NCBI GenBank assembly: GCA_944390945.1
Contig: CALXRV010000011.1
Coordinates: forward strand, 37,977-101,976
Direction of reading: 5' to 3'
DNA length: 64,000 nt
Source of the DNA: an uncultured Clostridia bacterium
Lineage (GTDB): Bacteria; Bacillota; Dehalobacteriia; UBA4068
Shown here: positions 1 through 64,000 of the stretch, one piece after another
How the letters are laid out: every line of letters begins with the position of its first letter
How positions within the stretch are numbered: position 1 is the first letter of the stretch
Notes under the pieces: model-generated
What the model was told of the DNA's origin: nothing
Seen by the model: only the letters and a program-made list of their open reading frames with translations
Database searches by the model: none
Made by a program: the position numbers and the translations under genes

Positions 1-181
1 GACAGAAGCACCGGCTGTCAGCTTCTTTCCTGCCGTATTGGGTGAAAAAGCGGGGCTGATCGGCGCACATCTGCTGCTTGCAGAAAAAAAGTAAATCCAT
101 GCGATCGACCATCTATTCAGCCATCCATAAAACTGAATATAATTAATTTTTGTAATAATATATTTATAATAAAATTTATTA

Positions 182-210
182 TTGACATGATTTTAAAAAT
201 ACGGTAAAAT
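182..210 (+). promoter_or_regulatory. Sigma-A-type promoter: -35 TTGACA (182-187), 17-nt spacer, -10 TAAAAT (205-210), with an AT-rich UP-like tract upstream
   Basis: Consensus hexamers with ideal spacing read directly in the sequence. No ORF lies downstream; see the finding on the orphan transcript. Confidence 0.6.
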
Positions 211-770
211 TAAAGTGCGATCCTTAATCAAGCGGAACAGACCGGCTGTACCATAGCAGAGTAACGATGTTCAGCACCATTTTAACGGTAAGCCTGCATT
301 TAAGACATGACCTCTGCTTATGAAGGTAAAAGACAAGATCCCTATCAACAGATTCTGTATCGCGATCATGCTGTGTAAGAAACATCATGAGTATCCAGTG
401 GCGAATATGGAGACTGGAGCGCTGTTTCCCCCTTTTTCAATATCCATATCGCCGCTGCAGATGAAGGGTCCCATGTTTGTAAACGCGGAATAAAAATATG
501 TTTGATTGGTCAACAGCATCAGGAGGAATGGTTTTTTGAAGCTTGGCAAGTATGAATGTTTTCCGCTTGCATAAGGTTCGCGGTCGCCCGCTGTTTCCTG
601 CCACCGCTGTAATTCGCGTTTTGCCATATGCTTCCGGCGCTATGGCGTGAGGAATGACGAATGGAAACGGCAAACAGGATCGCTGTCTGCATCCTGTGGG
701 CAGGAGGAATCAAGCGTTGTTCGTATCTCTGTGTTGTTCGTATCTCTGTAAGGAAAAGCTTCGTTCAGGA

Positions 771-806
771 GGAGCGTCCGGGTAGGTCCGGACGCTCCAT
801 TTTTAT
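771..806 (+). terminator. Rho-independent terminator (stem GGAGCGTCCGG / CCGGACGCTCC, loop GTAGGT, then ATTTTTAT)
   Basis: Perfect 11-bp GC-rich inverted repeat followed by a T-run on the + strand only. It closes the unit opened by the promoter at 182-210. Confidence 0.6.
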
Positions 807-815
807 GTGGCAGGT

Positions 816-1568
816 TCAGGCAGGCTGATCCATCACTTCCATAATATATCCAATGCCACGAACTGTTTTGATGAAGCGTGGGTGCTGCGGTGTTTCTCCC
901 AGCTTTTCACGCAGGTGGCGAATATGTACCATAACCGTATTTCCCCCATTCAAATAAGGTTCTCGCCAGATGCGGCAAAACAATTCCTCGGCAGAAACTA
1001 CACGTCCCCGATTCGTGGCCAGTAGCCAGAGAATCTCAAATTCCAGCGGGGTCAAAGCGATCTGCCTGCCATCCAGCAAACAGATATGTTGCTTCCTGTC
1101 GATCGTCAAGCCGCAAATGGAAAAACACTGCGCTATCCCCGACGGCAGCGAAGCGCTGGCCAACAGCGCAGCCACCTGCTGTATCAGTTCATGCGGGCGA
1201 AATGGCTTGGCAACAAATCCCGCAGCGCCCCAGGCTATACCACCGTCGTATTGCGTTGCAATATCCCCAGGAGCGATAAGCAAAAGCACCTGACAACTAA
1301 ACTGCTCCCGCAAGCGTCGGCAAAAACGCCCGCCCGCCAAGCCCAGTTGCGCCAGATCCAAAATAACCAGATCAAACTTTTGCTGCATCAGCCGCTGCAA
1401 TGCTTGTTCAACATCCACACATTTATCAACATCATAACCAGCCTGGCAAAGACATTTCTCCGCCAGCTCTGCACTTTTCCTTTCTCCGTCCAAAATCAGA
1501 ATACAACCGCCCATTTCTTCGTACTCGTGTCTCCTTTCGATATCCACAGCCGCAATTTTTCTCTGCAC
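816..1568 (-). CDS. OmpR-family response regulator with a winged-helix DNA-binding domain and an atypical receiver domain
   Basis: C-terminal segment VHIRHLREKLGETPQHPRFIKTVRGIGYIM is a typical OmpR wing. The receiver keeps the phospho-Asp context LVILDL and the Lys (AKPF). It has DG instead of the acidic DD/DE pair, and Ala where Thr/Ser is expected (LLLIAPGD). No cognate kinase is adjacent. Start codon uncertain: no SD before ATG at 1568, and the internal ATG (MGGCILIL) has a distant SD. Confidence 0.7.
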   Translation of the reverse strand: MQRKIAAVDIERRHEYEEMGGCILILDGERKSAELAEKCLCQAGYDVDKCVDVEQALQRLMQQKFDLVILDLAQLGLAGGRFCRRLREQFSCQVLLLIAPGDIATQYDGGIAWGAAGFVAKPFRPHELIQQVAALLASASLPSGIAQCFSICGLTIDRKQHICLLDGRQIALTPLEFEILWLLATNRGRVVSAEELFCRIWREPYLNGGNTVMVHIRHLREKLGETPQHPRFIKTVRGIGYIMEVMDQPA

Positions 1569-1679
1569 ATATTTTATCTTATAATATACTAATTATCCTA
1601 CTTTATAGGATAAGTCAATATTTTATCGGATAAAATGCTATAGTAACTGCAGAATATCGGCGAAAAAGGGGAACGCCAG

Positions 1680-1838
1680 ATGAAACCGTTAAAGGTAAAA
1701 GTCAGCATCACATTGGATGAAACCGTTGTCGAAACCGCAAAAAAATTAGCAGAAGAAGATGATCGCACATTTTCGCAGTTCATCAACTCCGTACTCAAAG
1801 AATACATCGCTAAAAAAACAACCGATGCAAAGCCATGA
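1680..1838 (+). CDS. Small ribbon-helix-helix (CopG/antitoxin-like) DNA-binding protein, 52 aa (MKPLKVKVSITLDETVVETAKKLAEEDDRTFSQFINSVLKEYIAKKTTDAKP)
   Basis: Below the 60-aa cutoff of the ORF track. SD AAAAAGGGG sits 9 nt upstream of the ATG. The beta-strand then two helices pattern (ITLDE...DRTFSQFINSVLKEY) is typical of RHH proteins. An intrinsic terminator follows immediately. Confidence 0.55.
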   Translation: MKPLKVKVSITLDETVVETAKKLAEEDDRTFSQFINSVLKEYIAKKTTDAKP

Positions 1839-1874
1839 AAGACCGAAGCGGGAAAACCTGCTTTGGTCTTTTCA
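1838..1874 (+). terminator. Rho-independent terminator (AAAGACCGAAGC..GCTTTGGTCTTTT)
   Basis: Hairpin with G-U wobble pairs followed by TTTT directly after the RHH gene stop. Confidence 0.5.
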
Positions 1875-2116
1875 TGGTTTTGCATTTCCCCAGCAAAAGC
1901 CACATACCAACAAAGAAAAAAACCGAAAGCATTTGCATGAAATCATCCAGCCTTGGCTAGCGCATACAAAAACAAATTTTTTACACACAACTTTTCAGTA
2001 GTAGTAGAAAGACTTTCTTTTCAGCACAACAAAAAAATTAAAGCATCCTTGCTATCTTAAATTCTTTTCCTGGCAAAACAAAAGATTCTACATTAAAATT
2101 CAAAAAAAACAAAAAC

Positions 2117-2145
2117 TTGACTGCACCCAAAACGCGATATATAAT
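2117..2145 (+). promoter_or_regulatory. Sigma-A promoter for paaK: -35 TTGACT (2117-2122), 17-nt spacer, -10 TATAAT (2140-2145)
   Basis: Near-consensus hexamers with 17-nt spacing about 70 nt upstream of the paaK ATG. Confidence 0.65.
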
Positions 2146-2157
2146 AAATCATTCTTA

Positions 2158-2175
2158 TACGGAATTCGTTCCGTA
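2158..2175. promoter_or_regulatory. Perfect palindrome TACGGAA-TTCG-TTCCGTA just downstream of the paaK -10, a candidate repressor operator
   Basis: 7-bp inverted repeats with a 4-bp spacer lying between the predicted TSS and the SD of paaK. Confidence 0.35.
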
Positions 2176-2215
2176 CCAGTTATAAAATACATATTGAAAG
2201 GAAGGGAATTGACCG

Positions 2216-3523
2216 ATGGACCGCTGCTATCAACCGGAAATCGAGACCATGCCGGTGGAGGAGATCAAAAAGCTGCAAAGCGAACGCCTAGTAAAGCAGG
2301 TGGCGCATGTGTTTGCAAACGTCCCCTATTACAGGCACCTGATGGAAGAAAAGGGACTGACCCCTGCGGATATTCACGGGGTGGAGGATTTGCACAAACT
2401 GCCCTTTACCTGCAAACAAGATCTGCGCGACACCTATCCTTATGGCCTGTTCGCAGTTCCAATGGATGATGTCGTTCGCCTCCATGCCAGTTCCGGCACG
2501 ACCGGTAAGCAGATCGTCGTCGGCTATACTCAGCACGACCTGGATATCTGGGATGAAATCGCCGCACGCCAGCTGGTCGCTGTCGGCGGCAGCAAGCATG
2601 ATATGGTTCATGTCTCCTATGGTTATGGTCTGTTCACCGGCGGTTTTGGCCTGCACGGCGGCGCACAGCGTCTGGGAGCTACTGCTATCCCGGTCAGCTC
2701 AGGAAATACAAAACGTCAAATCACCATTTTGCGCGATTTCGGCTCTACGATCCTTTGCTGCACCCCATCCTATGCTGCTTTCATTGGTGAAACTTTGCAT
2801 GATATGGGGCTCGGTCCGGAAGACATCAGCCTGAAAGCCGGCATTTTCGGAGCTGAAGCTTGGACAGAAGAGATGCGCCGCGATATCGAGGCTAAGCTTG
2901 GCATCAAAGCCTATGATGTCTATGGCCTCACGGAAATCATGGGCCCCTGTGTTTCCTATGAATGCTCGGCGCAGACCGGCATGCATGTCAACGAAGATCA
3001 CTTCATCGTGGAAGTCATTGATCCGGATACCGGCAAAGTGCTGCCGGAAGGCGAACGCGGCGAACTCGTTTTCACCTGCATCACGAAAGAGGCCTTCCCA
3101 CTGCTGCGTTACCGCACACGCGATATTGGTATCATTAGCCGGAAGCCCTGCCCCTGCGGCAGAACCTTCATCAAAATGAGCAAGCCGATGGGACGTACCG
3201 ACGATATGCTGATCATCCGTGGCGTCAATGTATTCCCGTCGCAGATTGAAGGCGTTCTGATGGAGCGCGGCTACAGTTCCAACTATCAGATCGTTGTCAA
3301 CCGTGTCAACAATACGGATACGCTCGATGTTTATGTAGAGATTCTGCCGGATCAGTTCTCCGATACCGTGCGTGGAGTCTCCGCTGCGGAACATGAACTG
3401 GAAGAAGCGCTGAAATCCCTGCTTGGCATCGTAGCCATCGTCCATCTCGTCGCTCCAAAGAGCATCGAACGCAGCACGGGTAAGGCGGTGCGCGTCATCG
3501 ATAAACGCAAGCTGCATGATTGA
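2216..3523 (+). CDS. paaK: Phenylacetate-CoA ligase family adenylate-forming enzyme (PaaK-like)
   Basis: 435 aa. N-terminal signature MPVEEIKKLQSERLVKQV...PYYRHLMEEKGLTPADIHGVEDLHKLPFTCKQDLRDTYPYGLFAVPMDDVVRLHASSGTTGKQIVVGYTQHDLDIWDE matches the PaaK family. SD AGGAAGGGAA. Confidence 0.85.
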   Translation: MDRCYQPEIETMPVEEIKKLQSERLVKQVAHVFANVPYYRHLMEEKGLTPADIHGVEDLHKLPFTCKQDLRDTYPYGLFAVPMDDVVRLHASSGTTGKQIVVGYTQHDLDIWDEIAARQLVAVGGSKHDMVHVSYGYGLFTGGFGLHGGAQRLGATAIPVSSGNTKRQITILRDFGSTILCCTPSYAAFIGETLHDMGLGPEDISLKAGIFGAEAWTEEMRRDIEAKLGIKAYDVYGLTEIMGPCVSYECSAQTGMHVNEDHFIVEVIDPDTGKVLPEGERGELVFTCITKEAFPLLRYRTRDIGIISRKPCPCGRTFIKMSKPMGRTDDMLIIRGVNVFPSQIEGVLMERGYSSNYQIVVNRVNNTDTLDVYVEILPDQFSDTVRGVSAAEHELEEALKSLLGIVAIVHLVAPKSIERSTGKAVRVIDKRKLHD

Positions 3524-3553
3524 AATGGATGCCATTAAAAGGAGGAATCTTTC

Positions 3554-3985
3554 ATGATGGTCAAACAGATTTCTATCTTCGTAGAAAATCGTGCCGGGCA
3601 ATTGCTGAAGGTAACCGATGTATTGGCTGCACATCAGATCAATATGCGTGCGCTTTCCCTGGCGGATACCCGCGATTTCGGTATTTTACGGCTGATCGTG
3701 GATGATGCGGATAAAGCAGCGACCGCCTTGACAGAAGCAGGTTTTGTCTATTCGATCACTCCCGTATTGGCAGTGATTATTCCGGATGAGCCGGGCAGCT
3801 TTTCCCATATCCTGCATGTATTGGCGGATGGCGGCATCAATATTGAATACACCTATGCTTTCCTTTCGCAAAGCAGCGACCATGCCTGCATGATTTTCCG
3901 TGTAGAAAATGCAGAAAAAGCAACCGAAGTGTTGCAAGCAAACGGCGTGGAGCTTGCGATGCAGCAAGAGTTGTACCGGCAATAA
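3554..3985 (+). CDS. ACT-domain protein (tandem ACT), the usual PaaK partner
   Basis: 143 aa. MMVKQISIFVENRAGQLLKVTDVL... is an ACT fold signature. GGAGG SD. Same operon as paaK. Confidence 0.7.
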   Translation: MMVKQISIFVENRAGQLLKVTDVLAAHQINMRALSLADTRDFGILRLIVDDADKAATALTEAGFVYSITPVLAVIIPDEPGSFSHILHVLADGGINIEYTYAFLSQSSDHACMIFRVENAEKATEVLQANGVELAMQQELYRQ

Positions 3986-4036
3986 ATCTGCCACCCGAAC
4001 GCGCGTTGGCAAGCCAAATCCCAACCATCCACAGAT

Positions 4037-4084
4037 AAAATCAACAAGCCGTCCCCTGTATGGGACGGCTTGTTGATTTTATCT
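4037..4084 (+). terminator. Rho-independent terminator (AAAATCAACAAGCCGTCCC ctgtat GGGACGGCTTGTTGATTTT)
   Basis: 19-bp perfect stem followed by a T-run after the ACT gene. Confidence 0.75.
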
Positions 4085-4338
4085 GCTGATATACGCCGCG
4101 GCATACGCCATGTCGACAGTCCCCATTCATCCAAGCGCGGAAATGTTATTTCACATCTGCGCATAGAATCAATCATCGGCTGGCCAAAACAAAACGGCAC
4201 AAAACAGGACGGAAGATAAACTATGGTGCACATTGTCTTTCCACACAGAACGGCGCTTTAGACAAGCGATATAACAAGACAGTTAGCTGCGATAATAGAA
4301 TATTATAGTCAAAATGAAAACATGAATGCGTAAAAAGC

Positions 4339-4367
4339 TTGCTTTTTTATAACGGAGCTGTTAAAAT
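4339..4367 (+). promoter_or_regulatory. Candidate promoter for the liv operon: -35 TTGCTT, 17 nt, -10 TAAAAT
   Basis: Hexamers read in the sequence. It would give a ~230-nt leader before livK. Confidence 0.35.
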
Positions 4368-4602
4368 AAACGAAAGACTTTAAGTTGTTAGGGTTTTCAA
4401 ATGTTTCCCCCTTCTTCTTGTGCTAATACGACAAAACATTCTGATCGGCATATTTACTGAAATATCCACAGCGTTTTGTTATTATAAAAGTTTACAAATT
4501 TCCAGTTTGCTGCCCCTGGTCAGGGGTTGCGAGCGGGAAAATCCAATAGGATCATAAGGCGCTTGCAACATAACATCTGCAAAAACGAGAGGAGGAAAAT
4601 GT

Positions 4603-5790
4603 ATGACGAAAAAATGGCTCCTGTTGCTGATCATGGTTTTGACCCTTGCTCTGTTCGCCTTTGGGTGCGCAGAAAGCGGCGAACCTGCCACGGAAGGTCA
4701 GGGTGGTGAAGAACAGGCGGGTGAAGAAAGCACCGGTGAAGAGACGTCTGGCGGTGTGATCGAAATCGGTGTGCTGGCACCGACAACCGGCTCCGAAGCT
4801 TATTACGGCAACGACATGGTTCAGTCTTACCAGATGGCGATCGACGAGATCAACGAAGCTGGCGGCGTACTGGGCAATACGCTTGAACTGTTCGTTGAGG
4901 ATGATGCCTGCGACGCAGCACAAGCTGCGACCGCCGCATCCAAAATCATCTCGGCAGAGCCTGATTTCGTGGTCGGCGGTTATTGCTCCGGCGCCACCAT
5001 CCCAGCGCTGCAGCAGTTTTATGATGCCGGACTGATCATGCTGGTTTCCTGTGCAAATTCCACCAACATCACGGATCTTGCCCTGGAACAGACATTCATG
5101 ATCAACAGCCCCGGAACACATGCGGTGCAGACGCTGAGTGCACTGCTCTCCAGCCTGGGGGTAACCAAGGTTGCTACCATTCACCAGGGCGATGACTACA
5201 CGAAAAACCTCTCCGATATCTGCGAAGCACAACTTCCGGAAGCTGGCTTTGAGATCGTTGCTGTAGAAGTGATGGAAAAAGGTGCGGCAGATGTCTCCGC
5301 CATTGTTACAGCCATCCGTAATGCGGGTGCAGAATTCGTTTACTGGTGTGGATATCACGCAGATGGTTCCAACGTGATCAAGCAGCTCCGCCAAGGCGGC
5401 TATGAAGGATACATCTGCTGCGGTGACGGTTCTGCCTCTCCTGAATTGATCACAGCCTGCGGCCCGGACGGCGAAGGTGTTTACGTCACTTCCCCGCCGA
5501 ATGTTGAGCTGGCAGAAGGCGGAGAAGAATACATCGCAAAATACACCGATTTGTACGGCACTGGCCCCGGCGCTTATTCCACGCTCTGCTATGACACGAT
5601 TTATGTGTTGAAAGAAGCGATCGAAACTGCCGGTTCCACCGACTATGAAGCGGTGCGCGATGCCATCCAGAACATTGAATACCAGGGTCTTTCCGGCCTG
5701 ATTAAATTCGCGGAAAACCGTGAACTGGCCGTATCCAACTTCATCGTCATGCAAATTGAAGACGGCGCATTCAAGCTGATCGAACCGTAA
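4603..5790 (+). CDS. livK: ABC transporter substrate-binding lipoprotein, periplasmic-binding-protein type I (Leu/Ile/Val LivK/LivJ family)
   Basis: 395 aa. Lipoprotein signal with lipobox LFAFGC, a Gly/Glu-rich linker, then a PBP1 fold. SD GAGGAGG. First gene of a LivKHMGF-order cluster. Confidence 0.8.
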   Translation: MTKKWLLLLIMVLTLALFAFGCAESGEPATEGQGGEEQAGEESTGEETSGGVIEIGVLAPTTGSEAYYGNDMVQSYQMAIDEINEAGGVLGNTLELFVEDDACDAAQAATAASKIISAEPDFVVGGYCSGATIPALQQFYDAGLIMLVSCANSTNITDLALEQTFMINSPGTHAVQTLSALLSSLGVTKVATIHQGDDYTKNLSDICEAQLPEAGFEIVAVEVMEKGAADVSAIVTAIRNAGAEFVYWCGYHADGSNVIKQLRQGGYEGYICCGDGSASPELITACGPDGEGVYVTSPPNVELAEGGEEYIAKYTDLYGTGPGAYSTLCYDTIYVLKEAIETAGSTDYEAVRDAIQNIEYQGLSGLIKFAENRELAVSNFIVMQIEDGAFKLIEP

Positions 5791-5888
5791 GCCGTAAGCA
5801 TGCATCCATTTGATGGGCGCGCAAAGCGCGCCCATCAAACTTTCATTTGCATAAGCAGTTTCATCAAAAAATGGGTGGTGATGTTTGA

Positions 5889-6800
5889 ATGTTATCCGCT
5901 GGAGAGGTTATTCTGCAACAGTTAATGAATGGCCTGATCCTTGGTTCTTTCTATGCCTTGATCGCCTTGGGCTATTCCATGGTATACGGCATTATCAAAC
6001 TTTTAAACTTCGCACATGGCGATATTTATATGACCGGAGCATTCGTCGGTTTCTTTGTATTCGGTATTCTGGCTGGCACAGTTGGTAGTTCCTGGGGGGG
6101 CGTCATCCTGGCTATGCTGGCGGCCATGTGCGTCTGCGGGTTGCTCGGTTTTCTGATCCAGCTGCTCGCCTACCGGCCATTATTTGACGCGCCGCGTCTT
6201 TCCCTGCTGATCACAGCCATTGGCGTTTCGCTCATCCTCTACAATACGGTGATGATCATCACCAATGGTGAATATATGTTCTTCCAGCATTCCATTCCTG
6301 CTGGTGGTCTGACCTTCGGCAATGTAACGATCACCTGGGTGCAGCTGGTGTTGCTGGCGATTACGGCGGTACTAATGCTTGTGCTTTCCTGGTTTATCGG
6401 CACAACAATCTGGGGGAAAGCCATGCGTGCTATTTCTCTAGATAAACCGACCTGCCGTCTGATGGGTATCAACGTCAACAAGATCATTGGTCTCACCTTC
6501 TTCATCGGCTCCGCACTCGCCGCCGTAGCCGGCGTCATGTCCTGTGTCTATTATGGCAGCCTGCACTATTTCATGGGCTATATGATGGGTATCAAGGCAT
6601 TCACCGCCGCAGTGATCGGTGGCATCGGCTCAATCCCCGGGGCCATGCTGGGCGGTCTTTTGCTCGGCCTGCTGGAAGCCGCGGGCACGCAGGCTTTAGG
6701 ATCATCCTGGAAAGATGTTTTCGCATTTTCCCTGCTGATCATCATGTTGATCTTCAAGCCAACCGGCCTGCTGGGTAAAACCGAGATTGAGAGGATGTAG
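5889..6800 (+). CDS. livH: Branched-chain amino acid ABC transporter permease (LivH family)
   Basis: 303 aa polytopic membrane protein with LivH-like N-terminus MLSAGEVILQQLMNGLILGSFYALIALGYSMVYG. Confidence 0.85.
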   Translation: MLSAGEVILQQLMNGLILGSFYALIALGYSMVYGIIKLLNFAHGDIYMTGAFVGFFVFGILAGTVGSSWGGVILAMLAAMCVCGLLGFLIQLLAYRPLFDAPRLSLLITAIGVSLILYNTVMIITNGEYMFFQHSIPAGGLTFGNVTITWVQLVLLAITAVLMLVLSWFIGTTIWGKAMRAISLDKPTCRLMGINVNKIIGLTFFIGSALAAVAGVMSCVYYGSLHYFMGYMMGIKAFTAAVIGGIGSIPGAMLGGLLLGLLEAAGTQALGSSWKDVFAFSLLIIMLIFKPTGLLGKTEIERM

Positions 6801-6802
6801 CC

Positions 6803-7873
6803 ATGGAACATAACGAAAACATCAAACTGCAAAATATAGAAGTCACCGCCAATACAGCTGCTGCCGAAGAAGCGGCTGTCGAAGAACCCACAGTCATCCA
6901 GCGCAAGGGCATTGCCGGCGCCTGGGACAATTTTGTGGAAGGCATGTACCGCCTGGTGGAGACAACAAAGGGCAAGATCCTGGTCTTTGGTATTCTGCTC
7001 ATTGCGGTAGGCACCATGCCGCTGTGGGCCAGCAGCTATGTACTGCAGGTAGCATGGAATGCCATGTTCTATATGCTGCTCGCGATCGGCTGTAATATCA
7101 TCGTTGGTTATTGTGGAATGTGCGACCTGGGCTATGCAGCGAAATTTGCCGTTGGCGCCTATACTTCCGCCATCCTGGTCAAAACCTTTGGCTGGAATTT
7201 CTGGCTGACATTGCCGGTGGTGATCATCTTCGCCATCATCGCAGCCTGCATCATGGGCGGTCCGGTGGTACGCCTGCGCAGCGACTATTTAGCCATCGTC
7301 ACTTTAGGCTTTGGTGAAATCGTGCGTATCGTGGCCCGCAATCTAGAGATCACCGGCTCGGCATCTGGCATTTCCGGCATTCCCCGCCCCTATTTGTTTG
7401 GCGTGCAGCTGACGAAAATCTGGATGTGGTTCTTTGTCTTCATCATCCTGGTCATCATTTTCGTCATTGCTTCCAACAGGCTGAAAAATTCACGCTTCGG
7501 CCGGGCTTTGGAATACATTCGCGAGGATGAAGACGCAGCTGAGGCAATGGGTGTAGATGTAGCTCGTTATAAGCTGTGGGCTTTTATCATGGGTACGGTA
7601 TTCGGCGCGTTGGCCGGCGCATTCTACGCCATGCAGATGGCGGCGATCTCGCCGAACAGTTTCCAGTTCCTGCAGTCCGCAAACATCCTGCTGGCTGTCG
7701 TACTTGGCGGTATGGGTAAGGTGCCTGGCGTAATGGCTGGCGCGGCTTTCTTCGCCATCTTCCCGGAAGTATTCCGTGATATTGGCGAGTACCGCATGCT
7801 AATTTTCGGCATCGCACTCGTGATCGTGATGATCTTCCGTCCGCAGGGCCTGTGGCCGGAAAGACGCCGCTAG
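6803..7873 (+). CDS. livM: Branched-chain amino acid ABC transporter permease (LivM family)
   Basis: 356 aa membrane protein. It starts 3 nt after the livH stop. Has a LivM-like core. Confidence 0.8.
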   Translation: MEHNENIKLQNIEVTANTAAAEEAAVEEPTVIQRKGIAGAWDNFVEGMYRLVETTKGKILVFGILLIAVGTMPLWASSYVLQVAWNAMFYMLLAIGCNIIVGYCGMCDLGYAAKFAVGAYTSAILVKTFGWNFWLTLPVVIIFAIIAACIMGGPVVRLRSDYLAIVTLGFGEIVRIVARNLEITGSASGISGIPRPYLFGVQLTKIWMWFFVFIILVIIFVIASNRLKNSRFGRALEYIREDEDAAEAMGVDVARYKLWAFIMGTVFGALAGAFYAMQMAAISPNSFQFLQSANILLAVVLGGMGKVPGVMAGAAFFAIFPEVFRDIGEYRMLIFGIALVIVMIFRPQGLWPERRR

Positions 7874-7898
7874 CCATAAACTGCGAGAACATATAAGG

Positions 7899-8696
7899 GT
7901 GGGTGAGAACATGGCATTAATGGAAGTGACCGATTTAACGATGCGCTTTGGCGGTATCGTCGCAGTGGATACCCTGACATTCAATATAGACAAGGGCTCG
8001 ATCACCGCCTTGATCGGCCCCAATGGCGCGGGCAAGACTTCCGCCTTCAACTGCCTGACCGGCTTTTACAAGGCAACGAGCGGCCAGATCCTCTTTGAAG
8101 GCCAATCTCTGCTAAACATGCGTCCCTATAAAATCACACATAAAGGCATAGTCCGCACTTTCCAGAATGTCCGTTTATTTAAGAACATGACGGTGATGGA
8201 AAATGTGATGAGTGGCTGCCACAGCATCAGCAAACAGTTTGTCGGTGGAGCCCTGCTGAGGCACCCGGCACAGCGCAAGGAAGAGGCGGAGATCCGCCGC
8301 ATCTCAGAAGAAGCGCTAAAGTTCATCGATATCCTGGATCTGAAAGATCGTGTAGCAAAAAACCTGCCTTATGGCTATCAGCGGCGTGTTGAATGGGCGC
8401 GCGCTATCGCCAGCCGGCCAAAATTGCTGCTGTTGGATGAACCGGCTGCCGGTTTGAACCGTGAGGAAAAGAACGATCTCGTGCGGCTAATCCGCCGTTT
8501 CCGTAATGAACTGGGCATTACCGTATTCCTGATCGAGCATGATATGGGCTTGGTGATGGAGGTTGCGGAAAAAATCGTCGTCATCAACTTTGGCACCAAA
8601 ATCGCTGAAGGCACGCCAGAGGAAATCCAGGCCAACCCGTTGGTCATCGAGGCTTACCTGGGCAAGGATGATGATGAAGGAGGGCCGGTACAATGA
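7899..8696 (+). CDS. livG: ABC transporter ATP-binding protein (LivG family)
   Basis: Walker A GPNGAGKT, signature motif and Walker B LLLLDEPAAGLN, plus a LivG-type C-terminal extension. Confidence 0.85.
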   Translation: MGENMALMEVTDLTMRFGGIVAVDTLTFNIDKGSITALIGPNGAGKTSAFNCLTGFYKATSGQILFEGQSLLNMRPYKITHKGIVRTFQNVRLFKNMTVMENVMSGCHSISKQFVGGALLRHPAQRKEEAEIRRISEEALKFIDILDLKDRVAKNLPYGYQRRVEWARAIASRPKLLLLDEPAAGLNREEKNDLVRLIRRFRNELGITVFLIEHDMGLVMEVAEKIVVINFGTKIAEGTPEEIQANPLVIEAYLGKDDDEGGPVQ

Positions 8697-9421
8697 GTGA
8701 GATGCATGATATCGTCCTGAAAGTTGAAGCGATCGAAACTTATTACGGTAAAATTGCCGCGCTGCGTGGCATCAGTTTTGATGTGCGGGATAAGCAGATC
8801 GTTACGCTGCTCGGTAGTAATGGCGCCGGGAAATCCACCACATTGAAAACGATTTCCGGCCTTACCCCGGCCAATATGGGCAAAATCACCTTTTTGGGGG
8901 AAGATATCACAAAACTACCGGCGCATGAGATCGTACAGCGTGGATTGATCCATGTTCCGGAAGGGCGCCGTATCTTCAAAGATTTGACCGTAACCGAAAA
9001 CCTTGAACTGGGAGCGTTCACCCTAAAAGATGACAAAGAGCGTCAGCGTAGGATCAAAGATGTATTTGAACGTTTTCCCCGGCTGGGAGAACGCAAAAAA
9101 CAGTTGGGCGGCACCCTGTCCGGTGGCGAACAGCAGATGCTGGCCGTCGGACGCGGCCTGATGGCTGGTCCCAAGCTGCTGCTGCTTGACGAGCCGTCCA
9201 TGGGTCTGGCGCCGCTGATCGTCGCAGAGATCGCCAATATCATCCGGCAACTCAACGATGAAGGCATACCAATCCTGCTCGTCGAGCAGAATTCGAAAAT
9301 GGCGCTGGGGCTGGCAGACTATGGTTATGTTCTTGATACCGGCAACATCGTTTTGGAAGGCAGCGGCGACCAGCTGAAGAGCGATGAAAAGGTAATCAAA
9401 GCCTATCTGGGCGGAGAATAA
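8693..9421 (+). CDS. livF: ABC transporter ATP-binding protein (LivF family)
   Basis: Walker A GSNGAGKST, signature LSGGEQQML, Walker B LLLLDEP. Its ATG overlaps the livG stop (ATGA). Confidence 0.85.
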   Translation: MSEMHDIVLKVEAIETYYGKIAALRGISFDVRDKQIVTLLGSNGAGKSTTLKTISGLTPANMGKITFLGEDITKLPAHEIVQRGLIHVPEGRRIFKDLTVTENLELGAFTLKDDKERQRRIKDVFERFPRLGERKKQLGGTLSGGEQQMLAVGRGLMAGPKLLLLDEPSMGLAPLIVAEIANIIRQLNDEGIPILLVEQNSKMALGLADYGYVLDTGNIVLEGSGDQLKSDEKVIKAYLGGE

Positions 9422-9556
9422 AGCTTCGGCAATGCTCCCTGCCGCGCCGGCCTCGCATATGATCCAATAATCAGCGCCCACTGTCTCACCACCGCAGCAG
9501 GCGCGCAACAGCCTATCACCGGCAAAAGCCCGCCAGCCGGACGTATGGGCGACGGA

Positions 9557-9593
9557 CTCCCAGCGGAATTCTTCCGCAGGGAGTTCGTTTTAT
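9557..9593 (+). terminator. Rho-independent terminator after livF (CTCCCAGCGGAA ttc TTCCGCAGGGAG then TTCGTTTTAT)
   Basis: Hairpin with 11 of 12 positions paired, followed by a T-rich tract. Confidence 0.55.
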
Positions 9594-9652
9594 CCCCTTG
9601 TTTTTGGAAAATTGGATTATTTTCTTCCGGCCAAGTTTTTTCACAAAACCTA

Positions 9653-9681
9653 TTTATTTTTATTCCCGCTTCATGTATAAT
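9653..9681 (+). promoter_or_regulatory. Candidate carA promoter (weak -35 TTTATT, -10 TATAAT at 9676-9681 preceded by TG)
   Basis: Consensus -10 with an upstream TG. An ARG-box-like sequence overlaps it (see finding). Confidence 0.3.
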
Positions 9682-9716
9682 TATTAACAATACAATTATT
9701 GGGGCAGGAGGTACTT

Positions 9717-10799
9717 ATGTCGCAGGGTTATCTCATCTTGGAGGACGGTCAAGTCTTCACCGGCACACGTTGCGGCGCTGCAGGCGAAGTTATTGGCGAG
9801 CTGGTCTTTACCACCGGCATGACTGGTTATCTGGAAACATTGACCGACCCCAGTTATTTTGGGCAAATCATCATGCAGACTTTCCCTCTGATTGGGAATT
9901 ACGGTGTGATTCCAGAAGATTTTGAAAGCGACCATATCCATGCGAAAGCATATATCATACACGAGCTTTGCGCAGAGCCCAGTAATTTTCGCAGCCAAGG
10001 CCCCTTGGACGATTTTTTGAAGCAGCAGGGCATCCCCGGCTTGCGTAATGTAGATACGCGACGTCTGACCAGAATTGTTCGTGAACATGGCGTGATGAAT
10101 GCCATGCTCAGCGATAAGCCACAGTTGAATGCTGATCAAAAAGCCGCTCTACAGAATTATCGCGTCAAAGATGCGGTGTCGGCGGTAAGTTGCCAGCAAG
10201 CATCCAGTGCAGGCGAAGGTCGGCCTGTAGTGCTCTGGGATTTCGGCGCAAAAGGCCATATCCAGCGTGAACTGCTGCAGCGTGGTTGCCGTGTGATCAC
10301 CATGCCAGCAAGCACAACCGCCAGCGAAATTCTTGCCCTAAAGCCGCAGGGCATTGTACTTTCCAACGGACCGGGAGACCCGGCAGAAAACACGAAGATT
10401 ATTCATGAGCTGCATCTTTTGACCCAAAGCGGCATTCCGCTGTTTGGCATCTGCCTGGGGCATCAACTTTTAGCGCTTGCTTGCGGCGGCAAAACCGAAA
10501 AAATGAAATATGGGCATCGTGGCGCCAATCAACCGGTAAAAGATATGGATACCGGTCGTGTCCACATCACCAGTCAAAACCATGGTTATTGCGTGGTGGC
10601 GGAAAGCCTAGGGGCTGATGCGCAAATCAGCCATTGCAATGTCAACGACGGCAGCTGTGAAGGCGTGCGCTACAACAGTTTCCCTGCCATATCGGTACAA
10701 TTCCACCCGGAAGCTTGCGCCGGGCCACTCGATGAGCGTTCTATGTTCGATGATTTTATCACCATGATCAAGGAGGTCGGAGCAAATGCCGCTCAATAA
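9717..10799 (+). CDS. carA: Carbamoyl-phosphate synthase small (glutamine amidotransferase) subunit
   Basis: MSQGYLILEDGQVFTG...GEVIGELVFTTGMTGYLETLTDPSY is the canonical CarA N-terminus. GATase triad region GICLGHQLL. Start placed at the ATG at 9717 with GGAGG 6 nt upstream; the ORF track begins at an upstream TTG. Confidence 0.9.
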   Translation: MSQGYLILEDGQVFTGTRCGAAGEVIGELVFTTGMTGYLETLTDPSYFGQIIMQTFPLIGNYGVIPEDFESDHIHAKAYIIHELCAEPSNFRSQGPLDDFLKQQGIPGLRNVDTRRLTRIVREHGVMNAMLSDKPQLNADQKAALQNYRVKDAVSAVSCQQASSAGEGRPVVLWDFGAKGHIQRELLQRGCRVITMPASTTASEILALKPQGIVLSNGPGDPAENTKIIHELHLLTQSGIPLFGICLGHQLLALACGGKTEKMKYGHRGANQPVKDMDTGRVHITSQNHGYCVVAESLGADAQISHCNVNDGSCEGVRYNSFPAISVQFHPEACAGPLDERSMFDDFITMIKEVGANAAQ

Positions 10800-13700
10800 A
10801 GACATCAAACGTACATTGGTCATTGGCTCCGGTCCGATCGTCATCGGACAGGCGGCAGAATTCGACTATGCAGGCACACAGGCATGCCAGGCGCTGAAAG
10901 CAGATGGCATCGAAGTAATTCTGGTCAATTCCAACCCGGCCACTATCATGACGGATGGCCACATGGCCGACCATATTTATATTGAACCGTTGACGCTGAC
11001 CACCATCAAACGAATTATCCGCAAAGAAAAGCCGGACAGCATCCTCCCTACCCTGGGCGGACAGACCGGCCTGACGCTTGCCATGCAGCTGGCAAAGGAA
11101 GGGTTTCTGGCAGAACATGGCGTAAGGCTGCTTGGCGCCAGGCCGGATACGATCGACCGTGCCGAGGACAGGCTGCTGTTTAAGGAAGCGATGGCTGCCA
11201 TCGGGCAGCCAGTTGTTCCCTCCGACGTAGCGGAAGACCTGGATAGCGCGCTAGCCTTCGCCAGGCAGATCGGGTATCCGATCATTGTGCGGCCGGCTTT
11301 CACCCTAGGCGGCTCTGGCGGCGGCATTGCATATGATGAGAATGAACTGCGCGAAATTGCAACGCAGGGCCTGCGCGTCTCGCCGATCCACCAGATCCTG
11401 ATCGAGCAATGTATTTCCGGCTGGAAAGAAATTGAATTTGAAGTGATGCGCGATGCAGCTGGCAACTGTATTACGATTTGCTCGATGGAAAACTTTGATC
11501 CGGTGGGCGTGCATACCGGAGACAGCATCGTAATCGCCCCTGCCGTAACATTGGCGGATCGCGAATATCAGATGTTGCGCAGCGCTGCACTGCAGATCAT
11601 CGATTCGCTCGGGGTGGAAGGCGGCTGTAACTGTCAGTTCGCACTGAATCCCAACAGCATGGAATATGCGGTAATCGAAGTAAACCCACGCGTCAGCCGT
11701 TCTTCTGCACTGGCCAGTAAAGCGACCGGTTATCCGATCGCCAAAGTGGCAACCAAGATCGCCATTGGTTATCTGCTGCCGGAAATTCCGAACGCAGTCA
11801 CCGGCGGCAAGACCAGCGCCTGCTTTGAGCCGACGATCGACTATGTTGTGGTAAAACTGCCAAAATGGCCATTTGATAAATTTGTATATGCTAAGCGGAA
11901 CCTGGGCACGCAGATGAAGGCGACCGGTGAAGTGATGGGAATTGGCACTACTTTTGAAGAAGCGCTGATGAAAGCAGTACGTGGCGCTGAGATTGGCCGC
12001 GATACCCTCACCATGCCTGCACTGGCGCAGGCAACACCGGAAGAACTTGCGACCAAGCTGGATGATTGTGATGATCAGCGGCTGTTTGCTGTATATGCTG
12101 CAATCAAGGCCGGCGTTTCACTGGATATCATCTATGAAAAAACAAAGATCGATCGCTGGTTCCTTGCCAAGCTGCGGCATCTGGCGGAAACCGAACAGCG
12201 TCTGCTCACCGAACCACTGGATGACGAACTGTATCATAGCGCTCGCCAACTGGGATTTCTTAATGGCACGATCGAAAAACTGAGCGGACAGAAAATCCAA
12301 GCGCCAACCTATCCCGTCTATCGCATGGTCGATACCTGTGCGGCGGAATTCCGCGCGGAAACGCCATATTTTTATGCAGCCTGCGAGGGAGAAAATGAGG
12401 CAGCAGAATTTTTGGCCAGCCGCCCGGAATCGCGGCGCACGGTCGTCGTCTTCGGCGCCGGGCCAATCCGTATCGGCCAAGGTATCGAATTTGACTACGC
12501 CAGCGTTCACTGCGTCTGGTCTCTGCGCAAATGCGGTTATGATGTGGTGATCGTCAATAACAACCCGGAAACTGTCTCCACTGATTTTGATACAGCAGAC
12601 CGTCTCTATTTTGAACCACTGACACCGGAAGATGTGCTTGGCGTGCTGCGCACCGAAAAGCCTTATGGCGTTGTCGTGGCTTTCGGCGGACAAACGGCGA
12701 TCAAGTTAACCAGCTTCCTGGCTGAACAGGGATATCATATCCTAGGTACGCCGGCAGATAGTATCGATGCAGCGGAAGACCGTGAACGTTTTGATGCCCT
12801 GCTCAGTAAACTGGAGATCAAGCGACCGCAGGGACTCACGGTGATGACAACGGAAGAAGCGCTTGCTGCCGCAGAAAAGTTGGGTTATCCGGTATTACTG
12901 CGCCCGTCTTATGTCCTAGGCGGCCAGAATATGATCATTGCGTTTCAGCCAGACGACATCCGTGAATATATGGCGATCATCCTGGCACAGGGCATCAAAA
13001 ACCCCGTGCTGATCGACCAATATCTGATGGGAACAGAGCTGGAGGTAGATGCAATTTGCGATGGCGAAAATGTGCTAATCCCCGGTGTGATGGAGCATAT
13101 CGAGCGGGCCGGCGTGCATTCCGGCGATTCGATTGCCGTTTATCCGGCATGGAATGTAGATGATTCCATGTTGCAGCGCATTGTAGACTGCTCGCAGCAG
13201 CTGGCGCTCGGGCTGCATGTCTGCGGACTTGTTAATATTCAATACTTGATCTATCAAGATGAATTATATGTAATTGAAGTTAACCCGCGTTCTTCCCGTA
13301 CGGTCCCCTACCTAAGCAAGGTCACCGGCGTACCGATGGTAGATCTTGCCACCCGGGCCATGCTGGGAGAAAAACTGACGGATATGGGTTATGGTACTGG
13401 CCTGTACCCGATCCCGCCATATGTAGCGGTAAAGGTGCCTGTCTTTTCCTTTGAAAAGCTGGCGGACGCAGATACCCTGCTCGGGCCGGAGATGAAATCC
13501 ACCGGCGAAGTTCTTGGCGTTGCCAGCACGTTGTCAGAAGCTTTATATAAAGGGCTGACAGCAGCAGGCTATCGTATGGATAGCCATGGCGGCGTATTGT
13601 TTAGCGTTAAGAATACAGACCGGCCGGAACTGTACGATGTTGCTAAACGCTTCAGTGATCTCGGCTGCCCGCTTTATGCCACGCCCGGCAATGCACGCGT

Positions 13701-14835
13701 ATTACGCGAAACCGGCTTGCAGGTAACCGAAGTGCCTAAGCTTTCTTCTGGCAGCGATATGTTGCTGGAACTGATCGATCGCGGCGACATCGCCTATGTC
13801 GTCTCCACCTCAGCAAAAGGTCGTATCCCCACGCGTGACAGCGTGCGCATCCGGCGTAAAGCAATCGAGCGGGCTATCCCCTGCCTTACTTCAATCGATA
13901 CCGGCAATGCGCTGGCGGAAAGCATGGAAAGCCGTTATTCACAGCGCAACACGGAACTGGTGGATCTCAACCACCGCCGGCAAAGCCGGGTTCGGCTGCA
14001 TTTCTCCAAACTACAGGCCTGCGGCAGCGACTATCTCTGCTTTGATTGTCGCGACCAGCTGTTGGAGAATCCGGAAGGCCTGGCACTGCGTCTGAGCCGG
14101 CAGCATATCGGGATTGGCAGTTCTGGACTCTGCCTGCTCGTCCCTTCAGCAGATGCAGATTTCCGTATGGCAGCATACAACCAGGACGGCAGCGAAGACA
14201 AGATGAATGGGAACGCGTTGCAATGCCTGGCGAAATACGCGTCTGACCGTGGCATCATTCCCGCCGACCGTTTACATCTGCGCGTGGAAACCCGCAGCGG
14301 CATTCGCGATGTTTATCTGCATAAACGGAATGGTGAAGTCAAAGCCGTGACCGTTGATATGGGACCGGCGCGATTCGAAACAGCAGCACTGCCGGTAAAA
14401 CTGACTTTGCCGCAGCTGATCGATTATCCGCTTGCCGTGGGCAGTGGACACAGGATCACCTGCCTCAGCCTGGGTAACCCCCATGCGGTGACCTTTGTAG
14501 ATCAGATTGATTCCTTAAACGTCGCGCAGGAAGGGCCGCTGATTGAGCATGCAGAAATATTTACGGCACGCGTCAATGCTGAATTTGTGCGCATGCTGAG
14601 CGAAACTGCCTTGCGGATGCGTGTTTGGGAACGCGGCAATGGGGAAACGCCTTCTTGTGGCACCGGCGCCTGCGCTGCTGTTGCCGCTGCAGCGGAAAAT
14701 GGTTTTTGCCAGCGGGATACCGATGTGACGGTAAAAATGCAGGGCGGCGAGCAGGTGGTGCGCTATCTTTCCGATGGCAGTATCCGTACCACTGGCGAAG
14801 TAGAATTTGTCTACGAAGGAACAGTCGAAATCTAG
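10786..14835 (+). CDS. carB: Carbamoyl-phosphate synthase large subunit fused in frame to a C-terminal DapF-like (diaminopimelate-epimerase fold) domain, 1349 aa
   Basis: Residues 1 to about 1050 are a canonical CarB (two ATP-grasp halves, oligomerisation and MGS-like domains). A ~20-aa linker follows (YSQRNTELVDLNHRRQSRVR). Then comes a 279-aa DapF-like domain from nt 13996: FSKLQACGSDY, NQDGSEDKMNGNALQC, SLGNPHAV, WERGNGETPSCGTGACAA. The frame is continuous with no stop codon and no in-frame ATG/GTG/TTG at the junction. The ATG overlaps the carA stop. Confidence 0.8.
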   Translation: MPLNKDIKRTLVIGSGPIVIGQAAEFDYAGTQACQALKADGIEVILVNSNPATIMTDGHMADHIYIEPLTLTTIKRIIRKEKPDSILPTLGGQTGLTLAMQLAKEGFLAEHGVRLLGARPDTIDRAEDRLLFKEAMAAIGQPVVPSDVAEDLDSALAFARQIGYPIIVRPAFTLGGSGGGIAYDENELREIATQGLRVSPIHQILIEQCISGWKEIEFEVMRDAAGNCITICSMENFDPVGVHTGDSIVIAPAVTLADREYQMLRSAALQIIDSLGVEGGCNCQFALNPNSMEYAVIEVNPRVSRSSALASKATGYPIAKVATKIAIGYLLPEIPNAVTGGKTSACFEPTIDYVVVKLPKWPFDKFVYAKRNLGTQMKATGEVMGIGTTFEEALMKAVRGAEIGRDTLTMPALAQATPEELATKLDDCDDQRLFAVYAAIKAGVSLDIIYEKTKIDRWFLAKLRHLAETEQRLLTEPLDDELYHSARQLGFLNGTIEKLSGQKIQAPTYPVYRMVDTCAAEFRAETPYFYAACEGENEAAEFLASRPESRRTVVVFGAGPIRIGQGIEFDYASVHCVWSLRKCGYDVVIVNNNPETVSTDFDTADRLYFEPLTPEDVLGVLRTEKPYGVVVAFGGQTAIKLTSFLAEQGYHILGTPADSIDAAEDRERFDALLSKLEIKRPQGLTVMTTEEALAAAEKLGYPVLLRPSYVLGGQNMIIAFQPDDIREYMAIILAQGIKNPVLIDQYLMGTELEVDAICDGENVLIPGVMEHIERAGVHSGDSIAVYPAWNVDDSMLQRIVDCSQQLALGLHVCGLVNIQYLIYQDELYVIEVNPRSSRTVPYLSKVTGVPMVDLATRAMLGEKLTDMGYGTGLYPIPPYVAVKVPVFSFEKLADADTLLGPEMKSTGEVLGVASTLSEALYKGLTAAGYRMDSHGGVLFSVKNTDRPELYDVAKRFSDLGCPLYATPGNARVLRETGLQVTEVPKLSSGSDMLLELIDRGDIAYVVSTSAKGRIPTRDSVRIRRKAIERAIPCLTSIDTGNALAESMESRYSQRNTELVDLNHRRQSRVRLHFSKLQACGSDYLCFDCRDQLLENPEGLALRLSRQHIGIGSSGLCLLVPSADADFRMAAYNQDGSEDKMNGNALQCLAKYASDRGIIPADRLHLRVETRSGIRDVYLHKRNGEVKAVTVDMGPARFETAALPVKLTLPQLIDYPLAVGSGHRITCLSLGNPHAVTFVDQIDSLNVAQEGPLIEHAEIFTARVNAEFVRMLSETALRMRVWERGNGETPSCGTGACAAVAAAAENGFCQRDTDVTVKMQGGEQVVRYLSDGSIRTTGEVEFVYEGTVEI

Positions 14836-14876
14836 CCATCGGCTGCAGAAATGGGAAAAAAGGATAATGAATCTGC

Positions 14877-14912
14877 AACAGGCCGGCAGGATTTGCCGGC
14901 CTGTTGTTATCC
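14877..14912 (+). terminator. Rho-independent terminator after carB (AACAGGCCGGC aggattt GCCGGCCTGTT GTTATCC)
   Basis: 11-bp GC stem with a short, weak T-run. Confidence 0.45.
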
Positions 14913-15029
14913 CCGCTGTTGGCGCATACTCCACTGCGCTGCAGAGTTTAGTTCTAACCGCAAGTGTATTGTGCCAAGGCAAGCAGAAAACGTTACCCAG
15001 CTGAGCAAGGCAATGTCACGGCCCGGTGA

Positions 15030-15563
15030 TCAGCGAAAATACAGCAGGTTGGTGCGGCGGCATACCGCATGCGCCGCAATATAGGCAACCACAACGCTGA
15101 CCACATCTTTCAACAAATATGGGGCAGAAACGGCAAGAAAAGAAACCAGTACACTTTGCCCGCCGAGAACCGCATACCAAATTGTACCACATAGATGACA
15201 TACCGCCAAACCAAGCAAGCCGCAAATAAGCGAAATCGCAGGTCCACGGGCATACGCAAGCCCGGTTAATGTTGTCTGCGGTAAAAAACCGATCAAAAAT
15301 CCGCCGGTCGCGCCGAGCAAAGCCCCTAAACCACCCCGGAACATGGAAAATACCGGCACACCACAGATGCCCAGCAGCAAATAGATTCCGGTTGCCAGGC
15401 TACCGCGGCGTGCACCGAGTGAATAACCGGTCAACGCAATGGCAAAAGTCTGCAGCGTGATCGGTACGCCGCTTGGCATCGGGATCGAAATTTGTGCCAA
15501 CACGGCCAAAACTGCGGCAAACAAGGCAATAAAGACCAATTCCTTCATCTGCATTTTTTTCAT
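15030..15563 (-). CDS. bioY: Biotin transporter BioY (ECF-type S component)
   Basis: MKKMQMKELVFIALFAAVLAVLAQISIPMPSGVPITLQTFAIALTGYSLG...GATGGFLIGF aligns closely with the B. subtilis BioY core. Start moved to the ATG with GGAGG 8 nt upstream; the ORF track begins 25 codons earlier. Confidence 0.85.
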   Translation of the reverse strand: MKKMQMKELVFIALFAAVLAVLAQISIPMPSGVPITLQTFAIALTGYSLGARRGSLATGIYLLLGICGVPVFSMFRGGLGALLGATGGFLIGFLPQTTLTGLAYARGPAISLICGLLGLAVCHLCGTIWYAVLGGQSVLVSFLAVSAPYLLKDVVSVVVAYIAAHAVCRRTNLLYFR

Positions 15564-15620
15564 GATGTCTTTCCTCCAACTACTTTTGGCCTGCGGCTTG
15601 AGATCATTATAGCGAGGCCT

Positions 15621-15665
15621 CTTCATATTGTCAACCAAAATATTTGTTTAGTTGACAATATGAAG
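15621..15665. promoter_or_regulatory. BirA-operator-like palindrome upstream of bioY: CTTCATATTGTCAAC-N15-GTTGACAATATGAAG
   Basis: Perfect 15-bp inverted repeat with a 15-nt spacer about 60 nt upstream of bioY. It contains the TGTnAAC/GTTnACA half-sites typical of Firmicute BirA boxes. Confidence 0.55.
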
Positions 15666-15690
15666 AGCAATTTCGTTTGCGCTGTAAGCA

Positions 15691-15734
15691 AAATAAGAAA
15701 AATGGCGCTGTCCCTAATAAAGAACAACGCCATC
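15691..15734 (-). terminator. Possible terminator after the sensor kinase gene (CGCCAT..ATGGCG stem with a long loop, then TTTTTCTTATTTT on the minus strand)
   Basis: 6-bp stem plus a strong T-run on the minus strand. The structure is weak. Confidence 0.3.
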
Positions 15735-15792
15735 GTGAGGAGGAACGTAATCCAGCATCCTGATGCTTAACTGGAGCAGATTCCATATTCTG

Positions 15793-17448
15793 CTATGCGC
15801 AACGCGGAAAGCTCAAAACCGCTTTAAACAAATCGCCATCTACAAAAAGTTCAAAACGGCCGCCCTGCAGCTCCGTCAGGCTCTGCGCAATGGAAAGGCC
15901 CAAGCCACTGCCTTCACTGCTCCGGGCGCTGTCACCGCGTACAAAGCGCTCGATCAATTCATCAGCAGAAATATTCAGCACATCGCGCGAAATGTTTTTC
16001 ATCGCAATCATTACTTCGCTTTCTGAATGACGCACGGAAAAATATACCCGCGTTTCTGGTTGAGAATACTTGCAAATATTATTGAGCAGGTTATCAAACA
16101 CACGCCAGAGCAGACGGCCGTCTGCCATAATCACGCTACCTTCGGCATCCGAAATATCAATCACCGGATGCAGTTGCGCATCAGCAAAACGTTCCGCATA
16201 CTCCCCCGCCACCTGATTCAGCATTTCAGCGACCTCGGTCCGCGCCAATTCCACCGCCATATTTCCGGTAGAAGCCTTCGAGGCCTCCAAAACATCTTCC
16301 GTCAGTTTTTTCAATCGTCTACTCTGCCGGTCAAGCACTTCAATATAGGAACAAACCCTTTCATCTTCGATGTCTTCCTTTTTCAGCAGGTCCACATAAT
16401 TGATGATGCTGGTCAGCGGCGTTTTGATATCATGCGAAACATTGGTAATCAGTTCTGTTTTCATGCGTTCGCTTTTGATCCGTGCTTCCACTGCACGCGC
16501 CAGGCCATGACCAATATTGTTCAGATTCTCAGCATGCTGCAATAATTCCCCATGCATATGCGTCGTATCGATCTGTGCATCCAACTCGCCATTGGCCAGA
16601 CGTTCTGCGCCGAGTTTCAAACGATCTGCCATCAATACGATATGGCATAGCCAGGCAAAAACAAGCGCAGTCAGGGGCAGCCAGAACAACACCATCCCCG
16701 GAGTTGTACCACCCATCGCCATCAGCAGCAATGAATTGACCAGCGTAAATGTACTGAACCCCGCAATCAACTTCCACAAAGACGGCAAAGCACCGATCGC
16801 GTTGCGGATGCCCCGGCCCAGGCCGCCTATCGTCTTGCGCAGGAAACGAAAAACTGTGCGGCAAATCAGATAGAGCAGCGTATATCTCCACCAGCCTCCG
16901 GCCTTCAACCGCACCGTAATACCCAGCAAAAACAGCAAAGCAAGCAGAGTGCAAATGATTAGCAGCGGCAGTGAGAGGCAAAAATAGATAAATGGCTCTA
17001 CATAATAGGACAAATCCAGACCAAATGCAATGCAAAGGATGAACGGTATCGCCACAAGCAAGATAAACAGCTCCAATGGCATACGGTCCAAAGTGGAAAG
17101 CACAATGCCCGACTGTCCTGGCCGATGTCCCGCTGCATAGAGCAAATAGACAAGAACGGCAACAGCGATCAGTGCGGAAAGCGAGCATAGCCAGGGCAGC
17201 AAATAACGTATCGGGTTTATGATATCAAATACTGCATTTTCAAATTCGATTTGTGCAGTGAAACCATTTGTTTGTAGATAGCTCTGATAGCGTTCCGTTT
17301 GCTGATAGGAATCATAATTGTGTTCATATCCGCCAAAACTGCGGATAAAATCGATACCCACCAGCGATAAAATACAGCCTGTAACCAGCAAAGAAAACAA
17401 AACAGCAAACAATGCCTTGATCGCGGTATTGGAACGCATGTCAGGCAT
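15793..17448 (-). CDS. Membrane sensor histidine kinase (HisKA + HATPase_c) with a multi-pass N-terminal sensor region
   Basis: H-box LITNVSHDIKTPLTSI; N, G1 and G2 boxes in the C-terminal HATPase_c; about 8 predicted TM helices in the N-terminal half. It overlaps the upstream response regulator by 8 nt. Confidence 0.85.
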   Translation of the reverse strand: MPDMRSNTAIKALFAVLFSLLVTGCILSLVGIDFIRSFGGYEHNYDSYQQTERYQSYLQTNGFTAQIEFENAVFDIINPIRYLLPWLCSLSALIAVAVLVYLLYAAGHRPGQSGIVLSTLDRMPLELFILLVAIPFILCIAFGLDLSYYVEPFIYFCLSLPLLIICTLLALLFLLGITVRLKAGGWWRYTLLYLICRTVFRFLRKTIGGLGRGIRNAIGALPSLWKLIAGFSTFTLVNSLLLMAMGGTTPGMVLFWLPLTALVFAWLCHIVLMADRLKLGAERLANGELDAQIDTTHMHGELLQHAENLNNIGHGLARAVEARIKSERMKTELITNVSHDIKTPLTSIINYVDLLKKEDIEDERVCSYIEVLDRQSRRLKKLTEDVLEASKASTGNMAVELARTEVAEMLNQVAGEYAERFADAQLHPVIDISDAEGSVIMADGRLLWRVFDNLLNNICKYSQPETRVYFSVRHSESEVMIAMKNISRDVLNISADELIERFVRGDSARSSEGSGLGLSIAQSLTELQGGRFELFVDGDLFKAVLSFPRCA

Positions 17449-18154
17449 GTGCCGTTCCCCCCTCCAGCTTATATCCTTGTCCCCAAACTACTTTCAGATA
17501 GCGTGGCTCGGCGGGATTGATCTCCAGTTTTTCGCGCAGGTGTCGAATATGCACAGCCACCGTATTCTCAGCGCCGTAAGCCGGATTCTGCCAAACTTCG
17601 TGATAGATCTGCGTGGAGGAAAACACTTTACCCGGATTTTTCATCAAAAAGTGCAGGATATCATATTCGGTCGGCGTAAGGCTTACCGGCACGCCATCCA
17701 AGGTTACCTGCTTGGCTGCATCATCCAACTGAATGCCCCCCACGCAAAGCACAGATTCATCCGCTTGCTTTTTCATCATGCCGCCAAGATTGACATATCG
17801 ACGAAGCTGCGCCTTTACCCGTGCCAGCAGCTCAACCGGATTAAACGGCTTCACCACATAATCGTCGGCGCCAATATTCAATCCCAATACTTTATCCGTA
17901 TCTTCACCTTTAGCAGTCAGCAGGATCACCGGAATATTGCTCTCCTGTCGAAGGCGAGAAATAGCAGTAATGCCATCCATGCCCGGCATCATGATATCCA
18001 TCAACACCAGCTGGATATCTTCCTTTTCCAGGATAGCCAAAGCTTCGCTGCCCGTATAGGCTTCAAACACCTGATACCCCTCTGCCGTCAAATAGATCCG
18101 CAGCGCGGAAACGATATCCCGTTCATCATCGCAAACCAGAATATTACTCATCAT
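17441..18154 (-). CDS. OmpR-family response regulator (canonical receiver)
   Basis: MMSNILVCDDERDIV...LVLMDIMMPGMDG...ILLTAKGEDTDKVLGLNIGADDYVVKPFNPVEL plus the winged-helix AVHIRHLREKL. Start placed at the ATG with GGAGGA 5 nt upstream. Confidence 0.9.
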   Translation of the reverse strand: MMSNILVCDDERDIVSALRIYLTAEGYQVFEAYTGSEALAILEKEDIQLVLMDIMMPGMDGITAISRLRQESNIPVILLTAKGEDTDKVLGLNIGADDYVVKPFNPVELLARVKAQLRRYVNLGGMMKKQADESVLCVGGIQLDDAAKQVTLDGVPVSLTPTEYDILHFLMKNPGKVFSSTQIYHEVWQNPAYGAENTVAVHIRHLREKLEINPAEPRYLKVVWGQGYKLEGGTAHA

Positions 18155-18280
18155 TTCATCCTCCGCTATTATTGTAGCGTTCTTTTTTTTAATAACCAAT
18201 CAGGCAATTACTTAAAAATTTTTTAAGAATTCCCCTTGTTTGTGCAAAATAAGCAAAAGATAACCGCAATGCCCGCTTTA

Positions 18281-18309
18281 TTGATTGTACCATGTGGTCA
18301 TGATAAAAT
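18281..18309 (+). promoter_or_regulatory. Sigma-A promoter for deoC: -35 TTGATT, 17 nt, -10 TAAAAT
   Basis: Hexamers with ideal spacing about 50 nt upstream of the deoC ATG. Confidence 0.5.
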
Positions 18310-18362
18310 AAAGAAGCGTAGCGCCTTGTCTTCAAGCATTAACCGGCCAGAAAGGATCTGAG

Positions 18363-19022
18363 ATGATGGATAACCAGGAAATCTTTCGCCATATTGACCA
18401 TACCTTGTTAAAACCGGACGCTACCTGGGAAGATGTCCGGCGTATTTGCGAAGAAGCGCAACATTATGGGGCGGCAAGTGCATGTATCGCGCCCGTTTAT
18501 CTCCAACCGGCGCGCCAATCTTTTCCGCAGCTGCCGTTGACCACAGTAATCGGGTTTCCGTTTGGGTTTCAGACGACAGCCACAAAGCTGGCAGAGGCAA
18601 AAGACGCTTTGCTATGCGGTGCAACAGAACTGGATATGGTGATCCACCTGGGCGCAGCGCGGCAAGGCGCTTTCCACCAGATCGAAGCAGAGATCGCCGC
18701 GCTGCGTGAGGCAGCTGGCCAGCATATCCTGAAAGTGATCGTTGAGACCTGCTATCTGAATGAAGAACAAAAAATTACGCTCTGCCATGTGGTCTCCTCA
18801 GCCGGCGCAGATTATATCAAAACCTCGACCGGCTTTGGCATAAGCGGCGCAATGCTGACGGATATTGCGTTATTTCGCAGGCATCTGGATAAAAACGTAC
18901 GGATTAAAGCAGCCGGTGGTATCCGCAGCAAAGAAGAGATGATCGCCTTCCTTCAGGCAGGCGCAGACCGGCTGGGCTGTTCAGCTGGTGTCAATGCATT
19001 ATTTGTTAAAGGCAGCAGCTGA
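18363..19022 (+). CDS. deoC: Deoxyribose-phosphate aldolase
   Basis: HIDHTLLKPDAT, VCIAPVYL, TVIGFPFG, KVIVETCYL, IKTSTGF and IKAAGGIR, including the Schiff-base lysine context. Confidence 0.9.
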   Translation: MMDNQEIFRHIDHTLLKPDATWEDVRRICEEAQHYGAASACIAPVYLQPARQSFPQLPLTTVIGFPFGFQTTATKLAEAKDALLCGATELDMVIHLGAARQGAFHQIEAEIAALREAAGQHILKVIVETCYLNEEQKITLCHVVSSAGADYIKTSTGFGISGAMLTDIALFRRHLDKNVRIKAAGGIRSKEEMIAFLQAGADRLGCSAGVNALFVKGSS

Positions 19023-19085
19023 AGTTATCCGAAAAGCCACGCATAAAGCAGCCGCCATAAAAGCAGATAAAAAACATGGCGCAGC

Positions 19086-19135
19086 AAAAAGACCGCACCT
19101 CCTTGCCCAATTCAAGGATGTACGGTCTTTTATCT
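19086..19135. terminator. Bidirectional rho-independent terminator between convergent deoC and the NhaC-family gene
   Basis: AAGACCGCACCTCCTT...AAGGATGTACGGTCTT hairpin (14 of 16 positions paired) flanked by an A-run upstream and a T-run downstream. Confidence 0.65.
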
Positions 19136-19167
19136 TGCCTTATGCTATGTTTTATTGCTTAGGCAAA

Positions 19168-20784
19168 TTATGCTTGTGATTTTTTGCGCATGACAACCCG
19201 CAGGCCAGCCAGAACCAGAACCATCAACACGACGGAAAGCGGTAACATAATCCAGGCATTGCGGATCAAGGCAGCCAGGATATAACAGACCAAGCTGACG
19301 CCGGCAACCAGCAACGCATAAGGAATTTGCGTGGACACATGGCTGATATGGCTGCACTGTGCGCCGGTGGAAGCCATGATCGTCGTATCAGAAATCGGAG
19401 AGATATGATCACCGCAGACAGCGCCGGCCAAAACGGCGGAAACTGCGATCACCATCATTTCACCGCCTTCTGCAAAGAGGGACAACACGATCGGAATCAA
19501 AATAGCAAAGGTACCCCAAGAAGTTCCTGTAGCAAACGCCACCCCGAGCGCAATCAGGAACATCACTGCCGGCAGTAGGAAGCTGGCAGCGGCACTACCC
19601 CTTACTGCCTGTTCAACAAAGGCAGAAGAACCAAGAGAATCATTGCAGAAGCCGGAAAGCGTCCAGGCCAGAACCAAAATGAGGATCGCCGGCACCATCG
19701 CACGGAAGCCATCTGGAATGCAGGCAGCGAACTGCCGATAAGTCAATACACGGCGGGGGATATAAAGTAAAAAAGTAAGCACCAGGGTGGCAAAGCTGCC
19801 CAGCACCAGACCAACCGAAGCATTGCAATCTGCGAAAGCAGTGATAAAGTCCACGCCGTCAAAAAAGCCGCCGGTATAGATCATGCCGATCACGCAGCAG
19901 ATGATAAGGAGGACGATTGGGATAACCAGATCCAACACATGACCCTTGCTCGTCACCGGCTCTTCATCTGCCGCAGCATAAGGCCTGTCTTCAGTAGTAT
20001 AAAGATCGCCCGCCAAAGCATTTAGTTCATGTTTGGCCATCGGGCCAAAATCCAGTTTCATCACGGCAAGGCAAATCATCATGGTCAAAGTCAGCCATGC
20101 GTAATAGTTATAAGGGATACTTTGCAAGAACATGGCAAAGCCATCGATATGGAATCCCTCAGCGGAAGAAGTAACCGCAGCCGCCCAGCTTGAAATCGGC
20201 GCAATAATGCAGATCGGCGCTGCGGTAGCATCAATGATATAGGCCAGTTTAGCACGGGAAATATTAAATTTATCCGTTACCGGACGCATTACGCTGCCTA
20301 CGGTCAGGCAGTTGAAATAATCGTCGACAAAAATCAGGACGCCCAGACCCGTCGTTGCCAGCAGGGCGCCAGAACGGGATTTAATGCGTTTTGCCGCCCA
20401 TGCACCATAAGCAGCCGAGCCACCGGCGCGAGTCATCAATGCAACAATGATGCCCAGCATAACCAGGAAAATAAGAATCGCCATATTCCCACTGTCCCCG
20501 GCCTTGCCGATCATCATATCCAGGAGCGAAGTAACGGTATGTACCGGTTGAAAACCCGCATAAAGCAGCGCACCACAGACTGCGCCCAGAAACAGTGAAA
20601 TATAGACCTCCTTGGTGATCAATGCGATCACGATCGCAACCAACGGCGGCAGCAAAGACCAGACTGTCCCGAAAAAGCTGCTCTGATACGCCTCCCCATC
20701 CTCTGCCAGCACTGTAGTACTGCAGATAAGAAGCAGCGCCAGTACGAGGATGAAAAAGAGCATCCTTTTTGCCAACAAACGCAT
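19168..20784 (-). CDS. lysW: NhaC-family (Na+/H+ antiporter-like) transporter; putative lysine transporter of the LysW type, based on the lysine riboswitch in its leader
   Basis: 538-aa polytopic protein with NhaC-family blocks (LGVLIFVDDYFNCLTVGSVMRPVTDK...). Start placed at ATGCGT (MRLLAKRM) with SD GGGGGGAG. A lysine riboswitch lies 5' of it. The ORF-track start is 15 codons further upstream. Confidence 0.75.
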   Translation of the reverse strand: MRLLAKRMLFFILVLALLLICSTTVLAEDGEAYQSSFFGTVWSLLPPLVAIVIALITKEVYISLFLGAVCGALLYAGFQPVHTVTSLLDMMIGKAGDSGNMAILIFLVMLGIIVALMTRAGGSAAYGAWAAKRIKSRSGALLATTGLGVLIFVDDYFNCLTVGSVMRPVTDKFNISRAKLAYIIDATAAPICIIAPISSWAAAVTSSAEGFHIDGFAMFLQSIPYNYYAWLTLTMMICLAVMKLDFGPMAKHELNALAGDLYTTEDRPYAAADEEPVTSKGHVLDLVIPIVLLIICCVIGMIYTGGFFDGVDFITAFADCNASVGLVLGSFATLVLTFLLYIPRRVLTYRQFAACIPDGFRAMVPAILILVLAWTLSGFCNDSLGSSAFVEQAVRGSAAASFLLPAVMFLIALGVAFATGTSWGTFAILIPIVLSLFAEGGEMMVIAVSAVLAGAVCGDHISPISDTTIMASTGAQCSHISHVSTQIPYALLVAGVSLVCYILAALIRNAWIMLPLSVVLMVLVLAGLRVVMRKKSQA

Positions 20785-20852
20785 GAAACTCCCCCCTAAA
20801 TACGAAATCGATGAAAACAAATGCAACATAGCCGACCCTTGCTCGCTTTCCC

Positions 20853-21073
20853 CAAATAAAAACAGCAGCCAGATACGGACGCATCACGGCTGCCAATAAG
20901 CTACAGACAAGGCCAATGATAGCGCTCCACGATCGTGACAGTCCGTTACATATTTTGCAACGACCCAGCACAGAACAGGCAGGCCCCCATACTGTACTTC
21001 GGCGGAAACGCCTTTTCCCCGTCGCACGGCCTGTGCGTTCAATCGGGGTACTCATCATTCCCGCGCCTCTATC
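20853..21073 (-). ncRNA. Lysine riboswitch (L-box) with its terminator expression platform, in the 5' leader of the NhaC-family transporter gene
   Basis: On the minus strand the hallmark L-box blocks appear in order: GATAGAGGCGC, GAGTA, GCCGAAG, CTGG, GTCA, GGAGCGCTATC (which closes P1). A GCAGCC/GGCTGC terminator hairpin with TGTTTTTATTT follows at + 20853-20893. Confidence 0.8.
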
Positions 21074-21104
21074 TTTCGGCGAAAGCTTTTATGCAATTAT
21101 CAAT

Positions 21105-21133
21105 ATCATATATTCCCGATTGTTGTTTGTCAA
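21105..21133 (-). promoter_or_regulatory. Promoter driving the lysine riboswitch and transporter: -35 TTGACA (21133-21128), 17 nt, -10 TATGAT (21110-21105)
   Basis: Hexamers read on the minus strand about 30 nt upstream of the riboswitch P1. Confidence 0.5.
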
Positions 21134-21179
21134 TACTTTCCCAAAAATGTTATCTCCAGCCGAAAAATCGGCCAGAGCA

Positions 21180-21208
21180 TTGAAATATGACGACAAAAGC
21201 GGTACAAT
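21180..21208 (+). promoter_or_regulatory. Promoter for upp: -35 TTGAAA, 17 nt, -10 TACAAT
   Basis: Good hexamers about 55 nt upstream of the upp ATG. Divergent from the riboswitch promoter. Confidence 0.5.
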
Positions 21209-21261
21209 TTTATTAGCAAGCTTGCTGCCGGAAAACGGGAATTCGAGAAAAGGAGAAACCT

Positions 21262-21891
21262 ATGGCTACTTTACACCTGGTCGACCATCCAATGATCCAG
21301 CATAAGCTGACGATCATGCGCAAAAAAGACACCAGCACGAAAGACTTCCGCGAGCTGCTCAACGAGATATCCATGCTGCTCGGTTATGAAGTGACGCGAG
21401 ATTTTCCCGTCTGTGATGTGGAAATTGAAACCCCTCTGCAAAAAATGACGGGCAAAGAGATCACCGGAAAAAAGGTTGCTATCGTGCCGATTTTGCGCGC
21501 CGGCCTGGGGATGGTAGACGGCCTGGTCAGCCTGGTTCCGGTGGCAAAGGTCGGGCATATCGGCCTCTATCGGGATGAAACTACACATAAACCTGTGTTC
21601 TACTACTGTAAATTGCCGCTTGATATCGAGCAGCGAATCGTCATCATCTGCGACCCCATGCTGGCAACCGGCGGCAGCGCTTGCGATGCCATCCAGCTGC
21701 TTAAAGATAAAGGCTGTGCCAGTATTCGCTTGATGTGCCTGGTTTCCGCCCCGGAAGGGATCGCTAAAGTGCAACAGGAACACCCGGATGTAGATATCTA
21801 TACGGCAGCAGTGGATACTTGCTTGAATGAACACGCCTATATCCTGCCTGGTCTTGGCGATGCGGGCGACCGTATTTTCGGCACGAAATAA
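21262..21891 (+). CDS. upp: Uracil phosphoribosyltransferase
   Basis: [47 protein letters not shown]...[11 protein letters not shown] are canonical Upp motifs. SD AAAGGAGAA. Confidence 0.95.
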
Positions 21892-21937
21892 AGAATCTCC
21901 GGGCGTGACATGACTGCGCCCTTTTATTCAGATAAGC

Positions 21938-21975
21938 GAAACGGGTACGGCTCGCCGTACCCGTTTCCTTTATTT
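21938..21975 (+). terminator. Rho-independent terminator after upp (AAACGGGTACGG ctcg CCGTACCCGTTT CCTTTATTTT)
   Basis: 12-bp perfect stem plus a T-run. A weaker hairpin precedes it at 21902-21935. Confidence 0.8.
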
Positions 21976-22009
21976 TGCAGAAGCCGGTAATTGTTCCGCT
22001 CAATTAGTT

Positions 22010-23350
22010 CTACTCCACTGGGAAAGCAGCGTCCTCTGCCTCTACCTGCATATCAAAGGTATAATCATTGCCCGGCAGGATGGCATTGAGCAGAATACCG
22101 GCAATAGCAGCCACCGCCAGACCAGAAAGCGTGATCACCGCTTCGCCGACCTGGAAAGTAACGCCGCCGGCCGCATTAAAGCCAAGCGCAAACACCAGCA
22201 CGACTGCAGCAATGATCAGGTTACGCGTTTTGGTGAAATCGACGCGGTTATCCACAAGATTACGGATGCCGACGGCGGAGATCATGCCGTAGAGCACCAG
22301 AGAAACGCCGCCGATGATTGCCGTCGGGATGGAATGGACAATCTCACTGAACTTGGGAATAAAGCTGAGTAGCACTGCGATAACAGCCGCGATACGGATC
22401 ACACGTGGATCGTAAACCTTGGTCAGCACGAGTACGCCGGTATTCTCGCCGTAAGTAGTATTGGCCGGACCGCCAAAGATGGCGGAAAGGCTGGTCGCAA
22501 TACCATCCCCCAATAAAGTACGGTGTAGGCCCGGCTTGACAATATAATTTTTGCCAGTAGTGGCGGAAATCGCGCATATATCTCCGATGTGTTCCATCAT
22601 CGTTGCCAACGCGATCGGCACAATGGCGATGATTGCGGAAACATCAAATTTGGCGATCATGATTTCCGGTAAACCAACAATATCCGCTTCCTGCACCAAT
22701 GTGAAATCGACCTGATTCATGAACAGGGCAACGATATAGGAGACCACAATACCCAGCAGAATGGGAATGATTTTAATCATCCCTTTACCAAAGATATTGG
22801 CAACGATGATGACGACCAGCGCAATCATCGCCAGCAGCCAGTTCGTCTGGCAGTTCGTGATCGCGCTCGGTGCAAGGATAAGGCCGATGGCAATAATCAT
22901 CGGGCCGACGACTACCGGCGGGAAAAAGCGCATCACGCGTTGCGTACCGAAAGATTTGATCAGCAGGGCCAATATCACATAAAGCAAGCCGGAGACGGCA
23001 ACACCGCCGCAGGCATAAGGCAGCATCTCCACGTTTGGCGAACCATCCGCCAGTAACGGCGCCACTGCCGCATAGCCGCCCAAAAATGCGAAAGAAGAGC
23101 CAAGAAAAGCAGGCACCTGCAATTTCGTCAGCAGGTGAAACAGCAGTGTGCCCAAACCCGCCATCAGCAATGCCGTACTGACCTCAAGACCGGTGAGCAA
23201 GGGCACCAGCACCGTTGCGCCGAACATTGCAAAAGCATGCTGGAAACCAAGGATCAGCATTTTCGGTACACCAAGCGTCCTTGCATCATAAATCCCTTCC
23301 ACACCCAGCTTAGACTGACTTGCCTTGACCTCATCAATTCGCGCTGCCAT
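22010..23350 (-). CDS. pyrP: Uracil/xanthine permease (NCS2 family; likely uracil permease given the adjacent upp)
   Basis: 446 aa with NCS2 motifs (LGFQHAFAMFGATVLVPLLTGL...). Start placed at ATG (MAARIDEV) with SD GGGGAGG 6 nt upstream. The ORF track extends 36 codons further upstream. Confidence 0.8.
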   Translation of the reverse strand: MAARIDEVKASQSKLGVEGIYDARTLGVPKMLILGFQHAFAMFGATVLVPLLTGLEVSTALLMAGLGTLLFHLLTKLQVPAFLGSSFAFLGGYAAVAPLLADGSPNVEMLPYACGGVAVSGLLYVILALLIKSFGTQRVMRFFPPVVVGPMIIAIGLILAPSAITNCQTNWLLAMIALVVIIVANIFGKGMIKIIPILLGIVVSYIVALFMNQVDFTLVQEADIVGLPEIMIAKFDVSAIIAIVPIALATMMEHIGDICAISATTGKNYIVKPGLHRTLLGDGIATSLSAIFGGPANTTYGENTGVLVLTKVYDPRVIRIAAVIAVLLSFIPKFSEIVHSIPTAIIGGVSLVLYGMISAVGIRNLVDNRVDFTKTRNLIIAAVVLVFALGFNAAGGVTFQVGEAVITLSGLAVAAIAGILLNAILPGNDYTFDMQVEAEDAAFPVE

Positions 23351-23400
23351 AAGTACCTCCCCAATCTGAATGAATATAAGTGCAACTGCCTGAATCCAAT

Positions 23401-23478
23401 AAAAAACATCTTGCCGTTTCCGACAAGACGCGCAAGACCGCCGCGCCAAGCGCGGCAAACCATATGGTATCTTGTCGG
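23401..23478 (-). promoter_or_regulatory. Transcription attenuator in the pyrP leader: intrinsic terminator (TCTTGTCGgaaaCGGCAAGA then TGTTTTTT) with a mutually exclusive upstream antiterminator segment (GCCGACAAGA) and an intervening GC hairpin
   Basis: Read on the minus strand between the promoter and the pyrP SD. The upstream 9-nt segment CCGACAAGA is perfectly complementary to the 5' arm of the terminator. This is a classic terminator/antiterminator arrangement. Confidence 0.55.
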
Positions 23479-23519
23479 CATCACCGTACCAACTTAAAGA
23501 TCTCTTTTAGTTCCGTATC

Positions 23520-23548
23520 ATTATATAGGCCTATCAGAAGCTTGTCAA
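23520..23548 (-). promoter_or_regulatory. Consensus sigma-A promoter for pyrP: -35 TTGACA (23548-23543), 17 nt, -10 TATAAT (23525-23520)
   Basis: Perfect hexamers with 17-nt spacing on the minus strand. Confidence 0.7.
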
Positions 23549-23608
23549 GCAAAAAAGCACAAAATCTGTAATTTTTCGTGCTGTCATGATACAATAGCAA
23601 AAGAAAAC

Positions 23609-24616
23609 TTACTGTGCTTCAAAACAGCAGTAAAGTAATTCTGCAGCTCCGATCCCACGCAGAGGAATGACCTGCGTCTGCAAATACCCGGCCAACGCTT
23701 CACGTGTAAACGGCAGACCGTGAAAGCCGTCCAGGAAAGGCGTCAGTGCAGCATCCGCAAAAAAATCTCCGGTCATATGGAATTCCGCAATACGCCCTGC
23801 GGATAATTTGATCGCAATTTCTACTTTTCCGGCAGGAAAACGGTGATGGAAGCTGCAATCCGCCTGCGGTGAAGCGCCAAAATTCCATTCCCAGCTTCTG
23901 TATTTTTCCTCTGCCAGCTGCCGAATCGCCTCCTGCTCCTCTGCGTTCGGTACATATCGCTGCAACCCGCCGGGTTGCACAGCAGCAAAAGCTGCAGCCA
24001 ATGCATCCCGAAAGGCAAGAACATCCATCCGGCCTCCATCTGGTAAAAGCGCATGGATATTCTGTACGCGTGCGCGTACCGAGGCAACGCCTTTACTGTG
24101 AATTTTTTCCGGATCAACCGCCAGTGTATGTGCGAGCTGCTCCATATCCACATCAAACAGCAGCGTGCCATGATGCAGCAGCCTGCCTTGATGCAAAAAT
24201 TGCGCATTGCCGGAAACCTTCCTGCCGCAAATCTCAATATCATTGCGGCCGCTTATTTGCGCAGACAAGCCCATCGCGCGCAGTGCAGCGGTAATCCGTT
24301 CCGCAAAGGGAGCAAAATCTGGCTTTTGCCGATCATCATGGTCGAGGAGAAACGAGAAATTGAGATTGCCCAAATCATGAAAGACCGCGCCGCCGCCGGA
24401 ATTGCGCCGCACAACTGCAATCTGCTTCTGCTCACAATAGGGCAGGTTTACTTCAGCCAAAGTGTTCTGATAGCGCCCCACGATCACCGCTGGTGCATTG
24501 CGCCAGAGAATAAAAAAAGAACGGTCGCGCTGCTGACAAAAAAATTCTTCCAAAGCCAAATTATAAGCGGCATCTGTCACCGGATTCTCGATATAATACA
24601 TTTTTTGCTCTTCCAT
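23609..24616 (-). CDS. lplA: Lipoate-protein ligase A
   Basis: MYYIENPVTDAAYNLALEEFF...ILWRNAPAVIVGRYQNTLAEVN...VVRRNSGGGAVFHDLGNLNFSF is the LplA catalytic-domain signature. Start chosen at ATGGAAGAG (MEEQKMYY) with a GGGGG SD. The ORF-track start (MGAPMEEQK...) and the internal ATG of MYYIENP are alternatives. Confidence 0.85.
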   Translation of the reverse strand: MEEQKMYYIENPVTDAAYNLALEEFFCQQRDRSFFILWRNAPAVIVGRYQNTLAEVNLPYCEQKQIAVVRRNSGGGAVFHDLGNLNFSFLLDHDDRQKPDFAPFAERITAALRAMGLSAQISGRNDIEICGRKVSGNAQFLHQGRLLHHGTLLFDVDMEQLAHTLAVDPEKIHSKGVASVRARVQNIHALLPDGGRMDVLAFRDALAAAFAAVQPGGLQRYVPNAEEQEAIRQLAEEKYRSWEWNFGASPQADCSFHHRFPAGKVEIAIKLSAGRIAEFHMTGDFFADAALTPFLDGFHGLPFTREALAGYLQTQVIPLRGIGAAELLYCCFEAQ

Positions 24617-24802
24617 AGGCGCCCCCAAGGTTGTTAAGCCATGATTTCCTCTATCCTATCACAGGCAAGTGCTCCTTGCAAGAAAAGCACCGCCTTTAAC
24701 GGAAATATGCTATAATACAGAAAGACCGCATACTGCCCTACGGCGCTAATTCCCAATCATGACCCGGCATAAGAACAAATTTTTCCATCAAGGAGCCTCA
24801 TT

Positions 24803-27800
24803 ATGTTCATTGCAGATCTGCATATCCATGCTAAATATTCCCGCGCCACCAGCCAGGACTGCATACCGGAACTGCTCGATCAGGCAGCGCGACAAAAAGG
24901 CTTATTGCTGTTGGGAACTGGCGATTGTACGCATGCCGCCTACCGTGCAGAGCTACGCGAACAACTGGAGGAAGCAGAAGACGGCCTTTATCGGCTGAAG
25001 CCGAGTCTGGTTCGCCCGCTGTCGGGCGCACTGCAGGATGCACCTGCCCCGCGCTTCATCATCAGCGGCGAAATCAGCACCATTTATAAACAGAGCGGCA
25101 AAGTACGCAAGATCCATCATCTAATCCTCTTCCCTTCCCTGTCTGCAGCAGAGGAACTCAGCCGCCGTTTGGAGCAGCTCGGCTGTAATCTGCATGCTGA
25201 TGGCAGGCCGATTATTGGTCTTTCCAGCCATGATCTGCTGGAACTAACGCTGGATGCCTGCCCACAGGCCATCTTTATCCCAGCGCATATCTGGACGCCA
25301 CATTTTTCCCTATTTGGCGCATATTCCGGTTTTGATACTGTAGAAGAATGCTTTGGCGACCTGACGCCACAAATCCATGCGCTGGAGACCGGGCTTTCCG
25401 GAGATCCGCCTATGCATTGGCGGCTTTCCCAGCTGGACCGCTACGCACTTGTATCCAATTCCGACGCGCATTCGCCAGCACGGCTGGCGCGCGAAGCAAA
25501 CCTCTTCTCCTGCGAGCTCAGCTATCCAGCACTTTCGGAAGCGCTTTCCACACCGCATCATCCCGGATTTTATGGCACGATTGAATTCTTCCCGGAAGAG
25601 GGGAAATACCATTACGACGGACACCGCAACTGCCATGTCAGCCTAGCGCCGGCAGAAACTGAGGCGCTGCAGGGTGTATGCCCGGTTTGCGGCGGCAGGT
25701 TGACCGTCGGCGTACTGCATCGTGCTGATGCGCTTGCCGACCGGCCATTAGGCTTTCATCCACCGCAAGCACGGCCATTTGAAAGCCTGGTACCGTTGGT
25801 CGAAGTGATCGCTGCCTCCAGCGGCCTTAGCCCCAACAGCGTCAAAGCGCGGCGGCAATACGATGCCTTGTTGCAAGTTTTGGGACCAGAGCTTCGCATC
25901 CTGCGTGAAACGCCGCTCGAACTGGTCGAGCAACATGCAGGCATCTGCGTGGCAGAGGGATTGCGCCGCCTACGTGCGGGTGAAGTACGCGTCACCCCAG
26001 GATTTGATGGCGAATATGGCAAAGTGAGCATTCTGGACGCTGAAGATATTGACCGGCTTAGCGGTCAGGCTTCTCTGTTCGCATGCTCATCTGCCGAAGA
26101 AAAATTCAGTCCAGACACCATCCACGCTGAGCCTGCGACAAACATCGGGCATCCCGCCCAGACCGGCAAGAACGAGAAGGCAAGAACGGATGTGGAACTC
26201 AATGCGGCACAGTTACGCGCCGTACACAGCACGGCTGCGACAACAGCTGTCATCGCCGGACCTGGTACTGGCAAAACAAAAACGTTGATCAGCAGGGTCA
26301 TCGAGTTGATTGAAACGCGCGGCGCTGCAGCGGAAGAAATTACGGCAGTTACCTTCACCAATAAGGCGGCAGCAGAGCTTCAGGAACGCTTGAAGGCACA
26401 TTTTCATGATAAACGACTGGTCCGGGAAATCCATGTCGGTACATTCCACAGCCTTTGCCTGCGCTTGCTTACTGCTGCGGGGCAAGCGCCCGTCATCCTT
26501 GACGGGGCAGAGGCACGGTCGATCGCTGCTGATCTGGTTACGGAACTGGGGCTAAAAAGCAGCGCAAAGGAAGCTTTGTCCTGCATTTCCCGTCATAAAA
26601 ACACCATGACTGCGGCTGAAAATGTAGAAGAAGCCGAGCTGGTCGCTGCTTATCAGGCCTCATTGCAGCAGCTTGGCGCACTGGATTTTGATGATATCCT
26701 CTCCGCTGCGCTGCAGCTGTGCGAGCAACAACCACAGCGATTGGGCAACATGTGCCGCCACCTGTTAGTCGATGAATTTCAGGATATCAACGAGGTGCAA
26801 TACCGCCTGATCCGCGCCTGGCAGCGCCAGGGTGAAACCTTGTTTGTGATCGGCGATCCAGATCAGGCAATCTACGGCTTTCGTGGTGCATCCGCAGATT
26901 GTTTTACTCAGTTACAGGCAGATCAACCGGATCTGGAGCTGATCCGGTTGACGAAAAATTATCGTTCAACACCAGAGATCCTTGCCGCCAGCCTGCCCGT
27001 CATCAATAAAAATCCCGGTGCACCACGCCAACTGCAGGCAGCTCGCCCACATGGGGACAAACTGCGCCACTATCACACAGCCAGCGCTGACCCGGCTTTT
27101 CAGGAGGCCATTTTTATTGCCAAAGAGATTAACCGTCTCGTCGGTGGTATCGATATGTTACAGGCGCATGCCGATGGCAGTGCATCAGCAGCGCGCAGTT
27201 TTCGTGATATCGCCGTCCTCTACCGTACACATCGCCAAGCGGAAATGATTGCCTATGCTCTGGAGCATGACGGCATCCCCTATACAGCGGCCGGCCGGGA
27301 GGAGCTGCCGGAAGATGATATCATTCGCGATACGCTTGCCTTCTTCCGCTTTCTGCTCAACCCGGCAGATCTAATCTCTCTGCGGCGGACTTTGCTTGCC
27401 AGCGGGGCTTCGCTTGCCACACAACAGCAGCTGTGCAATGCCTATGCTGGCCTACGCAAAAAAAGCGTTGCTGGGTTAATAAAGCAGATTGCTGCGCTGG
27501 GGGAAGATGCCTCGTTACATCGGTTTGCAGAACAAGTAGCTGTCTATACCACGCGCATGCGGCGGGAAAAACCGCATAAGCTGCTGTCCAGCTGGATTGA
27601 GGAAAACCATCTCAGCGGTATCGCCGCCCTGGAAGACCTCTGCCAGATAGCAGTTCTTCAGCCCAGTATGTCCAGCTTATTGCAAACGCTGGCGCTGGGA
27701 TTGGATGCTGATATCGTCAGAAATGGCAGCCAAACCTGCCAGGCCGATGCCGTTCGTCTGATGACGTTGCACGCTGCCAAAGGGTTGGAATTCCCCGTTG

Positions 27801-28042
27801 TCTTTCTCTGCGGCATCCGAGACGGCTGTTTGCCGCTGCAGATCGGTGGCAGCAGCAATCTGGAAGAAGAGCGCCGCTTATTTTTTGTCGGCATGACCCG
27901 CGCAGCAGAAACGTTATATTTACTAACAGGCGATCCGCCTTCGCCTTTCTTCAGCGCCATTCCAAAAGCGCAACTGGAGACAATCCATCCACAGCAGAGA
28001 CGTCCACAGCCGCTGGGCAAACAGCTCAGTCTGTTCGACTAA
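24803..28042 (+). CDS. Fusion protein: N-terminal EndoQ-like PHP-domain nuclease with zinc ribbon (about 420 aa) joined to a C-terminal UvrD/Rep-family superfamily-1 helicase (about 650 aa)
   Basis: N-terminus ADLHIHAKYSRATS, LLGTGDCTH, IHHLILFPSL, ADGRPI, IPAHIWTPHFSL, LSGD, SNSDAHSP, EGKYHYDGHRNC, CPVCGG and GFDGEYG track the conserved blocks of endonuclease Q. The C-terminus has helicase motifs: IAGPGTGKTKTLISR (motif I), TFTNKAAAELQERL, VDEFQDIN (II), GDPDQAIYGFRGA, TKNYRSTPEIL, LMTLHAAKGLEFPVVFL, FFVGMTRAAETLYL. SD AAGGAG. Confidence 0.8.
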   Translation: MFIADLHIHAKYSRATSQDCIPELLDQAARQKGLLLLGTGDCTHAAYRAELREQLEEAEDGLYRLKPSLVRPLSGALQDAPAPRFIISGEISTIYKQSGKVRKIHHLILFPSLSAAEELSRRLEQLGCNLHADGRPIIGLSSHDLLELTLDACPQAIFIPAHIWTPHFSLFGAYSGFDTVEECFGDLTPQIHALETGLSGDPPMHWRLSQLDRYALVSNSDAHSPARLAREANLFSCELSYPALSEALSTPHHPGFYGTIEFFPEEGKYHYDGHRNCHVSLAPAETEALQGVCPVCGGRLTVGVLHRADALADRPLGFHPPQARPFESLVPLVEVIAASSGLSPNSVKARRQYDALLQVLGPELRILRETPLELVEQHAGICVAEGLRRLRAGEVRVTPGFDGEYGKVSILDAEDIDRLSGQASLFACSSAEEKFSPDTIHAEPATNIGHPAQTGKNEKARTDVELNAAQLRAVHSTAATTAVIAGPGTGKTKTLISRVIELIETRGAAAEEITAVTFTNKAAAELQERLKAHFHDKRLVREIHVGTFHSLCLRLLTAAGQAPVILDGAEARSIAADLVTELGLKSSAKEALSCISRHKNTMTAAENVEEAELVAAYQASLQQLGALDFDDILSAALQLCEQQPQRLGNMCRHLLVDEFQDINEVQYRLIRAWQRQGETLFVIGDPDQAIYGFRGASADCFTQLQADQPDLELIRLTKNYRSTPEILAASLPVINKNPGAPRQLQAARPHGDKLRHYHTASADPAFQEAIFIAKEINRLVGGIDMLQAHADGSASAARSFRDIAVLYRTHRQAEMIAYALEHDGIPYTAAGREELPEDDIIRDTLAFFRFLLNPADLISLRRTLLASGASLATQQQLCNAYAGLRKKSVAGLIKQIAALGEDASLHRFAEQVAVYTTRMRREKPHKLLSSWIEENHLSGIAALEDLCQIAVLQPSMSSLLQTLALGLDADIVRNGSQTCQADAVRLMTLHAAKGLEFPVVFLCGIRDGCLPLQIGGSSNLEEERRLFFVGMTRAAETLYLLTGDPPSPFFSAIPKAQLETIHPQQRRPQPLGKQLSLFD

Positions 28043-28109
28043 ATCATGTATGCTTTTCCTCTTTTCCGTGCATACTCCTGTCAAAGACCAACTGCAGGAG
28101 GCGAATCGA

Positions 28110-28538
28110 ATGATTTCAGACGCGGATATGCTCAACCATGTCTACCAGGCAGCGGATATGGGACGCGCCGGAATTTTGGATCTGTTAAAGCTGGCAGAGG
28201 ACAGCTCCTTTCGCCAGTCGCTCAACCAGCAACTCGCAGAATATGAAACGCTGATGTCCCAAGCTGGCAGTATGATGCGCTCACGCCATATTCAGCGCGA
28301 AGAAGCAAGCCCGATGGCAAAAATTTCGTCGCAGATGATGACGACGGTCAAATCCCTCGGCGACCGCTCCCCCTCCCATCTGGCGGAAATGATGATCCAG
28401 GGGAATACCATGGGCGTCACAAAAAGTATTAAGCACTTGAATGACTATCAGCATGGCGACAGCGAGATCCGGCATCTGGCGGAAAAGTTGTTAGCGACTG
28501 AGCAGGCGAATATCGATCAAATGAAAACTTATCTATAA
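28110..28538 (+). CDS. Hypothetical all-helical protein (possibly spore-coat-protein-F / ferritin-like four-helix family)
   Basis: 142-aa ORF starting at the ATG with AGGAGG 9 nt upstream (the ORF track begins 20 codons earlier). No diagnostic catalytic motifs. Conserved acidic/His positions spaced along predicted helices. Confidence 0.5.
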   Translation: MISDADMLNHVYQAADMGRAGILDLLKLAEDSSFRQSLNQQLAEYETLMSQAGSMMRSRHIQREEASPMAKISSQMMTTVKSLGDRSPSHLAEMMIQGNTMGVTKSIKHLNDYQHGDSEIRHLAEKLLATEQANIDQMKTYL

Positions 28539-28542
28539 CAAA

Positions 28543-28570
28543 AACAGGGACGGCTATGCCGTCCCTGTTG
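28543..28570. terminator. Bidirectional terminator between the hypothetical gene and tgt (CAGGGACGGC tatg CCGTCCCTG; T-run on the minus strand, weak on the plus strand)
   Basis: 10-bp perfect stem. CAAAAA on the + strand gives TTTTTG on the minus strand downstream of the tgt stop. Confidence 0.6.
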
Positions 28571-28597
28571 CTCGTCTGCCACGGCGTGGCGACCCGT

Positions 28598-29725
<1,128 letters not shown>

Positions 29726-29886
29726 TTACCTTACAACCAACCTGAGCAAACCATATTTGCTTGATCAGGGGAATAAACTCTGCAACGCGCGCTTGCTGTT
29801 CGTTATTATACATGATTCTGCGCAGTCCGGCAATGCCTGCTTTGGAAATCCTGCAGTTTGCCCGCGCTCAATACTGCATCTTAAGC

Positions 29887-30585
29887 CTACAGTCCGCATT
29901 TGCGCGCCCGAATGAGCGGCGTATGGGCATCCCCCGGCAAAAAGCCAACCAGTTCGACCGTTTGAAATCCGCCGGCCCGGATCGCATCCATTTCATGCGC
30001 AAGCGTCAGCGGCGTATCAAAATGGACAAAAACAGCTTCGTCAATACCATCACGCCTGCGTCTGCGAGCACATTCGGCAAACAGCAGTTCCTCGATCTCA
30101 CGGCTCTGCGCGATATAGTCGCATTCCAGAAAAATGCCGTTCGGCCTTAGACAGCGGAAAATCTTTGCAAACAGTGTTTCCTTTTGTATTGCGCTAAAAT
30201 GATGCAGCGTTTCAAATGCGATCACCGCGTCGAAACACGATTCCCCCATTTCATAGCGGAAATAATCCTCGCAGACCAGGTGAAGCGCTTTGCCCACGTG
30301 CTTTTGCCGCAGCTTTGCCAGCATTTGGGCGGAAAGATCTACCCCTGTCACCCGCAACCTGGGGCGGATAGCGAAAATGGCGTCCAATTCCAGGCCACTG
30401 CCACAGCCCAGGTCCAGCAGATCTGTCACGGTTGCCGGCAAAAGCTCCGCCATCCATTGATAATGCTGGCGCCAGCGTGCCATATGCGTCTCATACTCCG
30501 CCAAGCGTGCATCGAAGAACTCGGCCATCCCCTCCAGTGGCTCGTCTTTCGTTTCCACCAGCCATTGCCACAATTCCTGGTCCAT
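29887..30585 (-). CDS. Class I SAM-dependent methyltransferase
   Basis: Motif I LLDLGCGSGLELD and a downstream motif II/III pattern. The start is either ATG 30585 (MDQELW, SD spacing 7) or ATG 30591. Confidence 0.7.
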   Translation of the reverse strand: MDQELWQWLVETKDEPLEGMAEFFDARLAEYETHMARWRQHYQWMAELLPATVTDLLDLGCGSGLELDAIFAIRPRLRVTGVDLSAQMLAKLRQKHVGKALHLVCEDYFRYEMGESCFDAVIAFETLHHFSAIQKETLFAKIFRCLRPNGIFLECDYIAQSREIEELLFAECARRRRRDGIDEAVFVHFDTPLTLAHEMDAIRAGGFQTVELVGFLPGDAHTPLIRARKCGL

Positions 30586-30610
30586 TTTCATATCCCTCTG
30601 CTTTTCTAGA

Positions 30611-30645
30611 CAAAACGGCATGACGAAAATCGCCATGCCGTTTCT
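30611..30645 (-). terminator. Rho-independent terminator after the oxidoreductase gamma-subunit gene (AACGGCATG..CATGCCGTT then TTTT on the minus strand)
   Basis: 9-bp stem. CAAAA on the + strand immediately 5' gives the T-run on the minus strand. Confidence 0.55.
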
Positions 30646-30680
30646 TGCCATTCGGGTGCCTGCAGTCAGACCGTGGTAGA

Positions 30681-31235
30681 TCAGACCGTATAGGGTTCGA
30701 TCTTTTTCGCCGCATCCAGGCCGAGCTGATATGCCTTGACATTCAGGTCTGCCACTTTCGCTTTGAAGTTACGGTGCAGAGATTCCACCATCGCATCAAA
30801 GGAAACCAGGTTCGCAATACCATTGATCACGCCCAACGCGACAACATTGGCAGAAAGCTCGCTGCCCATCGCTTCACGGCAAATCTCCGTAATCGGGCAA
30901 CGATAGATCTTCACGCCAGGGATCTCTTTACCCTTGCCCACTTCGCCATCAAGGATAAGAATGCCGCCGGGGATCAGATCCTTCGCATATTTATCATAAG
31001 CTTCCGGAGACATGCACAGCAGCAGGTTCGGATTTTCTACTTTCGGGAAAAGGATCGCCTGATCCGAAATATTCACCTCGGCACGGGTGGAACCGCCGCG
31101 GGATTCCGGGCCATATACCTGGCTCTGCGTGGCGTTGCTGCCATCGATCAAAGCGCCTTCAGCAAGGATGACCGCACCCTTGATGACGCCCTGTCCGCCG
31201 GTACCGCTCAAACGAATCTTCCATTTGGTAGCCAT
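30681..31235 (-). CDS. 2-oxoacid:ferredoxin oxidoreductase, gamma subunit
   Basis: MATKWKIRLSGTGGQGVIKGAVILAEGA...YGPESRGG is the gamma-subunit signature (Por/Vor/Kor gamma). Its ATG overlaps the beta stop (TAATG). Confidence 0.85.
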   Translation of the reverse strand: MATKWKIRLSGTGGQGVIKGAVILAEGALIDGSNATQSQVYGPESRGGSTRAEVNISDQAILFPKVENPNLLLCMSPEAYDKYAKDLIPGGILILDGEVGKGKEIPGVKIYRCPITEICREAMGSELSANVVALGVINGIANLVSFDAMVESLHRNFKAKVADLNVKAYQLGLDAAKKIEPYTV

Positions 31236-32053
31236 TATTTGTCCCCTCCCTGAACGCGTTCGCACAGCTTCGCATACTCTTCCGTATACTCTCTGCCTTG
31301 AGCCTCATGCAGGATGCCGGTGATATATTTGTCTTCCAGCTGTTCCGGCGTCATCTTCTCCGCGACAGCCTTAGCAACCGTATGATCTTTCACATACTGC
31401 ATCATGTCGGCAGGATTCGGAATCTTATTGCGGCGGCCATAGCTGATCGGGCAGGAAGCGATCACTTCGATCACAGAAAAGCCCTTATGCTTATAGCCAG
31501 CCACAATCAGGTCAGTCAGCTGCTTGGCATGATAGATATCACCACGGGCGACAAAGGAAGCACCAGCACCAATGGCGAGCTCGCAGAGATTGAAGCTCGG
31601 GTCAACAGAACCATAAGGCGCGGTGGTGGCCTTTTTGCCAAACGGTGTCAACGGCGAGAACTGACCGCCGGTCATGCCGTAAATGTTGTTGTTGATCACG
31701 ATCAACGTCATATCCATGTTGCGGCGGCAGGCATGGATAAAATGATTACCGCCGATGGCAGCGCAGTCGCCATCGCCAGAGAATACGAATACATCCATAT
31801 CCGGACGAGCCATCTTAGCACCCTGTGCAAAAGGCAAAGCACGACCATGCGCCGTATGCAACGTATTCAGATCCAGATAACCCGTGATGCGGGAAGAGCA
31901 GCCAATGCCGGAAACACCGATCACATTGTTTTTATCCAGCTTCAGTTCGTCCATGGCGCGGGCCCAGGCGCTCATCACAATGCCGTTACCGCAGCCAGCG
32001 CACCAGATATGGGGCAGGTTGTTGCGGAAATATTCCTGGTAAATGGGTTTCAT
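31235..32053 (-). CDS. 2-oxoacid:ferredoxin oxidoreductase, beta subunit (TPP-binding)
   Basis: WCAGCGNG...GIGCSS...SGDGD TPP/Mg-binding motif (VFVFSGDGDCAAIGGNH) and GMTGGQ. Confidence 0.9.
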   Translation of the reverse strand: MKPIYQEYFRNNLPHIWCAGCGNGIVMSAWARAMDELKLDKNNVIGVSGIGCSSRITGYLDLNTLHTAHGRALPFAQGAKMARPDMDVFVFSGDGDCAAIGGNHFIHACRRNMDMTLIVINNNIYGMTGGQFSPLTPFGKKATTAPYGSVDPSFNLCELAIGAGASFVARGDIYHAKQLTDLIVAGYKHKGFSVIEVIASCPISYGRRNKIPNPADMMQYVKDHTVAKAVAEKMTPEQLEDKYITGILHEAQGREYTEEYAKLCERVQGGDK

Positions 32054-33186
32054 TATTTCAGCACCTCCTTGACCATGTCGATAATCTCTTCCGGAATGAC
32101 CAGTTCACTGTCAACACGGCAGAGCTTCTTCACCGGCACGCTGCCGGCCACGATGCGTTCTACTTCACGCGCATACTGACCAAGATTCATTTCCGGCACG
32201 ATAACGGCTTTCTTGCCGGCGCAAGCAGCTTTGATGCGTTCCTCGTCGATCGGCCAAATCGTGATCGGACGGAAGAGACCGACTTTTACGCCTGCTTCAC
32301 GCAGTTCGTTCATTGCTTCCTGTGCGGAACGCGCCACACTGCCATAAGCGATCAACAGCACGTCGCAGTCGTCGACAAACAGTTCTTCGCATTCGAAGAT
32401 ATCCTTAACATTCTTTTCGATCTTATCCACCAAGCGGCGGTTGAATTTATCCACCACAGGCAGAGCGCTGGAATAGAAACCCTTTTCATTATGGGTCAGG
32501 CCGGTGAAGTGATAGCGATAGCCTTCACCAAAGCTTGCCATCGGCGGTACACCACCAGCAACGTTTTCAAACGGCACATAATCTTCCGGCGCGCAGGTCG
32601 GCTTTTCACGATTGATAATCTCGATTTCTTCATTCTCGTCGACCTCAAAACGCTCGCGCAGATGGCCGATCTCTTCATCCAACAGGAAAATAACCGGCGT
32701 ACGATATTTTTCCGCCAGATTGAAGGCTTTGATCGTCTGATAATATGTTTCCATCACGGAATTCGGCGCAATCGCGATGATGCTGTGGTCGCCATGGCTG
32801 CCCCAACGTGCCTGCTGGATATCACCCTGCGAAGAAAGGGTCGGCAAACCAGTGGAAGGACCCATACGCTGAACATCCACGAAAACGACAGGAATTTCTG
32901 TGATCGCGGCATAACCAACCAGTTCCTGCATCAGGGAGAAACCAGGGCCGCTCGTCGCCGTAAACGCTTTGGCGCCGGCAGCAGAAGCACCGATAATCGC
33001 GCCAGCAGAAGCAATCTCATCCTCCATCTGGATGAACCGTGCGCCACAGGCAGGCATCATCTCTGCCATATGTTCTGCGATCTCCGTAGAAGGAGTGATC
33101 GGATAACCAGCATAAAAGCTCGCGCCAGCTTTCAGAGCGCCCATTGCGCAAGCCTCATTCCCCTGTACGAGTCTTACTTTAGCCAT
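32053..33186 (-). CDS. 2-oxoacid:ferredoxin oxidoreductase, alpha subunit
   Basis: MAKVRLVQGNEACAMGALKAGASFYAGYPITPSTEI...ASAGAIIGASAAGAKAFTATSGPGFSLM are alpha-subunit domain I and III motifs. Confidence 0.9.
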   Translation of the reverse strand: MAKVRLVQGNEACAMGALKAGASFYAGYPITPSTEIAEHMAEMMPACGARFIQMEDEIASAGAIIGASAAGAKAFTATSGPGFSLMQELVGYAAITEIPVVFVDVQRMGPSTGLPTLSSQGDIQQARWGSHGDHSIIAIAPNSVMETYYQTIKAFNLAEKYRTPVIFLLDEEIGHLRERFEVDENEEIEIINREKPTCAPEDYVPFENVAGGVPPMASFGEGYRYHFTGLTHNEKGFYSSALPVVDKFNRRLVDKIEKNVKDIFECEELFVDDCDVLLIAYGSVARSAQEAMNELREAGVKVGLFRPITIWPIDEERIKAACAGKKAVIVPEMNLGQYAREVERIVAGSVPVKKLCRVDSELVIPEEIIDMVKEVLK

Positions 33187-33405
33187 TTACTCCGCCTCCT
33201 TTTCCGAAACCTCAACGCAGAAGTCCGGGCAATGCATCTCGCAATTTAAGCAGCCGATGCAGTTTTCCGGCTTAACCACCACGGCCTTACCATCCGGCGC
33301 CTGCGTAAACACGTTTTCCGGTTTACCGAGGCACAAACTGACGCAAATGCCGCAGGCCTTACAAAGCTTTGATATTACCTGAACATCATAACTCTTTTTG
33401 GCCAT
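33187..33405 (-). CDS. 2-oxoacid:ferredoxin oxidoreductase, delta subunit (2x[4Fe-4S] ferredoxin)
   Basis: 72 aa with two CxxCxxCxxxCP motifs (CKACGICVSLC and CIGCLNCEMHCP). SD AAGGAGG. Confidence 0.85.
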   Translation of the reverse strand: MAKKSYDVQVISKLCKACGICVSLCLGKPENVFTQAPDGKAVVVKPENCIGCLNCEMHCPDFCVEVSEKEAE

Positions 33406-33519
33406 AAAACTCTGATTCCTCCTTAACTGAATTAAATAAAAACTTAAATACTAAGTCTGAAATCACATTATTTTTGCAGCCAAAACTATCACCAGCCCGT
33501 AAAAACTGGCATCGGTTTC

Positions 33520-33550
33520 ATTATAGCACAATATATGTGCGGATGTAAAT
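33520..33550 (-). promoter_or_regulatory. Promoter for the oxidoreductase operon: -35 TTTACA, 19-nt spacer, extended -10 TGcTATAAT
   Basis: Minus-strand reading gives ...TTTACAtccgcacatatattgTGcTATAATg... about 105 nt upstream of the delta-subunit ATG. Confidence 0.55.
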
Positions 33551-33562
33551 TGCCGAATATTA

Positions 33563-33592
33563 AAATTATTCCACAAAAGCATGGACGCGACG
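33563..33592 (-). terminator. Rho-independent terminator ending the hydrogenase operon (GGACGCGACGTT tata AACGTCGCGTCC, then CTTTT on the minus strand)
   Basis: 12-bp perfect palindrome immediately after the maturation-protease stop. Confidence 0.6.
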
Positions 33593-34087
33593 TTATAAAC
33601 GTCGCGTCCTGATGTCAACAATCATAGTCGCCAACTGATCGATGGCTGCCAGCATTTCCGGGCAAGGTGATGTGGCAAATTCCATTTCGCCAGGCTGAAT
33701 ACCGACCACCAGTACAGCACAGCCGGTCTCCGAAGACAGATAATCCAACATCACATGCAGGGGCAGCATATGCGTCGAGCAGCCCATTCCGTCTATTTCT
33801 GCCGGGTCGCAACAGCGCATCGTCCCGACTTCACCGCCGACATGGGCAGCATCAACCAGCAGCAACAAATCTGGCTTAAAGTGGCGAATCATGCCTGTAA
33901 AATTCTCCGGCGCCGTGCTCCCTGCCAGCAGCAAGCAGTCCGCATCCTCGGCCAGTTGCATACGCAAACGCTCGATCAGCACCATTCCGGCGGCATCATC
34001 ACCGCAGAGCTCTGACCCCACGCCTAGAATGGCAATCCTGGGCGCAGCAGTCAACATTTCTTTTAACTGTTCCTGCCAGCCGATCAT
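33593..34087 (-). CDS. [NiFe]-hydrogenase maturation endopeptidase (HycI/HyaD family)
   Basis: IAILGVGSELCGDDAAGMVLIERL...LLVDAAHVG matches the hydrogenase-protease signature, including the conserved metal-binding Asp/His region. Confidence 0.8.
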   Translation of the reverse strand: MIGWQEQLKEMLTAAPRIAILGVGSELCGDDAAGMVLIERLRMQLAEDADCLLLAGSTAPENFTGMIRHFKPDLLLLVDAAHVGGEVGTMRCCDPAEIDGMGCSTHMLPLHVMLDYLSSETGCAVLVVGIQPGEMEFATSPCPEMLAAIDQLATMIVDIRTRRL

Positions 34088-34443
34088 AGCTTAACCTTCA
34101 ATGCTTCTCGGCTCATGTCTGCCAATTCAATATTCGGCGTAAAGGAAAGGCAGCCCTTTCTGCAACTGTCCACGCATTGCGCGCAGAAGATGCAATGCCC
34201 CAAATTCAGATGGCATTCAAACTTCTTCTCTTCTTTTGTCCCTACATTAACGATGCTGATCGCGCTGGCGGGACAATCACGCACGCAGAGATTGCAGCCG
34301 ATACAATCGTCCGCATTATACTGTATTTTTCCCCGATAATGCGGTTCAATCTCCAGCTTTGCCGCAGGATATGCGATCGTCGCCGGTTTTTTCAGCAGAT
34401 GCTTCAATGCAAAGCCGGCGATCCTGCCGGGTGAACGTTTCAT
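34084..34443 (-). CDS. Hydrogenase 2x[4Fe-4S] ferredoxin subunit (NuoI/EchF/MbhN-like)
   Basis: CIGCNLCVRDCP and CIFCAQCVDSC motifs in a 119-aa protein inside the hydrogenase operon. Confidence 0.8.
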   Translation of the reverse strand: MKRSPGRIAGFALKHLLKKPATIAYPAAKLEIEPHYRGKIQYNADDCIGCNLCVRDCPASAISIVNVGTKEEKKFECHLNLGHCIFCAQCVDSCRKGCLSFTPNIELADMSREALKVKL

Positions 34444-35378
34444 CAGGCAAGCACCCCTTTCAGCAGCAGATTGGCAATGATCTGGATCAATGCCAGCGGC
34501 GTTAAGTATTTCCAGCAGAAAGCGACCATCTGCTCAATCCGCACACGCGCCATAATCGAACGCAACAATGCAAGGATAAAGAGAATGACCAGCGTCTTTA
34601 GAATGTATACCCCAAACCCTGCCCATGCGCCTGCCGGATAAAAAGGCAGAAACACGGCGGAGATCAGCGATGCGACCACCACCAGTTCGCAGTCAATCGC
34701 CATGCGGAAAATGGCATAAAGACGGCCGCTGTATTCCACAAACGTGCCGCCAGCCAGCTCTGTCTCAGCCTCTGGCAGATCGAACGGCACGCGCTCCAGT
34801 TTACCCTGGCAAGCGATGACCGCCACCAGAAATGCCGGAATGTTGATCAGCAGATACAGCGGATGCGTGCTGTAATAGGCCGTCATCCCGGAAAGGGACC
34901 AACTATCCGCCAGCAATGCCGGCGCCAGCAGGGCCATGAACAGCGGTACCTCATAGGAAAAGAGCTGCGTCAATGCACGCACTGCGCCAATCGTGGCATA
35001 AACACTGGTGGAATACCAACCAGCCAGGAAAAAGCATAGCGTAGGCAGCGTCAGCAGATAAAGCAGTACGATCAAATCCCCTTCAAATGGATACAATGAA
35101 GTGGAGGACCAGATCGGGATATAGAGATAAGCCGCGGTAACGGCAGCCAGCGCCATCACCGGCAGGAAAACAAATACTCGTTTATCCGCATGCTCCGGGA
35201 TGATGGTCTCCTTCCCCAGCAGCTTCAGAAAGTCAGCCAGCGGCTGATACCAGCGTGGGCCACGACGGTTCTGCAGCCTGGCATACAGCTTACGGTCGAT
35301 AAAGGAAAAGACCAAAGCATATGCGCCCAGAAACAGCATGCCCGGGAAAATCAGAATATGAAATAATGCTAACAGCAT
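34443..35378 (-). CDS. Hydrogenase membrane subunit (NuoH/EchB/MbhM-like)
   Basis: 311-aa polytopic protein. LQNRRGPRWYQPLADFLKLL is the NuoH-family signature. Confidence 0.8.
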   Translation of the reverse strand: MLLALFHILIFPGMLFLGAYALVFSFIDRKLYARLQNRRGPRWYQPLADFLKLLGKETIIPEHADKRVFVFLPVMALAAVTAAYLYIPIWSSTSLYPFEGDLIVLLYLLTLPTLCFFLAGWYSTSVYATIGAVRALTQLFSYEVPLFMALLAPALLADSWSLSGMTAYYSTHPLYLLINIPAFLVAVIACQGKLERVPFDLPEAETELAGGTFVEYSGRLYAIFRMAIDCELVVVASLISAVFLPFYPAGAWAGFGVYILKTLVILFILALLRSIMARVRIEQMVAFCWKYLTPLALIQIIANLLLKGVLA

Positions 35379-35398
35379 AATATCCCTTCCTTCCGATG

Positions 35399-36616
35399 CT
35401 AGCGGATAATCTTCCGCTCCGCAATCTTGATCTTCGAGGCATCAAATCCCTGTTTCTTGTAGTGCTCTATGCCGTAACGGCGCAACGCTGCCCAATCCCA
35501 GACACGCTCGCCTGCGGCGGAACGCAGCACGATCGAGCGGTCCGTGCAAGAATAGCAGGGGTCAATGGCAGCGATGATAATCGGCACATCCGCCAGATAA
35601 TCACCCTCCAGCATATGCTTTACGCTGTGCCAGTTCGCCTCCGAAGCCGCACGCACGCGCACACGGTCCGGTTTATCCGTACCATTCGCACGGACATAAT
35701 GCGTATCTTCACCGCGCGGCGCTTCTGTCCGGCTGAACACTTCCCCTTCCGGAATCCGCCGCGGCATCTTTGCCGTCAGTTCGCCGTCAGGCAGATTATC
35801 CAGCGACCAGCGGATCATTTTAATGCTCTCCATGATTTCCAGCACACGCACAACAGCACGGCCGAACACATCGCAGTGGTCATCCGTAATCGCAGTCACC
35901 GGCACTTCGTCATAAGCTGCATACTTGTCGATCACACGAATATCCGTATCAACATTGGAAGCGCGCGAGACCGGACCAACTGCGCCCAGACGCAAAGCAT
36001 CCTCATGCGAAAGCTTACCGATCCCGGACAGACGCGCCGCCAATGTGGTCTCGCTCAATGCAAGCTGAATATAATATTTATTCTGCTCCTCAACGATATC
36101 CAGCATGGCACGGATCTCGTCCGCCATCTGCGGTTCCAGGTCGCGGCGCACACCGCCCAACGTATTGATGCCGTAATTCACGCGGTTCCCGCCCAGCTCT
36201 GCCAGGATATCGAGCACCTTTTCCCGGTCGCGCCAAGAATACATGAATAAGGTATCAAAGCCAATCTCATGAGCAGCCACGCCAAGCCAGAGCAAATGGC
36301 TGTGCATGCGCTCCAACTCTGCCATGATGACGCGGATATAAGCGGCACGACGCGGAATCTCCACACCGGCCAGTTCTTCTACCGCCTGGCAAAATGCAGT
36401 GCTGTGCGTATGCGAGCAAATCCCACAAACGCGCTCAATGATATACAGGTCCTGAATATAGGTACGGGCTTCACAAGCCTTTTCCAGACCACGGTGGTTA
36501 TAGCCAACGCCAACCACGGCATTGACCACCTTTTCGCCCTCCAGCGTAATCGTAAAGCAGCCCGGCTCTTTCAGCGAAGGGTGCTGCGGTCCGATCGGTA
36601 TCGTGATCTTGCTCAT
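35399..36616 (-). CDS. Group 4 [NiFe]-hydrogenase large (catalytic) subunit (NuoD/EchE/MbhL-like)
   Basis: N-terminal Ni-binding RVCGICSHTHSTAF (CxxC) and C-terminal DPCYSCTDR (CxxC) motifs. Confidence 0.9.
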   Translation of the reverse strand: MSKITIPIGPQHPSLKEPGCFTITLEGEKVVNAVVGVGYNHRGLEKACEARTYIQDLYIIERVCGICSHTHSTAFCQAVEELAGVEIPRRAAYIRVIMAELERMHSHLLWLGVAAHEIGFDTLFMYSWRDREKVLDILAELGGNRVNYGINTLGGVRRDLEPQMADEIRAMLDIVEEQNKYYIQLALSETTLAARLSGIGKLSHEDALRLGAVGPVSRASNVDTDIRVIDKYAAYDEVPVTAITDDHCDVFGRAVVRVLEIMESIKMIRWSLDNLPDGELTAKMPRRIPEGEVFSRTEAPRGEDTHYVRANGTDKPDRVRVRAASEANWHSVKHMLEGDYLADVPIIIAAIDPCYSCTDRSIVLRSAAGERVWDWAALRRYGIEHYKKQGFDASKIKIAERKIIR

Positions 36617-37131
36617 TGCTCATCCTCCTTTTGCGCAGCTTCCGGCGCAGGCGGATTATACGTCATCGTATTGCGGTCGAAATACTCAACCTTCCATTCC
36701 TTGCGCAGCGGGTAGTTCCCTTCCGGCCAACCATCCGGTAACGGATAGCTGGGGCCAGGCGGCAGCTCTTCCACTTGGGCGCCAAACAGATCCACCAGTT
36801 CACGTTCATGCCATAAGGCATTCGGAAAACGGGAACAAACCGATTTGATCACGGGTTTGGCTTTTGGCGCCTTCTGCTTGACCAGTAAAATGACATTATC
36901 ATCGTTGGAAATGGCGTAAATAAATCCCAAATTCTCTCCGTCATCCACCCCGATCACCAGATGAAAGGTATTGAAGCCGCCTTCAGTAGTCAGAAAGGCG
37001 AATACCTTTTCAAAATCGCGGCGCACCAGCGGATCCATGATAACGCGCTGACGGCGCTGCAGATGCACATAGCCGTCGAGCACCGGGAAACGCTCCAATA
37101 TCATATCAACGACTTTCTGTTCAGCCTGCAT
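36613..37131 (-). CDS. Hydrogenase subunit NuoC/EchD/MbhK-like (30-kDa-subunit family)
   Basis: 172-aa protein with the NuoC fold signature (ERELVDLFG). It overlaps the large-subunit gene by 4 nt. Confidence 0.75.
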   Translation of the reverse strand: MQAEQKVVDMILERFPVLDGYVHLQRRQRVIMDPLVRRDFEKVFAFLTTEGGFNTFHLVIGVDDGENLGFIYAISNDDNVILLVKQKAPKAKPVIKSVCSRFPNALWHERELVDLFGAQVEELPPGPSYPLPDGWPEGNYPLRKEWKVEYFDRNTMTYNPPAPEAAQKEDEQ

Positions 37132-37145
37132 CGATTATCCCTCCC

Positions 37146-37610
37146 CTACTGTTCCGACGGCTCGGCCTTTTGCGCGGCCTCCAGAGCGGAGAGCAGCTTG
37201 ACCACGGCGTCTATGATCGCTTCCGGCCGTGCAGCGCAGCCCGGCACATAAGCGTCGACCGGTATGACGGAATCGATGCCGCCACTCACACAGTAGCAGC
37301 CATCAAAGATGCCGCCGGTGCAGGCACAGGTACCTACAGCCACCACAAATTTCGGCTCTGGCATTTGTTCATAAATCTGTTTCAGACGATCCCGCGTCTG
37401 CAGGGTAACGGCACCCGTGCAAACCAACACATCTGAATGGCGCGGCGTCCCCTGCTGCAGAATGCCGAAGCGCTCCAGATCATAGCGGGGGGTTAGCGCA
37501 TCCACGACTTCGATATCACAGCCATTGCAGGCGCCGGCATTAAAATGAATGATCCACGGCGATTTGCGGCGCCCCCAATCCACCGCGCGTTCCAAAATAT
37601 TTTTCGCCAT
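37146..37610 (-). CDS. Group 4 [NiFe]-hydrogenase small subunit (NuoB/EchC/MbhJ-like)
   Basis: Proximal-cluster cysteines CNGCDIE...GTCACTGG...C. 154 aa. Confidence 0.85.
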   Translation of the reverse strand: MAKNILERAVDWGRRKSPWIIHFNAGACNGCDIEVVDALTPRYDLERFGILQQGTPRHSDVLVCTGAVTLQTRDRLKQIYEQMPEPKFVVAVGTCACTGGIFDGCYCVSGGIDSVIPVDAYVPGCAARPEAIIDAVVKLLSALEAAQKAEPSEQ

Positions 37611-37613
37611 AAT

Positions 37614-37934
37614 TTACCTCCGGAAGATGATCAGCAGCGCCAGCACGCCGGCAGCCACATATAACAATGGCAACGTCAGCGCATCAGCCGGTGCGGTGGC
37701 CACGACAAGCACCAAAACGTGCATTACGGTGAAGAAAAAGGCATACGGATAAAATTGCCCGTAATCCGGCACAACATTATGCGTCACATTCCGCTGGCCG
37801 CAGGCATAAGATTCCAGCTTGCGCTGGCTATCCTTACCCGGCGCAGCAAGCGAGGCTGCCAGATAGGAGAGGATCAGGCCCACCAACAGCAGCACGAGCA
37901 GCGCCAGCGGCGGCGAAAGCAAGATCTGCGTCAT
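37614..37934 (-). CDS. Small membrane subunit, NuoA-like (MbhI-like)
   Basis: 106 aa, 3 TM. KLESYACGQ resembles the NuoA ExYECG motif. Confidence 0.55.
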   Translation of the reverse strand: MTQILLSPPLALLVLLLVGLILSYLAASLAAPGKDSQRKLESYACGQRNVTHNVVPDYGQFYPYAFFFTVMHVLVLVVATAPADALTLPLLYVAAGVLALLIIFRR

Positions 37935-37948
37935 AACAATTTTCCCTC

Positions 37949-38257
37949 CTAACCGTTCAGTCTATTCAGCTTGCGGATATCCAGATCGCCATTGTGCCGG
38001 TAAATGCGGATGGCAATACCCGCCGCCACTACGGCTACGACGACCTCGATCACGATGACAGTGACGATAAAAGCCTGCGGCAGCAACTCGCTGCCATTGA
38101 TATATCCGGCCAGGATCAGCAGCAGCGTAATCGCCTTCATCACGATCTCCACCGCAATGATGATGCGAATCAGATTATTTGTCCGCACCAGCATGAACAA
38201 GCCAGTAACGATCAGCAGAAACGCTGTAACCAGCATGGCCATAGTCAATGTATTCAT
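37949..38257 (-). CDS. MrpC/MnhC/NuoK-like membrane subunit
   Basis: 102 aa, 3 TM, with an MrpC-like sequence (LIRIIIAVEIVMKAITLLLI...). Confidence 0.7.
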   Translation of the reverse strand: MNTLTMAMLVTAFLLIVTGLFMLVRTNNLIRIIIAVEIVMKAITLLLILAGYINGSELLPQAFIVTVIVIEVVVAVVAAGIAIRIYRHNGDLDIRKLNRLNG

Positions 38258-38754
38258 GCCTTATCACTCTCCTTGAACAGGATTGCCACGGCAAAAGCGC
38301 CAGCCAGGATCACGATGATCTGGCCCAGAACATCCGCCTGACGCATATTCCACAACACATCCTTAAAGCTCAAGCCCACCAGCGCAGCATTGGCCTGCGG
38401 CTCGATATGGAAACCGGTCGCCGCAATCACTACCATCAGCATCATGCCGGTTGCAATCAAAATAAACGGCAACCCCGCCACACGTTTACGGTGTTCCTCC
38501 TCGTTCTCCGGCTGATGGCGCGAGGTGGAAGTCAGGCTGATCGCGCTGGCAAAAACAACCGTAACCAAACCGGCACAGACCGAAAGCTCAAATAAAGCTG
38601 CCCAGGTTGCTCCCATTAGATAAAGGACACAGGCGAGCAATGCGCTGACCACGGCCAAGGAAACGGCACATTTCAGCATGCTGCGAAACATGGCACAGGC
38701 GATGGCGGCGATCACGATGAAAGCTAGACAGATGAGCAAAATCGTTTCGTTCAT
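38254..38754 (-). CDS. MrpB-like membrane subunit
   Basis: 166-aa, 4-5 TM protein in the Mrp module. Overlaps neighbours by 4 nt. Confidence 0.55.
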   Translation of the reverse strand: MNETILLICLAFIVIAAIACAMFRSMLKCAVSLAVVSALLACVLYLMGATWAALFELSVCAGLVTVVFASAISLTSTSRHQPENEEEHRKRVAGLPFILIATGMMLMVVIAATGFHIEPQANAALVGLSFKDVLWNMRQADVLGQIIVILAGAFAVAILFKESDKA

Positions 38755-38769
38755 ATCACCACACCTCCC

Positions 38770-40242
38770 TTAAAGCAGGCCCTGCGCCTGCAGGATCTGC
38801 AGCAGAACAGGGAACAGCAGACCGACAACAACGGTAACGGCAGAAAGCGCAACCGCAGAAACAGCAATGCCGCCGCGTGCTTCCTTAACCGTGCTAAGAT
38901 GCTCTTCCACCGGGCCAAAGAACACCTTCCGCTGCAGGCGGAGAAAATAAGCAGCCGTAAGGATACTGGCAACCAGAGCGATTCCCGCGATCAGCGGACC
39001 GCCAGCCTGCCAGGCTGCAATAATGATCAACAACTTGCTCCAGAAACCGGCCAGCGGCGGAATGCCCGCGGTGGAAAGAAAGGCAAGTACGCTGGAAACC
39101 CCAGTCACCGGCATCTGCTTCTGCAAGCCCCCCAGACGTTCAATCTCTGTCGTACCGGTCTGGCGTTCCACAGCAGCGGAATTGACGAACAGGGTTGTTT
39201 TGAAGGTGGCATGGTTAAAGAAGTGCAGCACCGCACCGATCAAGCCGATCATGCTGCCGGTGGAAGCGCCAAGCACGATATAGCCGATCTGGCTAATGCT
39301 GGAATAGGCAAGGATCCGCTTGAAATCCCCCTGCGCAATCGCAGCCAGCGCACCCATAACGATAGAAAGCAGCCCCAGCAACATGAAGGCCAGGTTGATC
39401 ACCGAATAAGTACCCAGCAGGAAATCGCTCATGATGCGGATGATCGCATAAACACCGGCCATTTTGGTCACGATGCCACCCAACACAACCGAAACAGGTG
39501 CCGGCGCGCTCTGGTAGGCGTCAGGCAGCCAGCCGTGGAACGGCACAATACCGGATTTGATGGAAAAGCCTGCGATCAGGAACAGGAATGCCAACCAGAT
39601 CAGCATTGGCTCTGCAGCGGTATTGCCTGCCAACATCTCAGCCACAGCGTCATAACGCAGGCTGCCCGTCTCCATATAGATAAAGGACAAGCCGGCCAGG
39701 ATAAACGCGGAAGCAACAGCGCTCATCACCAAATATTTGAATGAACCTTCCAGTCCGATGATATCGCGATGCAGCGCAATCAAGACAAAACTGGCGATAC
39801 CGGTGATTTCAAGGAATACATAAAGCGAGAAAAGATCCGTTACCAATGCGATGCCTGACATCCCCAGAACCAGGATGAGCATCACATTCGTATAATTGAA
39901 CATCTTTTCTTCCCGCATGCCGGCAGCAGTCAGGAAAGAAGCGGCTGTCACCATACCGATGCAGAACAGCACGATCGCCGAAATGGCATCCACAGAGAAA
40001 TACGCAGCCTCCGTGGAAACGCTCATATCCCAGAACTGGGAAAAATTGACCGCCGCCTTGTTATACTGCAACAGCAGGAGCATCGTGATTACCGAAGTCA
40101 CGGCCTGCACCACCCCGACCGCACAGCCGATGGGGGCGCAGAACTTTTCCATATGCTTTTTGCCAATCAGATTCAGCACCACGATGGCAAGCAGGGGAAA
40201 TCCGATGTACGTATAGATCAGGGATGTAAAGGATGCGGACAT
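38770..40242 (-). CDS. Antiporter-like subunit (MrpD/NuoN/MbhH-like)
   Basis: 490-aa polytopic protein of the NuoL/M/N superfamily. Confidence 0.8.
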   Translation of the reverse strand: MSASFTSLIYTYIGFPLLAIVVLNLIGKKHMEKFCAPIGCAVGVVQAVTSVITMLLLLQYNKAAVNFSQFWDMSVSTEAAYFSVDAISAIVLFCIGMVTAASFLTAAGMREEKMFNYTNVMLILVLGMSGIALVTDLFSLYVFLEITGIASFVLIALHRDIIGLEGSFKYLVMSAVASAFILAGLSFIYMETGSLRYDAVAEMLAGNTAAEPMLIWLAFLFLIAGFSIKSGIVPFHGWLPDAYQSAPAPVSVVLGGIVTKMAGVYAIIRIMSDFLLGTYSVINLAFMLLGLLSIVMGALAAIAQGDFKRILAYSSISQIGYIVLGASTGSMIGLIGAVLHFFNHATFKTTLFVNSAAVERQTGTTEIERLGGLQKQMPVTGVSSVLAFLSTAGIPPLAGFWSKLLIIIAAWQAGGPLIAGIALVASILTAAYFLRLQRKVFFGPVEEHLSTVKEARGGIAVSAVALSAVTVVVGLLFPVLLQILQAQGLL

Positions 40243-40256
40243 TCAAATCACCCCTT

Positions 40257-42140
40257 TCATATCAATAGCACGAATAACAATACCAGGAAAGCAAGGCCAA
40301 TGAAAGAACGCACCATGTAACCGGCCACGTCCCCGGTATTGAAATTCTTCAGCGACTGCGAGAAAAAGCTGGTCAGACGGACAAGCAGCACATCGTAGAT
40401 CCAGTTGATGGCGCGGTCAATGCAATAGCAGAGCCAGGCATAGATACGGACAAATACCATCAGGATATCAAACGGATCAAAATAATGCTGTTCCGCGCAG
40501 TGATAAAGCTGACGCAGGCCGGGCGCATAATGGATATGATCCACCGCCTTAATCCCTTCACCGGTCATCCGGTAACCAATGATATGGTTGATAATCGCCA
40601 GCAGCAACACAGCAAGGGAAATCAGAACCAGCGTCATCGAATGCGGCCAACCGGCGAAATCTTGTCCGGCCAACGTATCACCAAGCAAGGGTTGGATCAT
40701 ATCCAGCGGCAGCCGGTTCCAGACGCCGAACACGACGCAGGCAGCTGCCAGCACGACCATCGGCAGCAGCATAGCGGCAGGCGCTTCCCGGACATCTTCT
40801 TTTTTCACATCATCCGGCAATTTGGTCGGGCCGAAGAAAGCCGCATGGCCAAGTTTCAGGAAAGAAGCCGCGGTCATGAAGGCGCCGACAACGGCAATCA
40901 CATAAAATACCGTGTGTGACTCGATCGCCGCATCAAACACCAATTCCTTGGAAAAGAAACCGTTGAACGGCGGTACGCCGGCAATGGAAAGCGCCGCGAT
41001 GATAAAGCATAACCCGGTCAGCGGCATCATCTTGCCCAAGCCACCGACACGCTTCAGATCCGTCGTGCCAGTTGCCCGTTCGATCGCACCGGCGGAAAGG
41101 AAGAGGCAGCATTTATACAGGGCATTGTTTACCATATGGAATAACCCGCCGACAATACCCACGGGAAGTGCGGTACCGATGCCGAGTATCATATAGCCGA
41201 CCTGGCTGATCGCATGGAAAGAGAGCAGGCGCTTCATATCTTTCTGAATCAATGCCATCGACACGGCAAAGAACAGCGTAACCGCACCGATAATCATCAC
41301 CACCAGGCTCATCGTGCTGCCAGGCTGCAGATCATAAAAATCAAGCACGATACGGGTCAGCAAATAAATGCCTAGCATTTTCTCCAGGGCTGCGGGCAAC
41401 AGCGCCATGAAGGGCAGCGGTGCATCATTTGCTGCATCTGGGATCCAGCTGTGGAATGGCATAGACCCCGCTTTGCCGATCGCGCCAGCCAACATGCAGA
41501 GGAAGCCAACCGCACCAATGCCGCTTACCGACAGATCGTTGACCGCATCCATCATCATGGTACCTGCGTGCATGCAGGTCATTGCGATGCCCAGCATCAG
41601 CAGCAAATCGGCCGTACCGCTGAGCACGATCGCCTTCACTGCCGTCCGCACATTATCCTTGTTAACCAACACCAGCATGCCAAACAGGGAAACCAGCAAG
41701 CCTTCCCAGAAGAAGAGCATGACCACAAAATTGTTGGCCAAAAAAGCACCGTTGGCCAGCGCCAGCGTCAGCAGATAGTAGAAGAAGAACTGACCGGCAT
41801 ATTCTTTCCGCCGCAGGAAGGAAACGCTATAAAGGCCGACCAGAAAGACGATGATCGCCGCGGCAATGACGATAAAGCGGGAAAAATCATAGATGCGCAG
41901 CGCCAGATTAATCTCGAATCCCGCCCAGGGAATCAGCATTGTGGCATCCGGCGCGCGGAACACACCAAAGGCAAAGATCAAATTGGCCACGACCGCCAGA
42001 ACAAATACACCGGCCTTCGCCGCATAACTTTGTTTCGGGATCGCCAAGCAAAGCAGCGCCAATACAAAGGGGAGCAGTATCATCACATAAAGCAGGTTCA
42101 TACCGCTGCCTACAGTCAAGAAAGCTGAGATACCGTTCAC
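40257..42140 (-). CDS. Antiporter-like subunit (MrpA/NuoL-like), GTG start
   Basis: 627-aa NuoL-family protein. GTG start with GGGGAGGTGG SD. Confidence 0.8.
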   Translation of the reverse strand: MNGISAFLTVGSGMNLLYVMILLPFVLALLCLAIPKQSYAAKAGVFVLAVVANLIFAFGVFRAPDATMLIPWAGFEINLALRIYDFSRFIVIAAAIIVFLVGLYSVSFLRRKEYAGQFFFYYLLTLALANGAFLANNFVVMLFFWEGLLVSLFGMLVLVNKDNVRTAVKAIVLSGTADLLLMLGIAMTCMHAGTMMMDAVNDLSVSGIGAVGFLCMLAGAIGKAGSMPFHSWIPDAANDAPLPFMALLPAALEKMLGIYLLTRIVLDFYDLQPGSTMSLVVMIIGAVTLFFAVSMALIQKDMKRLLSFHAISQVGYMILGIGTALPVGIVGGLFHMVNNALYKCCLFLSAGAIERATGTTDLKRVGGLGKMMPLTGLCFIIAALSIAGVPPFNGFFSKELVFDAAIESHTVFYVIAVVGAFMTAASFLKLGHAAFFGPTKLPDDVKKEDVREAPAAMLLPMVVLAAACVVFGVWNRLPLDMIQPLLGDTLAGQDFAGWPHSMTLVLISLAVLLLAIINHIIGYRMTGEGIKAVDHIHYAPGLRQLYHCAEQHYFDPFDILMVFVRIYAWLCYCIDRAINWIYDVLLVRLTSFFSQSLKNFNTGDVAGYMVRSFIGLAFLVLLFVLLI

Positions 42141-42141
42141 A

Positions 42142-43569
42142 TTACCACCTCCCCATAGATTCTACAATAAAGGAAACCAGGCCGGATGGAATATTAATGA
42201 AGATGCCGGCCAGCAGAGAAAGCAGCCCAAGGAGCGCAACGGAAGAGACCATTTCCCAACTGCCTTCCTTCAGGTCAGGATGCGTCAGCTTGCCGAAGAA
42301 GACCTTGACATAAACGCGCAGCAGATAGATGACCGTCATCACCGCACCTGCGATGAACACCGGTGCCATCCAAGGCACACCGCTCTGTACCGCGCCGTTG
42401 ATCACCATGTATTTGGAGAAGAAACCACCAAAGGGCGGCAGTCCCATTACGGAAAAAGCACACAACGCAAAGGATACCGCTGTCACCGGCAAACGCCTAG
42501 CCAGGCCGGCCATCTGACGAATATCCTTTGTATGCGTGCTATGTTCAACAATACCGGCGCAAAGGAAGAGACCACCCTTGGCCAGCGAATGCATCAGAAT
42601 ATAAAGCAACCCACCGGCAGCGCCGACCATCGTGCCACAGGAAAGGCCAAGCAGGATGAATGCCAGCTGACTGACGGTAGAATATGCAATGATCCGTTTG
42701 ATATCGTTTTCCACCAATGCCGCCCCGGCGGAAACCAGCGCAGATACTGCGGCAATCGCCGGCACCGCAACCTCCCAGACCGGCTCCAGCTGGAAATTGA
42801 CCAGGAACAGACGCGCATAGACATAAACACCGATCTTCACCAGCACCGCAGCATGGAGCAGCGAGGTGACCGGAGACGGCGCAACGCCAGCATCCGGCAG
42901 CCAGGAATGCAGCGGTACAGTGGCGGATTTGGAGAGGATACCAAAGAGGATCAGAACCATGATCCAGTTATCCAGACCGCGGCCACGCAGTTCCATCAGA
43001 TCAAAGGTTCCCGCCTGGATGTAGATTGCGATAAAACCAACCAGCATCAGCAAAGCACCGCCTACTGTCACCAGGAAAGCCTTATCCGCACGGAGCACAA
43101 TATCCTTTTTGCGGTAAAAGCCAATCAAGCGCCAGCAGCAAACGGCGGAAATTTCCCAGAAACCGTAGATCAGGATCAGGTTGGTGGAGAACACCAGCCC
43201 CATCATCGCGCCAATAAACAGCACGACCATCATATAATACTCGTTCTGGTTATCATAATGCTCAATATAACCAAACGAATAAAACACGATAATCGCCGCC
43301 ACCAAAGACGATGTCAGCGCCATAAAAACGGCCAGGCCATCAGCAAAGAAACCAATGCTCATGCCCAGCGGCAGCTCCAACCGCCATAGCAGCAGTTCGC
43401 CAGCAAGCGCCTGCGGCAGCGCAAATGCAGCCGCGATGAAAGCGGTCAAGACGAACAGCAGGGCTGCGATGTTCCGAATGCCGGTGCTAATCCTACCCAA
43501 AATGGGTAATAGGAAAGCGCCCAGCAGAGGAACGAAAATGCAGACAAGCAAAACTCCTGAACCCTCCAT
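42142..43569 (-). CDS. Antiporter-like subunit (MrpD/NuoM-like); first gene of the hydrogenase operon
   Basis: 475-aa NuoM-family protein. SD GAAGGAGAGAAAGGA. Confidence 0.8.
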   Translation of the reverse strand: MEGSGVLLVCIFVPLLGAFLLPILGRISTGIRNIAALLFVLTAFIAAAFALPQALAGELLLWRLELPLGMSIGFFADGLAVFMALTSSLVAAIIVFYSFGYIEHYDNQNEYYMMVVLFIGAMMGLVFSTNLILIYGFWEISAVCCWRLIGFYRKKDIVLRADKAFLVTVGGALLMLVGFIAIYIQAGTFDLMELRGRGLDNWIMVLILFGILSKSATVPLHSWLPDAGVAPSPVTSLLHAAVLVKIGVYVYARLFLVNFQLEPVWEVAVPAIAAVSALVSAGAALVENDIKRIIAYSTVSQLAFILLGLSCGTMVGAAGGLLYILMHSLAKGGLFLCAGIVEHSTHTKDIRQMAGLARRLPVTAVSFALCAFSVMGLPPFGGFFSKYMVINGAVQSGVPWMAPVFIAGAVMTVIYLLRVYVKVFFGKLTHPDLKEGSWEMVSSVALLGLLSLLAGIFINIPSGLVSFIVESMGRW

Positions 43570-43704
43570 TCCTTTCTCTCCTTCTCATGTATGATAAAGG
43601 CCAAAAACCATGTGAACACGCAAAAAGACCGCTATACACCCGCAGCTGTGAGAAATCAGGCAAGCGTTATAGCTAAAAATACATGACCATATAACCTATT
43701 TACC

Positions 43705-43733
43705 ATTATAATACAACAGCAGATAACTTGCAA
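43705..43733 (-). promoter_or_regulatory. Consensus promoter for the hydrogenase operon: -35 TTGCAA (43733-43728), 17 nt, -10 TATAAT (43710-43705)
   Basis: Minus-strand reading gives TTGCAAgttatctgctgttgtatTATAAT about 135 nt upstream of the first ATG. Confidence 0.6.
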
Positions 43734-43896
43734 GCTACTGCACTGAAAATGCTCCAATTTGAAAAATAGAACAAACTCCTCTTAAAAACAGTCTAATATT
43801 AAGAAATAACCTAACAGCTAAATAAATATATCAAATGCAAATCCTGCCACCCTGCTTATGCTGCACATCAGAACCGTTCATCTGTTCCGTGGTCAT

Positions 43897-44907
43897 TCAG
43901 CAAATGCGCGGCAACAACTCCCCTGCCGGCATATCGACAAAACGACGCGCACCATATGGCGTATCGATCGTAACACGTCCGCCAGCCTGTCCCACGCTGC
44001 CGATCAGCGCAGCCCGCCTGCCCAATGGATGCGCCTGCAGAGCTGCCAGCGCAGCCTGCGCATGCCCGACCGGTACAGCAGCCACCAATTTTCCTTCATT
44101 CGCCACATATAGCGGATCCAGCCCCAACAGCTCACAGGCAGCGCGTATCTGCTGCCGCACCGGCAGTGCATCCTGCTGCAAATGCAGATCCAGGCCATTC
44201 GCCTCCGCCCACTCATTTACGACAGCAGCCAAGCCACCCCGCGTCGCATCGCGCAGTGCGTGCGTGTCTGGAACCGCGGCAAGAAGTGCTTTAACCAGCC
44301 CGTTCAGCGGGGCGACATCACTTTCGATCTCCGGCGTAAACGCAAAACCTTCCCGCGCCGCCATCACCGCCATGCCATGATCGCCAAGATCGCCGGAAAC
44401 CAGCAGCGCATCTCCTGGTTGCAGGCGTTGCGGCAATGGCTGGCTGCAATCGGGAAAAATGCCGATGCCAGCCGTGTTGAGATATACTCCGTCACAGGCG
44501 CCCTTCTCCACCACCTTCGTGTCTCCGGTCACGATCGCCACGCCAGCCTCTTCCGCCGCCGCCGCCATCGAGGCACAGATCTGCCGCAGCTCGCGGAAAG
44601 GCAACCCTGCCTCCAAAATCATCGCACAGGTCAGATAGAGCGGCTGCGCACCGCTCATCGCCAAATCATTCACCGTTCCGCAGACCGCCAGACGCCCCAG
44701 ATCTCCACCCGGGAAAAAACGCGGCCGGACAACAAAGCTATCTGTCGTCATCGCCAGCCGGCTACCTGCGACCGGGCAGATGGCAGAATCATTCAATTCC
44801 CGCAAAAATGGATTATCAAACGCAGGCAGGAACACCTCCTCCACCAACTGGTGATAAGATCTGCCACCGCTGCCATGTGCCAAAGTGACCGTTGCCTCTC
44901 CCGTCAT
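43897..44907 (-). CDS. hypE: Hydrogenase maturation protein HypE
   Basis: MTGEATVTLAHGSGGRSYHQLVEEVF... and the C-terminal PRIC motif. Confidence 0.9.
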   Translation of the reverse strand: MTGEATVTLAHGSGGRSYHQLVEEVFLPAFDNPFLRELNDSAICPVAGSRLAMTTDSFVVRPRFFPGGDLGRLAVCGTVNDLAMSGAQPLYLTCAMILEAGLPFRELRQICASMAAAAEEAGVAIVTGDTKVVEKGACDGVYLNTAGIGIFPDCSQPLPQRLQPGDALLVSGDLGDHGMAVMAAREGFAFTPEIESDVAPLNGLVKALLAAVPDTHALRDATRGGLAAVVNEWAEANGLDLHLQQDALPVRQQIRAACELLGLDPLYVANEGKLVAAVPVGHAQAALAALQAHPLGRRAALIGSVGQAGGRVTIDTPYGARRFVDMPAGELLPRIC

Positions 44908-44964
44908 CTTCCCGCTCCACTCCTTTCCACCTTTCGACGATCTTCCGTCCGCTGTCAGCCGCTC

Positions 44965-46056
44965 TCAGGACGTTGGGCGATAGCGGTATGCCGCTGCGCA
45001 AGCCCCCTCGCTGGAAACCATACAGGCACCTGCAGGATGCTGCGGGTCACATGCCCTGGCAAACAGCGGGCAATCCACCGGCGCAGCTTCCCCGCGCAGC
45101 ACAGCACCGCAACGGCAGGCAGGATGATCCTCCCGCCGAGGCGCGGCAGCCACCGCCGCGGCAAAACGTGTTAAAGCATCAAACTCCTGATAGGCTGGCC
45201 GCAAGGCCAGTCCGCTGCCAGGGATATCCCCCAGACCACGCCATACCGCATCGCAGGGCTGGAACACGGCATCCAGCGCGGCGCGTGCTGCCCGATTCCC
45301 CGTTGCCGTCACCACATGTGGATAACAATTTACCAATACCGGAGCCTGCTGCGGCATCATATGCACCAGGGCAAGCACTGCGCGCAGGATCGCCACTGCG
45401 GTAAATCCAGCGATAGCAGCACCTTTTCCCAATTCCTGGGGAACAAAGGCAAAAGCATCCGCTCCGGTAACCGCAGCGACATGTCCAGGGCAGAGCAAAG
45501 CGTCGATCGCTGCGCTGTCCTTCAACAGCCGGCGCAGCGCGGCAGGCATCGTCTTATGTGCTGGGATCACGCTAAAATTGCGGATACCGCGCTCACGTGC
45601 AGCCTGCAATGTTGCAGCAGTCAGGGGCGCTGTCGTCTCAAACCCTACGGCAAAGAATACAATCTCTTTTTCCGGATGCTGCACCGCTAACTCCAACGCA
45701 TCAAGCGGAGAAAGTACATAGCGCACATCCGCCCCTTGATCCCGCACAGCGAGCAAACTGCTGTCGCCGGCCGGCACGCGCAGCATATCCCCAAAGCTGG
45801 TAAGCATGACCTGTGGCAATGCCGCGATGGCAAGCGCAGCCGAAATTAGCCCGCTGTCCGTAACGCAGACCGGACAGCCCGGGCCGGAGACGAGGCGAAT
45901 CTGCGGCGGCAACAGCGCACGCAGCCCATAACGGGCAATCTGCATCGTATGCGTGCCGCAGACTTCCATAATCGTCATTGGCCGCAGCGTCGCCCTGGCA
46001 ATTTCCTCCGCCAACAGGCGAACAGCAGCACGGTCGTCATGCTCTGCCCCGCTCAT
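44965..46056 (-). CDS. hypD: Hydrogenase maturation protein HypD
   Basis: CGTHTMQIARYG, GPGCPVCVTD and further HypD Cys motifs (CPVC..., CxxH). Confidence 0.9.
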   Translation of the reverse strand: MSGAEHDDRAAVRLLAEEIARATLRPMTIMEVCGTHTMQIARYGLRALLPPQIRLVSGPGCPVCVTDSGLISAALAIAALPQVMLTSFGDMLRVPAGDSSLLAVRDQGADVRYVLSPLDALELAVQHPEKEIVFFAVGFETTAPLTAATLQAARERGIRNFSVIPAHKTMPAALRRLLKDSAAIDALLCPGHVAAVTGADAFAFVPQELGKGAAIAGFTAVAILRAVLALVHMMPQQAPVLVNCYPHVVTATGNRAARAALDAVFQPCDAVWRGLGDIPGSGLALRPAYQEFDALTRFAAAVAAAPRREDHPACRCGAVLRGEAAPVDCPLFARACDPQHPAGACMVSSEGACAAAYRYRPTS

Positions 46057-46274
46057 AGCAAACCGACCTCCCGCGCCAGCTCACTCAATTCTTCTCCCTC
46101 AGCTGCAGGCAGGATCTGGATGATGAACCCGGCATGCACCAGGACAAAATCACCTGCCGCAGCTTCAGGCGCCAGGCGCGTTGAAGCCTGTTTGACCAGG
46201 CCATGGTAATCGATTTCCGCCATCTGTAGCGCTGTATCAATGCTTTGGATGCGACCTGGAATCGCAAGACACAT
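46053..46274 (-). CDS. hypC: Hydrogenase maturation protein HypC
   Basis: The MCLAIPG N-terminus is diagnostic. 73 aa. Confidence 0.9.
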   Translation of the reverse strand: MCLAIPGRIQSIDTALQMAEIDYHGLVKQASTRLAPEAAAGDFVLVHAGFIIQILPAAEGEELSELAREVGLL

Positions 46275-48551
46275 TCAGATCATCCCCTTCCTGATTTTCG
46301 CCGCCGCCACGGCAGCCTGGCCATAGGCCAACCCGCCGTCATTAGCCGGGACAGCCTGATTGAGCAGCACACGGAATCCCTCTGCCTGCAGGGCAGCAGC
46401 CGTCTGCTCCAGCAGATAAATATTCTGCCAGCAACCGCCGGAAAGCGCAACCTGCGTCAGCCCGCTCTCCGCCCGAATGCAGCGACAGATATCCAGACAA
46501 AGCGCGACGACTGCCTGATGAAAACGTCGTGCGATCACCGCCGCGCCACGACCGGCAGCCATATCCGCCACTACTGCGCAGATCAGCTGCCGCCAATCGA
46601 TCACATGCATGCCATCCTCCTGCGCTATCCGGAATGTATACGGTGCGTATGCCGCATGCGCCGGCATAGACAGTTCCTGTTCCAATTCTACCGCAGCTTG
46701 GCCTTCATAATTGACCGTCCTGCCGATGCCGGCCAATGCTGCCACTGCATCAAACAGGCGGCCCATACTGGTGGAACGCGGCGTATTGATGCCCTGTTGC
46801 GCGGCCTGCAACAAAATTTGCCAGCCCGGGCGCAGCAGGCCGTCCGGCGCGGAAGCCAAAAGATCCATTCCTCCAGCATCCGCCAGCGCCGCAAGCGCAA
46901 TTCGCCAGGGTTCACGAATTGCCCGACTGCCACCCGGCAACAGCAGCGGCCGCAAATGCGCGGCACGGCGAAATCCGGCGCAGTCGCCGATCAACACCTC
47001 GCCGCCCCATAGCATGCCGTCGGGACCATAACCCGTGCCGTCAAAAATCAGGCCGATAGCCTCACCGGTGACTGCATGCTCCGCCAGCACCGAGGCCAGA
47101 TGAGCATGATGGTGCTGCACCTCAATCCGCGCTTCATCCCGGCAAGACCTGGCATACTGCGTAGAAAGGTATTCCGGGTGCATATCACAGGCGACCACCT
47201 GTGGCGAAACGGCAAACATTTCCTGAAAATAACCTATTTCACGCTGATAGCTCTCCAGCGTCGCCTGATTATCCAGGTCACCGATATGCTGACTGAGAAA
47301 AGCTTTATCACGCCGGGTCAGGCAAAAAGTATTCTTCTGTTCCCCACCGCAGGCAAGAATATTCCTGCCACAATCCAGTATCGTCAGCGGCTGTGGTGCA
47401 TATCCGCGCGAGCGGCGTAACAAGCGCGGTGCATGCGCCGCATAAACCGCAACACTGTCATCGCAGCGACGGAAAATAGCGCGGTTATGCGTCAGGAAAC
47501 CATCCGCAATACCCGATAACGCCGTGACTGCACATGTATCTTCATAAACGATTGGTTCATCAGAAACATTGCCGCTCGTCATCACCAGCGGCGGCATTTG
47601 CTCACACAGCAGATAATGCAGTGGCGTATACGGCAGCATCACGCCGATGCGCGGATTACGCGGCGCCACCTCCCCGGCCAAAGCGCTTCCGTCCAACCGC
47701 TTGCGCAGCAAGACGATCGGCCTGCGTTGCGAGGCAAGCAACTCGGCCTCGGCTTCTTCCACCAGACAATATTGCCGCACTGTATCCAGATCTGGCAACA
47801 TAACGGCAAATGGTTTATCCCAACGATATTTACGGTTTCGTAACAGCGTAACAGCCGACTCTGCCGTCGCATCACAGACCAGATGATAGCCGCCGATCCC
47901 TTTTACCGCAATGATCTCGCCTGCGCGGATCGCCTGCTTCGCCGCTTCCAGTGCATCGCCAGGCTGTTCCCTGCCGGCCGCATCCAGAAAACGCAACTGC
48001 GGCCCGCAGACCGGGCAGGCATTCGGCTGTGCGTGAAAACGGCGGTCCAACGGATCCTGATATTCCCGTGCACAGTCTGCACAAAGCGGAAAAACACGCA
48101 TCGTAGTGCGCGGCCTGTCATAAGGCAGGCTTTCGATGATCGTAAAACGCGGACCGCAATTCGTACAGTTGGTAAATGCATAGCGAAAACGCCGGTTTTG
48201 CGGATCGCGCAGTTCAGCTAAGCAATCCTCGCAGATGCCCATATCCGGCGAAACCAACGTATCGCGCGCACCGCCTCCGCTTTCCCGAATGGCAAACGAA
48301 TACGCCTCCTGCGGTGCAATGCGACGAGCCTGCACCTCCTCTACCACAGCCAATGCAGGTGCATCTTCCCGCAGGCGGATCAAAAAGTCCTCGCAGTCCT
48401 CTGCCTCTCCCTCGATTTCCAGCGATACGCCAGCGGCATGGTTCAGCACCCAACCACCCAGCTGATTATGCACAGCCAGGCCATAGACAAAAGGACGGAA
48501 GCCCACGCCCTGAACGATCCCTTTCACTTCCACCGCATAACGCACTCTCAT
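46275..48551 (-). CDS. hypF: Carbamoyltransferase HypF
   Basis: Acylphosphatase domain (VKGIVQGVGFRPFVY), two CxxC...CxxC zinc fingers, and YrdC- and Kae1-like domains. Start placed at the ATG whose A overlaps the hypB stop (ATGA). The ORF track begins 25 codons upstream. Confidence 0.85.
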   Translation of the reverse strand: MRVRYAVEVKGIVQGVGFRPFVYGLAVHNQLGGWVLNHAAGVSLEIEGEAEDCEDFLIRLREDAPALAVVEEVQARRIAPQEAYSFAIRESGGGARDTLVSPDMGICEDCLAELRDPQNRRFRYAFTNCTNCGPRFTIIESLPYDRPRTTMRVFPLCADCAREYQDPLDRRFHAQPNACPVCGPQLRFLDAAGREQPGDALEAAKQAIRAGEIIAVKGIGGYHLVCDATAESAVTLLRNRKYRWDKPFAVMLPDLDTVRQYCLVEEAEAELLASQRRPIVLLRKRLDGSALAGEVAPRNPRIGVMLPYTPLHYLLCEQMPPLVMTSGNVSDEPIVYEDTCAVTALSGIADGFLTHNRAIFRRCDDSVAVYAAHAPRLLRRSRGYAPQPLTILDCGRNILACGGEQKNTFCLTRRDKAFLSQHIGDLDNQATLESYQREIGYFQEMFAVSPQVVACDMHPEYLSTQYARSCRDEARIEVQHHHAHLASVLAEHAVTGEAIGLIFDGTGYGPDGMLWGGEVLIGDCAGFRRAAHLRPLLLPGGSRAIREPWRIALAALADAGGMDLLASAPDGLLRPGWQILLQAAQQGINTPRSTSMGRLFDAVAALAGIGRTVNYEGQAAVELEQELSMPAHAAYAPYTFRIAQEDGMHVIDWRQLICAVVADMAAGRGAAVIARRFHQAVVALCLDICRCIRAESGLTQVALSGGCWQNIYLLEQTAAALQAEGFRVLLNQAVPANDGGLAYGQAAVAAAKIRKGMI

Positions 48552-49202
48552 GCCAGTTTTTCCCGCATCCGGGCGACCAGCTCGGTCGCCAACTCTTTCA
48601 GGCCGCTTTCCATACCGCGCCGGCAACTTGTTTCAATTATGCGCATATCCGGCTTTAAGGCCAGGATATCCGCATGCACCGCCGCCAGATCGATCTCCAC
48701 ATACGGCGCCAGGTCCATCTTATTCAACACCACGATTCCGGCGGAAAGAAATGTTGCCGGATACTTGCTTGGCTTGTCGCCGCCTTCCGGTACGGAAAGC
48801 ACGACAATGCGAACATCCTCACCGAGATCAAAACTTGCCGGACAGACCAGGTTGCCGACATTCTCGATCAGTAGCAGATCGAGGCTGGCCAGATCAAATG
48901 CCGGCAGCACGCGTGCAATCATCTTGGCATCCAAATGGCAGCCGCCATCCGTATTGATCTGCACCACCGGTACGCCGCTTTCCGCTATCCGCGCCGCATC
49001 TTTTGCCGTCGCCAAATCCCCCTCGATCACGGCTGGTGTGATCCCTTCTGCCTGCAGCAACGGCAGCAGCCGCTCCAGCAGCGTCGTCTTGCCAGCGCCG
49101 GGCGAACCAAGTATGTTGACCACGCAAAGACGCTGCGCGGAGAAATCCGCACGGTTCTGCGCAGCATAAGTTCGGTTAACCTGCATTACATCCTGCTCAA
49201 CT

Positions 49203-49213
<11 letters not shown>
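48548..49213 (-). CDS. hypB: Hydrogenase nickel-incorporation GTPase HypB
   Basis: G1 ILGSPGAGKTTLLERL, ENVGNLVCPASFDLGE and the NKMDL G4 motif. Start at the ATG with GGAGGA 5 nt upstream. There is no N-terminal CxxCGC or His-rich stretch. Confidence 0.85.
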
Positions 49214-51648
<2,435 letters not shown>

Positions 51649-53892
51649 TCAGATTTTTTTCATCGGCGCATATTTCCATAACAGCTTCTTGACGCCATAC
51701 GCCGGAAACGCTACCGTAACCTGCATATCATCCCCGCTGCCGCTAACTGCAACCGCTACGCCATCGCCGAATTTGCCATGCCGCAATTTATCGCCAACCC
51801 GAATCAATGCGGGTTCCTTTTTTTCCGTCGTAAACGCTGCAACCGGCGCCCGCGGTACGAAAAGATTACCGGTTAAACGGCTGCCATGCGCAGCAGGCGC
51901 CGTCTCCACGCGGCGTGGAGTGCTGCCGCTGCGAATAATATTTTCTGCAGGCAATTCTTCCAGAAAACGCGACGGCTTATTCGTCTCATATTTCCCCCAA
52001 TACTGACGATGATCGCAGGCGGTCAGAAACAGCCGCTCCCGCGCACGCGTCATCCCCACATAACAAAGTCGGCGTTCCTCCTCCAGCTCACTCTCATCCG
52101 GGCTGAATACGACACGCTTATGCGGGAAAACGCCCTCTTCCATACCGACCATAAATACGACGGGAAATTCCAGCCCCTTTGCGGCATGCAGCGTCATCAG
52201 GCTAAGGCAGCTTTGTTCCGAGCCAGCCGTATCCAGATCTGTCGCCAGCGAGACCTGGCTTAAAAAAGCAAGCAACGGCCTTTCCTCATACGCCTCCTCG
52301 CCCGCCTCTGCCGCCAAAGCAGGGTCCAGATACATCAGGTCAAAATCACCTGCTGTGTCGACCAGCTGCTCCAAAATCTCGAGACGGCTTTCCGCATCCT
52401 CGGCGGCAGCGATCGCAGCCGCATAGCCGGTCCGCTCCCATACCTCACGGATGATATCCGCCACAGCAATCGCTTCCGCAGCAAAAGCACGCAGGCCTTC
52501 CAGCAGATGATACAATGCCCGCAGTTTGCCTTTCGCCGCAGCAGTCAGCTCCAGCTGATCCACGGCAGCAAGTGTCGACCACAGCGACCCCTGCCGCCCC
52601 GCCGCTGCTTCCTCCAGTTTTTCCCAAGTAGTTTTTCCAATGCCGCGCCGCGGTTCATTATAGATCCGGCGCAGCGCTTCGCTGTCATGAGGATTGGCCA
52701 GCACGCGCAGATAAGCCAGCGTATCCTTAACTTCCTTCCGCTCGTAAAACTTCATACCGCCATAAACGCGGTAAGGAATCTTGAAGCGGATGCATTCATC
52801 CTCCAGCAGACGGCTCTGCCCATGTGTGCGGTAGAGCACAGCACAATCCGCCAAGCTGTAGCCTTCGTCGACCAGGCGCATGACATTGCGCACAGCAAAA
52901 GCCGCCTCCTCACGGTCGCTTCCGGCCTGATAGCAAATGATCTTTTCGCCAGCGCCAGCATCGGTGAACAAATCCTTCGGTTTCCGCGCCCGGTTATGGC
53001 TGATCAGGGCATTCGCTGCATCAAGGATATTCTGCGTGGAACGATAATTCTGCGTCAGGCGCAGCTCCACACAATCTGGATAATCCCGGTTAAAATCCAG
53101 GATATTGGAAATATCCGCCCCGCGCCAACGATAGATGGACTGGTCCGGGTCGCCGACAGCAAAGATATGCCCATCTTCCCCGGCCAGCAGACGAATCAAT
53201 CTATACTGGCAATGATTCGTATCCTGATACTCGTCGACCAGAATATGACGGAAGCGCGCACGGTAACGCGCCAGCACTTCCGGGCAGCGTTGCAAATACC
53301 AAACCGTATGCGTCAGCAAATCATCAAAATCCAAGGCATGGTTTTCCTTCAACCGGGTTTGGTAGCGGCGGTAAATCCGCGCAATGTTCTCATGCCAGTC
53401 ATCTGCCGGTGCATGCGCCGGATAATCCACAGATGAGATCAGTTTATTCTTTGCCGCGCTGATCGCCGCTGCCACCGCGCTCGGCTGATAACTCTTCTCA
53501 TCCTGCAGATGCAGCTCAGCCAGTACATGCTTCAGCACGCTGCGCGAATCCGCATCATCATAGATCACAAAATCCCGCCCCAGGCCAAACGCATCGCCTT
53601 CCATGCGCAGCAAGCGACTGCATAGGGCATGGAAAGTGCCAATCCACATCCAGCGGCTGCGCAGGCCGGTCATCTCCTCCAGCCTTTCCTTCATCTCATT
53701 TGCTGCTTTATTGGTAAATGTAACGGCCATCAGACCATATGGATCAGCCTCGCCCTGCGCAATCAGCCAAGCAGCACGGCTCACCAGCACGCGCGTTTTA
53801 CCACTGCCTGCACCGGCAATCACCAGCAGGTGTTGCGCCTGGGAAACAACAGCAGCCCGCTGTTGATCATTCAATCCTTCCAAAATATCCAT
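51649..53892 (-). CDS. pcrA: ATP-dependent DNA helicase PcrA (UvrD family)
   Basis: MDILEGLNDQQRAAV...LLVIAGAGSGKTRVLVSRAAWLI (motif I), DEYQDTN (II) and further SF1 motifs. 747 aa. Canonical pcrA-ligA gene pair. Confidence 0.95.
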   Translation of the reverse strand: MDILEGLNDQQRAAVVSQAQHLLVIAGAGSGKTRVLVSRAAWLIAQGEADPYGLMAVTFTNKAANEMKERLEEMTGLRSRWMWIGTFHALCSRLLRMEGDAFGLGRDFVIYDDADSRSVLKHVLAELHLQDEKSYQPSAVAAAISAAKNKLISSVDYPAHAPADDWHENIARIYRRYQTRLKENHALDFDDLLTHTVWYLQRCPEVLARYRARFRHILVDEYQDTNHCQYRLIRLLAGEDGHIFAVGDPDQSIYRWRGADISNILDFNRDYPDCVELRLTQNYRSTQNILDAANALISHNRARKPKDLFTDAGAGEKIICYQAGSDREEAAFAVRNVMRLVDEGYSLADCAVLYRTHGQSRLLEDECIRFKIPYRVYGGMKFYERKEVKDTLAYLRVLANPHDSEALRRIYNEPRRGIGKTTWEKLEEAAAGRQGSLWSTLAAVDQLELTAAAKGKLRALYHLLEGLRAFAAEAIAVADIIREVWERTGYAAAIAAAEDAESRLEILEQLVDTAGDFDLMYLDPALAAEAGEEAYEERPLLAFLSQVSLATDLDTAGSEQSCLSLMTLHAAKGLEFPVVFMVGMEEGVFPHKRVVFSPDESELEEERRLCYVGMTRARERLFLTACDHRQYWGKYETNKPSRFLEELPAENIIRSGSTPRRVETAPAAHGSRLTGNLFVPRAPVAAFTTEKKEPALIRVGDKLRHGKFGDGVAVAVSGSGDDMQVTVAFPAYGVKKLLWKYAPMKKI

Positions 53893-54043
53893 TGATTTCC
53901 TCAGCCTTTTATCACGATATTGGCTATTCTGCCATAACCAAACAATCTAATATATTTCGATGGACGATCTGTTTTTCCCTCCATATTTTGTGGAGTACGA
54001 CCGCCTTTGTGCATACAATGAAAAAAAGCAGGGGGAGATGGCC

Positions 54044-54787
54044 ATGCCCAATATTTTCCTCAGTCCGTCCACACAAGAATACAACCTTTATCCCAACGGC
54101 AACAGCGAAGAATATTACATGAATCTGCTTGCGGATGCAATGGAACCTTATCTCACCGCTTCTGGTATCAGCTTCACGCGTAATGATCGGGAACTGACGG
54201 TAGGCGGTTCTGTGCGTCTGTCAAACGCCGGTGAATATGATATGCATCTGGCGCTGCATTCCAACGCCGCACCGGAGTCGCTTTCCGGGCGTATTCAGGG
54301 AACGGATGTCTATTACTATCAGGGCAGCGCGGAAGGCGAAGCGCTCGCACAACTGATCGCAGCCAATATTGCCACAATCTATCCTTATCCGGAACTGGTC
54401 GGCACTACACCCAACCGCACACTCTATGAGCTGCTGAATACAGATGCGCCGACCGTGCTGGTTGAAATCGCCTACCATGACAACGAAGAGGATGCGCAAT
54501 GGATCATCGATCATCTCGACGATATTGCACGTATGCTTGTGCTTTCCCTGACGCAGTATTTCGGCATACCCTTCGTCTTGCCAGCCACACTGCAGCGCGG
54601 ACGCGTAAACAGCGGCGGCTTCTCCGTCAATCTGCGCAACGCGCCGAATTATTCTTCCGCAGCGGTCATCGCCACCGTGCCAGACGGGGCAGAATTGATC
54701 ATCACCGGTGAATCCGGCGCCTGGTATATCGTTGATTATCATGGCGTCGCCGGCTACCTGGAAAAACGATTTGTCACCCTGATCTAA
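54044..54787 (+). CDS. Putative cell-wall hydrolase (amidase/peptidase-like catalytic domain) with a C-terminal bacterial SH3 (SH3b) domain
   Basis: C-terminal GGFSVNLRNAPNYSSAAVIATVPDGAELIITGESGAWYIVDYHGVAGYLEKRFV is an SH3_3 signature. The N-terminal domain carries an LALHSNAA-type metal/active-site motif. Start at the second ATG (SD spacing 6). Confidence 0.5.
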   Translation: MPNIFLSPSTQEYNLYPNGNSEEYYMNLLADAMEPYLTASGISFTRNDRELTVGGSVRLSNAGEYDMHLALHSNAAPESLSGRIQGTDVYYYQGSAEGEALAQLIAANIATIYPYPELVGTTPNRTLYELLNTDAPTVLVEIAYHDNEEDAQWIIDHLDDIARMLVLSLTQYFGIPFVLPATLQRGRVNSGGFSVNLRNAPNYSSAAVIATVPDGAELIITGESGAWYIVDYHGVAGYLEKRFVTLI

Positions 54788-54913
54788 CCATTCTCGGCTC
54801 ATCACGGCCAGCATGTACAGAAAACGCCGCCCGATCTCCGGAAGAATCCCGCATCGGGCGGCGCAGCGCATTGGCTGCCGACATTTCTTTTCTCTTTTTT
54901 GCAGCAGATGTGG

Positions 54914-56173
54914 TCAATCGTTCTTCGGCCCACCAAATGTTTTCACATTCGCCGGCCAGTCATGGAGCGGCTGTTGCGGCCTGGGCTGCGCCGGGACTGC
55001 TCCAACTACGGAACGGGTCGCCACCTGCGGCGGAGCAGCTTGCTCCCTGCGGGGATAAATCGCCGCGCAGATAAACGAAGTCAGCGGGATGGAAAGCAGA
55101 ATGCCAAAGCTGCCTGCCAGCGCCTGCAGGATTTCAACCACGATCAGTTCCATATTGAATAACTCTACCGCTGCGACATTATAGGTGACAAAAAGCAAGG
55201 TTGTGGAAAGTGAGCTACCGATATAAGCCAGTACCAATGTATTTGCCATCGTTCCCATCACGTCGCGGCCAATATTAAATCCGGAGCGGATCAGCAATTT
55301 TGCAGAAGCATCCGGAATATTGCAGCGGATTTCATTCAGCGAAGAGGCGATATCCATCGCCACATCCATGATCGCGCCTACTGCGCCGATAACAATAGCG
55401 GCAAAAATGATCGCACGTAGATCGATCGGTACATCGTCGCTGATGATCTGCAAATAAAGCGTATCTTCACTGATACGACCAGTCAACTTCATCACATGGT
55501 CCATTACCATGGTGATCACGCCGGCGGCCAACACGCCGGAGAAGCAGCCCATACCTGCGGCAAAACTCTTCTTATCCGCCCCGTTGATAAACAGCATGGT
55601 CATCACAATGATATAGAGACAGGTTACCGTCGCCCACAGATAAATGTTTTGGCCGGAAAGTACGGATGGCAAAAAAACGCAAAATACGGCCAGGCAGGTA
55701 AATGCCAGCGAAACAAGCGTATTGACGCCCTTGAAACGACCAAACAGCAGGATAACAAGGCAAAATGCCGCCAGCAGCCAAAGCAGATAATCAAACCGCA
55801 CATATTCCAGCATGCCCCATTCCGTATCCACACCATAAGCCCCGCGGTAGATCAACACCTTGTCCCCAACGCTGACCGCATCCTGCCAGGGATAGTAATT
55901 CTCCTGCAATGTCTGCGAAACGAGGACGCTTTCCCCTTTTTGCGGTCCGTTGAGCAGGGTCGCGGAAAAAACAAGCACCTCGCCATGCTCAACTTCGGTC
56001 ACGGAAACAATCTCCGTCACCCGCGCCTTGCTCGCTGCTTCATCCTGCTCACCCAGATCCGGATAGCCCTGCATGGCAATATAACGTCCCACCACGATAT
56101 ATACCACGGAAAAGATCACCGTGAAAACATATATCATGATCTGTTTCTTTTTCGGATTGCTGCGTTTTACCAT
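54914..56173 (-). CDS. YibE/F-family membrane protein
   Basis: 419-aa polytopic protein with an N-terminal extracytoplasmic segment and about 9 TM helices. SD GGAGGGA. Confidence 0.6.
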   Translation of the reverse strand: MVKRSNPKKKQIMIYVFTVIFSVVYIVVGRYIAMQGYPDLGEQDEAASKARVTEIVSVTEVEHGEVLVFSATLLNGPQKGESVLVSQTLQENYYPWQDAVSVGDKVLIYRGAYGVDTEWGMLEYVRFDYLLWLLAAFCLVILLFGRFKGVNTLVSLAFTCLAVFCVFLPSVLSGQNIYLWATVTCLYIIVMTMLFINGADKKSFAAGMGCFSGVLAAGVITMVMDHVMKLTGRISEDTLYLQIISDDVPIDLRAIIFAAIVIGAVGAIMDVAMDIASSLNEIRCNIPDASAKLLIRSGFNIGRDVMGTMANTLVLAYIGSSLSTTLLFVTYNVAAVELFNMELIVVEILQALAGSFGILLSIPLTSFICAAIYPRREQAAPPQVATRSVVGAVPAQPRPQQPLHDWPANVKTFGGPKND

Positions 56174-56664
56174 AACATCCCTCCGTTTCCTTCTTTCCTT
56201 CCCTGCGCAGGGACAAGCCGCCAGATGTACTCCAGTTTCTCCTGCATACCCCCGCCGGCTTCCGCTGGCAGCGAACGCATCAGCCGCTGCCGGAAGCGGG
56301 CGCCGAGGAATTCGATCGTCCGGCGCGATGCCGCATTATCAGGATCACAGGTGATGGTCAGATAGTCCATTCCCCGTGCCAACGCGATATCCGCCAACAG
56401 GAAGCAGGCCAGCGCCGCATAATGATGTCCGCGATGAGCAGGCTTGATACAATAGCCGATATTGCCGATGAACGCCTGCTCCGGCTCATGTTGCGGGTGT
56501 AATTCGCAGCGACCGACCGTCTGGTCGTTCTCCGTCAGACGGATATGGTAATAGCGCGCCTCTGTTCTCTCCCCAGCCCCGCTGACCGCACGACAGACAA
56601 GATAGACAGGGAATCCTGCACGTCGGATCTCATCCTGCTGCATACGCCGTCTGTTTCGCCACAT
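56167..56664 (-). CDS. GNAT-family N-acetyltransferase
   Basis: Motif A-like FIGNIGYCIKPAHRGHHYAALA in a 165-aa protein. Start at ATG (MWRNRRRMQQ) with AGGGGTGG SD. Confidence 0.65.
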   Translation of the reverse strand: MWRNRRRMQQDEIRRAGFPVYLVCRAVSGAGERTEARYYHIRLTENDQTVGRCELHPQHEPEQAFIGNIGYCIKPAHRGHHYAALACFLLADIALARGMDYLTITCDPDNAASRRTIEFLGARFRQRLMRSLPAEAGGGMQEKLEYIWRLVPAQGRKEGNGGMLW

Positions 56665-56745
56665 GCTTCCACCCCTGTTTCGTTCTGGCGAATAAAAGGC
56701 CTGCCGGCGTGGTGCCACATTCGCAGGCCTTTGCCTTCCTGCCGT

Positions 56746-57786
56746 TTATGCCTCCAGAGCGCGAATCGCGCGGCAAAGCGCTGTCACCGCCTCCTGCGTC
56801 GTCGCCCAGCTGGTCACAAAACGCACCGCTTTGTGCGTCGCATCCACGGTTTGCCAATCGGAAAAACGGAAATCCACTGCCAACCGGTCAAGCTGTGGCT
56901 GCGTAAAAATCGGAAACAACTGGTTCGTTACCGTCGGCGCCAACATGGAAATGCCCTTCTCGCGGCAAGCCGCGTCGATCTGCGCTGCCAGAAGGTCGCC
57001 ATGACGGCCTAGCTCTGTATAGAGACCGCCGCGGAGCAGAGCGACAAACTGCAGGCCGAGCAACCTCCCTTTGGCCAACATGCCGCCGCGCTGCTTGATC
57101 AGATAACGGAAATCCTGCTGCAGGAGCGGATTGCCAATAACCACGGCTTCCCCAAACAGTGCGCCGCATTTGGTCCCGCCAAGATAAAAAACATCGGTTA
57201 GTGCAGCCAGATCCGCCAGGCTGACGTCATTGGTCTTTGCTGCCAGCGCATAGGCCAAACGAGCGCCGTCCACAAACAGCAGCAGCCCCAACTCGCGGCA
57301 GGCTGCCGAGATTTCACTCAGCTCTGCATGGCTATAAAGCGTGCCCAGCTCAGTTGGCTGCGAAAGGTAAACCATAGCCGGCTGCACAATATGTTCGAAA
57401 GAAGCGTCCCGCCGGTGCGCTGCGACAGCTTCCCGGATCTGCGCCGCATGAATCTTGCCTTCCTGGGCCGGCAGGGTCAGCACCTTATGCCCGGTTGCCT
57501 CAACCGCACCGGTTTCATGCGTAGCGATGTGCCCGCTTTCCGCCGCCAGCACGCCCTGATGCGGTCGCAGCGCCGCAGCAATCACCGTCATGTTCGTCTG
57601 CGTGCCGCCGACGAGAAAATGTACGGCTGCATCCGGCGCAGCGCAGGCGGCACGGATCATTTCCCGCGCCTGCTCGCAGTACTCATCTTCCCCATAACCC
57701 ACCGTCTGCTCCAGGTTCGTCTGCTGCATCAGCTCCAGCACACGTGCATGCGCACCTTCCAGATAGTCACAGTTAAAGCCGATCAA
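56746..57786 (-). CDS. PLP-dependent threonine-aldolase-family (beta-eliminating lyase fold) enzyme
   Basis: Colinear with low-specificity L-threonine aldolases (FNCDYLEG..., GGTQTNM, VDGARL, and GTKCGALFGEAV containing the PLP-binding Lys). The start is tentatively TTG at 57786 with AGGTGG SD. The ORF track extends to 57870, and that extension has no homology. Confidence 0.6.
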   Translation of the reverse strand: MIGFNCDYLEGAHARVLELMQQTNLEQTVGYGEDEYCEQAREMIRAACAAPDAAVHFLVGGTQTNMTVIAAALRPHQGVLAAESGHIATHETGAVEATGHKVLTLPAQEGKIHAAQIREAVAAHRRDASFEHIVQPAMVYLSQPTELGTLYSHAELSEISAACRELGLLLFVDGARLAYALAAKTNDVSLADLAALTDVFYLGGTKCGALFGEAVVIGNPLLQQDFRYLIKQRGGMLAKGRLLGLQFVALLRGGLYTELGRHGDLLAAQIDAACREKGISMLAPTVTNQLFPIFTQPQLDRLAVDFRFSDWQTVDATHKAVRFVTSWATTQEAVTALCRAIRALEA

Positions 57787-57946
57787 TCCTTCCACCTGCT
57801 TTCTTTGTCTTGAATCGCTCTTGGCAGTAGGTTTCCCTCTGTCGCCAATCAGAGATGGTATGATCATCAACCACTTATTTTATCACTGCCAGCGCTGTTT
57901 TGCTATAGCCACGGCCGAAAACGCGCTTGCCTACAACTGATTTCTG

Positions 57947-58522
57947 TCATTTTGTATGGAAACGGCGCTGTAGTTCCCGTAAAAAATCGCGGCGCAAAAC
58001 AGCTGCACAGGCAATCAACGAAGCCAAACCGACCACACCCAGGGCCAGCCAGGGCCAGGTACGTGCAAGGCTTCCCACGGAAAGCGCGATACCGGCGCCA
58101 GCGATTGCCAACACGATCAGCAAAAGCAGCGGACGCATATTCTGTTTCTGCCGTTCCAAATCCGTAAAGAGCAGAACTTCTGCAGCCAGCAGGCCGCTGC
58201 AGCAAACGATCGGTACCACGGTTCCAGCCCATCCCGGAACCAGCAAAAGATCGATCAGCCACAGCAACAGGCAGCAGCAGGCAACCGTACGCACCAACTG
58301 GCTGATGCGGTTATATTCAACCATATCCGGCGACAGCGCCAGTGTCCAGAACGTATATAAAGCCGCCAGCACGACCACACTCCATGCCTTGCCGCCGGTG
58401 CAGAGATTGACGAACAGGCAGACTGGTGCTGCAGCCAGACAGACCCATTTCACGATACGCTGCCAGCCGATACGCCGCAGATACCGCTTATCGACAGGCG
58501 GATAGATGATCTCAATCTCCAT
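57947..58522 (-). CDS. Small integral membrane protein (4-5 TM), function unknown
   Basis: 191-aa hydrophobic ORF with GGAAGGGAG SD. Its start overlaps the stop of the upstream acyltransferase gene by 11 nt. Confidence 0.55.
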   Translation of the reverse strand: MEIEIIYPPVDKRYLRRIGWQRIVKWVCLAAAPVCLFVNLCTGGKAWSVVVLAALYTFWTLALSPDMVEYNRISQLVRTVACCCLLLWLIDLLLVPGWAGTVVPIVCCSGLLAAEVLLFTDLERQKQNMRPLLLLIVLAIAGAGIALSVGSLARTWPWLALGVVGLASLIACAAVLRRDFLRELQRRFHTK

Positions 58523-60008
58523 AAAAAGCGCTCCCTTCCACCCGAACCTGTACCCCGTCTGCCTGCAGCAGACGATACATCATCTCTTCGAAAGACGGGT
58601 CCACCGTCATTTTGGTGATCGAAAAAGTTGCCGTGTCCGCAAACGTGACCATCGCACAGCTGGCACGGTTGCTGATCTCAGGCCCCAACACAAAATCCAT
58701 GCTTTCAATCTCTGCCGCATATGCTGGCGGCAGGCTCACCACGCCAAGGTTGGAAAGCGTATTGCTGAAAATCGTATCCCCCAGAAAGCCATATACCAGG
58801 CTGGCCACCGGTTGCTTGATCTCCAGCGGCACATATTTCAACATGCCGACAAGCTGCTCCGTCGCAGCCAGCATCTCCCCCATCGCCGCCTGCGAAGCCT
58901 TTTCCGCCATCTGTTGCGTAATATTTTCGACCAACGCCGGAATATCCGCCTCCATGCTCAGCGGCTGACGGATGCCGCAATAAAGCGCAAAATTACGCAC
59001 AGTTGGCGAAGGATAAAATTTCCGCATATTTACCGGCACCTGAATGCTGGCCTCGCCTGTGGTTTCATCTGTAGCTGCCCGCCCAGACAGGAACATCAAC
59101 GCCAGCAGATAGACGGTCACCGTACCATGATATCTGGCCGCCGCCGCCTTCAGCGCAGCTGCATCCATTTTGAAATGCAGAATACGGCAAGGCTTTTGTT
59201 TGGCCAGTTGGCCGCTCATCTGCACAGCAGGCTTATCGACAAAACCGGAAGTTTTTTCGCTATGCGGCACGCGTGCAAATTCATTGGCATATTCCGCAGG
59301 CAGCGGCAGATCATCACTGTCCCAGAGCGTATCGTCCGCCTCAGCCTGCACGCCGGTCAAACGCAGATATTCCGCTGCCAGCGTTTTCAGAAAAACCATG
59401 CCGCCCGTACCATCGGTCAGCACATGGAAAAATTCCACGCTAATCCTGTTACGATAATACAGCACGCGAAAAGACTGCGAGCCGCTGTGCGAAATTTTCA
59501 ACGGACGGCAGGGAATTTCATGCTCTTCTTCCACGCAATAACGGCGTTTTGCCGTATCAAGATAATGCCAGAAAAACCCCTTTTTCAGCGTGGTGGCAAA
59601 GCTGGGGAACCGCTTGATGGTAAAAGTCAACGCCATTTGCAGCAGGATGGGGACGACCGGCTGCCGCAAATAAACAGAAAGGCGGAAAACTGCCATCCGA
59701 TTCTGTTTCATGGAAAGTGGGTAGATCTTTGCTGCATCATCCAGAGCAAACCATAATACGGCCGGCCTGGCATAAAAACCGCCCAACCGTTCTGGTGCTA
59801 CGCGTTCCAATGCCTGCTCCAATGCCACCCCGTTGTCAAGATAATAGAGGATCGCCGCCTCAAAATCTTCGCGCAGCCGCTGCTTTTCCCATTTACCCAG
59901 CCGGCAGTGGCAGTCAAAACCCGCCCAAAAAGCGTCGATGCGTGCCTGCGCAGCATGCGTCAACCCAGCATAGAACTTATCAAAACGGCTTTGTATCTTT
60001 TCCTTCAT
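58512..60008 (-). CDS. Condensation-domain-like acyltransferase (HxxxDG active-site motif; WS/DGAT / PapA5 / CAT-like fold)
   Basis: 498 aa. FHVLTDGTGG carries the HxxxDG catalytic motif. Start at ATG (MKEKIQSRF) with GGAGAG SD. Confidence 0.55.
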   Translation of the reverse strand: MKEKIQSRFDKFYAGLTHAAQARIDAFWAGFDCHCRLGKWEKQRLREDFEAAILYYLDNGVALEQALERVAPERLGGFYARPAVLWFALDDAAKIYPLSMKQNRMAVFRLSVYLRQPVVPILLQMALTFTIKRFPSFATTLKKGFFWHYLDTAKRRYCVEEEHEIPCRPLKISHSGSQSFRVLYYRNRISVEFFHVLTDGTGGMVFLKTLAAEYLRLTGVQAEADDTLWDSDDLPLPAEYANEFARVPHSEKTSGFVDKPAVQMSGQLAKQKPCRILHFKMDAAALKAAAARYHGTVTVYLLALMFLSGRAATDETTGEASIQVPVNMRKFYPSPTVRNFALYCGIRQPLSMEADIPALVENITQQMAEKASQAAMGEMLAATEQLVGMLKYVPLEIKQPVASLVYGFLGDTIFSNTLSNLGVVSLPPAYAAEIESMDFVLGPEISNRASCAMVTFADTATFSITKMTVDPSFEEMMYRLLQADGVQVRVEGSAFYGD

Positions 60009-60260
60009 CGCATCTCTCCATCTGTTATTCTTCCAGCAGAATCCGCCTGCCCATGCGGTAATAGAACGCCACAAATCATGTAAATCAAGGGCTGAACCAA
60101 AGCCTTAATAAATTATTTTATCATGATCCCCGGCTGGGGTAAAGGGGAAACCTGACAACAGCTCCCGCACTATACATCTTCCCTGCCACGATCATCATCG
60201 TTTTGCCGGTAGCCCCAGATGCCAGCCAAATGGATACTGAACCGCGCACTAAACCACACC

Positions 60261-60300
60261 AAAAAACAGCCGCCTTTCCCTTGGTAAAGGCAAAAGCGGC
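60261..60300 (-). terminator. Rho-independent terminator after the DUF364 gene (GCCGCTTTTGCC...GGGAAAGGCGGC hairpin, then TGTTTTTTG on the minus strand)
   Basis: Hairpin with 10 of 12 positions paired, followed by a T-run on the minus strand. Confidence 0.5.
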
Positions 60301-60355
60301 AGCTTTTCTCTATAACGTCGCCTGGTTGCAAATCATGCCAATCCGCTTCCACTGC

Positions 60356-61105
60356 TTAAATGCGTTCCAGCAGCTTCATGCTGGCACGGGAAAAATCCAT
60401 CCCACCGCCGCCCTGCGCGGCAATACGCATGGCCGCCGCCGCGTCGGTAACCCGTGTACCTGCCAGCACAGTCACGCCAGCATCGCGCAGAATCTCTGGA
60501 CACATCGGCGTGCTTGCGCCGACGACGATCACCTCCCGCGCCCGGCTGCAGCAGGACAGGATCGCATCTGCAGTCTGATTGACAAATGAAGTGCCGGTCA
60601 TTACTACGATATCGCATTGCGGCAGCAAAGCGGCCTCCTCTTCTTCCGGCAGAATCTCCGCATGCCCAGCACTGCCGGCCTTACGGCCGCGTTCAAAAAT
60701 ATAAAGATGCTTTGCCTTCTGGAATTTCCAGACCAACGGGCAAAAATAGCCGACCATACCCACCACTTCTTCCGCCTGACAGTCAAGCGCTTCCGCAATA
60801 TTCGGCCCGGCAGAAAAACGCCGGTTCAATACCGCATTGATCGTCGCCATACCCACCGCCGCCGCGGCAAGGTTCCGGCTTCCTGCCCAGCCGATTGCCT
60901 CAGCAGCCTGCATGCCGGTCAAAGAACCTGCCTTCTGCAGCACGCCGCAGCTCGCGCCCAAGTCATGACGAAAAGTATAGCTCAGACCGCCACTGTCGTC
61001 GGAAAGCCGAACACAGGTATAGCCCACGCCTACGCATAAATCCTCCACCTGCAACCCGTCTGCCATTGCTGCGGCAAAATCTGCGATCCGCTCCGTTAGA
61101 CTCAT
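60356..61105 (-). CDS. DUF4213/DUF364-family protein (Rossmann-like, putative heavy-metal chelation domain)
   Basis: 249-aa protein. Start at ATG (MSLTERIADF) with a GGGAGAGGGG SD. The family assignment rests on overall sequence character and is only moderately certain. Confidence 0.5.
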   Translation of the reverse strand: MSLTERIADFAAAMADGLQVEDLCVGVGYTCVRLSDDSGGLSYTFRHDLGASCGVLQKAGSLTGMQAAEAIGWAGSRNLAAAAVGMATINAVLNRRFSAGPNIAEALDCQAEEVVGMVGYFCPLVWKFQKAKHLYIFERGRKAGSAGHAEILPEEEEAALLPQCDIVVMTGTSFVNQTADAILSCCSRAREVIVVGASTPMCPEILRDAGVTVLAGTRVTDAAAAMRIAAQGGGGMDFSRASMKLLERI

Positions 61106-61181
61106 CTTCAAATCCCCTCTCCCAACCATAAAACGCCACTTTTTACCTGTATGTAGTATATGGCATATGCCATTTATCTTA

Positions 61182-61209
61182 ATTGTACACTCCTGCGGTA
61201 AAAAGTCAA
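61182..61209 (-). promoter_or_regulatory. Promoter for the DUF364 gene: -35 TTGACT, 16 nt, -10 TACAAT
   Basis: Minus-strand reading gives TTGACTttttaccgcaggagtgTACAAT. Confidence 0.5.
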
Positions 61210-61336
61210 GCGGCTGCACAGTCAACAGCAACAGAAAAGCGAGCGTACAACTACCGCCCGCCTTTCACCAATGAATTTTTTACCGGGCAGCATTCCCTTG
61301 TCCTGCCCGCATCCTGCTCGGCTTCCTTCTTCCCGG

Positions 61337-61537
61337 CTATACCCGGCCGACCAGCGCGCCAGGCAAAAACCGTTCATCAAGAAAATCCGCCGGGTTGGTA
61401 GAAAGCAATGCCTCCACCCGGCCCTGCCGCACCATCACCTGCCGGTTCAGATAACGAATCAAAAGTGCGGCAGGTGGCTGGCCGCGCTGCGCTGGCTGCG
61501 AAAAGATCAATTCTTCCGGTATCACACTCCAGATCAT
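61337..61537 (-). CDS. ylzJ: Small protein, YlzJ-like candidate (downstream partner of tepA)
   Basis: 66-aa ORF whose ATG overlaps the tepA stop (ATGA). The position after rnj(ymfA)-tepA(ymfB) matches the B. subtilis tepA-ylzJ arrangement. Confidence 0.4.
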
Positions 61538-62403
61538 GCCGGACCACCACCCTTTGCACGGCGGCGTACATGTCCCCGAGCGCTCCCTGCTGGTGCGGGC
61601 TTGGCCGCCTCTGCTGCCGGCACGTCATTAGCGATCTGCTGCCGCAGCCAGGCCAGGGCATCACCCAGGCCGCCCAATTCATCGATCAGACCGCATTCCA
61701 CTGCGCCACGGCCGACCACGACTGTGCCAACATCACGCGCCAGCTCACCGACGGTCGTCATCATCCGCTTGAATTCTTCCGACGAAATCGCAGAATGCGC
61801 AGTAACAAAGTTGATCACCCGATCCTGCATCCGTTCCAGATAATCAAAAGATTGCTGCACACCAACGACCATGCCGGTCAGGCGGATCGGATGAATGGTC
61901 ATCGTCGCTGTGGAAGCGATAAATGAACGATCTGCCGCAACTGCGATCGGTACACCAATCGAATGCCCGCCACCCAGCACCAGCGAAACCGTAGGCTTTG
62001 ACATCGAAGCAACCAACTCCGCGATAGCAAGGCCGGCCTCCACATCGCCGCCTACCGTATTAAGGATGACGATTAGCCCCTTGATATCCGGACTTTCCTC
62101 CACTGCCACCAGCTGTGGGATGATATGCTCATATTTCGTCGTCTTATTTTGCGGCGGCATAACCAGGTGCCCCTCAACCTGTCCGATAATACTGATGACG
62201 TGGATATCGCTGTTAATCCGCGGCAGATTGAGCTGGCCAAAATCATTGATATTCTCACGCTCCTGCTCAACAGGTGCGTCGTTTTCCGGCGCCGATTCCG
62301 GTTCCGGCAGTTCCGGCAAGTCATCCGGATTCACTTCGTTACGCAGGCAAGGGTAAGCAGAAAGCATGTTCCTGCCCTGCGCAGCATCATGCAAACGATC
62401 CAA
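61534..62403 (-). CDS. tepA: ClpP-family translocation-enhancing protein TepA (ymfB-like)
   Basis: ClpP-fold motifs IIGQVEGH and [19 protein letters not shown], with a TepA-like acidic N-terminal extension. TTG start with GGAGG SD. Confidence 0.75.
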
Positions 62404-62431
62404 GCTGTAGCCTCCTTTTCAGAGGCGCCGC

Positions 62432-64000
62432 CTACATCACCGAGACCGCCACCATGATCACAGGCCTGCGCCCGGTACGCTCGATTACGAACTTACTGAG
62501 CTGCGAACGAATCTGGTTACGCAGATCATTGATATTGCTGTCGGCAAGACGTTCCGGCGTAGACAACGCCACCACTTTCTCCTTCATCTCACCGATAATA
62601 TGCTCATATTCCTTCTCAAATATGAATCCGCGCGTTAGAATATCCGGGCCGGCGACCAGCTTCGGCACTGGGGAACGGCCACGGCCGCGTTCATGGGAAT
62701 AGGTCATGGAAACGACGATTACGCCGCCCTCTGAAAGCTGGCGCCGTTCACGCAGCACGGTGGCGCCGACATCGCCCACGCCCAAGCCATCGACAAAAAC
62801 ACGTCCGCTTTCCACACTGCGCGTTGCACGATAGCTGCGGCGCGCCAATTCCAAAACCTGACCGTTTTCCATCACAATCGTATTTTCTGCTGCCATACCC
62901 ACCTGCTGCGCCAGCATCGCATGCTTTTGCAGCATATGATGTTCACCATGGATCGGCATAAAATAGCGCGGTTTAGCCAGGTTGAGCAACAGCTTCAGCT
63001 CCTCCTGGCTGGCATGCCCGGAAACATGGATATGCTGCGCACGTTCATAATATACATAAGCACCGCGACGGAAAAGGTTGTCTACCGTCCGGCTGACCAT
63101 ACGGTCGTTGCCTGGAATCGGCGTAGCGGAAATCACGACGGTGTCGCCCTCACGAATCTGCACCTGCTTATGCTCGCCGGCAGCCATCCGCGTTAGGCCG
63201 GCCATCATCTCGCCCTGCGAACCGGTGGTCAGGATGACCGTCTGATCTGCCGGCATGTCCTGAATGCGCTCAATATCTACCAACGTTTTGTCCGGCACTT
63301 CCAGATAGCCCATCGCTGCAGCGATCGCCGTCATATTCTGCATACCACGACCACAGACCGCAACTTTGCGCCCGGCCTTGAATGCAGCCTGCATCACCTG
63401 CTGCACACGATGCACATGCGAAGCGAATGTGGTGACGATGATCCTGCCCGGTGCATTGAAAAAAATGCGCTCCAGATTCGCACCCACGCTGCGCTCGCTG
63501 CCGGTAAATCCTTCCCGCTCCGCATTCGTACTGTCGCTCATCAGCAGCAGCACGCCTTTTTCTCCCAGAGCGGATATCCGTCCAAAATCCATCTGCTTGC
63601 CATCGATCGGGGAAAGATCCATCTTAAAATCGCTGATCAGCAGAATAACGCCGACCGGCGTCGTCACTGCCAGCCCCATCGTATCCGGAATACTGTGCGT
63701 CAGACGAACGAACTCCACACGAAACAGTCCGGCCGTGACTTCCTCCCGTGGCGCAACCTGTCGCAAATCGGCATTGATGCGATGCTCATTGAGCTTGCCG
63801 CGCAGCAGACCCAGGGTCAACGGAGCGCTGTAGACCGGTGCCTGAATATCATTCAAAATATATGGCATGGCTCCGATATGGTCTTCATGGCCATGCGTAA
63901 GGAAAAAGGCGCGAACCTTATCCTTGTTCTCGATCAAATAACTATAGTCCGGGATCACCAGATCCACGCCAAACATATCGTTTTCTGGAAAGGAAACGCC
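62432..64000 (-). CDS. rnj: Ribonuclease J (metallo-beta-lactamase/beta-CASP), 5'-truncated by the window edge
   Basis: HGHEDH metallo-beta-lactamase motif and beta-CASP region. The reading frame continues to the window end at 64000. Confidence 0.85.
   Translation of the reverse strand, partial: GVSFPENDMFGVDLVIPDYSYLIENKDKVRAFFLTHGHEDHIGAMPYILNDIQAPVYSAPLTLGLLRGKLNEHRINADLRQVAPREEVTAGLFRVEFVRLTHSIPDTMGLAVTTPVGVILLISDFKMDLSPIDGKQMDFGRISALGEKGVLLLMSDSTNAEREGFTGSERSVGANLERIFFNAPGRIIVTTFASHVHRVQQVMQAAFKAGRKVAVCGRGMQNMTAIAAAMGYLEVPDKTLVDIERIQDMPADQTVILTTGSQGEMMAGLTRMAAGEHKQVQIREGDTVVISATPIPGNDRMVSRTVDNLFRRGAYVYYERAQHIHVSGHASQEELKLLLNLAKPRYFMPIHGEHHMLQKHAMLAQQVGMAAENTIVMENGQVLELARRSYRATRSVESGRVFVDGLGVGDVGATVLRERRQLSEGGVIVVSMTYSHERGRGRSPVPKLVAGPDILTRGFIFEKEYEHIIGEMKEKVVALSTPERLADSNINDLRNQIRSQLSKFVIERTGRRPVIMVAVSVM

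Follow-up and report, generated by a model that had tools for sequence, protein, structure and literature searches.

Carbamoyl-phosphate synthase (CPSase) is a central, much-studied allosteric enzyme, and diaminopimelate (DAP) epimerase (DapF), the textbook example of a racemase with two catalytic bases, is a target for antibiotics. In a 64,000-nt stretch of DNA from an uncultured gut Clostridia bacterium (hereafter, the window), the two are joined in one predicted protein whose DapF-like part carries asparagine in place of a catalytic cysteine. Are the two genes truly fused, can the appended domain still act as an epimerase and, if it cannot, what could a DapF fold do at the end of a CPSase large subunit (CarB)?

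A CarB-DapF Fusion and Its Distribution

The fusion gene (carB::dapF'; 10786..14835, + strand) is a single open reading frame encoding 1349 aa plus a stop, with an ATG start and no internal stop, whose product consists of CarB (aa 1-1051), a spacer of ~19 aa and a DapF fold (aa 1071-1349). The CarB part (10786..13938, +) is complete: the NCBIfam CarB equivalog NF003671 matches aa 1-1051 over profile positions 1-1050 of 1058 (1455 bits; cutoff 599), TIGR01369 scores 1400 bits against the fusion protein (cutoff 1027), and the Pfam matches are CPSase_L_D1 and CPSase_L_D2 (two stretches each), CPSase_L_D3 and MGS. All canonical CarB domains are thus present, i.e., two pre-ATP-grasp plus ATP-grasp units, an oligomerization domain and an MGS-like allosteric domain (aa 949-1035; 13630..13890, +; PF02142, 50.6 bits), which AF2 models with a pLDDT of ~90. 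Aligned to E. coli CarB, this part reaches its natural C-terminus, and the positions that we take, from E. coli CPS structures, to form the nucleotide site are largely kept (T974 and K993, with K954 replaced by Arg and T977 by Asn). The DapF-like domain follows directly after the allosteric domain, where CarB usually ends (about 1060-1075 aa), and makes the protein ~280 aa longer; both the E. coli protein (1073 aa) and a clostridial CarB that is not fused (L074; 1069 aa) lack this extra domain. Adjacent to the fusion lies carA (9717..10799, +; NCBIfam NF009475, 463 bits), which encodes the glutamine-amidotransferase small subunit of CPSase and shares its last 14 nt with the beginning of carB. 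Gene callers place the carA start on identical contigs at the position equivalent to 9717 (360 aa); the open reading frame listing of the window puts it further upstream, at a TTG (9699).

Between the two domains lie the C-terminal tail of CarB and the spacer (aa 1052-1070, SQRNTELVDLNHRRQSRVR; 13939..13995, +), with an AF2 pLDDT below 50 at aa about 1051-1060. The original prediction held that no start codon exists at this junction, which is inexact: an in-frame GTG (13960, Val1059) and an in-frame ATG (13924, Met1047) are present, and start-type codons are absent in frame solely between 13963 and 14061. Given the continuous frame and the conservation of the fusion, this correction leaves the conclusion intact. 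The predicted in-frame fusion was indeed found again on independent assemblies: the exact 1349-aa protein occurs on seven contigs, the four examined being from independent samples. Contigs with the identical protein share 99.73-99.95% DNA identity with no gaps and differ at 18 sites, all 18 synonymous; across four contigs, the tail DNA shows four synonymous and no non-synonymous differences. Likewise, Asn1141, the residue at the catalytic cysteine position (see below), is found in 10/10 full-length members of the 90% cluster, in which the only tail variation is a single R1127C variant. Assembly or true frameshifts do happen in this gene family, as exemplified by the related species P0001 (within carB near aa 865-885, in three assemblies), but the gap-free recurrence of the same reading frame with synonymous differences only, the junction shared by the best 120 full-length homologues and 42 GTDB loci, and a junction motif, TELVD(I/L)N, that is nearly invariant among fused homologues leave a negligible chance that a lost stop or a frameshift merged separate carB and dapF genes, and exclude an error of sequencing or assembly.

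The architecture had been considered unusual; however, it is common in databases, being present in 120/120 of the top full-length homologues and in 42 of 80 GTDB loci (Oscillospiraceae, Ruminococcus, Christensenellaceae and others). The fused proteins are named there "carbamoyl-phosphate synthase large subunit" or "diaminopimelate epimerase, partial," and a literature search found no published description of a CarB-DapF fusion. The fusion itself is therefore known to databases, and the pattern of cysteine loss described below appears to be the new part.

Fold and Active Site of the DapF-Like Domain

The tail is a full-length DapF-fold domain (aa 1071-1349; 13996..14832, +) whose equivalent in E. 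coli DapF begins at about residue 2 and extends to the C-terminus. The DapF equivalog TIGR00652 matches aa 1072-1347 of the fusion with 213.9 bits (cutoff 114.65) and the tail alone with 219.2 bits (profile positions 2-268 of 270), Pfam DAP_epimerase (PF01678) reaches 142.7 bits with the full protein and 149.4 bits with the tail, and the tail matches PDB 2otn by sequence (2.3e-52). In agreement with these matches, the AF2 model of the tail (pLDDT mostly >90, with one dip to about 67-78) is predicted to adopt the two-lobed, pseudo-symmetric alpha/beta fold of DapF, with Foldseek TM scores of 0.84-0.90 (target-normalised) against 2otn, 9mro, 3ejx, 4ijz and 1gqz. The proline racemase family PF05544 reaches 27.9 bits on the tail (cutoff 27), over aa 47-134 only, and 21.9 bits on the full protein, and structures of that family give TM scores of about 0.6 at 14-19% identity; the tail is a superfamily relative of this family and no member of it. 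The bifunctional DapF/glutamate racemase model (NF038284, Chlamydia type) was also considered and rejected (88 bits for the tail and 83 for the fusion; cutoff 350).

Active-site residues were aligned one by one to solved DapFs and to E. coli DapF, whose reference sequence was checked to be identical to PDB 5ygu/4ijz. This alignment confirmed the substitutions that had been predicted: Asn1141 (codon AAT; 14206..14208, +) occupies the catalytic Cys73 position within KMNGNALQC, and Ser1081 (codon AGC; 14026..14028, +) occupies that of Asn11, so that GNDF reads GSDY. As predicted too, the second catalytic cysteine, Cys217 (Cys1291; SCGTGACAA; 14656..14658, +), and the GNPH motif with Asn157 and His159 (14473..14484, +) are kept. 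Arg78 of DapF is replaced by Gln, and the residues retained comprise Asn64, Gly74, Asn75, Asn157, His159, Asn190, Glu208, Arg209, Cys217, Gly218 and Thr219, together with the aromatic residue at the Tyr268 position. Of the seven residues that we take to be substrate contacts in the H. influenzae and E. coli DapF structures, six are therefore present (Asn64, Asn75, Asn157, Asn190, Glu208 and Arg209) and Asn11 is changed. In sum, the domain has the DapF fold and most of its pocket, not the catalytic Cys73/Cys217 pair. The general base Cys73 being gone, inversion of the stereocentre by two thiols is impossible, in line with the earlier claim that a two-base epimerase fails with a single Cys; judging from the aligned residues, the canonical mechanism cannot operate in the window domain.

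Recurrent Loss of Cys73 in Fused Domains

Cys73 is kept in 38/38 standalone DapFs sampled from genomes, and both cysteines are kept in 120 of about 134 short representatives (50% identity). Among non-redundant fused domains (n=249), by contrast, 117 carry Cys73 and 132 do not, the replacements being Ala (83), Gly (36), Ser (9), Asn (3) and Thr (1), and a neighbor-joining tree of CarB requires at least 13 changes between the Cys and non-Cys states. Loss of Cys73 is thus recurrent and largely confined to fused copies, being rare in standalone DapFs, which points to a non-epimerase role not described before. The fused relatives nearest to the window protein (70-81% identity) have A, G or S at position 73. 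After loss of the cysteine this position appears unconstrained, and Asn is in no way special, being one of five replacements.

The rest of the pocket has a different history. Across the 132 Cys-less fused domains, eleven pocket residues (N64, G74, N75, N157, H159, N190, E208, R209, C217, G218 and T219) show a mean conservation of 0.983, compared with 0.67 for all columns, at a mean pairwise identity of 56%; Cys217 itself is kept in 127/132. By this measure of residue conservation, the Cys73-less pocket is under strong selection. The Ser found at Asn11 in the window is a minor variant, occurring in 5/132 Cys-less fused domains and 0/155 Cys-containing domains. At intermediate distances, the ratio of tail to CarB divergence is 1.76-1.99 for Cys-less pairs and 1.52-1.66 for Cys pairs, i.e., Cys-less tails evolve ~15-20% faster relative to CarB than those of Cys-keeping fusions. 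A slightly faster tail around a pocket that is ~98% conserved fits a changed function, as proposed originally under the term neofunctionalisation, and does not fit decay.

Genomic Context of Cys-Less and Cys-Keeping Fusions

Most fused loci (32 of 43) have carA upstream, and beyond this common neighbor the two kinds of fusion differ in their surroundings. On the downstream side, dapL (LL-DAP aminotransferase; TIGR03542, 503 bits) is the neighbor in eight loci, seven of them Cys-keeping; on the upstream side, argF (OTCase; TIGR00658, 419 bits) is found in 12 loci and argD in seven, all Cys-less. In a 74%-identical relative, the gene order is argC-argJ-argB-argD-argF-x-x-carA-carB::dapF'. Cys-less fusions are thus associated with the arginine operon and Cys-keeping fusions with dapL, an association that, on the arginine side, may reflect the common ancestry of a few clades and not function. 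The window gene lies outside any arginine operon, with livKHMGF upstream and bioY downstream, and no other DAP epimerase or Ddh was found within the 64 kb.

Cys-keeping fusions of Ruminococcus and Oscillospiraceae (e.g., P0152, P0157, L003, L019) share the architecture, the junction and the DapF clade of the window protein, with 66-68% identity over the full length, but have both cysteines, with dapL or pyrG as the typical downstream neighbor, whereas the window protein lacks Cys73 and either neighbor. These are probably genuine bifunctional CarB/DapF enzymes. In Neglectibacter (L015) and Acutalibacter (L031), a canonical standalone dapF lies downstream of the fusion at a distance of 0.7-1.8 kb, which makes the fused copy dispensable as an epimerase in these two genomes. 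The Acutalibacter fused domain is itself degenerate (S73, GNPS, WKRG, Cys217 lost) and is kept beside the canonical gene.

Possible Roles of the Cys-Less Domain

The reading that we favor, although tentatively and with a confidence somewhat short of even, is that the tail is a catalytically disabled, ligand-binding DapF module on the allosteric end of CPSase. On this view, carB would have been joined end-to-end with a functional dapF in an ancestor of this group of Clostridia; lineages with the fusion beside dapL would have kept both cysteines and are probably truly bifunctional, and lineages like that of the window would have dropped the epimerase role and retained the domain for its other role. 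The result would be a well-folded, two-lobed pseudo-epimerase that retains its amino-acid pocket without Cys73, for which DAP or a similar-sized diamino or ureido acid of the arginine pathway (ornithine, citrulline) is a candidate ligand. When the lobes close on this ligand, as is usual for DapF, they could act on the neighboring allosteric domain of CarB or alter how CPSase oligomerizes. That the pocket binds a ligand, which ligand this is and that binding is coupled to CPSase activity are put forward here as proposals.

Several known systems resemble the fusion in part. The O-ureidoserine racemase DcsC (PDB 7vdy; 4.2e-30 by sequence and TM 0.85-0.89 by Foldseek against the tail) is a DapF homologue recruited to a ureido (carbamoyl) amino-acid substrate. 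Unlike the window domain, DcsC is standalone, belongs to the D-cycloserine cluster and retains the two-Cys mechanism. In eukaryotic CPSase fusions (CAD, yeast Ura2), enzyme-derived domains lie on the C-terminal side, one of which can be retained although catalytically dead, but the appended folds are the same-pathway DHOase and ATCase and include no DapF fold. A non-catalytic role of DapF has a precedent in E. coli, where DapF binds and stimulates RppH as a protein partner, i.e., by protein-protein contact and not by catalysis (PDB 6d13, 6vck; PMC6061791); that DapF, however, is a separate protein with intact catalysis whose partner is unrelated, and no RppH link was seen for the fusion. Other considerations count against the pseudo-epimerase. 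The near-invariance of Cys217 (127/132) would be explained more easily by catalysis than by binding alone; the AF2 model of the fusion has no confident inter-domain interface (pTM 0.67, linker pLDDT <50), and a flexible tether as predicted there seems less obviously fit for allosteric transmission; a link from DAP to carbamoyl phosphate has no established physiological rationale; and the window gene itself does not belong to an arginine operon.

The retained cysteine is the starting point of an alternative that we regard as doubtful, namely a neofunctionalised one-base enzyme in which Cys1291 takes the alpha-proton of a D-configured centre and the carbanion, facing no second thiol, undergoes beta-elimination or another isomerization, on a DAP-like or arginine-pathway substrate. 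Such an enzyme would account for Cys217 in 127 of the 132 domains and for the retention of the carboxylate-binding G218/T219 and G74/N75, and Cys-less domains show correlated second-shell changes of their own: N, S or C at position 76 (58/132, vs 0/155), shifts at positions 211 (S->N), 155 (M->V) and 8 (G->S/A), and Asp at N11 in 15 domains. A parallel is offered by the proline racemase superfamily, in which a Cys-Cys pair goes with racemase or epimerase activity and a Cys-Thr pair with dehydratase activity, and in which changing Thr to Cys confers epimerase activity (PMC3958920). The Cys-Thr trans-3-hydroxy-L-proline (T3LHyp) dehydratases, derived from Cys-Cys proline racemases, have the same superfamily fold (6r76, also retrieved by Foldseek with the tail), naturally lost one catalytic Cys and abandoned racemization (PMC3958920), but they form another family (~14% identity) with a fixed Thr and a known substrate, whereas the Cys-less fusions have A, G, S, N or T at position 73 with no preference, as expected from simple loss. 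Moreover, nothing in the neighborhoods hints at a substrate that would carry a beta-leaving group, and an unrelated activity gives no reason for a stable linkage to CarB in hundreds of lineages.

That the pocket is irrelevant, and that DapF-derived dimerization stabilizes or cross-links CPSase protomers, is improbable. A structural role of this kind is known from yeast Ura2, where an inactive DHOase-like domain is retained as a structural element within the CPSase fusion. An aromatic residue at the Tyr268 position, required for dimerization of E. coli DapF (PMC6061791), is present in 129/132 Cys-less domains, and the Acutalibacter domain is retained despite the loss of several pocket residues. 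This domain, however, is an exception among about 130, and a purely structural module leaves unexplained the ~98% conservation, at 56% identity, of eleven ligand-contacting residues, Cys217 included.

Still less probable is residual DAP epimerase activity, with the protein serving as both CarB and DapF and the part of Cys73 as proton donor/acceptor taken over by water or another residue. The score above the DapF equivalog cutoff, the DAP-contacting residues kept in all cases but Asn11, the probably real epimerases among Cys-keeping relatives beside dapL and the lack of another dapF in the 64-kb window would all agree with it. However, Asn is no general base at physiological pH, nor are the Ala and Gly of the nearest relatives, Asn11 is changed too, Cys73 is constant in the standalone DapFs sampled (38/38), and 120 of about 134 short representatives have both cysteines. 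Single-Cys DapF mutants have been reported to be inactive as epimerases. Structures of two mutants, C73S and C217S, are available (PDB 2q9h and 2q9j). Gut bacteria also have other routes, as Ddh bypasses DapF and the PLP-type DapF2 substitutes for it (PMC9026213; bioRxiv 10.1101/2024.10.14.618325).

Implications for Clostridial Metabolism

In a sizeable group of dominant gut and rumen Clostridia, the fused domain may be the sole recognizable "DapF" signal in the genome, and about half of the sampled fused versions cannot be canonical epimerases. Counting a Cys-less fused domain as DapF would lead automated reconstruction to mis-score lysine/DAP prototrophy and peptidoglycan type, and annotating Cys-keeping fusions only as CarB would cause real DapF activity to be overlooked. 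The family also constitutes a natural experiment in repurposing, with over a dozen state changes, a pocket that is near-perfectly retained and a split between dapL and arginine-operon contexts, and it yields a concrete, directly testable hypothesis, that of an added regulatory or structural layer on carbamoyl-phosphate synthesis. In its most specific form, possible although on balance unlikely, the Cys73-less module would be a hitherto unrecognized sensor domain of clostridial CPSase: in abundant Oscillospirales of the gut whose CPSase is tied to an arginine operon, the former epimerase pocket would sense a diamino or ureido amino acid (DAP, ornithine or citrulline) and tune carbamoyl-phosphate output or enzyme assembly. 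If true, a textbook enzyme would prove to have a new source of allosteric control, and the family would provide a clean natural case of an enzyme turned many independent times into a regulatory pseudoenzyme.

Architecture and integrity of the fusion

The carB::dapF' gene of the window (10786-14835, + strand; window G+C, 53%) is a single uninterrupted ORF with an ATG start encoding 1349 aa, which bears out the original prediction that the large subunit of carbamoyl-phosphate synthase (CPSase), CarB, runs without a stop codon into a domain resembling diaminopimelate (DAP) epimerase (DapF). Directly upstream, carA (9717-10799) overlaps the carB start. NCBIfam models recognize a complete CarB at aa 1-1051 (NF003671, 1455 bits, cutoff 599; TIGR01369, 1400 bits) followed by a complete DapF at aa 1072-1347 (TIGR00652, 214 bits in the fusion and 219 bits for the tail alone, cutoff 114.65), and Pfam concurs on both, with an MGS-like allosteric domain at aa 949-1035. 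In an alignment with E. coli CarB (from NC_000913.3), the CarB part reaches its natural C-terminus, the junction motif TELVDLN corresponding to EKVISVQEMH of the E. coli protein; about 8 residues separate this motif from the DapF part, which begins at the equivalent of its own residue 2. On these alignments, the junction reads as a plain end-to-end gene fusion, and the protein is a CarB by every sequence criterion except length. The site taken to bind UMP/IMP in E. coli CarB is largely preserved (T974 and K993 kept, K954 replaced by R and T977 by N).

In Foldseek comparisons, the tail resembles DapF crystal structures (TM 0.84-0.90), and the closest solved DapF by sequence alignment is 2otn (2.3e-52). 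An AlphaFold2 model of aa 930-1349, built from 53 homologues, has a mean pLDDT of 89; most of the DapF part exceeds 90, with a single dip to ~67-78. Since pTM is only 0.67 and aa ~1051-1060 fall below pLDDT 50, the relative placement of the CarB and DapF domains is not predicted; in this model the linker is disordered and no confident docking interface forms between the tail and the allosteric domain.

Seven contigs on record encode exactly this 1349-aa protein. Four of them, each from a separate sample (a single Logan run and three ENA assemblies, with sample names resembling human-gut metagenome studies), were read: they are 99.73-99.95% identical to the window across the ORF with zero gaps, and their 18 variable sites, four of them within the tail, are all synonymous. 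No lost stop or frameshift is thus present at the junction on contigs from independent samples. Across the 10 full-length members of the 90% cluster, Asn1141 is invariant and R1127C is the sole amino-acid variant of the tail. The identical protein on 7 contigs, the gap-free and synonymous-only differences, and the existence of fused homologues rule out an assembly or frameshift artefact. The accompanying claim that the junction offers no ATG, GTG or TTG was incorrect, as an in-frame ATG at 13924 (Met1047) and GTG at 13960 (Val1059) precede the domain. Translation of the tail on its own from these codons was set aside as unlikely, because both sit within the part of the CarB C-terminus that is conserved, and hundreds of homologues keep the frame continuous.

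Distribution of the fusion

The best 120 matches to the full protein (1344-1355 aa) are all fused (120/120), their closest named sources being Ruminococcaceae and Oscillospiraceae MAGs at 73-74% identity, which makes a gut member of the Oscillospirales the most likely source of the window. When the junction and tail served as the query, the best 120 matches mostly combined MGS and DAP_epimerase domains, the shorter ones showing DAP_epimerase alone; these came from Christensenellales, Oscillospiraceae and Ruminococcus bicirculans under the names 'carbamoyl-phosphate synthase large subunit' or 'diaminopimelate epimerase, partial'. Additionally, a GTDB scan with one genome per species returned at least 42 fused ORFs (~1300-1450 aa), plus one cut by a contig end, among 80 loci listed with tail identities of 52% or below; the fused loci come from Ruminococcus, Oscillospiraceae, Christensenellaceae, Neglectibacter and Acutalibacter, together with the non-clostridial MAGs described below. 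The architecture had been put forward as undescribed. Our literature search likewise uncovered neither an account of a CarB-DapF fusion nor one of naturally occurring DapF domains lacking Cys73 (E. coli numbering), but databases already contain the fusion in large numbers under automatic annotation, so that the claim of rarity was wrong. In a neighbor-joining (NJ) tree of DapF domains, the fused copies group together almost completely (113 fused and 9 standalone domains under their common ancestor), a grouping that a single fusion event, or a few, could explain.

Fusions without Cys73 are also present in MAGs labelled with taxa other than Clostridia, namely Treponema/Spirochaetaceae (loci L014, L023 and L030) and Selenomonadaceae (L032), the three spirochaete proteins being longer (1398-1451 aa). 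The fused gene could have reached these lineages by horizontal transfer, or the contigs could be contaminants introduced by binning. A 464-aa 'MGS+DapF' gene call (P0001) on contigs L085, L086 and L087, from a related species with ~71% identity over the CarB C-terminal region and tail, was rejected as a free-standing protein, since tblastn finds a frameshifted carB directly upstream on the same contigs. Each of these three independent assemblies has its carB frame broken at a similar point (aa 865-885 of the window protein), representing either a genuine frameshift or pseudogene of the lineage or a recurrent assembly error. Two further proteins, P0003 (476 aa) and P0005 (379 aa; on the 2.9-kb contig L089), join the N-terminal 105-145 aa of CarA in frame either to the CarB end plus the Cys-less DapF-like domain or straight to that domain, the CPSase core being absent. 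An IPCLT motif common to CarA and the CarB tail lies near the joins, and the two proteins are either in-frame deletion variants or assembly chimeras.

Recurrent loss of Cys73

Alignment with E. coli DapF (a reference sequence identical to PDB 5ygu/4ijz) places Asn1141 (codon AAT, 14206-14208) at the Cys73 position, Ser1081 (14026-14028) at Asn11 and Cys1291 at Cys217. This confirms the predicted replacement of the first catalytic cysteine by Asn and of the GNDF-motif Asn by Ser, as well as the retention of the second catalytic cysteine and of the GNPH motif (Asn157, His159). Asn64, Gly74, Asn75, Asn190, Glu208, Arg209, Gly218 and Thr219 are also present, and the Arg78 position is Gln. The tail is a DapF-family member by fold and model score, yet it lacks the complete catalytic pair that defines the enzyme.

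This loss is shared by about half of the fused copies. Among 287 non-redundant DapF domains numbered on E. coli DapF, position 73 is Cys in all 38 standalone proteins and in 117 fused domains, whereas in the other 132 fused domains it is Ala (83), Gly (36), Ser (9), Asn (3) or Thr (1). As an independent control, both cysteines were found in 120 of the ~134 short proteins among the 150 best 50%-identity representatives, the few exceptions being either pieces of fused genes or uncommon variants with Ser73. Among the 50%-identity representatives are rare standalone family members whose residue pair is Ser/Cys (Ser at position 73), Ser/Ser or Tyr/Ser (P0348 and P0392, 283-285 aa; P0332; P0310); they are possibly free-standing non-canonical DapF relatives.

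When 161 full-length fusions are arranged on an NJ tree of their CarB part, parsimony calls for a minimum of 13 Cys/non-Cys switches. The nearest relatives of the window protein (70-81% identity) have Ala, Gly or Ser at position 73, and the closest one (P0135, 81%) has Ser11 and Gln78 in common with the window tail. These varied replacements suggest that position 73 is unconstrained once the cysteine is lost, Asn being one outcome. A relocated catalytic thiol was considered and rejected: Cys76 occurs in only 11 of the 132 Cys-less domains, and Cys9 is common in all three classes, standalone proteins included, so that neither residue appears to provide a general compensating cysteine.

Conservation of the ligand pocket

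In the 132 Cys-less domains, the eleven ligand-contacting positions (64, 74, 75, 157, 159, 190, 208, 209, 217, 218 and 219) have a mean conservation of 0.983, compared with an all-column mean of 0.67 and a mean pairwise identity of 56%. At intermediate distances, tails diverge 1.76-1.99 times as much as their own CarB when Cys-less and 1.52-1.66 times when Cys-keeping, indicating modest relaxation. Some second-shell positions show shifts specific to the Cys-less domains: Asn, Ser or Cys occupies position 76 in 58/132 (0/155 in the others), Ser gives way to Asn at position 211, Met to Val at 155 and Gly to Ser/Ala at 8, and Asp replaces Asn11 in 15 domains. Shared ancestry may be a partial cause of these shifts.

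Genomic context

Among 43 fused loci surveyed, carA lies upstream in 32. Downstream of the fusion, 8 loci (7 Cys-keeping) have a gene scoring as LL-DAP aminotransferase (DapL; TIGR03542, 503 bits, cutoff 365) and 8 (6 Cys-keeping) have pyrG, whereas upstream of carA a gene for ornithine carbamoyltransferase (TIGR00658, 419 bits, cutoff 281) occurs in 12 loci and one for ArgD in 7, every one Cys-less (12/12 and 7/7). In the Ruminococcaceae MAG GCA_012729855.1 (Ala73, 74% identity to the window protein), the order is argC-argJ-argB-argD-argF, two genes, carA-carB::dapF'. In Neglectibacter caecimuris (L015, 2932-9656) and an Acutalibacter MAG (L031, 2078-7703), the order is carA-carB::dapF'-small gene-dapF-pyrG, with a canonical standalone dapF 0.7-1.8 kb 3' of the fusion. 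The fused domain of L031 lacks His159, Glu208 and Cys217 as well as Cys73, and its carB is seemingly split into two ORFs. An unfused arrangement, carB-nadE-dapF-dapL, is found at locus L074.

The window locus is flanked by livKHMGF upstream and by bioY and a two-component system downstream. A phmmer search with the tail against six-frame ORFs of the 64-kb window matched only the fusion itself, hence no second dapF, and Pfam/NCBIfam annotation of ~45 other window ORFs revealed no DAP/lysine biosynthesis gene. An Rfam scan found no regulatory RNA near carAB; the only match, 6 kb downstream, is a full-length lysine riboswitch (20912-21079, - strand; RF00168, 97 bits) upstream of an NhaC/Na_H_antiporter-family transporter gene (19168-20829, - strand). 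The position of this riboswitch suggests lysine-regulated uptake, which bears on whether the organism needs its own DAP/lysine pathway. In the nearest relative (L090, 1-3448; 81% identity), dpaA-dpaB-asd-dapA lies 6-10 kb upstream of carA-carB::dapF', which shows a spore-former type of lineage with at least the upper DAP/dipicolinate pathway.

Elsewhere in the window, a membrane-bound complex-I-like [NiFe] hydrogenase cluster (33593-48626, - strand) encodes NuoH-, 49 kDa-, 30 kDa- and 20 kDa-like subunits, three antiporter-like subunits and the maturation proteins HycI, HypD (44965-46056, - strand) and HypF (46275-48626, - strand). HypF consumes carbamoyl phosphate, and CPSase output would thus also feed hydrogenase maturation in this organism. 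Within a 1079-aa protein (24803-28042, + strand), an N-terminal TIGR00375-family region spans aa 96-408 and a PcrA/UvrD-type helicase spans aa 465-1042; the window also encodes an ordinary helicase of the PcrA/UvrD kind at 51649-53892 (- strand).

Possible functions of the tail

In the most economical history, carB would have joined a functional dapF within a carAB-dapF-dapL type cluster, and the fusions that still adjoin dapL and keep both cysteines are probably bifunctional. Many lineages, including that of the window, would have given up the epimerase function of the fused domain. This role was perhaps taken over by a second dapF, as seen in two genomes, or alternatively replaced by Ddh or a PLP-type DapF2, both known in gut bacteria (PMC9026213; bioRxiv 10.1101/2024.10.14.618325).

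The retention of the domain with an intact pocket argues for a function that needs ligand binding without the two-base mechanism. We tentatively favor, at a little short of even confidence, a ligand-binding pseudo-epimerase on the allosteric end of CPSase. Its ligand could be DAP; the arginine-operon context makes an amino acid resembling ornithine or citrulline another candidate. DapF is known to act non-catalytically in E. coli, where it binds and thereby activates RppH (PMC6061791). The main weaknesses of this reading are the absence of a confidently predicted inter-domain interface and the near-invariance of Cys217, which fits a catalytic role better. A catalytic role is what a one-base enzyme, an eliminase or isomerase, would provide, by analogy with the Cys-Thr trans-3-hydroxy-L-proline dehydratases derived from Cys-Cys racemases (PMC3958920); we consider this rather unlikely. 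A purely structural role in dimerization, with which the aromatic residue kept at the Tyr268 dimer position in 129/132 Cys-less domains would agree, appears improbable given the preserved pocket. Residual epimerase activity, with Cys217 kept and Cys73 gone, is the most doubtful of these readings.

Three features appear to be undescribed, no description having been found: the recurrent loss of Cys73 in fused copies and its rarity among standalone DapFs, the survival of the pocket once this cysteine is lost, and the split between dapL-linked and arginine-operon-linked contexts. As its catalytic cysteine pair is incomplete, the window tail should not carry an EC 5.1.1.7 annotation. The functional hypothesis is testable, and the Cys73 pattern has clear practical relevance to pathway annotation in gut Clostridia.

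Follow-up and report, generated by a model that had tools for sequence, protein, structure and literature searches.

In the window, the whole 64,000-nucleotide stretch of DNA from an uncultured Clostridia bacterium that we analysed, a single open reading frame encodes a 1079-aa protein in which an endonuclease Q (EndoQ) type module is joined through a linker to an SF1A helicase of the UvrD type (Table 1). The reading frame is preceded by a ribosome-binding site and its start, MFIADLHIH, is also the start in its homologues. An identical 1079-aa protein (P0001) is also found in a public metagenome, and the 120 best homologues, which are 51–71% identical, cover 98–100% of the query (100% in 117 of them). 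Direct reading of the sequence located the reading frame together with all of the EndoQ and helicase motifs that an earlier note on this DNA had listed, in the same order, and the agreement of motifs and domains with that note is far beyond chance. A promoter scan upstream of the reading frame returned nothing, and only by eye could an extended –10 element be picked out at 24708–24716. The SOS box GAAC-N4-GTTC has zero occurrences in the whole window, so there is no sign of SOS regulation.

The gene is chromosomal and of housekeeping type, with lplA, a 142-aa reading frame, tgt, upp and a uracil permease gene as its neighbours, and it does not lie in a defence context. This synteny is common to a 71%-identical relative. 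The small reading frame exists as the earlier note had described it, but the role of partner that the note had suggested did not hold: tblastn recovered it at only one of 84 related loci, that of the 71%-identical syntenic relative, and it is ruled out as a conserved partner. No conserved operon partners were found, the neighbours being different at the loci L001, L003, and L004.

Table 1. Positions of the features described in the text, numbered from the first nucleotide of the window.
Feature	Residues (aa)	Position (nt)	Strand	Basis or remark
Ribosome-binding site AAGGAG		24790..24795	+	7 nt before ATG; read from sequence
EndoQ-UvrD reading frame	1-1079	24803..28042	+	ATG start; EndoQ module, linker, SF1A helicase, and C-terminal tail in 1079 aa before the stop
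Endonuclease Q module (PHP catalytic, Zn-binding, C-terminal helical domains)	1-411	24803..26035	+	PDB phmmer, Foldseek, residue conservation
Zn-binding segment GKYHYDGHRNC...CPVCGG		25601..25696	+	H274, C277, C293, C296 putative ligands; invariant 120/120
Internal clamp-binding-type motif GQASLF	421-426	26063..26080	+	Directly after nuclease module; start of disordered linker
Linker	426-463	26078..26191	+	Disordered (AF2 pLDDT <50), poorly conserved, no consensus in alignment A1
UvrD/PcrA/Rep-type SF1A helicase core	465-1042	26195..27928	+	Pfam, motifs I-VI, Foldseek
Helicase motif I AGPGTGKT	485-492	26255-26278	+	Sequence
Helicase motif Ia TFTNKAA	517-523		+	Sequence
Helicase motif II VDEFQD	656-661	26768-26785	+	Sequence
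Helicase motif III GDPDQAIYGFRGA	684-696	26852-26890	+	Sequence
Helicase motif IV NYRS	719-722		+	Sequence
Helicase motif V TLHAAKGLEF	988-997	27764-27793	+	Sequence
Helicase motif VI RRLFFVGMTRA	1024-1034	27872-27904	+	Sequence
C-terminal clamp-binding-type motif QLSLF	1074-1078	28022..28036	+	One residue before stop
Downstream small reading frame	142 aa	28110-28538		No significant family match
Canonical pcrA		51649-53892	–	TIGR01073, full length

The nuclease module

A phmmer search of the PDB aligned residues 4–411 with residues 5–383 of the Pyrococcus furiosus enzyme, PfuEndoQ (5zb8 and 7k30; E 3e-45), and the predicted fold of the module matches the same two structures with TM-scores of 0.85–0.87 (Foldseek). 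The EndoQ motifs run from DLHIHAKYSRATS (5–17), LGTGD (37–41), HHLILFPS (105–112), and ADGRP (132–136), through PAHIWTPH (160–167), SNSDAHSP (218–225), and GKYHYDGHRNC (267–277), to CPVCGG (293–298) and GFDGEYG (400–406). The layout of PHP, Zn-binding, and C-terminal helical domains is that of the P. furiosus and Thermococcus kodakarensis enzymes (5zb8, 7k30–7k33), to which the module is about 28–31% identical over the whole enzyme. All of the metal and catalytic residues are kept: H7, H9, E90, H105, R135, H162, D221, and H223 align with Pfu H8, H10, E76, H84, R114, H139, D193, and H195, each of which is needed in PfuEndoQ according to mutagenesis (PMC5961232), and every PfuEndoQ residue found essential in this way is present here and kept across the family.

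The lesion pocket is likewise conserved. H162, T165, E195, T196, G197, L198, S199, N219, and D221 correspond to Pfu H139, T142, E167, L168, G169, L170, S171, N191, and D193, and the sole difference is the replacement of Pfu L168, a residue whose main-chain atoms help to line the pocket (PMC5961232), by Thr196. The residues that exclude T and A from the Pfu pocket, H139, G169, and S171 (PMC8307549), are conserved as H162, G197, and S199. With R135 and T196 left aside, the metal, catalytic, and pocket residues are unchanged in 120 of 120 members, save N219 (117 of 120), H7 and H9 being missing only from one member with a gapped N-terminus; R135 is invariant in an alignment of 59 sequences (A1).

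The module also departs from the archaeal enzymes in several ways. Its PHP domain is longer by an insertion of 22 residues (66–80 and 94–100), and its putative Zn site, with four ligand-capable residues at homologous positions, would be of the H-C-C-C rather than the archaeal C4 type, His274 standing in place of the first Cys. The NCBIfam model TIGR00375 scores 149.8 bits against a trusted cutoff of 326.6, and because the score falls below the cutoff we regard the module as divergent. A precomputed match to Pfam MJ0043_C (PF27218) is present in most relatives and none is recorded for the 1079-aa protein. The exchanges of Pfu W144 for His167, of L168 for Thr196, and of the first Zn-site Cys for His274 could alter specificity.

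Sequence, individual residues, and predicted fold thus all support a genuine EndoQ-type PHP nuclease in the N-terminal ~420 residues, where the earlier note had placed one. A generic PHP phosphoesterase unrelated to EndoQ, which that note had named as an outcome that would refute its reading, is ruled out, since the EndoQ match is full-length, including the Zn-binding and helical domains, and the Pfam PHP models give no match to the 1079-aa protein.

The helicase module and the clamp-binding-type motifs

The C-terminal region matches Pfam UvrD-helicase (PF00580, 1.6e-57), UvrD_C (PF13361, 2.1e-43), and PF13245, all over their cutoffs, and motifs I–VI are invariant in the 59 family members of alignment A1, so that a dead helicase is ruled out. 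The AF2 model of this region, with pLDDT mostly >85, shows a complete 1A/1B/2A/2B fold that Foldseek matches to the DNA complexes of UvrD (2is6), PcrA (3pjr), DrUvrD (4c2u), and Rep with TM-scores of 0.77–0.79 and rmsd of 3.6–5 Å. These data support an intact UvrD-family SF1A helicase, complete with its ATPase motifs as the earlier note had it, and a paralogue of the genome's pcrA. The separate canonical pcrA that the note had pointed out, with ligA directly after it (the pair spans 49558–53892), scores 818 bits with the pcrA equivalog model TIGR01073, for which the fusion reaches 341 against a cutoff of 911; its scores with the rep (297/951) and uvrD (274/1144) models are also below cutoff. 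The fusion shares motifs I–VI and the four-subdomain fold with PcrA, UvrD, and Rep, and it is 34% identical to the PcrA of the window, over PcrA residues 7–648 of 747 only. The C-terminal extension of PcrA and UvrD is the RNA-polymerase-binding domain. In PcrA it comprises ~100 residues; in the fusion it is absent, the 37 residues after motif VI are disordered in the model, and the protein, with its added N-terminal nuclease, ends instead in a motif of clamp-binding type.

What is new here is that two such motifs, GQASLF and QLSLF, predicted to be of the β-clamp-binding type, are conserved in segments of the EndoQ-UvrD fusion that are modelled as disordered. The earlier note overlooked them, and they are the most informative clue to function. 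Gly421 and Gln422 of the internal motif are invariant in 120 of 120 homologues, with a family consensus of G-Q-(L/I/M)-(S/C)-(F/L)-F, and in the present protein an Ala (GQASLF) stands in place of the L, I, or M of most relatives. The internal GQ motif is present in nearly all of the fused genome copies and absent from stand-alone relatives. At the C-terminus, in a tail (1066–1079) that is disordered in the AF2 model, the last 12 residues contain Q[LVIMF]x[LFM]F in 105 of the 120 homologues, against a background of 0.1% of 12-aa windows, and the remaining 15 have near variants. A more permissive form, relaxed at positions 2, 4, and 5, occurs in the last 14 residues of 66 of 77 complete reading frames from species genomes. 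We infer that both motifs dock the protein on the β clamp. They would parallel the C-terminal PIP box through which archaeal EndoQ binds PCNA and is stimulated by it, and β-clamp-type motifs in bacterial EndoQ homologues were noted by the same authors (PMC4858679). The archaeal enzyme and the fusion are alike in carrying a short clamp-interaction motif after the nuclease module, but the former is a stand-alone protein of ~420 residues ending in the PIP box, whereas the latter continues for ~650 residues with a helicase and has motifs of the bacterial β-clamp type. The inter-domain geometry of the AF2 model is uncertain (pTM 0.58).

Distribution of fused and stand-alone forms

EndoQ extends beyond the Thermococcales and the few Bacillus species from which, in the earlier note's words, it was mainly known: at least 581 bacterial species-representative genomes, mostly of Clostridia, contain a relative. 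The note had also called for a taxonomic survey of the fused architecture, and among the closest relatives the fused form dominates, accounting for 68 of the 77 complete reading frames (about 90%) in the best 80 of these relatives. At the level of clusters at 50% identity, 1017 match with E≤1e-30, and ~131 of the best 150 have members of ≥900 aa, as read from the listed lengths. The EndoQ-UvrD fusion is not rare but common in Clostridia, in many of which the gene is near-universal and vertically conserved. We found no description of an EndoQ-helicase fusion in the literature; Shiraishi et al. (2017), who according to Miyazono (2018) divided EndoQ into three families "based on the domain organization" (PMC5961232), may already note the fused form.

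Stand-alone relatives that are 57–61% identical have no helicase and neither of the clamp-type motifs, and since copies so closely related stand alone, the nuclease can do without the helicase. No helicase was found in the flanks of the five stand-alone relatives or of the Brevibacillus gene, and a split-gene form with a stand-alone EndoQ beside a helicase is ruled out for the flanks examined. At two loci (L013 and L034) the fusion seems to be interrupted by an in-frame stop, and at a third (L046) by a frameshift. The bacterial stand-alone enzymes of B. pumilus, B. subtilis, and Brevibacillus (WP_031414379, "endonuclease Q family protein") belong to the same nuclease family but are of ~390 residues, lack the helicase, have a C4 Zn site, share 27% identity with the present module, and are found in a nudF-spoIIM-fur context, and there is no QxSLF motif at the end of the Brevibacillus copy. 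EndoQ activity has been reported for the B. pumilus and B. subtilis enzymes (PMC5961232).

A hypothetical repair mechanism and its alternatives

On the strength of the findings above, namely the domain identities, the intact active sites, the conserved motifs, and a gene that is widely distributed and has no conserved partners, we put forward a hypothetical mechanism in which the fusion is a housekeeping DNA repair enzyme that combines clamp-tethered EndoQ incision at deaminated or abasic lesions with ATP-driven removal of the damaged strand, a reading to which we assign a probability of about 55%. The two QxSLF-type motifs would dock the enzyme on the β sliding clamp, as the counterpart of the archaeal PIP box on PCNA, and so place it on newly replicated DNA. 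The EndoQ module would flip out a deaminated base (uracil, hypoxanthine, or xanthine) or an abasic site and incise the backbone at the phosphodiester bond immediately 5' to the lesion, so that the nick has a 3'-OH on one side and the lesion nucleotide, with a 5'-phosphate, on the other. The attached UvrD/PcrA-like helicase would then enter at the nick and, using ATP, move 3'-to-5' on the intact strand so as to peel off the lesion-bearing strand, and a 5' flap nuclease or exonuclease, a polymerase, and the NAD-dependent ligase could complete the repair. The substrate range, the helicase polarity, the direction of strand removal, and the binding to the clamp are what we infer for this enzyme. 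In mismatch repair and nucleotide excision repair, unwinding that starts at a nick is classically the work of UvrD. It is not obvious that a helicase is needed at this step, as nick translation by Pol I could process the nick in bacteria.

Alternatively, with the nuclease acting as proposed, the helicase could serve as an ATP-driven translocase that scans for lesions, or that strips the enzyme off the nicked product for turnover or for hand-over to Pol I. The absence of a helicase from stand-alone relatives makes it look accessory, the long disordered linker would free the two modules from any fixed arrangement while they work on the same DNA, and protein-displacing translocation is a known activity of SF1A enzymes, UvrD and PcrA included. 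We nevertheless consider this reading doubtful: the protein keeps its complete set of helicase motifs and the entire 1A/1B/2A/2B fold, as true unwinding enzymes do, although its sequence is equally compatible with use as a translocase. The combination of an SF1A motor and a nuclease in one polypeptide also recalls AddA, RecB, and AdnB, which match only weakly, and raises the thought of a helicase-nuclease that processes DNA ends or forks in the manner of AddA/RecB or AdnAB, in which the PHP domain would cut unwound single strands as a nuclease of general rather than lesion-specific action; PfuEndoQ also cuts single-stranded substrates (PMC4357722), and clamp binding would suit fork-associated work as well. 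That the enzyme is of this kind is improbable. AddA, RecB, and AdnB act on double-strand ends with partner subunits and a C-terminal PD-(D/E)XK nuclease, whereas the nuclease here is N-terminal, of the PHP/EndoQ type, and predicted to be lesion-specific, its narrow pocket, which excludes normal bases, being conserved nearly residue for residue (Pfu L168 to Thr196). The AddA and RecB models match the helicase core only, far below their cutoffs, the protein ends 37 residues after motif VI, and there is no conserved partner gene, nothing like AddB or RecC having been found next door in the window or at L001, L003, and L004.

An anti-phage or anti-foreign-DNA system, which would cut uracil-containing or deaminase-edited invading DNA and then unwind it, comes to mind from the PADLOC GajB models, which match the helicase part with up to 259 bits, and from the possible antiviral role of Bacillus EndoQ mentioned in a review (PMC8307549). 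The GajB matches span the generic helicase core only and stay below the 341 bits for PcrA. In Gabija, moreover, GajB lies beside the OLD/TOPRIM nuclease GajA, but neither a GajA-like nor any other defence gene was found nearby in the window, where lplA, the 142-aa reading frame, and tgt are the neighbours, or at the same three loci. The housekeeping surroundings with their conserved synteny and the near-universal, vertical conservation in many Clostridia speak against such a system, the conserved replication-clamp motif points to host DNA, and a search of 50,697 phage records gave no homologue, while that of 72,556 plasmid records gave one match, a stand-alone EndoQ gene from Brevibacillus. 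With PADLOC giving generic helicase matches only, and with no phage record and one plasmid record matching, we set a defence system aside as very improbable.

If clamp-tethered incision and strand removal are indeed what the fusion performs, it tells by its own make-up which partner acts after the nuclease (a UvrD-type helicase) and on which platform the enzyme is likely to be recruited (the β clamp), and it would point to helicase-driven strand displacement as the step that follows EndoQ incision. We tentatively extend this proposal, at somewhat less than even odds, to bacterial EndoQ at large: it would mainly be an EndoQ-UvrD fusion with two β-clamp docking motifs, a replication-coupled nick-and-unwind machine that removes uracil, hypoxanthine, and abasic sites without a glycosylase, and Clostridia, many gut species among them, could have it as one of their main routes of deamination repair. 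The outcome is a testable model of an alternative form of excision repair in Clostridia, a group with many abundant gut organisms. Deaminase assays employ EndoQ as a reagent, and mesophilic variants may therefore be of practical value. Fused relatives are at present annotated only as "UvrD-helicase domain-containing protein", a label by which genome annotation hides the nuclease function.

An intact gene joining EndoQ and helicase modules

The fusion gene is a single uninterrupted ORF that opens with an ATG, with an AAGGAG ribosome-binding site 7 nt 5′ of it. A protein identical to its product is present in a public metagenome, and its best 120 database relatives (1028-1123 aa, 51-71% identity) have a query coverage of 98-100% (100% in 117 cases). 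Because the ORF is unbroken and has both this metagenome twin and full-coverage relatives, it is a genuine, conserved gene and does not result from a frameshift or an assembly error. An extended –10-like element, TGcTATAAT (24708-24716, +), was spotted by eye about 90 nt 5′ of the start codon; no –35 element matches it, and a consensus promoter scan did not report it. No LexA-type box was found anywhere in the 64-kb window.

The earlier note had described the N-terminal part of the protein as endonuclease Q, quoting motif blocks that were all found at their expected positions, and the assignment is borne out: an end-to-end alignment of residues 4-411 to Pyrococcus furiosus EndoQ (PfuEndoQ; PDB 5zb8 and 7k30) has an E value of 3e-45. 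In an AlphaFold2 model of the fusion protein built from 59 family sequences (mean pLDDT 85.1), this part superposes on PfuEndoQ with a TM score of 0.85-0.87. In PfuEndoQ, H8, H10, E76, H84, R114, H139, D193, and H195 either bind the two catalytic zinc ions or have proved essential in mutagenesis (PMC5961232); their equivalents, H7, H9, E90, H105, R135, H162, D221, and H223, are all kept across the family. The lesion pocket is also preserved (H162, T165, E195, G197, L198, S199, N219, and D221), including the His/Gly/Ser trio to which the exclusion of thymine and adenine has been attributed (PMC8307549). The few differences from PfuEndoQ are each invariant across the fused family, specifically His167 in place of W144, Thr196 in place of L168, and His274 in place of the first Cys of the archaeal C4 zinc site, which would become H-C-C-C. 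The Pfam PHP models gave no match to the N-terminal region and NCBIfam TIGR00375 scored 149.8 bits, under its cutoff of 326.6, which is why the nuclease goes unnamed in public annotation. Judged by sequence and predicted fold, the protein agrees with EndoQ in most testable respects, the exceptions being the missed cutoff of the curated HMM and the departure from a strict C4 zinc site.

The remainder of the protein is, as had been claimed, a complete SF1 UvrD/Rep helicase: residues 465-1042 match Pfam UvrD-helicase (1.6e-57), UvrD_C (2.1e-43), and AAA_19, and motifs I, Ia, II, III, IV, V, and VI are all located and invariant in the family alignment. The modeled helicase gives TM scores of 0.77-0.79 against DNA-bound structures of UvrD, PcrA, D. 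radiodurans UvrD, and Rep. The genome does carry a separate canonical pcrA, whereas the fusion protein scores 341 bits against the pcrA equivalog cutoff of 911. The fused helicase is 34% identical to this PcrA, in an alignment that ends at PcrA residue 648 of 747, and it therefore lacks the PcrA C-terminal extension. We assign it as an SF1A UvrD-like paralogue that is the orthologue of neither PcrA, UvrD, nor Rep.

Features of the window and of related loci in other genomes (positions in the window, or in the locus where one is named)
Feature	Position	Strand	Remarks
Carbamoyl-phosphate synthase-DapF ORF	10786-14835	+	1349 aa
upp (uracil phosphoribosyltransferase)	21262-21891	+	
Uracil permease	22010-23458	-	
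lplA (lipoate-protein ligase)	23609-24628	-	
Fusion gene	24803-28042	+	1079 aa
142-aa ORF	28110-28538	+	alternative start 28050
tgt	28598-29725	-	
ligA (NAD-dependent)	49558-51624	-	directly after pcrA
pcrA	51649-53892	-	TIGR01073 818 bits, full length, slightly under cutoff 911; directly upstream of ligA
L013 helicase	5375-7171		same frame as EndoQ module, after stop codon
L034 helicase	5474-7411		same frame as EndoQ module, after stop codon
L046 helicase	5357-7053		after EndoQ module, frameshifted
L068, L073, L075, L080, L084 EndoQ	4001-~5230 in each		stand-alone, 407-421 aa
L085 EndoQ (Brevibacillus laterosporus NZ_CP011075.1)	4989-6170		Bacilli-type stand-alone, 393 aa, C4 zinc site

Predicted clamp-binding motifs and a model for the fused enzyme

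To the earlier note we add a new feature, two predicted clamp-binding-type motifs. The protein ends in ...GKQLSLFD, in which the pentapeptide QLSLF matches the classical bacterial consensus for beta-clamp binding, QL(S/D)LF (Dalrymple consensus). In 105 of the 120 homologues the final 12 residues include the pattern Q[LVIMF]x[LFM]F, which is found in only 0.1% of internal 12-residue windows; the other 15 have near variants (e.g., QLNIF and QASLF). The second motif, G-Q-(L/I/M)-(S/C)-(F/L)-F, directly follows the EndoQ module, where it reads GQASLF (residues 421-426), and its Gly and Gln are invariant (120/120 sequences) within an otherwise unconserved linker. Short linear docking motifs are expected in disordered segments, and both motifs border on or fall within segments predicted by the model to be disordered (426-463 and 1066-1079). 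The C-terminal PIP box of archaeal EndoQ contacts PCNA (KD 55 nM), and PCNA stimulation of cleavage depends on it; beta-clamp-type sequences at the C-termini of bacterial EndoQ homologues have already been remarked upon (PMC4858679). The predicted motifs of the fusion protein may be the counterpart of this PIP box.

The fusion protein combines two intact catalytic modules, both under purifying selection, with a flexible linker and two conserved clamp-type motifs, and is encoded in a housekeeping setting. SF1A helicases of the UvrD type move 3′-to-5′ and can start from a nick, as UvrD itself does during mismatch repair and nucleotide excision repair. The EndoQ cut falls immediately 5′ of dU, dI, dX, or AP sites, leaving a 3′-OH and a 5′-phosphate (PMC4357722). 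Based on what these families do, we propose that the clamp-tethered enzyme would nick newly replicated DNA at a deaminated or abasic site, that the helicase would then track 3′-to-5′ on the intact strand and displace the strand that starts with the lesion, and that a flap nuclease or exonuclease, together with a polymerase and LigA, would finish the repair. We consider such clamp-tethered nick-and-displace repair the most economical model of the fusion protein, with a probability of roughly 55%. The main rival, in which the motor would serve lesion scanning or product release and not excision, strikes us as distinctly less probable, though it is the strongest of the other readings. That the protein is an AddA/RecB-like processor of ends or forks we think unlikely, and a role in defence more unlikely still; PADLOC returned generic GajB helicase matches for the protein and nothing beyond, and no homologue of the nuclease module was found in 50,697 phage records.

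The EndoQ-UvrD fusion is real, widespread, and under-annotated; it is suggestive of a mechanism and can be tested directly. All of its parts are known ones, it can be seen in public databases, and we know of no functional study of such a protein. No account of an EndoQ-helicase fusion turned up in full-text literature searches. According to Miyazono et al. (PMC5961232), Shiraishi et al. 2017 distinguished three EndoQ families “based on the domain organization”, two of them bacterial, and that study may already note helicase-fused EndoQ.

Distribution of fused and stand-alone forms

The taxonomic survey that the earlier note had called for used one genome per GTDB species and two EndoQ peptide patterns, and confirmed relatives in at least 581 stretches of species-representative genomes. 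Complete ORFs are present at 77 of the best 80 of these loci, and 68 of these ORFs also contain helicase motifs I and II; locus L018 is fused as well, with variant helicase motifs. The nuclease module finds 1017 matching clusters (E≤1e-30) in a library clustered at 50% identity, and of the best 150 about 131 are at least 900 aa long (lengths read from the listing). Given these counts the fusion is common, and the window holds one more member. The carriers among the relatives listed are mostly Clostridia (Oscillospiraceae, Lachnospiraceae, Christensenellaceae, Anaerotruncus, Enterocloster, and Pseudoflavonifractor), with others in Syntrophomonadaceae, Moorellaceae, Dethiobacter, and Negativicutes and in MAGs labelled Treponema, Chloroflexi, and Gemmatimonadetes. 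Public names for such proteins are “UvrD-helicase domain-containing protein” or “TIGR00375 family”. The interrupted loci L013, L034, and L046 are either split genes, decaying copies, or MAG sequencing errors.

True stand-alone EndoQ genes occur at five loci, which bear the labels Lacrimispora, Lachnospiraceae, Clostridium sp., or uncultured Clostridia. These genes are 57-61% identical to the fused module, have neither clamp-type motif, and have no helicase in their flanks; the helicase appears to have been lost from them secondarily. The single plasmid match, L085, is a stand-alone “endonuclease Q family protein” on a 733-kb Brevibacillus replicon labelled plasmid, where its gene lies between a NUDIX hydrolase gene (nudF) and spoIIM-fur-xerD; its C-terminus lacks QxSLF.

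Genomic neighbourhood

The neighbours of the fusion gene are housekeeping genes. The helical 142-aa ORF adjoins it on the 3′ side and is probably co-transcribed with it, since no terminator lies between them; a hairpin terminator separates this ORF from tgt. The 142-aa protein has no significant family match (weak DUF2383, E 0.0075), and the earlier suggestion that it is a partner fails, because it was found in only one of 84 related loci, the 71%-identical L003 (80% identity), and is hence not a conserved partner. The order lplA-fusion-142-aa-tgt is common to the window and L003, and more distant carriers have unrelated neighbours. A short way upstream of lplA and the fusion gene are upp and the uracil permease gene; both are absent from the otherwise syntenic L003, so that finding them close to a putative uracil-DNA endonuclease is probably coincidental. 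Elsewhere in the window, one ORF joins a carbamoyl-phosphate synthase large subunit (residues 1-1051) to DapF, diaminopimelate epimerase (1072-1347), both complete, an unusual pairing of enzymes of pyrimidine/arginine and lysine/peptidoglycan metabolism.

Follow-up and report, generated by a model that had tools for sequence, protein, structure and literature searches.

What kind of enzyme is encoded by a compact, co-oriented gene cluster of an uncultured Clostridia bacterium, and does the oxidoreductase encoded beside it belong to the same system? A sequence-only reading of the window (the whole 64,000-nt stretch analysed here) had proposed a Pyrococcus-type membrane-bound hydrogenase (Mbh) linked to an adjoining 2-oxoacid:ferredoxin oxidoreductase (OFOR). 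Our analysis confirms the observation and partly supports its interpretation. [quoted passage not shown] The locus is real, but it is one further member of a very widespread family and nothing new. All 12 genes, like the four OFOR genes, have strong family matches; in the direction of transcription, the hydrogenase operon comprises:

43705-43733, minus: promoter-like site TTGCAA-17-TATAAT, a consensus match only, in a 327-nt AT-rich gap before the operon
42142-43569, minus: antiporter-like subunit 1, 475 aa, NuoL/MrpA N-terminal/HyfD type (PF00361 4.5e-69, and PF00662)
40257-42140, minus: antiporter-like subunit 2, 627 aa, full-length NuoL/HyfB type (PF00361 E 8.8e-54)
38770-40242, minus: antiporter-like subunit 3, 490 aa, NuoN/M/MrpD/HyfF type (PF00361 1.9e-70; TIGR01770 NuoN 267 bits)
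38254-38754, minus: NuoJ-like subunit, MbhD/MbsD-related, 166 aa (PF00499 36.9 bits, cut-off 33.2)
37949-38257, minus: NuoK/MrpC/MbhG-like subunit, 102 aa (PF00420 4e-19)
37614-37934, minus: NuoA/ND3-like subunit, 106 aa (PF00507 25.7 bits, cut-off 23.3)
37146-37610, minus: hydrogenase small subunit, NuoB/HycG type, 154 aa (PF01058 2.4e-32; 42% identity to HycG)
36613-37131, minus: NuoC-like subunit, 172 aa (PF00329 1.7e-18)
35399-36616, minus: [NiFe] large subunit, 405 aa (PF00346 5.6e-64, and PF00374)
34443-35378, minus: NuoH/HycD/MbhM-like membrane subunit (PF00146 6.5e-77)
34084-34443, minus: NuoI-like 2x[4Fe-4S] subunit, 119 aa (TIGR01971 94 bits; Fer4 families; two CxxCxxCxxxC motifs)
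33593-34087, minus: HycI-type maturation endopeptidase (PF01750 3.8e-14; TIGR00142 107.7 bits; TIGR00072 93 bits, cut-off 47)

By gene content, the 11 structural subunits correspond one for one to those of minimal complex I: a peripheral arm of NuoB/C/D/I type, a connecting module of NuoH/A/J/K type and three antiporter modules of NuoL/M/N type. The D subunit (the large subunit) retains its NiFe-binding motifs, with both of the CxxC pairs previously noted present in L1 (RVCGICSHTH; C64, C67) and L2 (DPCYSCTDR; C354, C357). These four cysteines are invariant in 16 aligned family members, the second pair lying within the peptide pattern that retrieved the related loci. Forty-five residues follow L2, forming a C-terminal extension that aligns with that of HycE and is presumably cut off by HycI. 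The small subunit carries the hydrogenase-type cluster motif CNGC (CxxC), whereas complex I has CC, and the NuoC-like and large-subunit genes are unfused, yielding two proteins. Against solved structures, the large subunit scores 298 bits with MbhL (6cfw_L) and 286 bits with HycE (7z0s_E), ahead of Nqo4 (216 bits), supporting the predicted group 4 assignment. Identity is 43% to MbhL, about 40% to HycE (39% by BLASTP), 38% to HyfG (BLASTP) and 52% to a Bathyarchaeota protein from an Hfo-type (Fpo-like hydrogenase) gene cluster; by identity, the Bathyarchaeial Fpo-like type is among the closest relatives.

In the membrane arm, TM5 Glu, TM7 Lys and TM12 Lys are kept in all three antiporter-like subunits and are identical in 10 aligned loci from other lineages; the NuoL-like genes are not pseudogenes. 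Subunit 1 has no C-terminal extension. Subunit 2 contains a NuoL-type lateral helix (residues 556-600) followed by a last transmembrane helix (TM16, 605-626), as supported by HMM coverage, an AF2 model and Foldseek. NuoL HMMs span this protein end to end (NF005141, 14-625 against 2-611 of 615), it aligns with Mycobacterium smegmatis NuoL (52-624 against 53-623), and its model (pLDDT 87.3, pTM 0.84) aligns over its full length to NuoL/ND5/MrpA (TM 0.74-0.80). Among PDB chains, the NuoJ-like subunit matches MbsD (1.2e-4), MbhD (2.7e-4) and NuoJ (0.05), while the NuoK-like subunit, which retains both membrane Glu residues, matches MbhG (2.8e-13) and NdhE (1.6e-12). In the NuoA-like subunit, a YACG(Q/E) loop is conserved and the motif PDYxQFFPFAFFFT occurs; the subunit's family profile retrieves only ND3/NuoA chains from the PDB (best E 0.0022, nearly full-length), and hhalign pairs it with Escherichia coli NuoA (E 2.8e-4). 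By ORF coordinates, neighbouring genes of the operon either overlap or are separated by 20 nt or less and therefore leave no space for additional small genes, in keeping with the absence of MrpE/F/G-like subunits reported from sequence.

The locus is larger than first described. Operon and OFOR had been recognised, but a full set of hyp maturation genes immediately upstream of the hydrogenase operon (43897-49565, minus strand) was overlooked. The hyp genes thus lie at one operon end and hycI at the other:

49203-49565, minus: hypA, Ni-insertion metallochaperone (PF01155 E 1e-25; start refined to ATG at 49565)
48548-49213, minus: hypB, Ni-insertion GTPase (PF02492 E 2.9e-22; start refined to ATG at 49213, GGAGG upstream)
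46275-48551, minus: hypF, carbamoyltransferase (TIGR00143 813.7 bits, cut-off 466)
46053-46274, minus: hypC, chaperone (TIGR00074 57.2 bits, cut-off 48)
44965-46056, minus: hypD (PF01924 E 6.5e-134)
43897-44907, minus: hypE (TIGR02124 444 bits, cut-off 252)

How rare is such an enzyme? It had been called uncommon in Firmicutes, which the distribution contradicts: among at least 594 matching stretches, the best 80 species-representative genomes were taken as related loci, and 36 of these 80 are Bacillota/Clostridia (taxon as given in the records). In at least 55 of these genomes, which come from more than 10 phyla, the 12 genes stand in the same order; 57 loci have enough sequence to reach from ant1 to hycI, and 55 of them hold the full set in this order. 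Conservation from Bacillota to Omnitrophota, Planctomycetota, Elusimicrobiota, Spirochaetota and others argues for a single co-assembled machine. In other phyla, the operon's neighbours repeatedly include genes whose products make or consume ion gradients: 10 loci have a membrane pyrophosphatase beside it, and 5-6 have F-type ATP synthase genes. The family is very widespread among uncultured anaerobes, with Christensenellaceae, Oscillospiraceae, Acutalibacteraceae and gut and digester MAGs common among the record names. Clostridial 'group 4g' enzymes are highly expressed in the rumen (PMC6776011), although none from subgroup 4g is reported to have been characterised (PMC7886697); we found no biochemical study of any family member in the literature. 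These 'group 4g' enzymes and the MAG hydrogenases of the literature may belong to the same family as the window enzyme.

The OFOR genes were placed upstream in the title of the sequence-only reading; in the direction of transcription they lie downstream, as its text had it:

33583-33609, minus: terminator-like 12-bp hairpin overlapping the hycI stop codon (consensus scan)
33520-33549, minus: promoter-like site TTTACA-18-TG-TATAAT ahead of the OFOR (11/12 consensus matches)
33187-33405, minus: OFOR delta, 2x[4Fe-4S] ferredoxin-like (Fer4 families; best NCBIfam OorD, 50.8 bits, under cut-off)
32053-33186, minus: OFOR alpha (NF006412, an NCBIfam equivalog, 564.5 bits, cut-off 411)
31235-32053, minus: OFOR beta, TPP and [4Fe-4S] binding (PF02775 3e-35; GDGD and CxxC motifs)
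30681-31235, minus: OFOR gamma (PF01558 6.5e-34; start refined to ATG at 31235, 1-nt overlap with the beta stop codon)

The hairpin (33609-33583) folds at -22.8 kcal/mol (z = -4.1) with a short, weak U tract, and comparable hairpins directly follow hycI in the two closest relatives, L002 and L004. Promoter-like sites are consensus matches only and are as frequent as in shuffles (13 found, 12 expected). Because the hairpin and a promoter-like site lie between hycI and the OFOR, and 4.3 kb separate the two in L002, they do not form one operon; as proposed, the OFOR seems to be transcribed on its own. Among the related loci, it neighbours the hydrogenase only in L002 and L004, and a further OFOR lies on the opposite strand in L073. 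The link between the two is therefore no family property; the OFOR is a lineage-specific neighbour, outside the hydrogenase enzyme. Its alpha subunit, the sole one above a curated cut-off, falls in a generic family and matches 1yd7_A (397 bits) and the 2-oxoglutarate synthase 8ys5_A (290 bits), while beta fits best to KorB-type NF007207 (310 bits, below the cut-off of 364). By these similarities, the OFOR is probably KOR-like, nearest to 2-oxoglutarate synthase/KOR-type enzymes. Elsewhere in the window, genes for a Liv-type amino-acid ABC transporter and a PaaK-like ligase fit an amino-acid fermentation giving 2-oxoacids and reduced ferredoxin.

What, then, does the hydrogenase do? Such hydrogenases in MAGs have been proposed to evolve H2 from ferredoxin with ion translocation (PMC8542988, PMC6349859). 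We consider this the most likely role of the complete, maturation-competent enzyme described here, and hold it with moderate confidence. Neither the operon nor any related locus with a full operon encodes a formate dehydrogenase, CODH, NuoEFG or HycB/HyfA-type subunit, so that the NuoI-like subunit, the probable entry point for ferredoxin electrons, would have to be fed by a soluble carrier such as ferredoxin. Reduced ferredoxin would dock at this short 2x[4Fe-4S] protein, and electrons would run via the single small-subunit cluster to the NiFe site, where protons would become H2. Only a little free energy would be released; in the presumed layout of the membrane arm, the H/A/J/K module would relay it to the antiporter-like subunits for H+ transport or H+/Na+ exchange across the membrane, and the resulting gradient could feed ATP synthesis. 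The NiFe centre would be built and processed by hypABFCDE and hycI, and the KOR-like OFOR could plausibly supply reduced ferredoxin, with electrons from 2-oxoglutarate or from other 2-oxoacids that derive from amino acids. The energetics speak against H2 evolution and are awkward. At low H2 pressure, electron transfer from ferredoxin to H+ yields ~20-40 kJ per H2, about 1-2 ions' worth, whereas the window enzyme has three antiporter modules and the H/A/J/K channel, the equipment with which complex I moves 4 H+ for ~80 kJ.

This puzzle would disappear if the same enzyme ran in reverse, a direction proposed for the Eha/Ehb enzymes of methanogens, in which an ion gradient drives H2 to reduce ferredoxin uphill: a reaction of this kind would be well served by many ion channels for each electron pair. 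The adjacent OFOR, closest to 2-oxoglutarate synthase/KOR-type enzymes, would then take up the reduced ferredoxin and act as a biosynthetic 2-oxoacid synthase. The large subunit's 52% identity to the Hfo-type protein points the same way, since the gradient-driven direction from H2 to ferredoxin has been argued for the Bathyarchaeial Hfo (PMC7886697). However, the OFOR appears to be separately transcribed and is absent beside the operon in most relatives, and the window context suggests amino-acid catabolism. The lineages in which the family is frequent are, moreover, generally seen as fermenters needing an H2 outlet. We regard reversal as a serious rival, although the less likely of the two directions.

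A Hyf-type (hydrogenase-4-like) formate hydrogenlyase, with the genes for its formate dehydrogenase and its HyfA-type partner at another genomic site, would account for the HycI-type protease, the identity to HycE and HyfG, and the best matches of antiporter-like subunits 1, 2 and 3 to E. coli HyfD (35% identity), HyfB (30%) and HyfF (33%). Yet no HyfA/HycB-type subunit or fdhF occurs in the operon or any of the 80 related loci, and a bootstrapped NJ tree leaves the family outside the Hyc/Hyf clade (100%); with NuoC and the large subunit unfused, this makes the proposal very doubtful. Equally improbable is a Na+-exporting, Pyrococcus-type Mbh (HydDB group 4d) with a Mrp-type sodium module. Among solved structures, the best matches are MbhL for the large subunit and MbhD/MbsD and MbhG for the NuoJ- and NuoK-like subunits, but about 55 clusters at 50% identity outscore MbhL against the large-subunit query, the Mbh clade (92% bootstrap) excludes the family, and no MrpE/F/G or MbhF equivalent is encoded, nor is there room for one. 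We consider a non-hydrogenase, that is, an 11-subunit complex-I-like or Ehr-type oxidoreductase with another electron acceptor, extremely unlikely: the inventory, NuoD HMM scores slightly under cut-off (328 against 360 bits) and a sister lineage that has the same operon and has lost the NiFe ligands would suit it, but the invariant NiFe cysteines, C-terminal extension, adjacent hycI and full hyp set, and hydrogenase-type small-subunit motif do not.

Among known systems, the window hydrogenase, with 11 structural subunits, is much larger than six-subunit Ech, as the first reading recognised. Its likening to Mbh does not hold. Mbh combines one antiporter-like subunit with a MrpE/F/G/B-type Na+ module, whereas the window enzyme has three antiporter-like subunits, one of them NuoL-type with a lateral helix, and a NuoA/ND3-like subunit. 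Despite the pairing of its antiporter-like subunits with those of Hyf, it differs from Hyc/Hyf in that its NuoJ-, NuoK- and NuoA-like components are also separate proteins. In its set of subunits it matches 11-subunit complex I, from which it is set apart by a D subunit that keeps the NiFe motifs.

Every gene between positions 30681 and 49565 lies on the minus strand, and the hydrogenase locus within this block is real and complete. Its parts are listed in transcription order, where ant1, ant2L and ant3 are antiporter-like subunits, single letters are Nuo-type subunits and OFOR is a 2-oxoacid:ferredoxin oxidoreductase.

Features of the hydrogenase region
49565 to 43897, minus strand: hypA-hypB-hypF-hypC-hypD-hypE maturation cluster, a complete set directly upstream of the hydrogenase operon, listed with refined gene starts
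Between the hyp cluster and the hydrogenase operon, minus strand: AT-rich gap of 327 nt with a promoter-like TTGCAA-17-TATAAT at 43733-43705
43569 to 33593, minus strand: 12 contiguous hydrogenase genes in the order ant1-ant2L-ant3-J-K-A-B-C-D-H-I-hycI
Operon products 1 to 3: three PF00361 antiporter-like proteins (475, 627 and 490 aa)
Operon product 4: NuoJ/MbhD-like protein (166 aa)
Operon product 5: NuoK/MrpC-like protein (102 aa)
Operon product 6: NuoA-like protein (106 aa)
Operon products 7 to 12: NuoB-type small subunit, NuoC-like protein, large subunit, NuoH-like protein, NuoI-like 2x[4Fe-4S] protein, HycI-type protease
Between hycI and the OFOR genes: gap of 187 nt
33405 to 30681, minus strand: four OFOR genes
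Downstream of the OFOR: SAM methyltransferase and tgt, the last genes in transcription order

Neighbouring genes within the 12-gene set overlap or are separated by no more than 20 nt. The sequence-only reading had listed these genes and the OFOR, and its inventory and coordinates are right in every item, with strong family matches for the products. Its title placed the OFOR directly upstream of the hydrogenase; in the direction of transcription the OFOR lies downstream, as its own text has it. The hypABFCDE cluster adjoins the operon and falls outside the interval that had been described, and no rRNA or tRNA genes occur in the 64-kb window.

The large subunit combines PF00346 and PF00374, and both Ni-binding CxxC pairs claimed for it can be read directly in its L1 (RVCGICSHTH) and L2 (DPCYSCTDR) motifs. 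It continues for 45 residues beyond L2, and this C-terminal extension can be aligned with the corresponding one in E. coli HycE, where HycI cuts it off. The small subunit carries a CNGC motif of the hydrogenase type, and the two remaining cysteines of its cluster are also in place. When the large subunit was ranked against solved structures, P. furiosus MbhL (298 bits) and E. coli HycE (286 bits) came ahead of complex I Nqo4 (216 bits), which settles the assignment to group 4 and, with the motifs and domains, upholds the earlier classification as a group 4 [NiFe] hydrogenase. Other marks of the group in the operon are the short NuoB-type small subunit with a single [4Fe-4S] cluster and the NuoH-type and antiporter-type membrane subunits. 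A quinone-type NuoD of respiratory complex I does not fit: the score against the NuoD HMM is 328 bits at a cut-off of 360, the NiFe ligands are present, and the small subunit has CNGC rather than tandem cysteines. Nor is this an Ech enzyme (group 4e), which has six subunits with one antiporter-like EchA; the 11 structural subunits found here agree with the earlier statement that the complex is larger than Ech. In two group 4 large-subunit relatives (P0331 and P0334, 936-937 aa), an insertion of ~540 residues lies inside L1, between CGI and the second Cys, and resembles an intein that interrupts the NiFe-binding site.

The best E. coli partners of the three antiporter-like subunits are HyfD (35%), HyfB (30%) and HyfF (33%). 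The TM5 Glu, TM7 Lys and TM12 Lys are conserved in all three, both in the window and in 10 aligned loci from other lineages, so these genes are not decayed copies, and the key residues are intact in the NuoL-like genes whose possible pseudogene status had been raised. The 627-aa subunit matches NuoL models end to end, with M. smegmatis NuoL aligned over 52-624. In its AlphaFold model (42 homologues, pLDDT 87.3, pTM 0.84), residues 556-600 form one 45-residue helix and residues 605-626 the final transmembrane helix, and Foldseek aligned the model over its full length to NuoL, ND5, NdhF and MrpA (TM 0.74-0.80) and to MbhH over only ~520 columns. The model shows a NuoL-type subunit with a predicted lateral helix. 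Five relatives of this subunit (P0193, P0207-P0209 and P0214) are ~1000-1094 aa long, the named ones being from Margulisiibacteriota; this is the length that a fusion of the first two antiporter-like subunits would have.

Among the smaller membrane proteins, the NuoK-like protein retains both membrane glutamates, and the NuoJ-like protein matched MbsD and MbhD in the PDB at ~1e-4 and NuoJ at 0.05. The 106-aa NuoA-like protein stands narrowly above the Pfam NuoA threshold and gave only noise-level matches in a single-sequence PDB search. A 20-member family profile of this subunit retrieved ND3/NuoA chains only (best E 0.0022, nearly full-length), and its YACG motif lines up with the (F/Y)ECG loop of ND3/NuoA. 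The NuoA-like assignment, like that of the J subunit, appears weak but consistent. None of the 12 products matches MrpE, MrpF, MrpG or the MbhF-type sodium module, and the contiguous genes leave no spare ORFs and no room for more, in line with the absence of MrpE/F/G-like subunits noted earlier. Judged by family matches, the inventory is that of the complex I core, all 11 subunits and no others, and the D subunit still has its NiFe site.

Relatives were collected by a large-subunit scan of one genome per GTDB species, which returned at least 594 encoded relatives, and the best 80 of these at least 594 loci were examined. All 80 come from metagenome-assembled genomes (MAGs); no cultured carrier is found among them, and the named members of the sequence cluster are likewise only MAGs. 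The closest large subunit among the matches listed, at 81% identity, belongs to an uncultured Peptococcaceae bacterium. By record title, 36 of the 80 best loci (of at least 594) are Bacillota, including Peptococcaceae, Syntrophomonadaceae, Christensenellaceae, Oscillospiraceae, Acutalibacteraceae and others; with at least 594 relatives in species-representative genomes, the description of such operons as uncommon in Firmicutes does not hold. The other lineages among the best 80 include Omnitrophota, Planctomycetota, Elusimicrobiota, Spirochaetota, Bipolaricaulota, Margulisiibacteriota, Kiritimatiellia, NC10, Myxococcota and more. The locus belongs to a known and very widespread kind, and metagenome papers already annotate such clusters.

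Gene order is strongly kept: 55 of the 57 loci long enough to span ant1-hycI (among the best 80) have the full 12-gene set in the same order, and the other two differ by local swaps only. An upstream hypFCDE directly before the operon is a Bacillota trait (~17 loci). In other phyla, Omnitrophota and Planctomycetota among them (L056, L067, L068 and more), the operon has as its neighbour either a membrane H+/Na+ pyrophosphatase, in 10 loci, or F-type ATP synthase genes, in 5-6 loci. Beyond hyp, membrane pyrophosphatase and ATP synthase, no partner gene recurs in the related loci, dehydrogenases included. ATP-synthase c subunits adjoin the operon in only two relatives, with motifs that are ambiguous or H+-like.

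The OFOR next to the window operon has an alpha subunit (POR_N/PFOR_II), a TPP-binding beta subunit with Cys ligands, a gamma subunit (POR) and a delta subunit (2x[4Fe-4S]), and it carries the TPP and Fe-S motifs. With 564.5 bits, the alpha subunit clears the cut-off of 411 set for the generic equivalog NF006412, '2-oxoacid:acceptor oxidoreductase subunit alpha', and the best solved relatives of the enzyme are P. furiosus 1YD7 and the 2-oxoglutarate synthase 8YS5. The enzyme resembles KOR/OOR-type OFORs, of which Helicobacter OorDABC is a four-subunit example, in its delta-alpha-beta-gamma order, its motifs and its best database and PDB matches, but its beta, gamma and delta subunits, best matched by KorB, OorC and OorD types, score below the equivalog cut-offs. 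Our best guess at its substrate is 2-oxoglutarate.

This OFOR had been described as having its own promoter after a terminator. A 12-bp GC-rich hairpin does lie over the hycI stop codon (-22.8 kcal/mol, z = -4.1 against shuffles), followed 34 bases on by TTTACA-18-(TG)TATAAT (11/12 matches) and by AAGGAGG before the OFOR delta start; the U tract is short, and promoter-like sites in the region, consensus matches only, are not enriched (13 found against 12 expected from shuffles). Among relatives with enough flank, the two closest likewise carry a strong hairpin just past hycI. Taken together, the hairpin, the promoter-like site and the hairpins of the two relatives make it likely that the OFOR is transcribed separately from the hydrogenase.

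Only two loci, L004 and L002, have an OFOR near the hydrogenase on the same side (among the best 80 of at least 594). It begins 225 nt after hycI in L004, with a hairpin and a promoter-like region between, and lies 4.3 kb from the hydrogenase with intervening sequence in L002. In a third locus, L073, an OFOR lies upstream of the hydrogenase in the opposite orientation, and no OFOR adjoins the operon in relatives of 74% identity or less with 10 kb of flank. Since the OFOR is confined to a few close relatives, the short chain put forward by the sequence-only reading, in which 2-oxoacids would reduce ferredoxin and ferredoxin would yield H2, is plausible for the window lineage and is not a conserved coupling. 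Independently, an Asgard contig (Promethearchaeota, L090 15840-18867) carries a four-subunit POR-type OFOR ~4 kb from a related A-B-CD-H-I block, a second case of an OFOR near such a hydrogenase.

Because no dehydrogenase module occurs in the operon of any relative, a soluble low-potential carrier, for example ferredoxin, would have to feed the NuoI-like subunit. The window encodes a Liv-type amino-acid transporter and a PaaK-like ligase, which fit amino-acid fermentation, and an operon placed beside a membrane pyrophosphatase or ATP synthase fits a chemiosmotic role. On these two lines of context we favour ferredoxin-driven, ion-translocating H2 evolution as the probable function, and the functional idea of the earlier reading is a reasonable one. 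The main difficulty is energetic. By established redox values, electron transfer from ferredoxin to H2 yields ~20-40 kJ per H2 at low H2 pressure, enough for 1-2 ions, set against the full four-channel set of complex I. Only some antiporter modules might pump, or some might exchange H+ for Na+, as in Mbh.

A third way out is that the enzyme works mainly in reverse, with H2 and the ion gradient reducing ferredoxin and so allowing H2-driven 2-oxoacid synthesis by the OFOR. This direction is accepted for Eha/Ehb. Gradient-driven ferredoxin reduction with H2 was also proposed for Hfo by Loh et al. (PMC7886697). The reversed direction would suit the KOR-type OFOR next door and would resolve the energy shortfall of an arm with three antiporter-like subunits and H, A, J and K; the amino-acid-fermentation context and chemiosmotic neighbours point to H2 evolution, and we regard reversal as a real rival, though the less likely direction. 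For the organism, H2 evolution would suggest a route from amino-acid-derived 2-oxoacids to ferredoxin and H2 with some energy conserved, a chain that matters for the H2 balance of digesters and guts.

Elsewhere in the window, the content of 2216-9421 (plus strand) suggests an amino-acid-degrading lifestyle. A 1349-aa ORF at 10786-14835 (plus strand) joins a carbamoyl-phosphate synthase large subunit to a C-terminal diaminopimelate epimerase (PF01678, 1226-1342) and is either a CarB-DapF fusion or the product of a lost stop codon. A lysine riboswitch (97 bits; 20912-21079, minus strand) lies directly upstream of an NhaC-family Na+/H+ antiporter-type gene at 19168-20829 (minus strand), which probably encodes a lysine-regulated transporter. 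At 58506-60074, two long ORFs of 416 and 520 aa overlap on opposite strands and have no Pfam match.

Respiratory complex I is considered to descend from group 4 hydrogenases, of which the PDB sequence searches matched only two: Mbh, which has a single antiporter-like module, and the FHL of E. coli. The present family is a widespread bacterial one (at least 594 relatives) with a complete 11-subunit complex-I layout that still makes or uses H2, and it bears both on how a reaction of low free energy drives a three-antiporter arm and on the origin of the complex I quinone site. Nothing here would surprise a specialist. We found no biochemical study of any family member in the literature.

The most interesting lead outside the window is a sister lineage (94% NJ bootstrap) whose large subunits lack the NiFe ligands, P0289 having RLCGPGSCAQS and DLHYFGSGR in their place. 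Two sister operons, L088 2740-12235 and L089 2713-12208, come from two samples, one of them a Hadza human-gut metagenome. Their large subunit shows 50% identity, and their 11 genes keep the same order and encode products of almost unchanged length, 475, 628, 497, 166, 102, 104, 157, 176, 405, 309 and 116 aa; hycI was not found in either contig. By gene order and motif loss they look like an Ehr-type derivative of the window-type operon. In a more far-reaching view, the family would be a living hydrogenase with a full complex-I body (11 subunits, three channels, lateral helix), and the sister would capture the step from hydrogenase to non-hydrogenase in a single operon architecture. As ferredoxin-to-H2 transfer cannot pay for four pumped ions, such an enzyme would have an unusual or variable ion stoichiometry or would act mainly as a gradient-driven ferredoxin reductase for the 2-oxoacid synthase. 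We think this whole proposal unlikely to hold.

To place the family, we searched the PDB, NCBIfam and a library of 1.84 billion representative proteins and built a Kimura-distance NJ tree of large subunits (200 bootstraps), a distance tree only, with low support at deep nodes. The whole family forms one 50% cluster in the library (662 bits), the next cluster scoring 466 bits. Identities to the window large subunit are as follows.

Identity of other large subunits to that of the window
Anaerolineales cluster: 55%
Methanoregula cluster: 55%
Bathyarchaeota cluster: 52%
Asgard cluster: 48%
MbhL: 43%
HyfG: 41%
HycE: 40%
NuoCD: 29%

The tree supports the family at 98%, the Mbh clade at 92% and the Hyc/Hyf clade at 100%, and in none of its 200 bootstraps does the family join exclusively with Mbh or Hyc/Hyf. 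Grouping the family with the Methanoregula clusters has 24% support, which falls to 10% when the Bathyarchaeota and Asgard clusters join. The Bathyarchaeota relative (L086, 52%) sits in an A-B-CD-H-I-J-K-L-M-N cluster, which is nuo order and the layout of Hfo; the Asgard relative (48%) sits in an A-B-CD-H-I block that agrees with published Asgard enzymes. Hfo of Bathyarchaeia was called the first hydrogenase with 11 Fpo/Nuo subunits and is classed by HydDB as 4g (Loh et al. 2021, PMC7886697), and Asgard archaea have complex-I-like group 4 hydrogenases with a lateral helix (PMC11291895). Subgroup 4g is polyphyletic (PMC13582414) and loosely defined, and none of its enzymes had been studied biochemically (PMC7886697). 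Omnitrophota and Cloacimonadota clusters have been annotated as 'group 4g, Mrp-linked' (PMC8542988), an Mrp-Mbh that lacks an oxidoreductase module is described from Saganbacteria, with relatives in 'Pelobacter propionicus and Clostridia' (PMC6349859), and clostridial 4g enzymes are highly expressed in the rumen (PMC6776011). From one observation, that Omnitrophota MAGs carry the window-type operon, we infer that the enzymes of these last three papers belong to the same family.

E. coli Hyf/Hyc (4a; Hyc PDB 7Z0S) shares with the locus three antiporter-like subunits, pairing 1:1 with HyfB, HyfD and HyfF, a HycI-type protease and the HycE-like C-terminal extension. Neither a HycB/HyfA-type Fe-S subunit nor a formate dehydrogenase is encoded in the operon itself or in its 80 relatives; unlike Hyf/Hyc, the locus thus has no HyfA/HycB or FdhF, its NuoC is unfused to the large subunit, its J-, K- and A-like subunits are separate, and it falls outside the 100% Hyc/Hyf clade, so a formate hydrogenlyase is very unlikely. 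Pyrococcus furiosus Mbh (4d; PDB 6CFW), which the locus had been said to match, also lacks a dedicated dehydrogenase module, with ferredoxin the likely donor in both; it has the NuoB/C/D/H/I-type core, and for three subunits the top match among solved structures is an Mbh protein (MbhL, MbhD or MbhG). The 14 subunits of Mbh include only one antiporter-like protein, MbhH, together with the MbhA-C/F sodium module. The locus lacks such a module, encodes three antiporter-like subunits, one of them with a NuoL-type lateral helix, as well as a NuoA-like subunit, and lies outside the 92% Mbh clade of the distance tree; identity with group 4d Mbh was therefore rejected.

A minimal 11-subunit complex I (Nuo/Ndh-1/Fpo-like, no input module) has the same 11 subunit kinds, an A-B-C-D-H-I block, conserved proton-channel residues and the lateral helix. 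The locus differs from it in having a NiFe site instead of a quinone pocket in the D subunit, CxxC instead of CC in the B subunit, and maturation genes. Closest in kind are Hfo and the Asgard enzymes, which share with the locus the 11 Nuo/Fpo subunit kinds with NiFe ligands retained, the absence of a NuoEFG/FpoF input module and of the Mrp Na+ module, and an L-type antiporter subunit with lateral helix. In contrast to them, the window family is bacterial, carries hycI inside the operon, keeps NuoC and the large subunit as separate proteins, and departs from the Hfo/nuo/fpo order by a permutation that sets the three antiporter genes, J and K before A-B-C-D-H-I. Together with the cluster identities and NJ supports, this shared architecture indicates that the locus probably belongs, as a bacterial representative, to the complex-I-like '4g' enzymes, a loosely defined group, rather than to Mbh.
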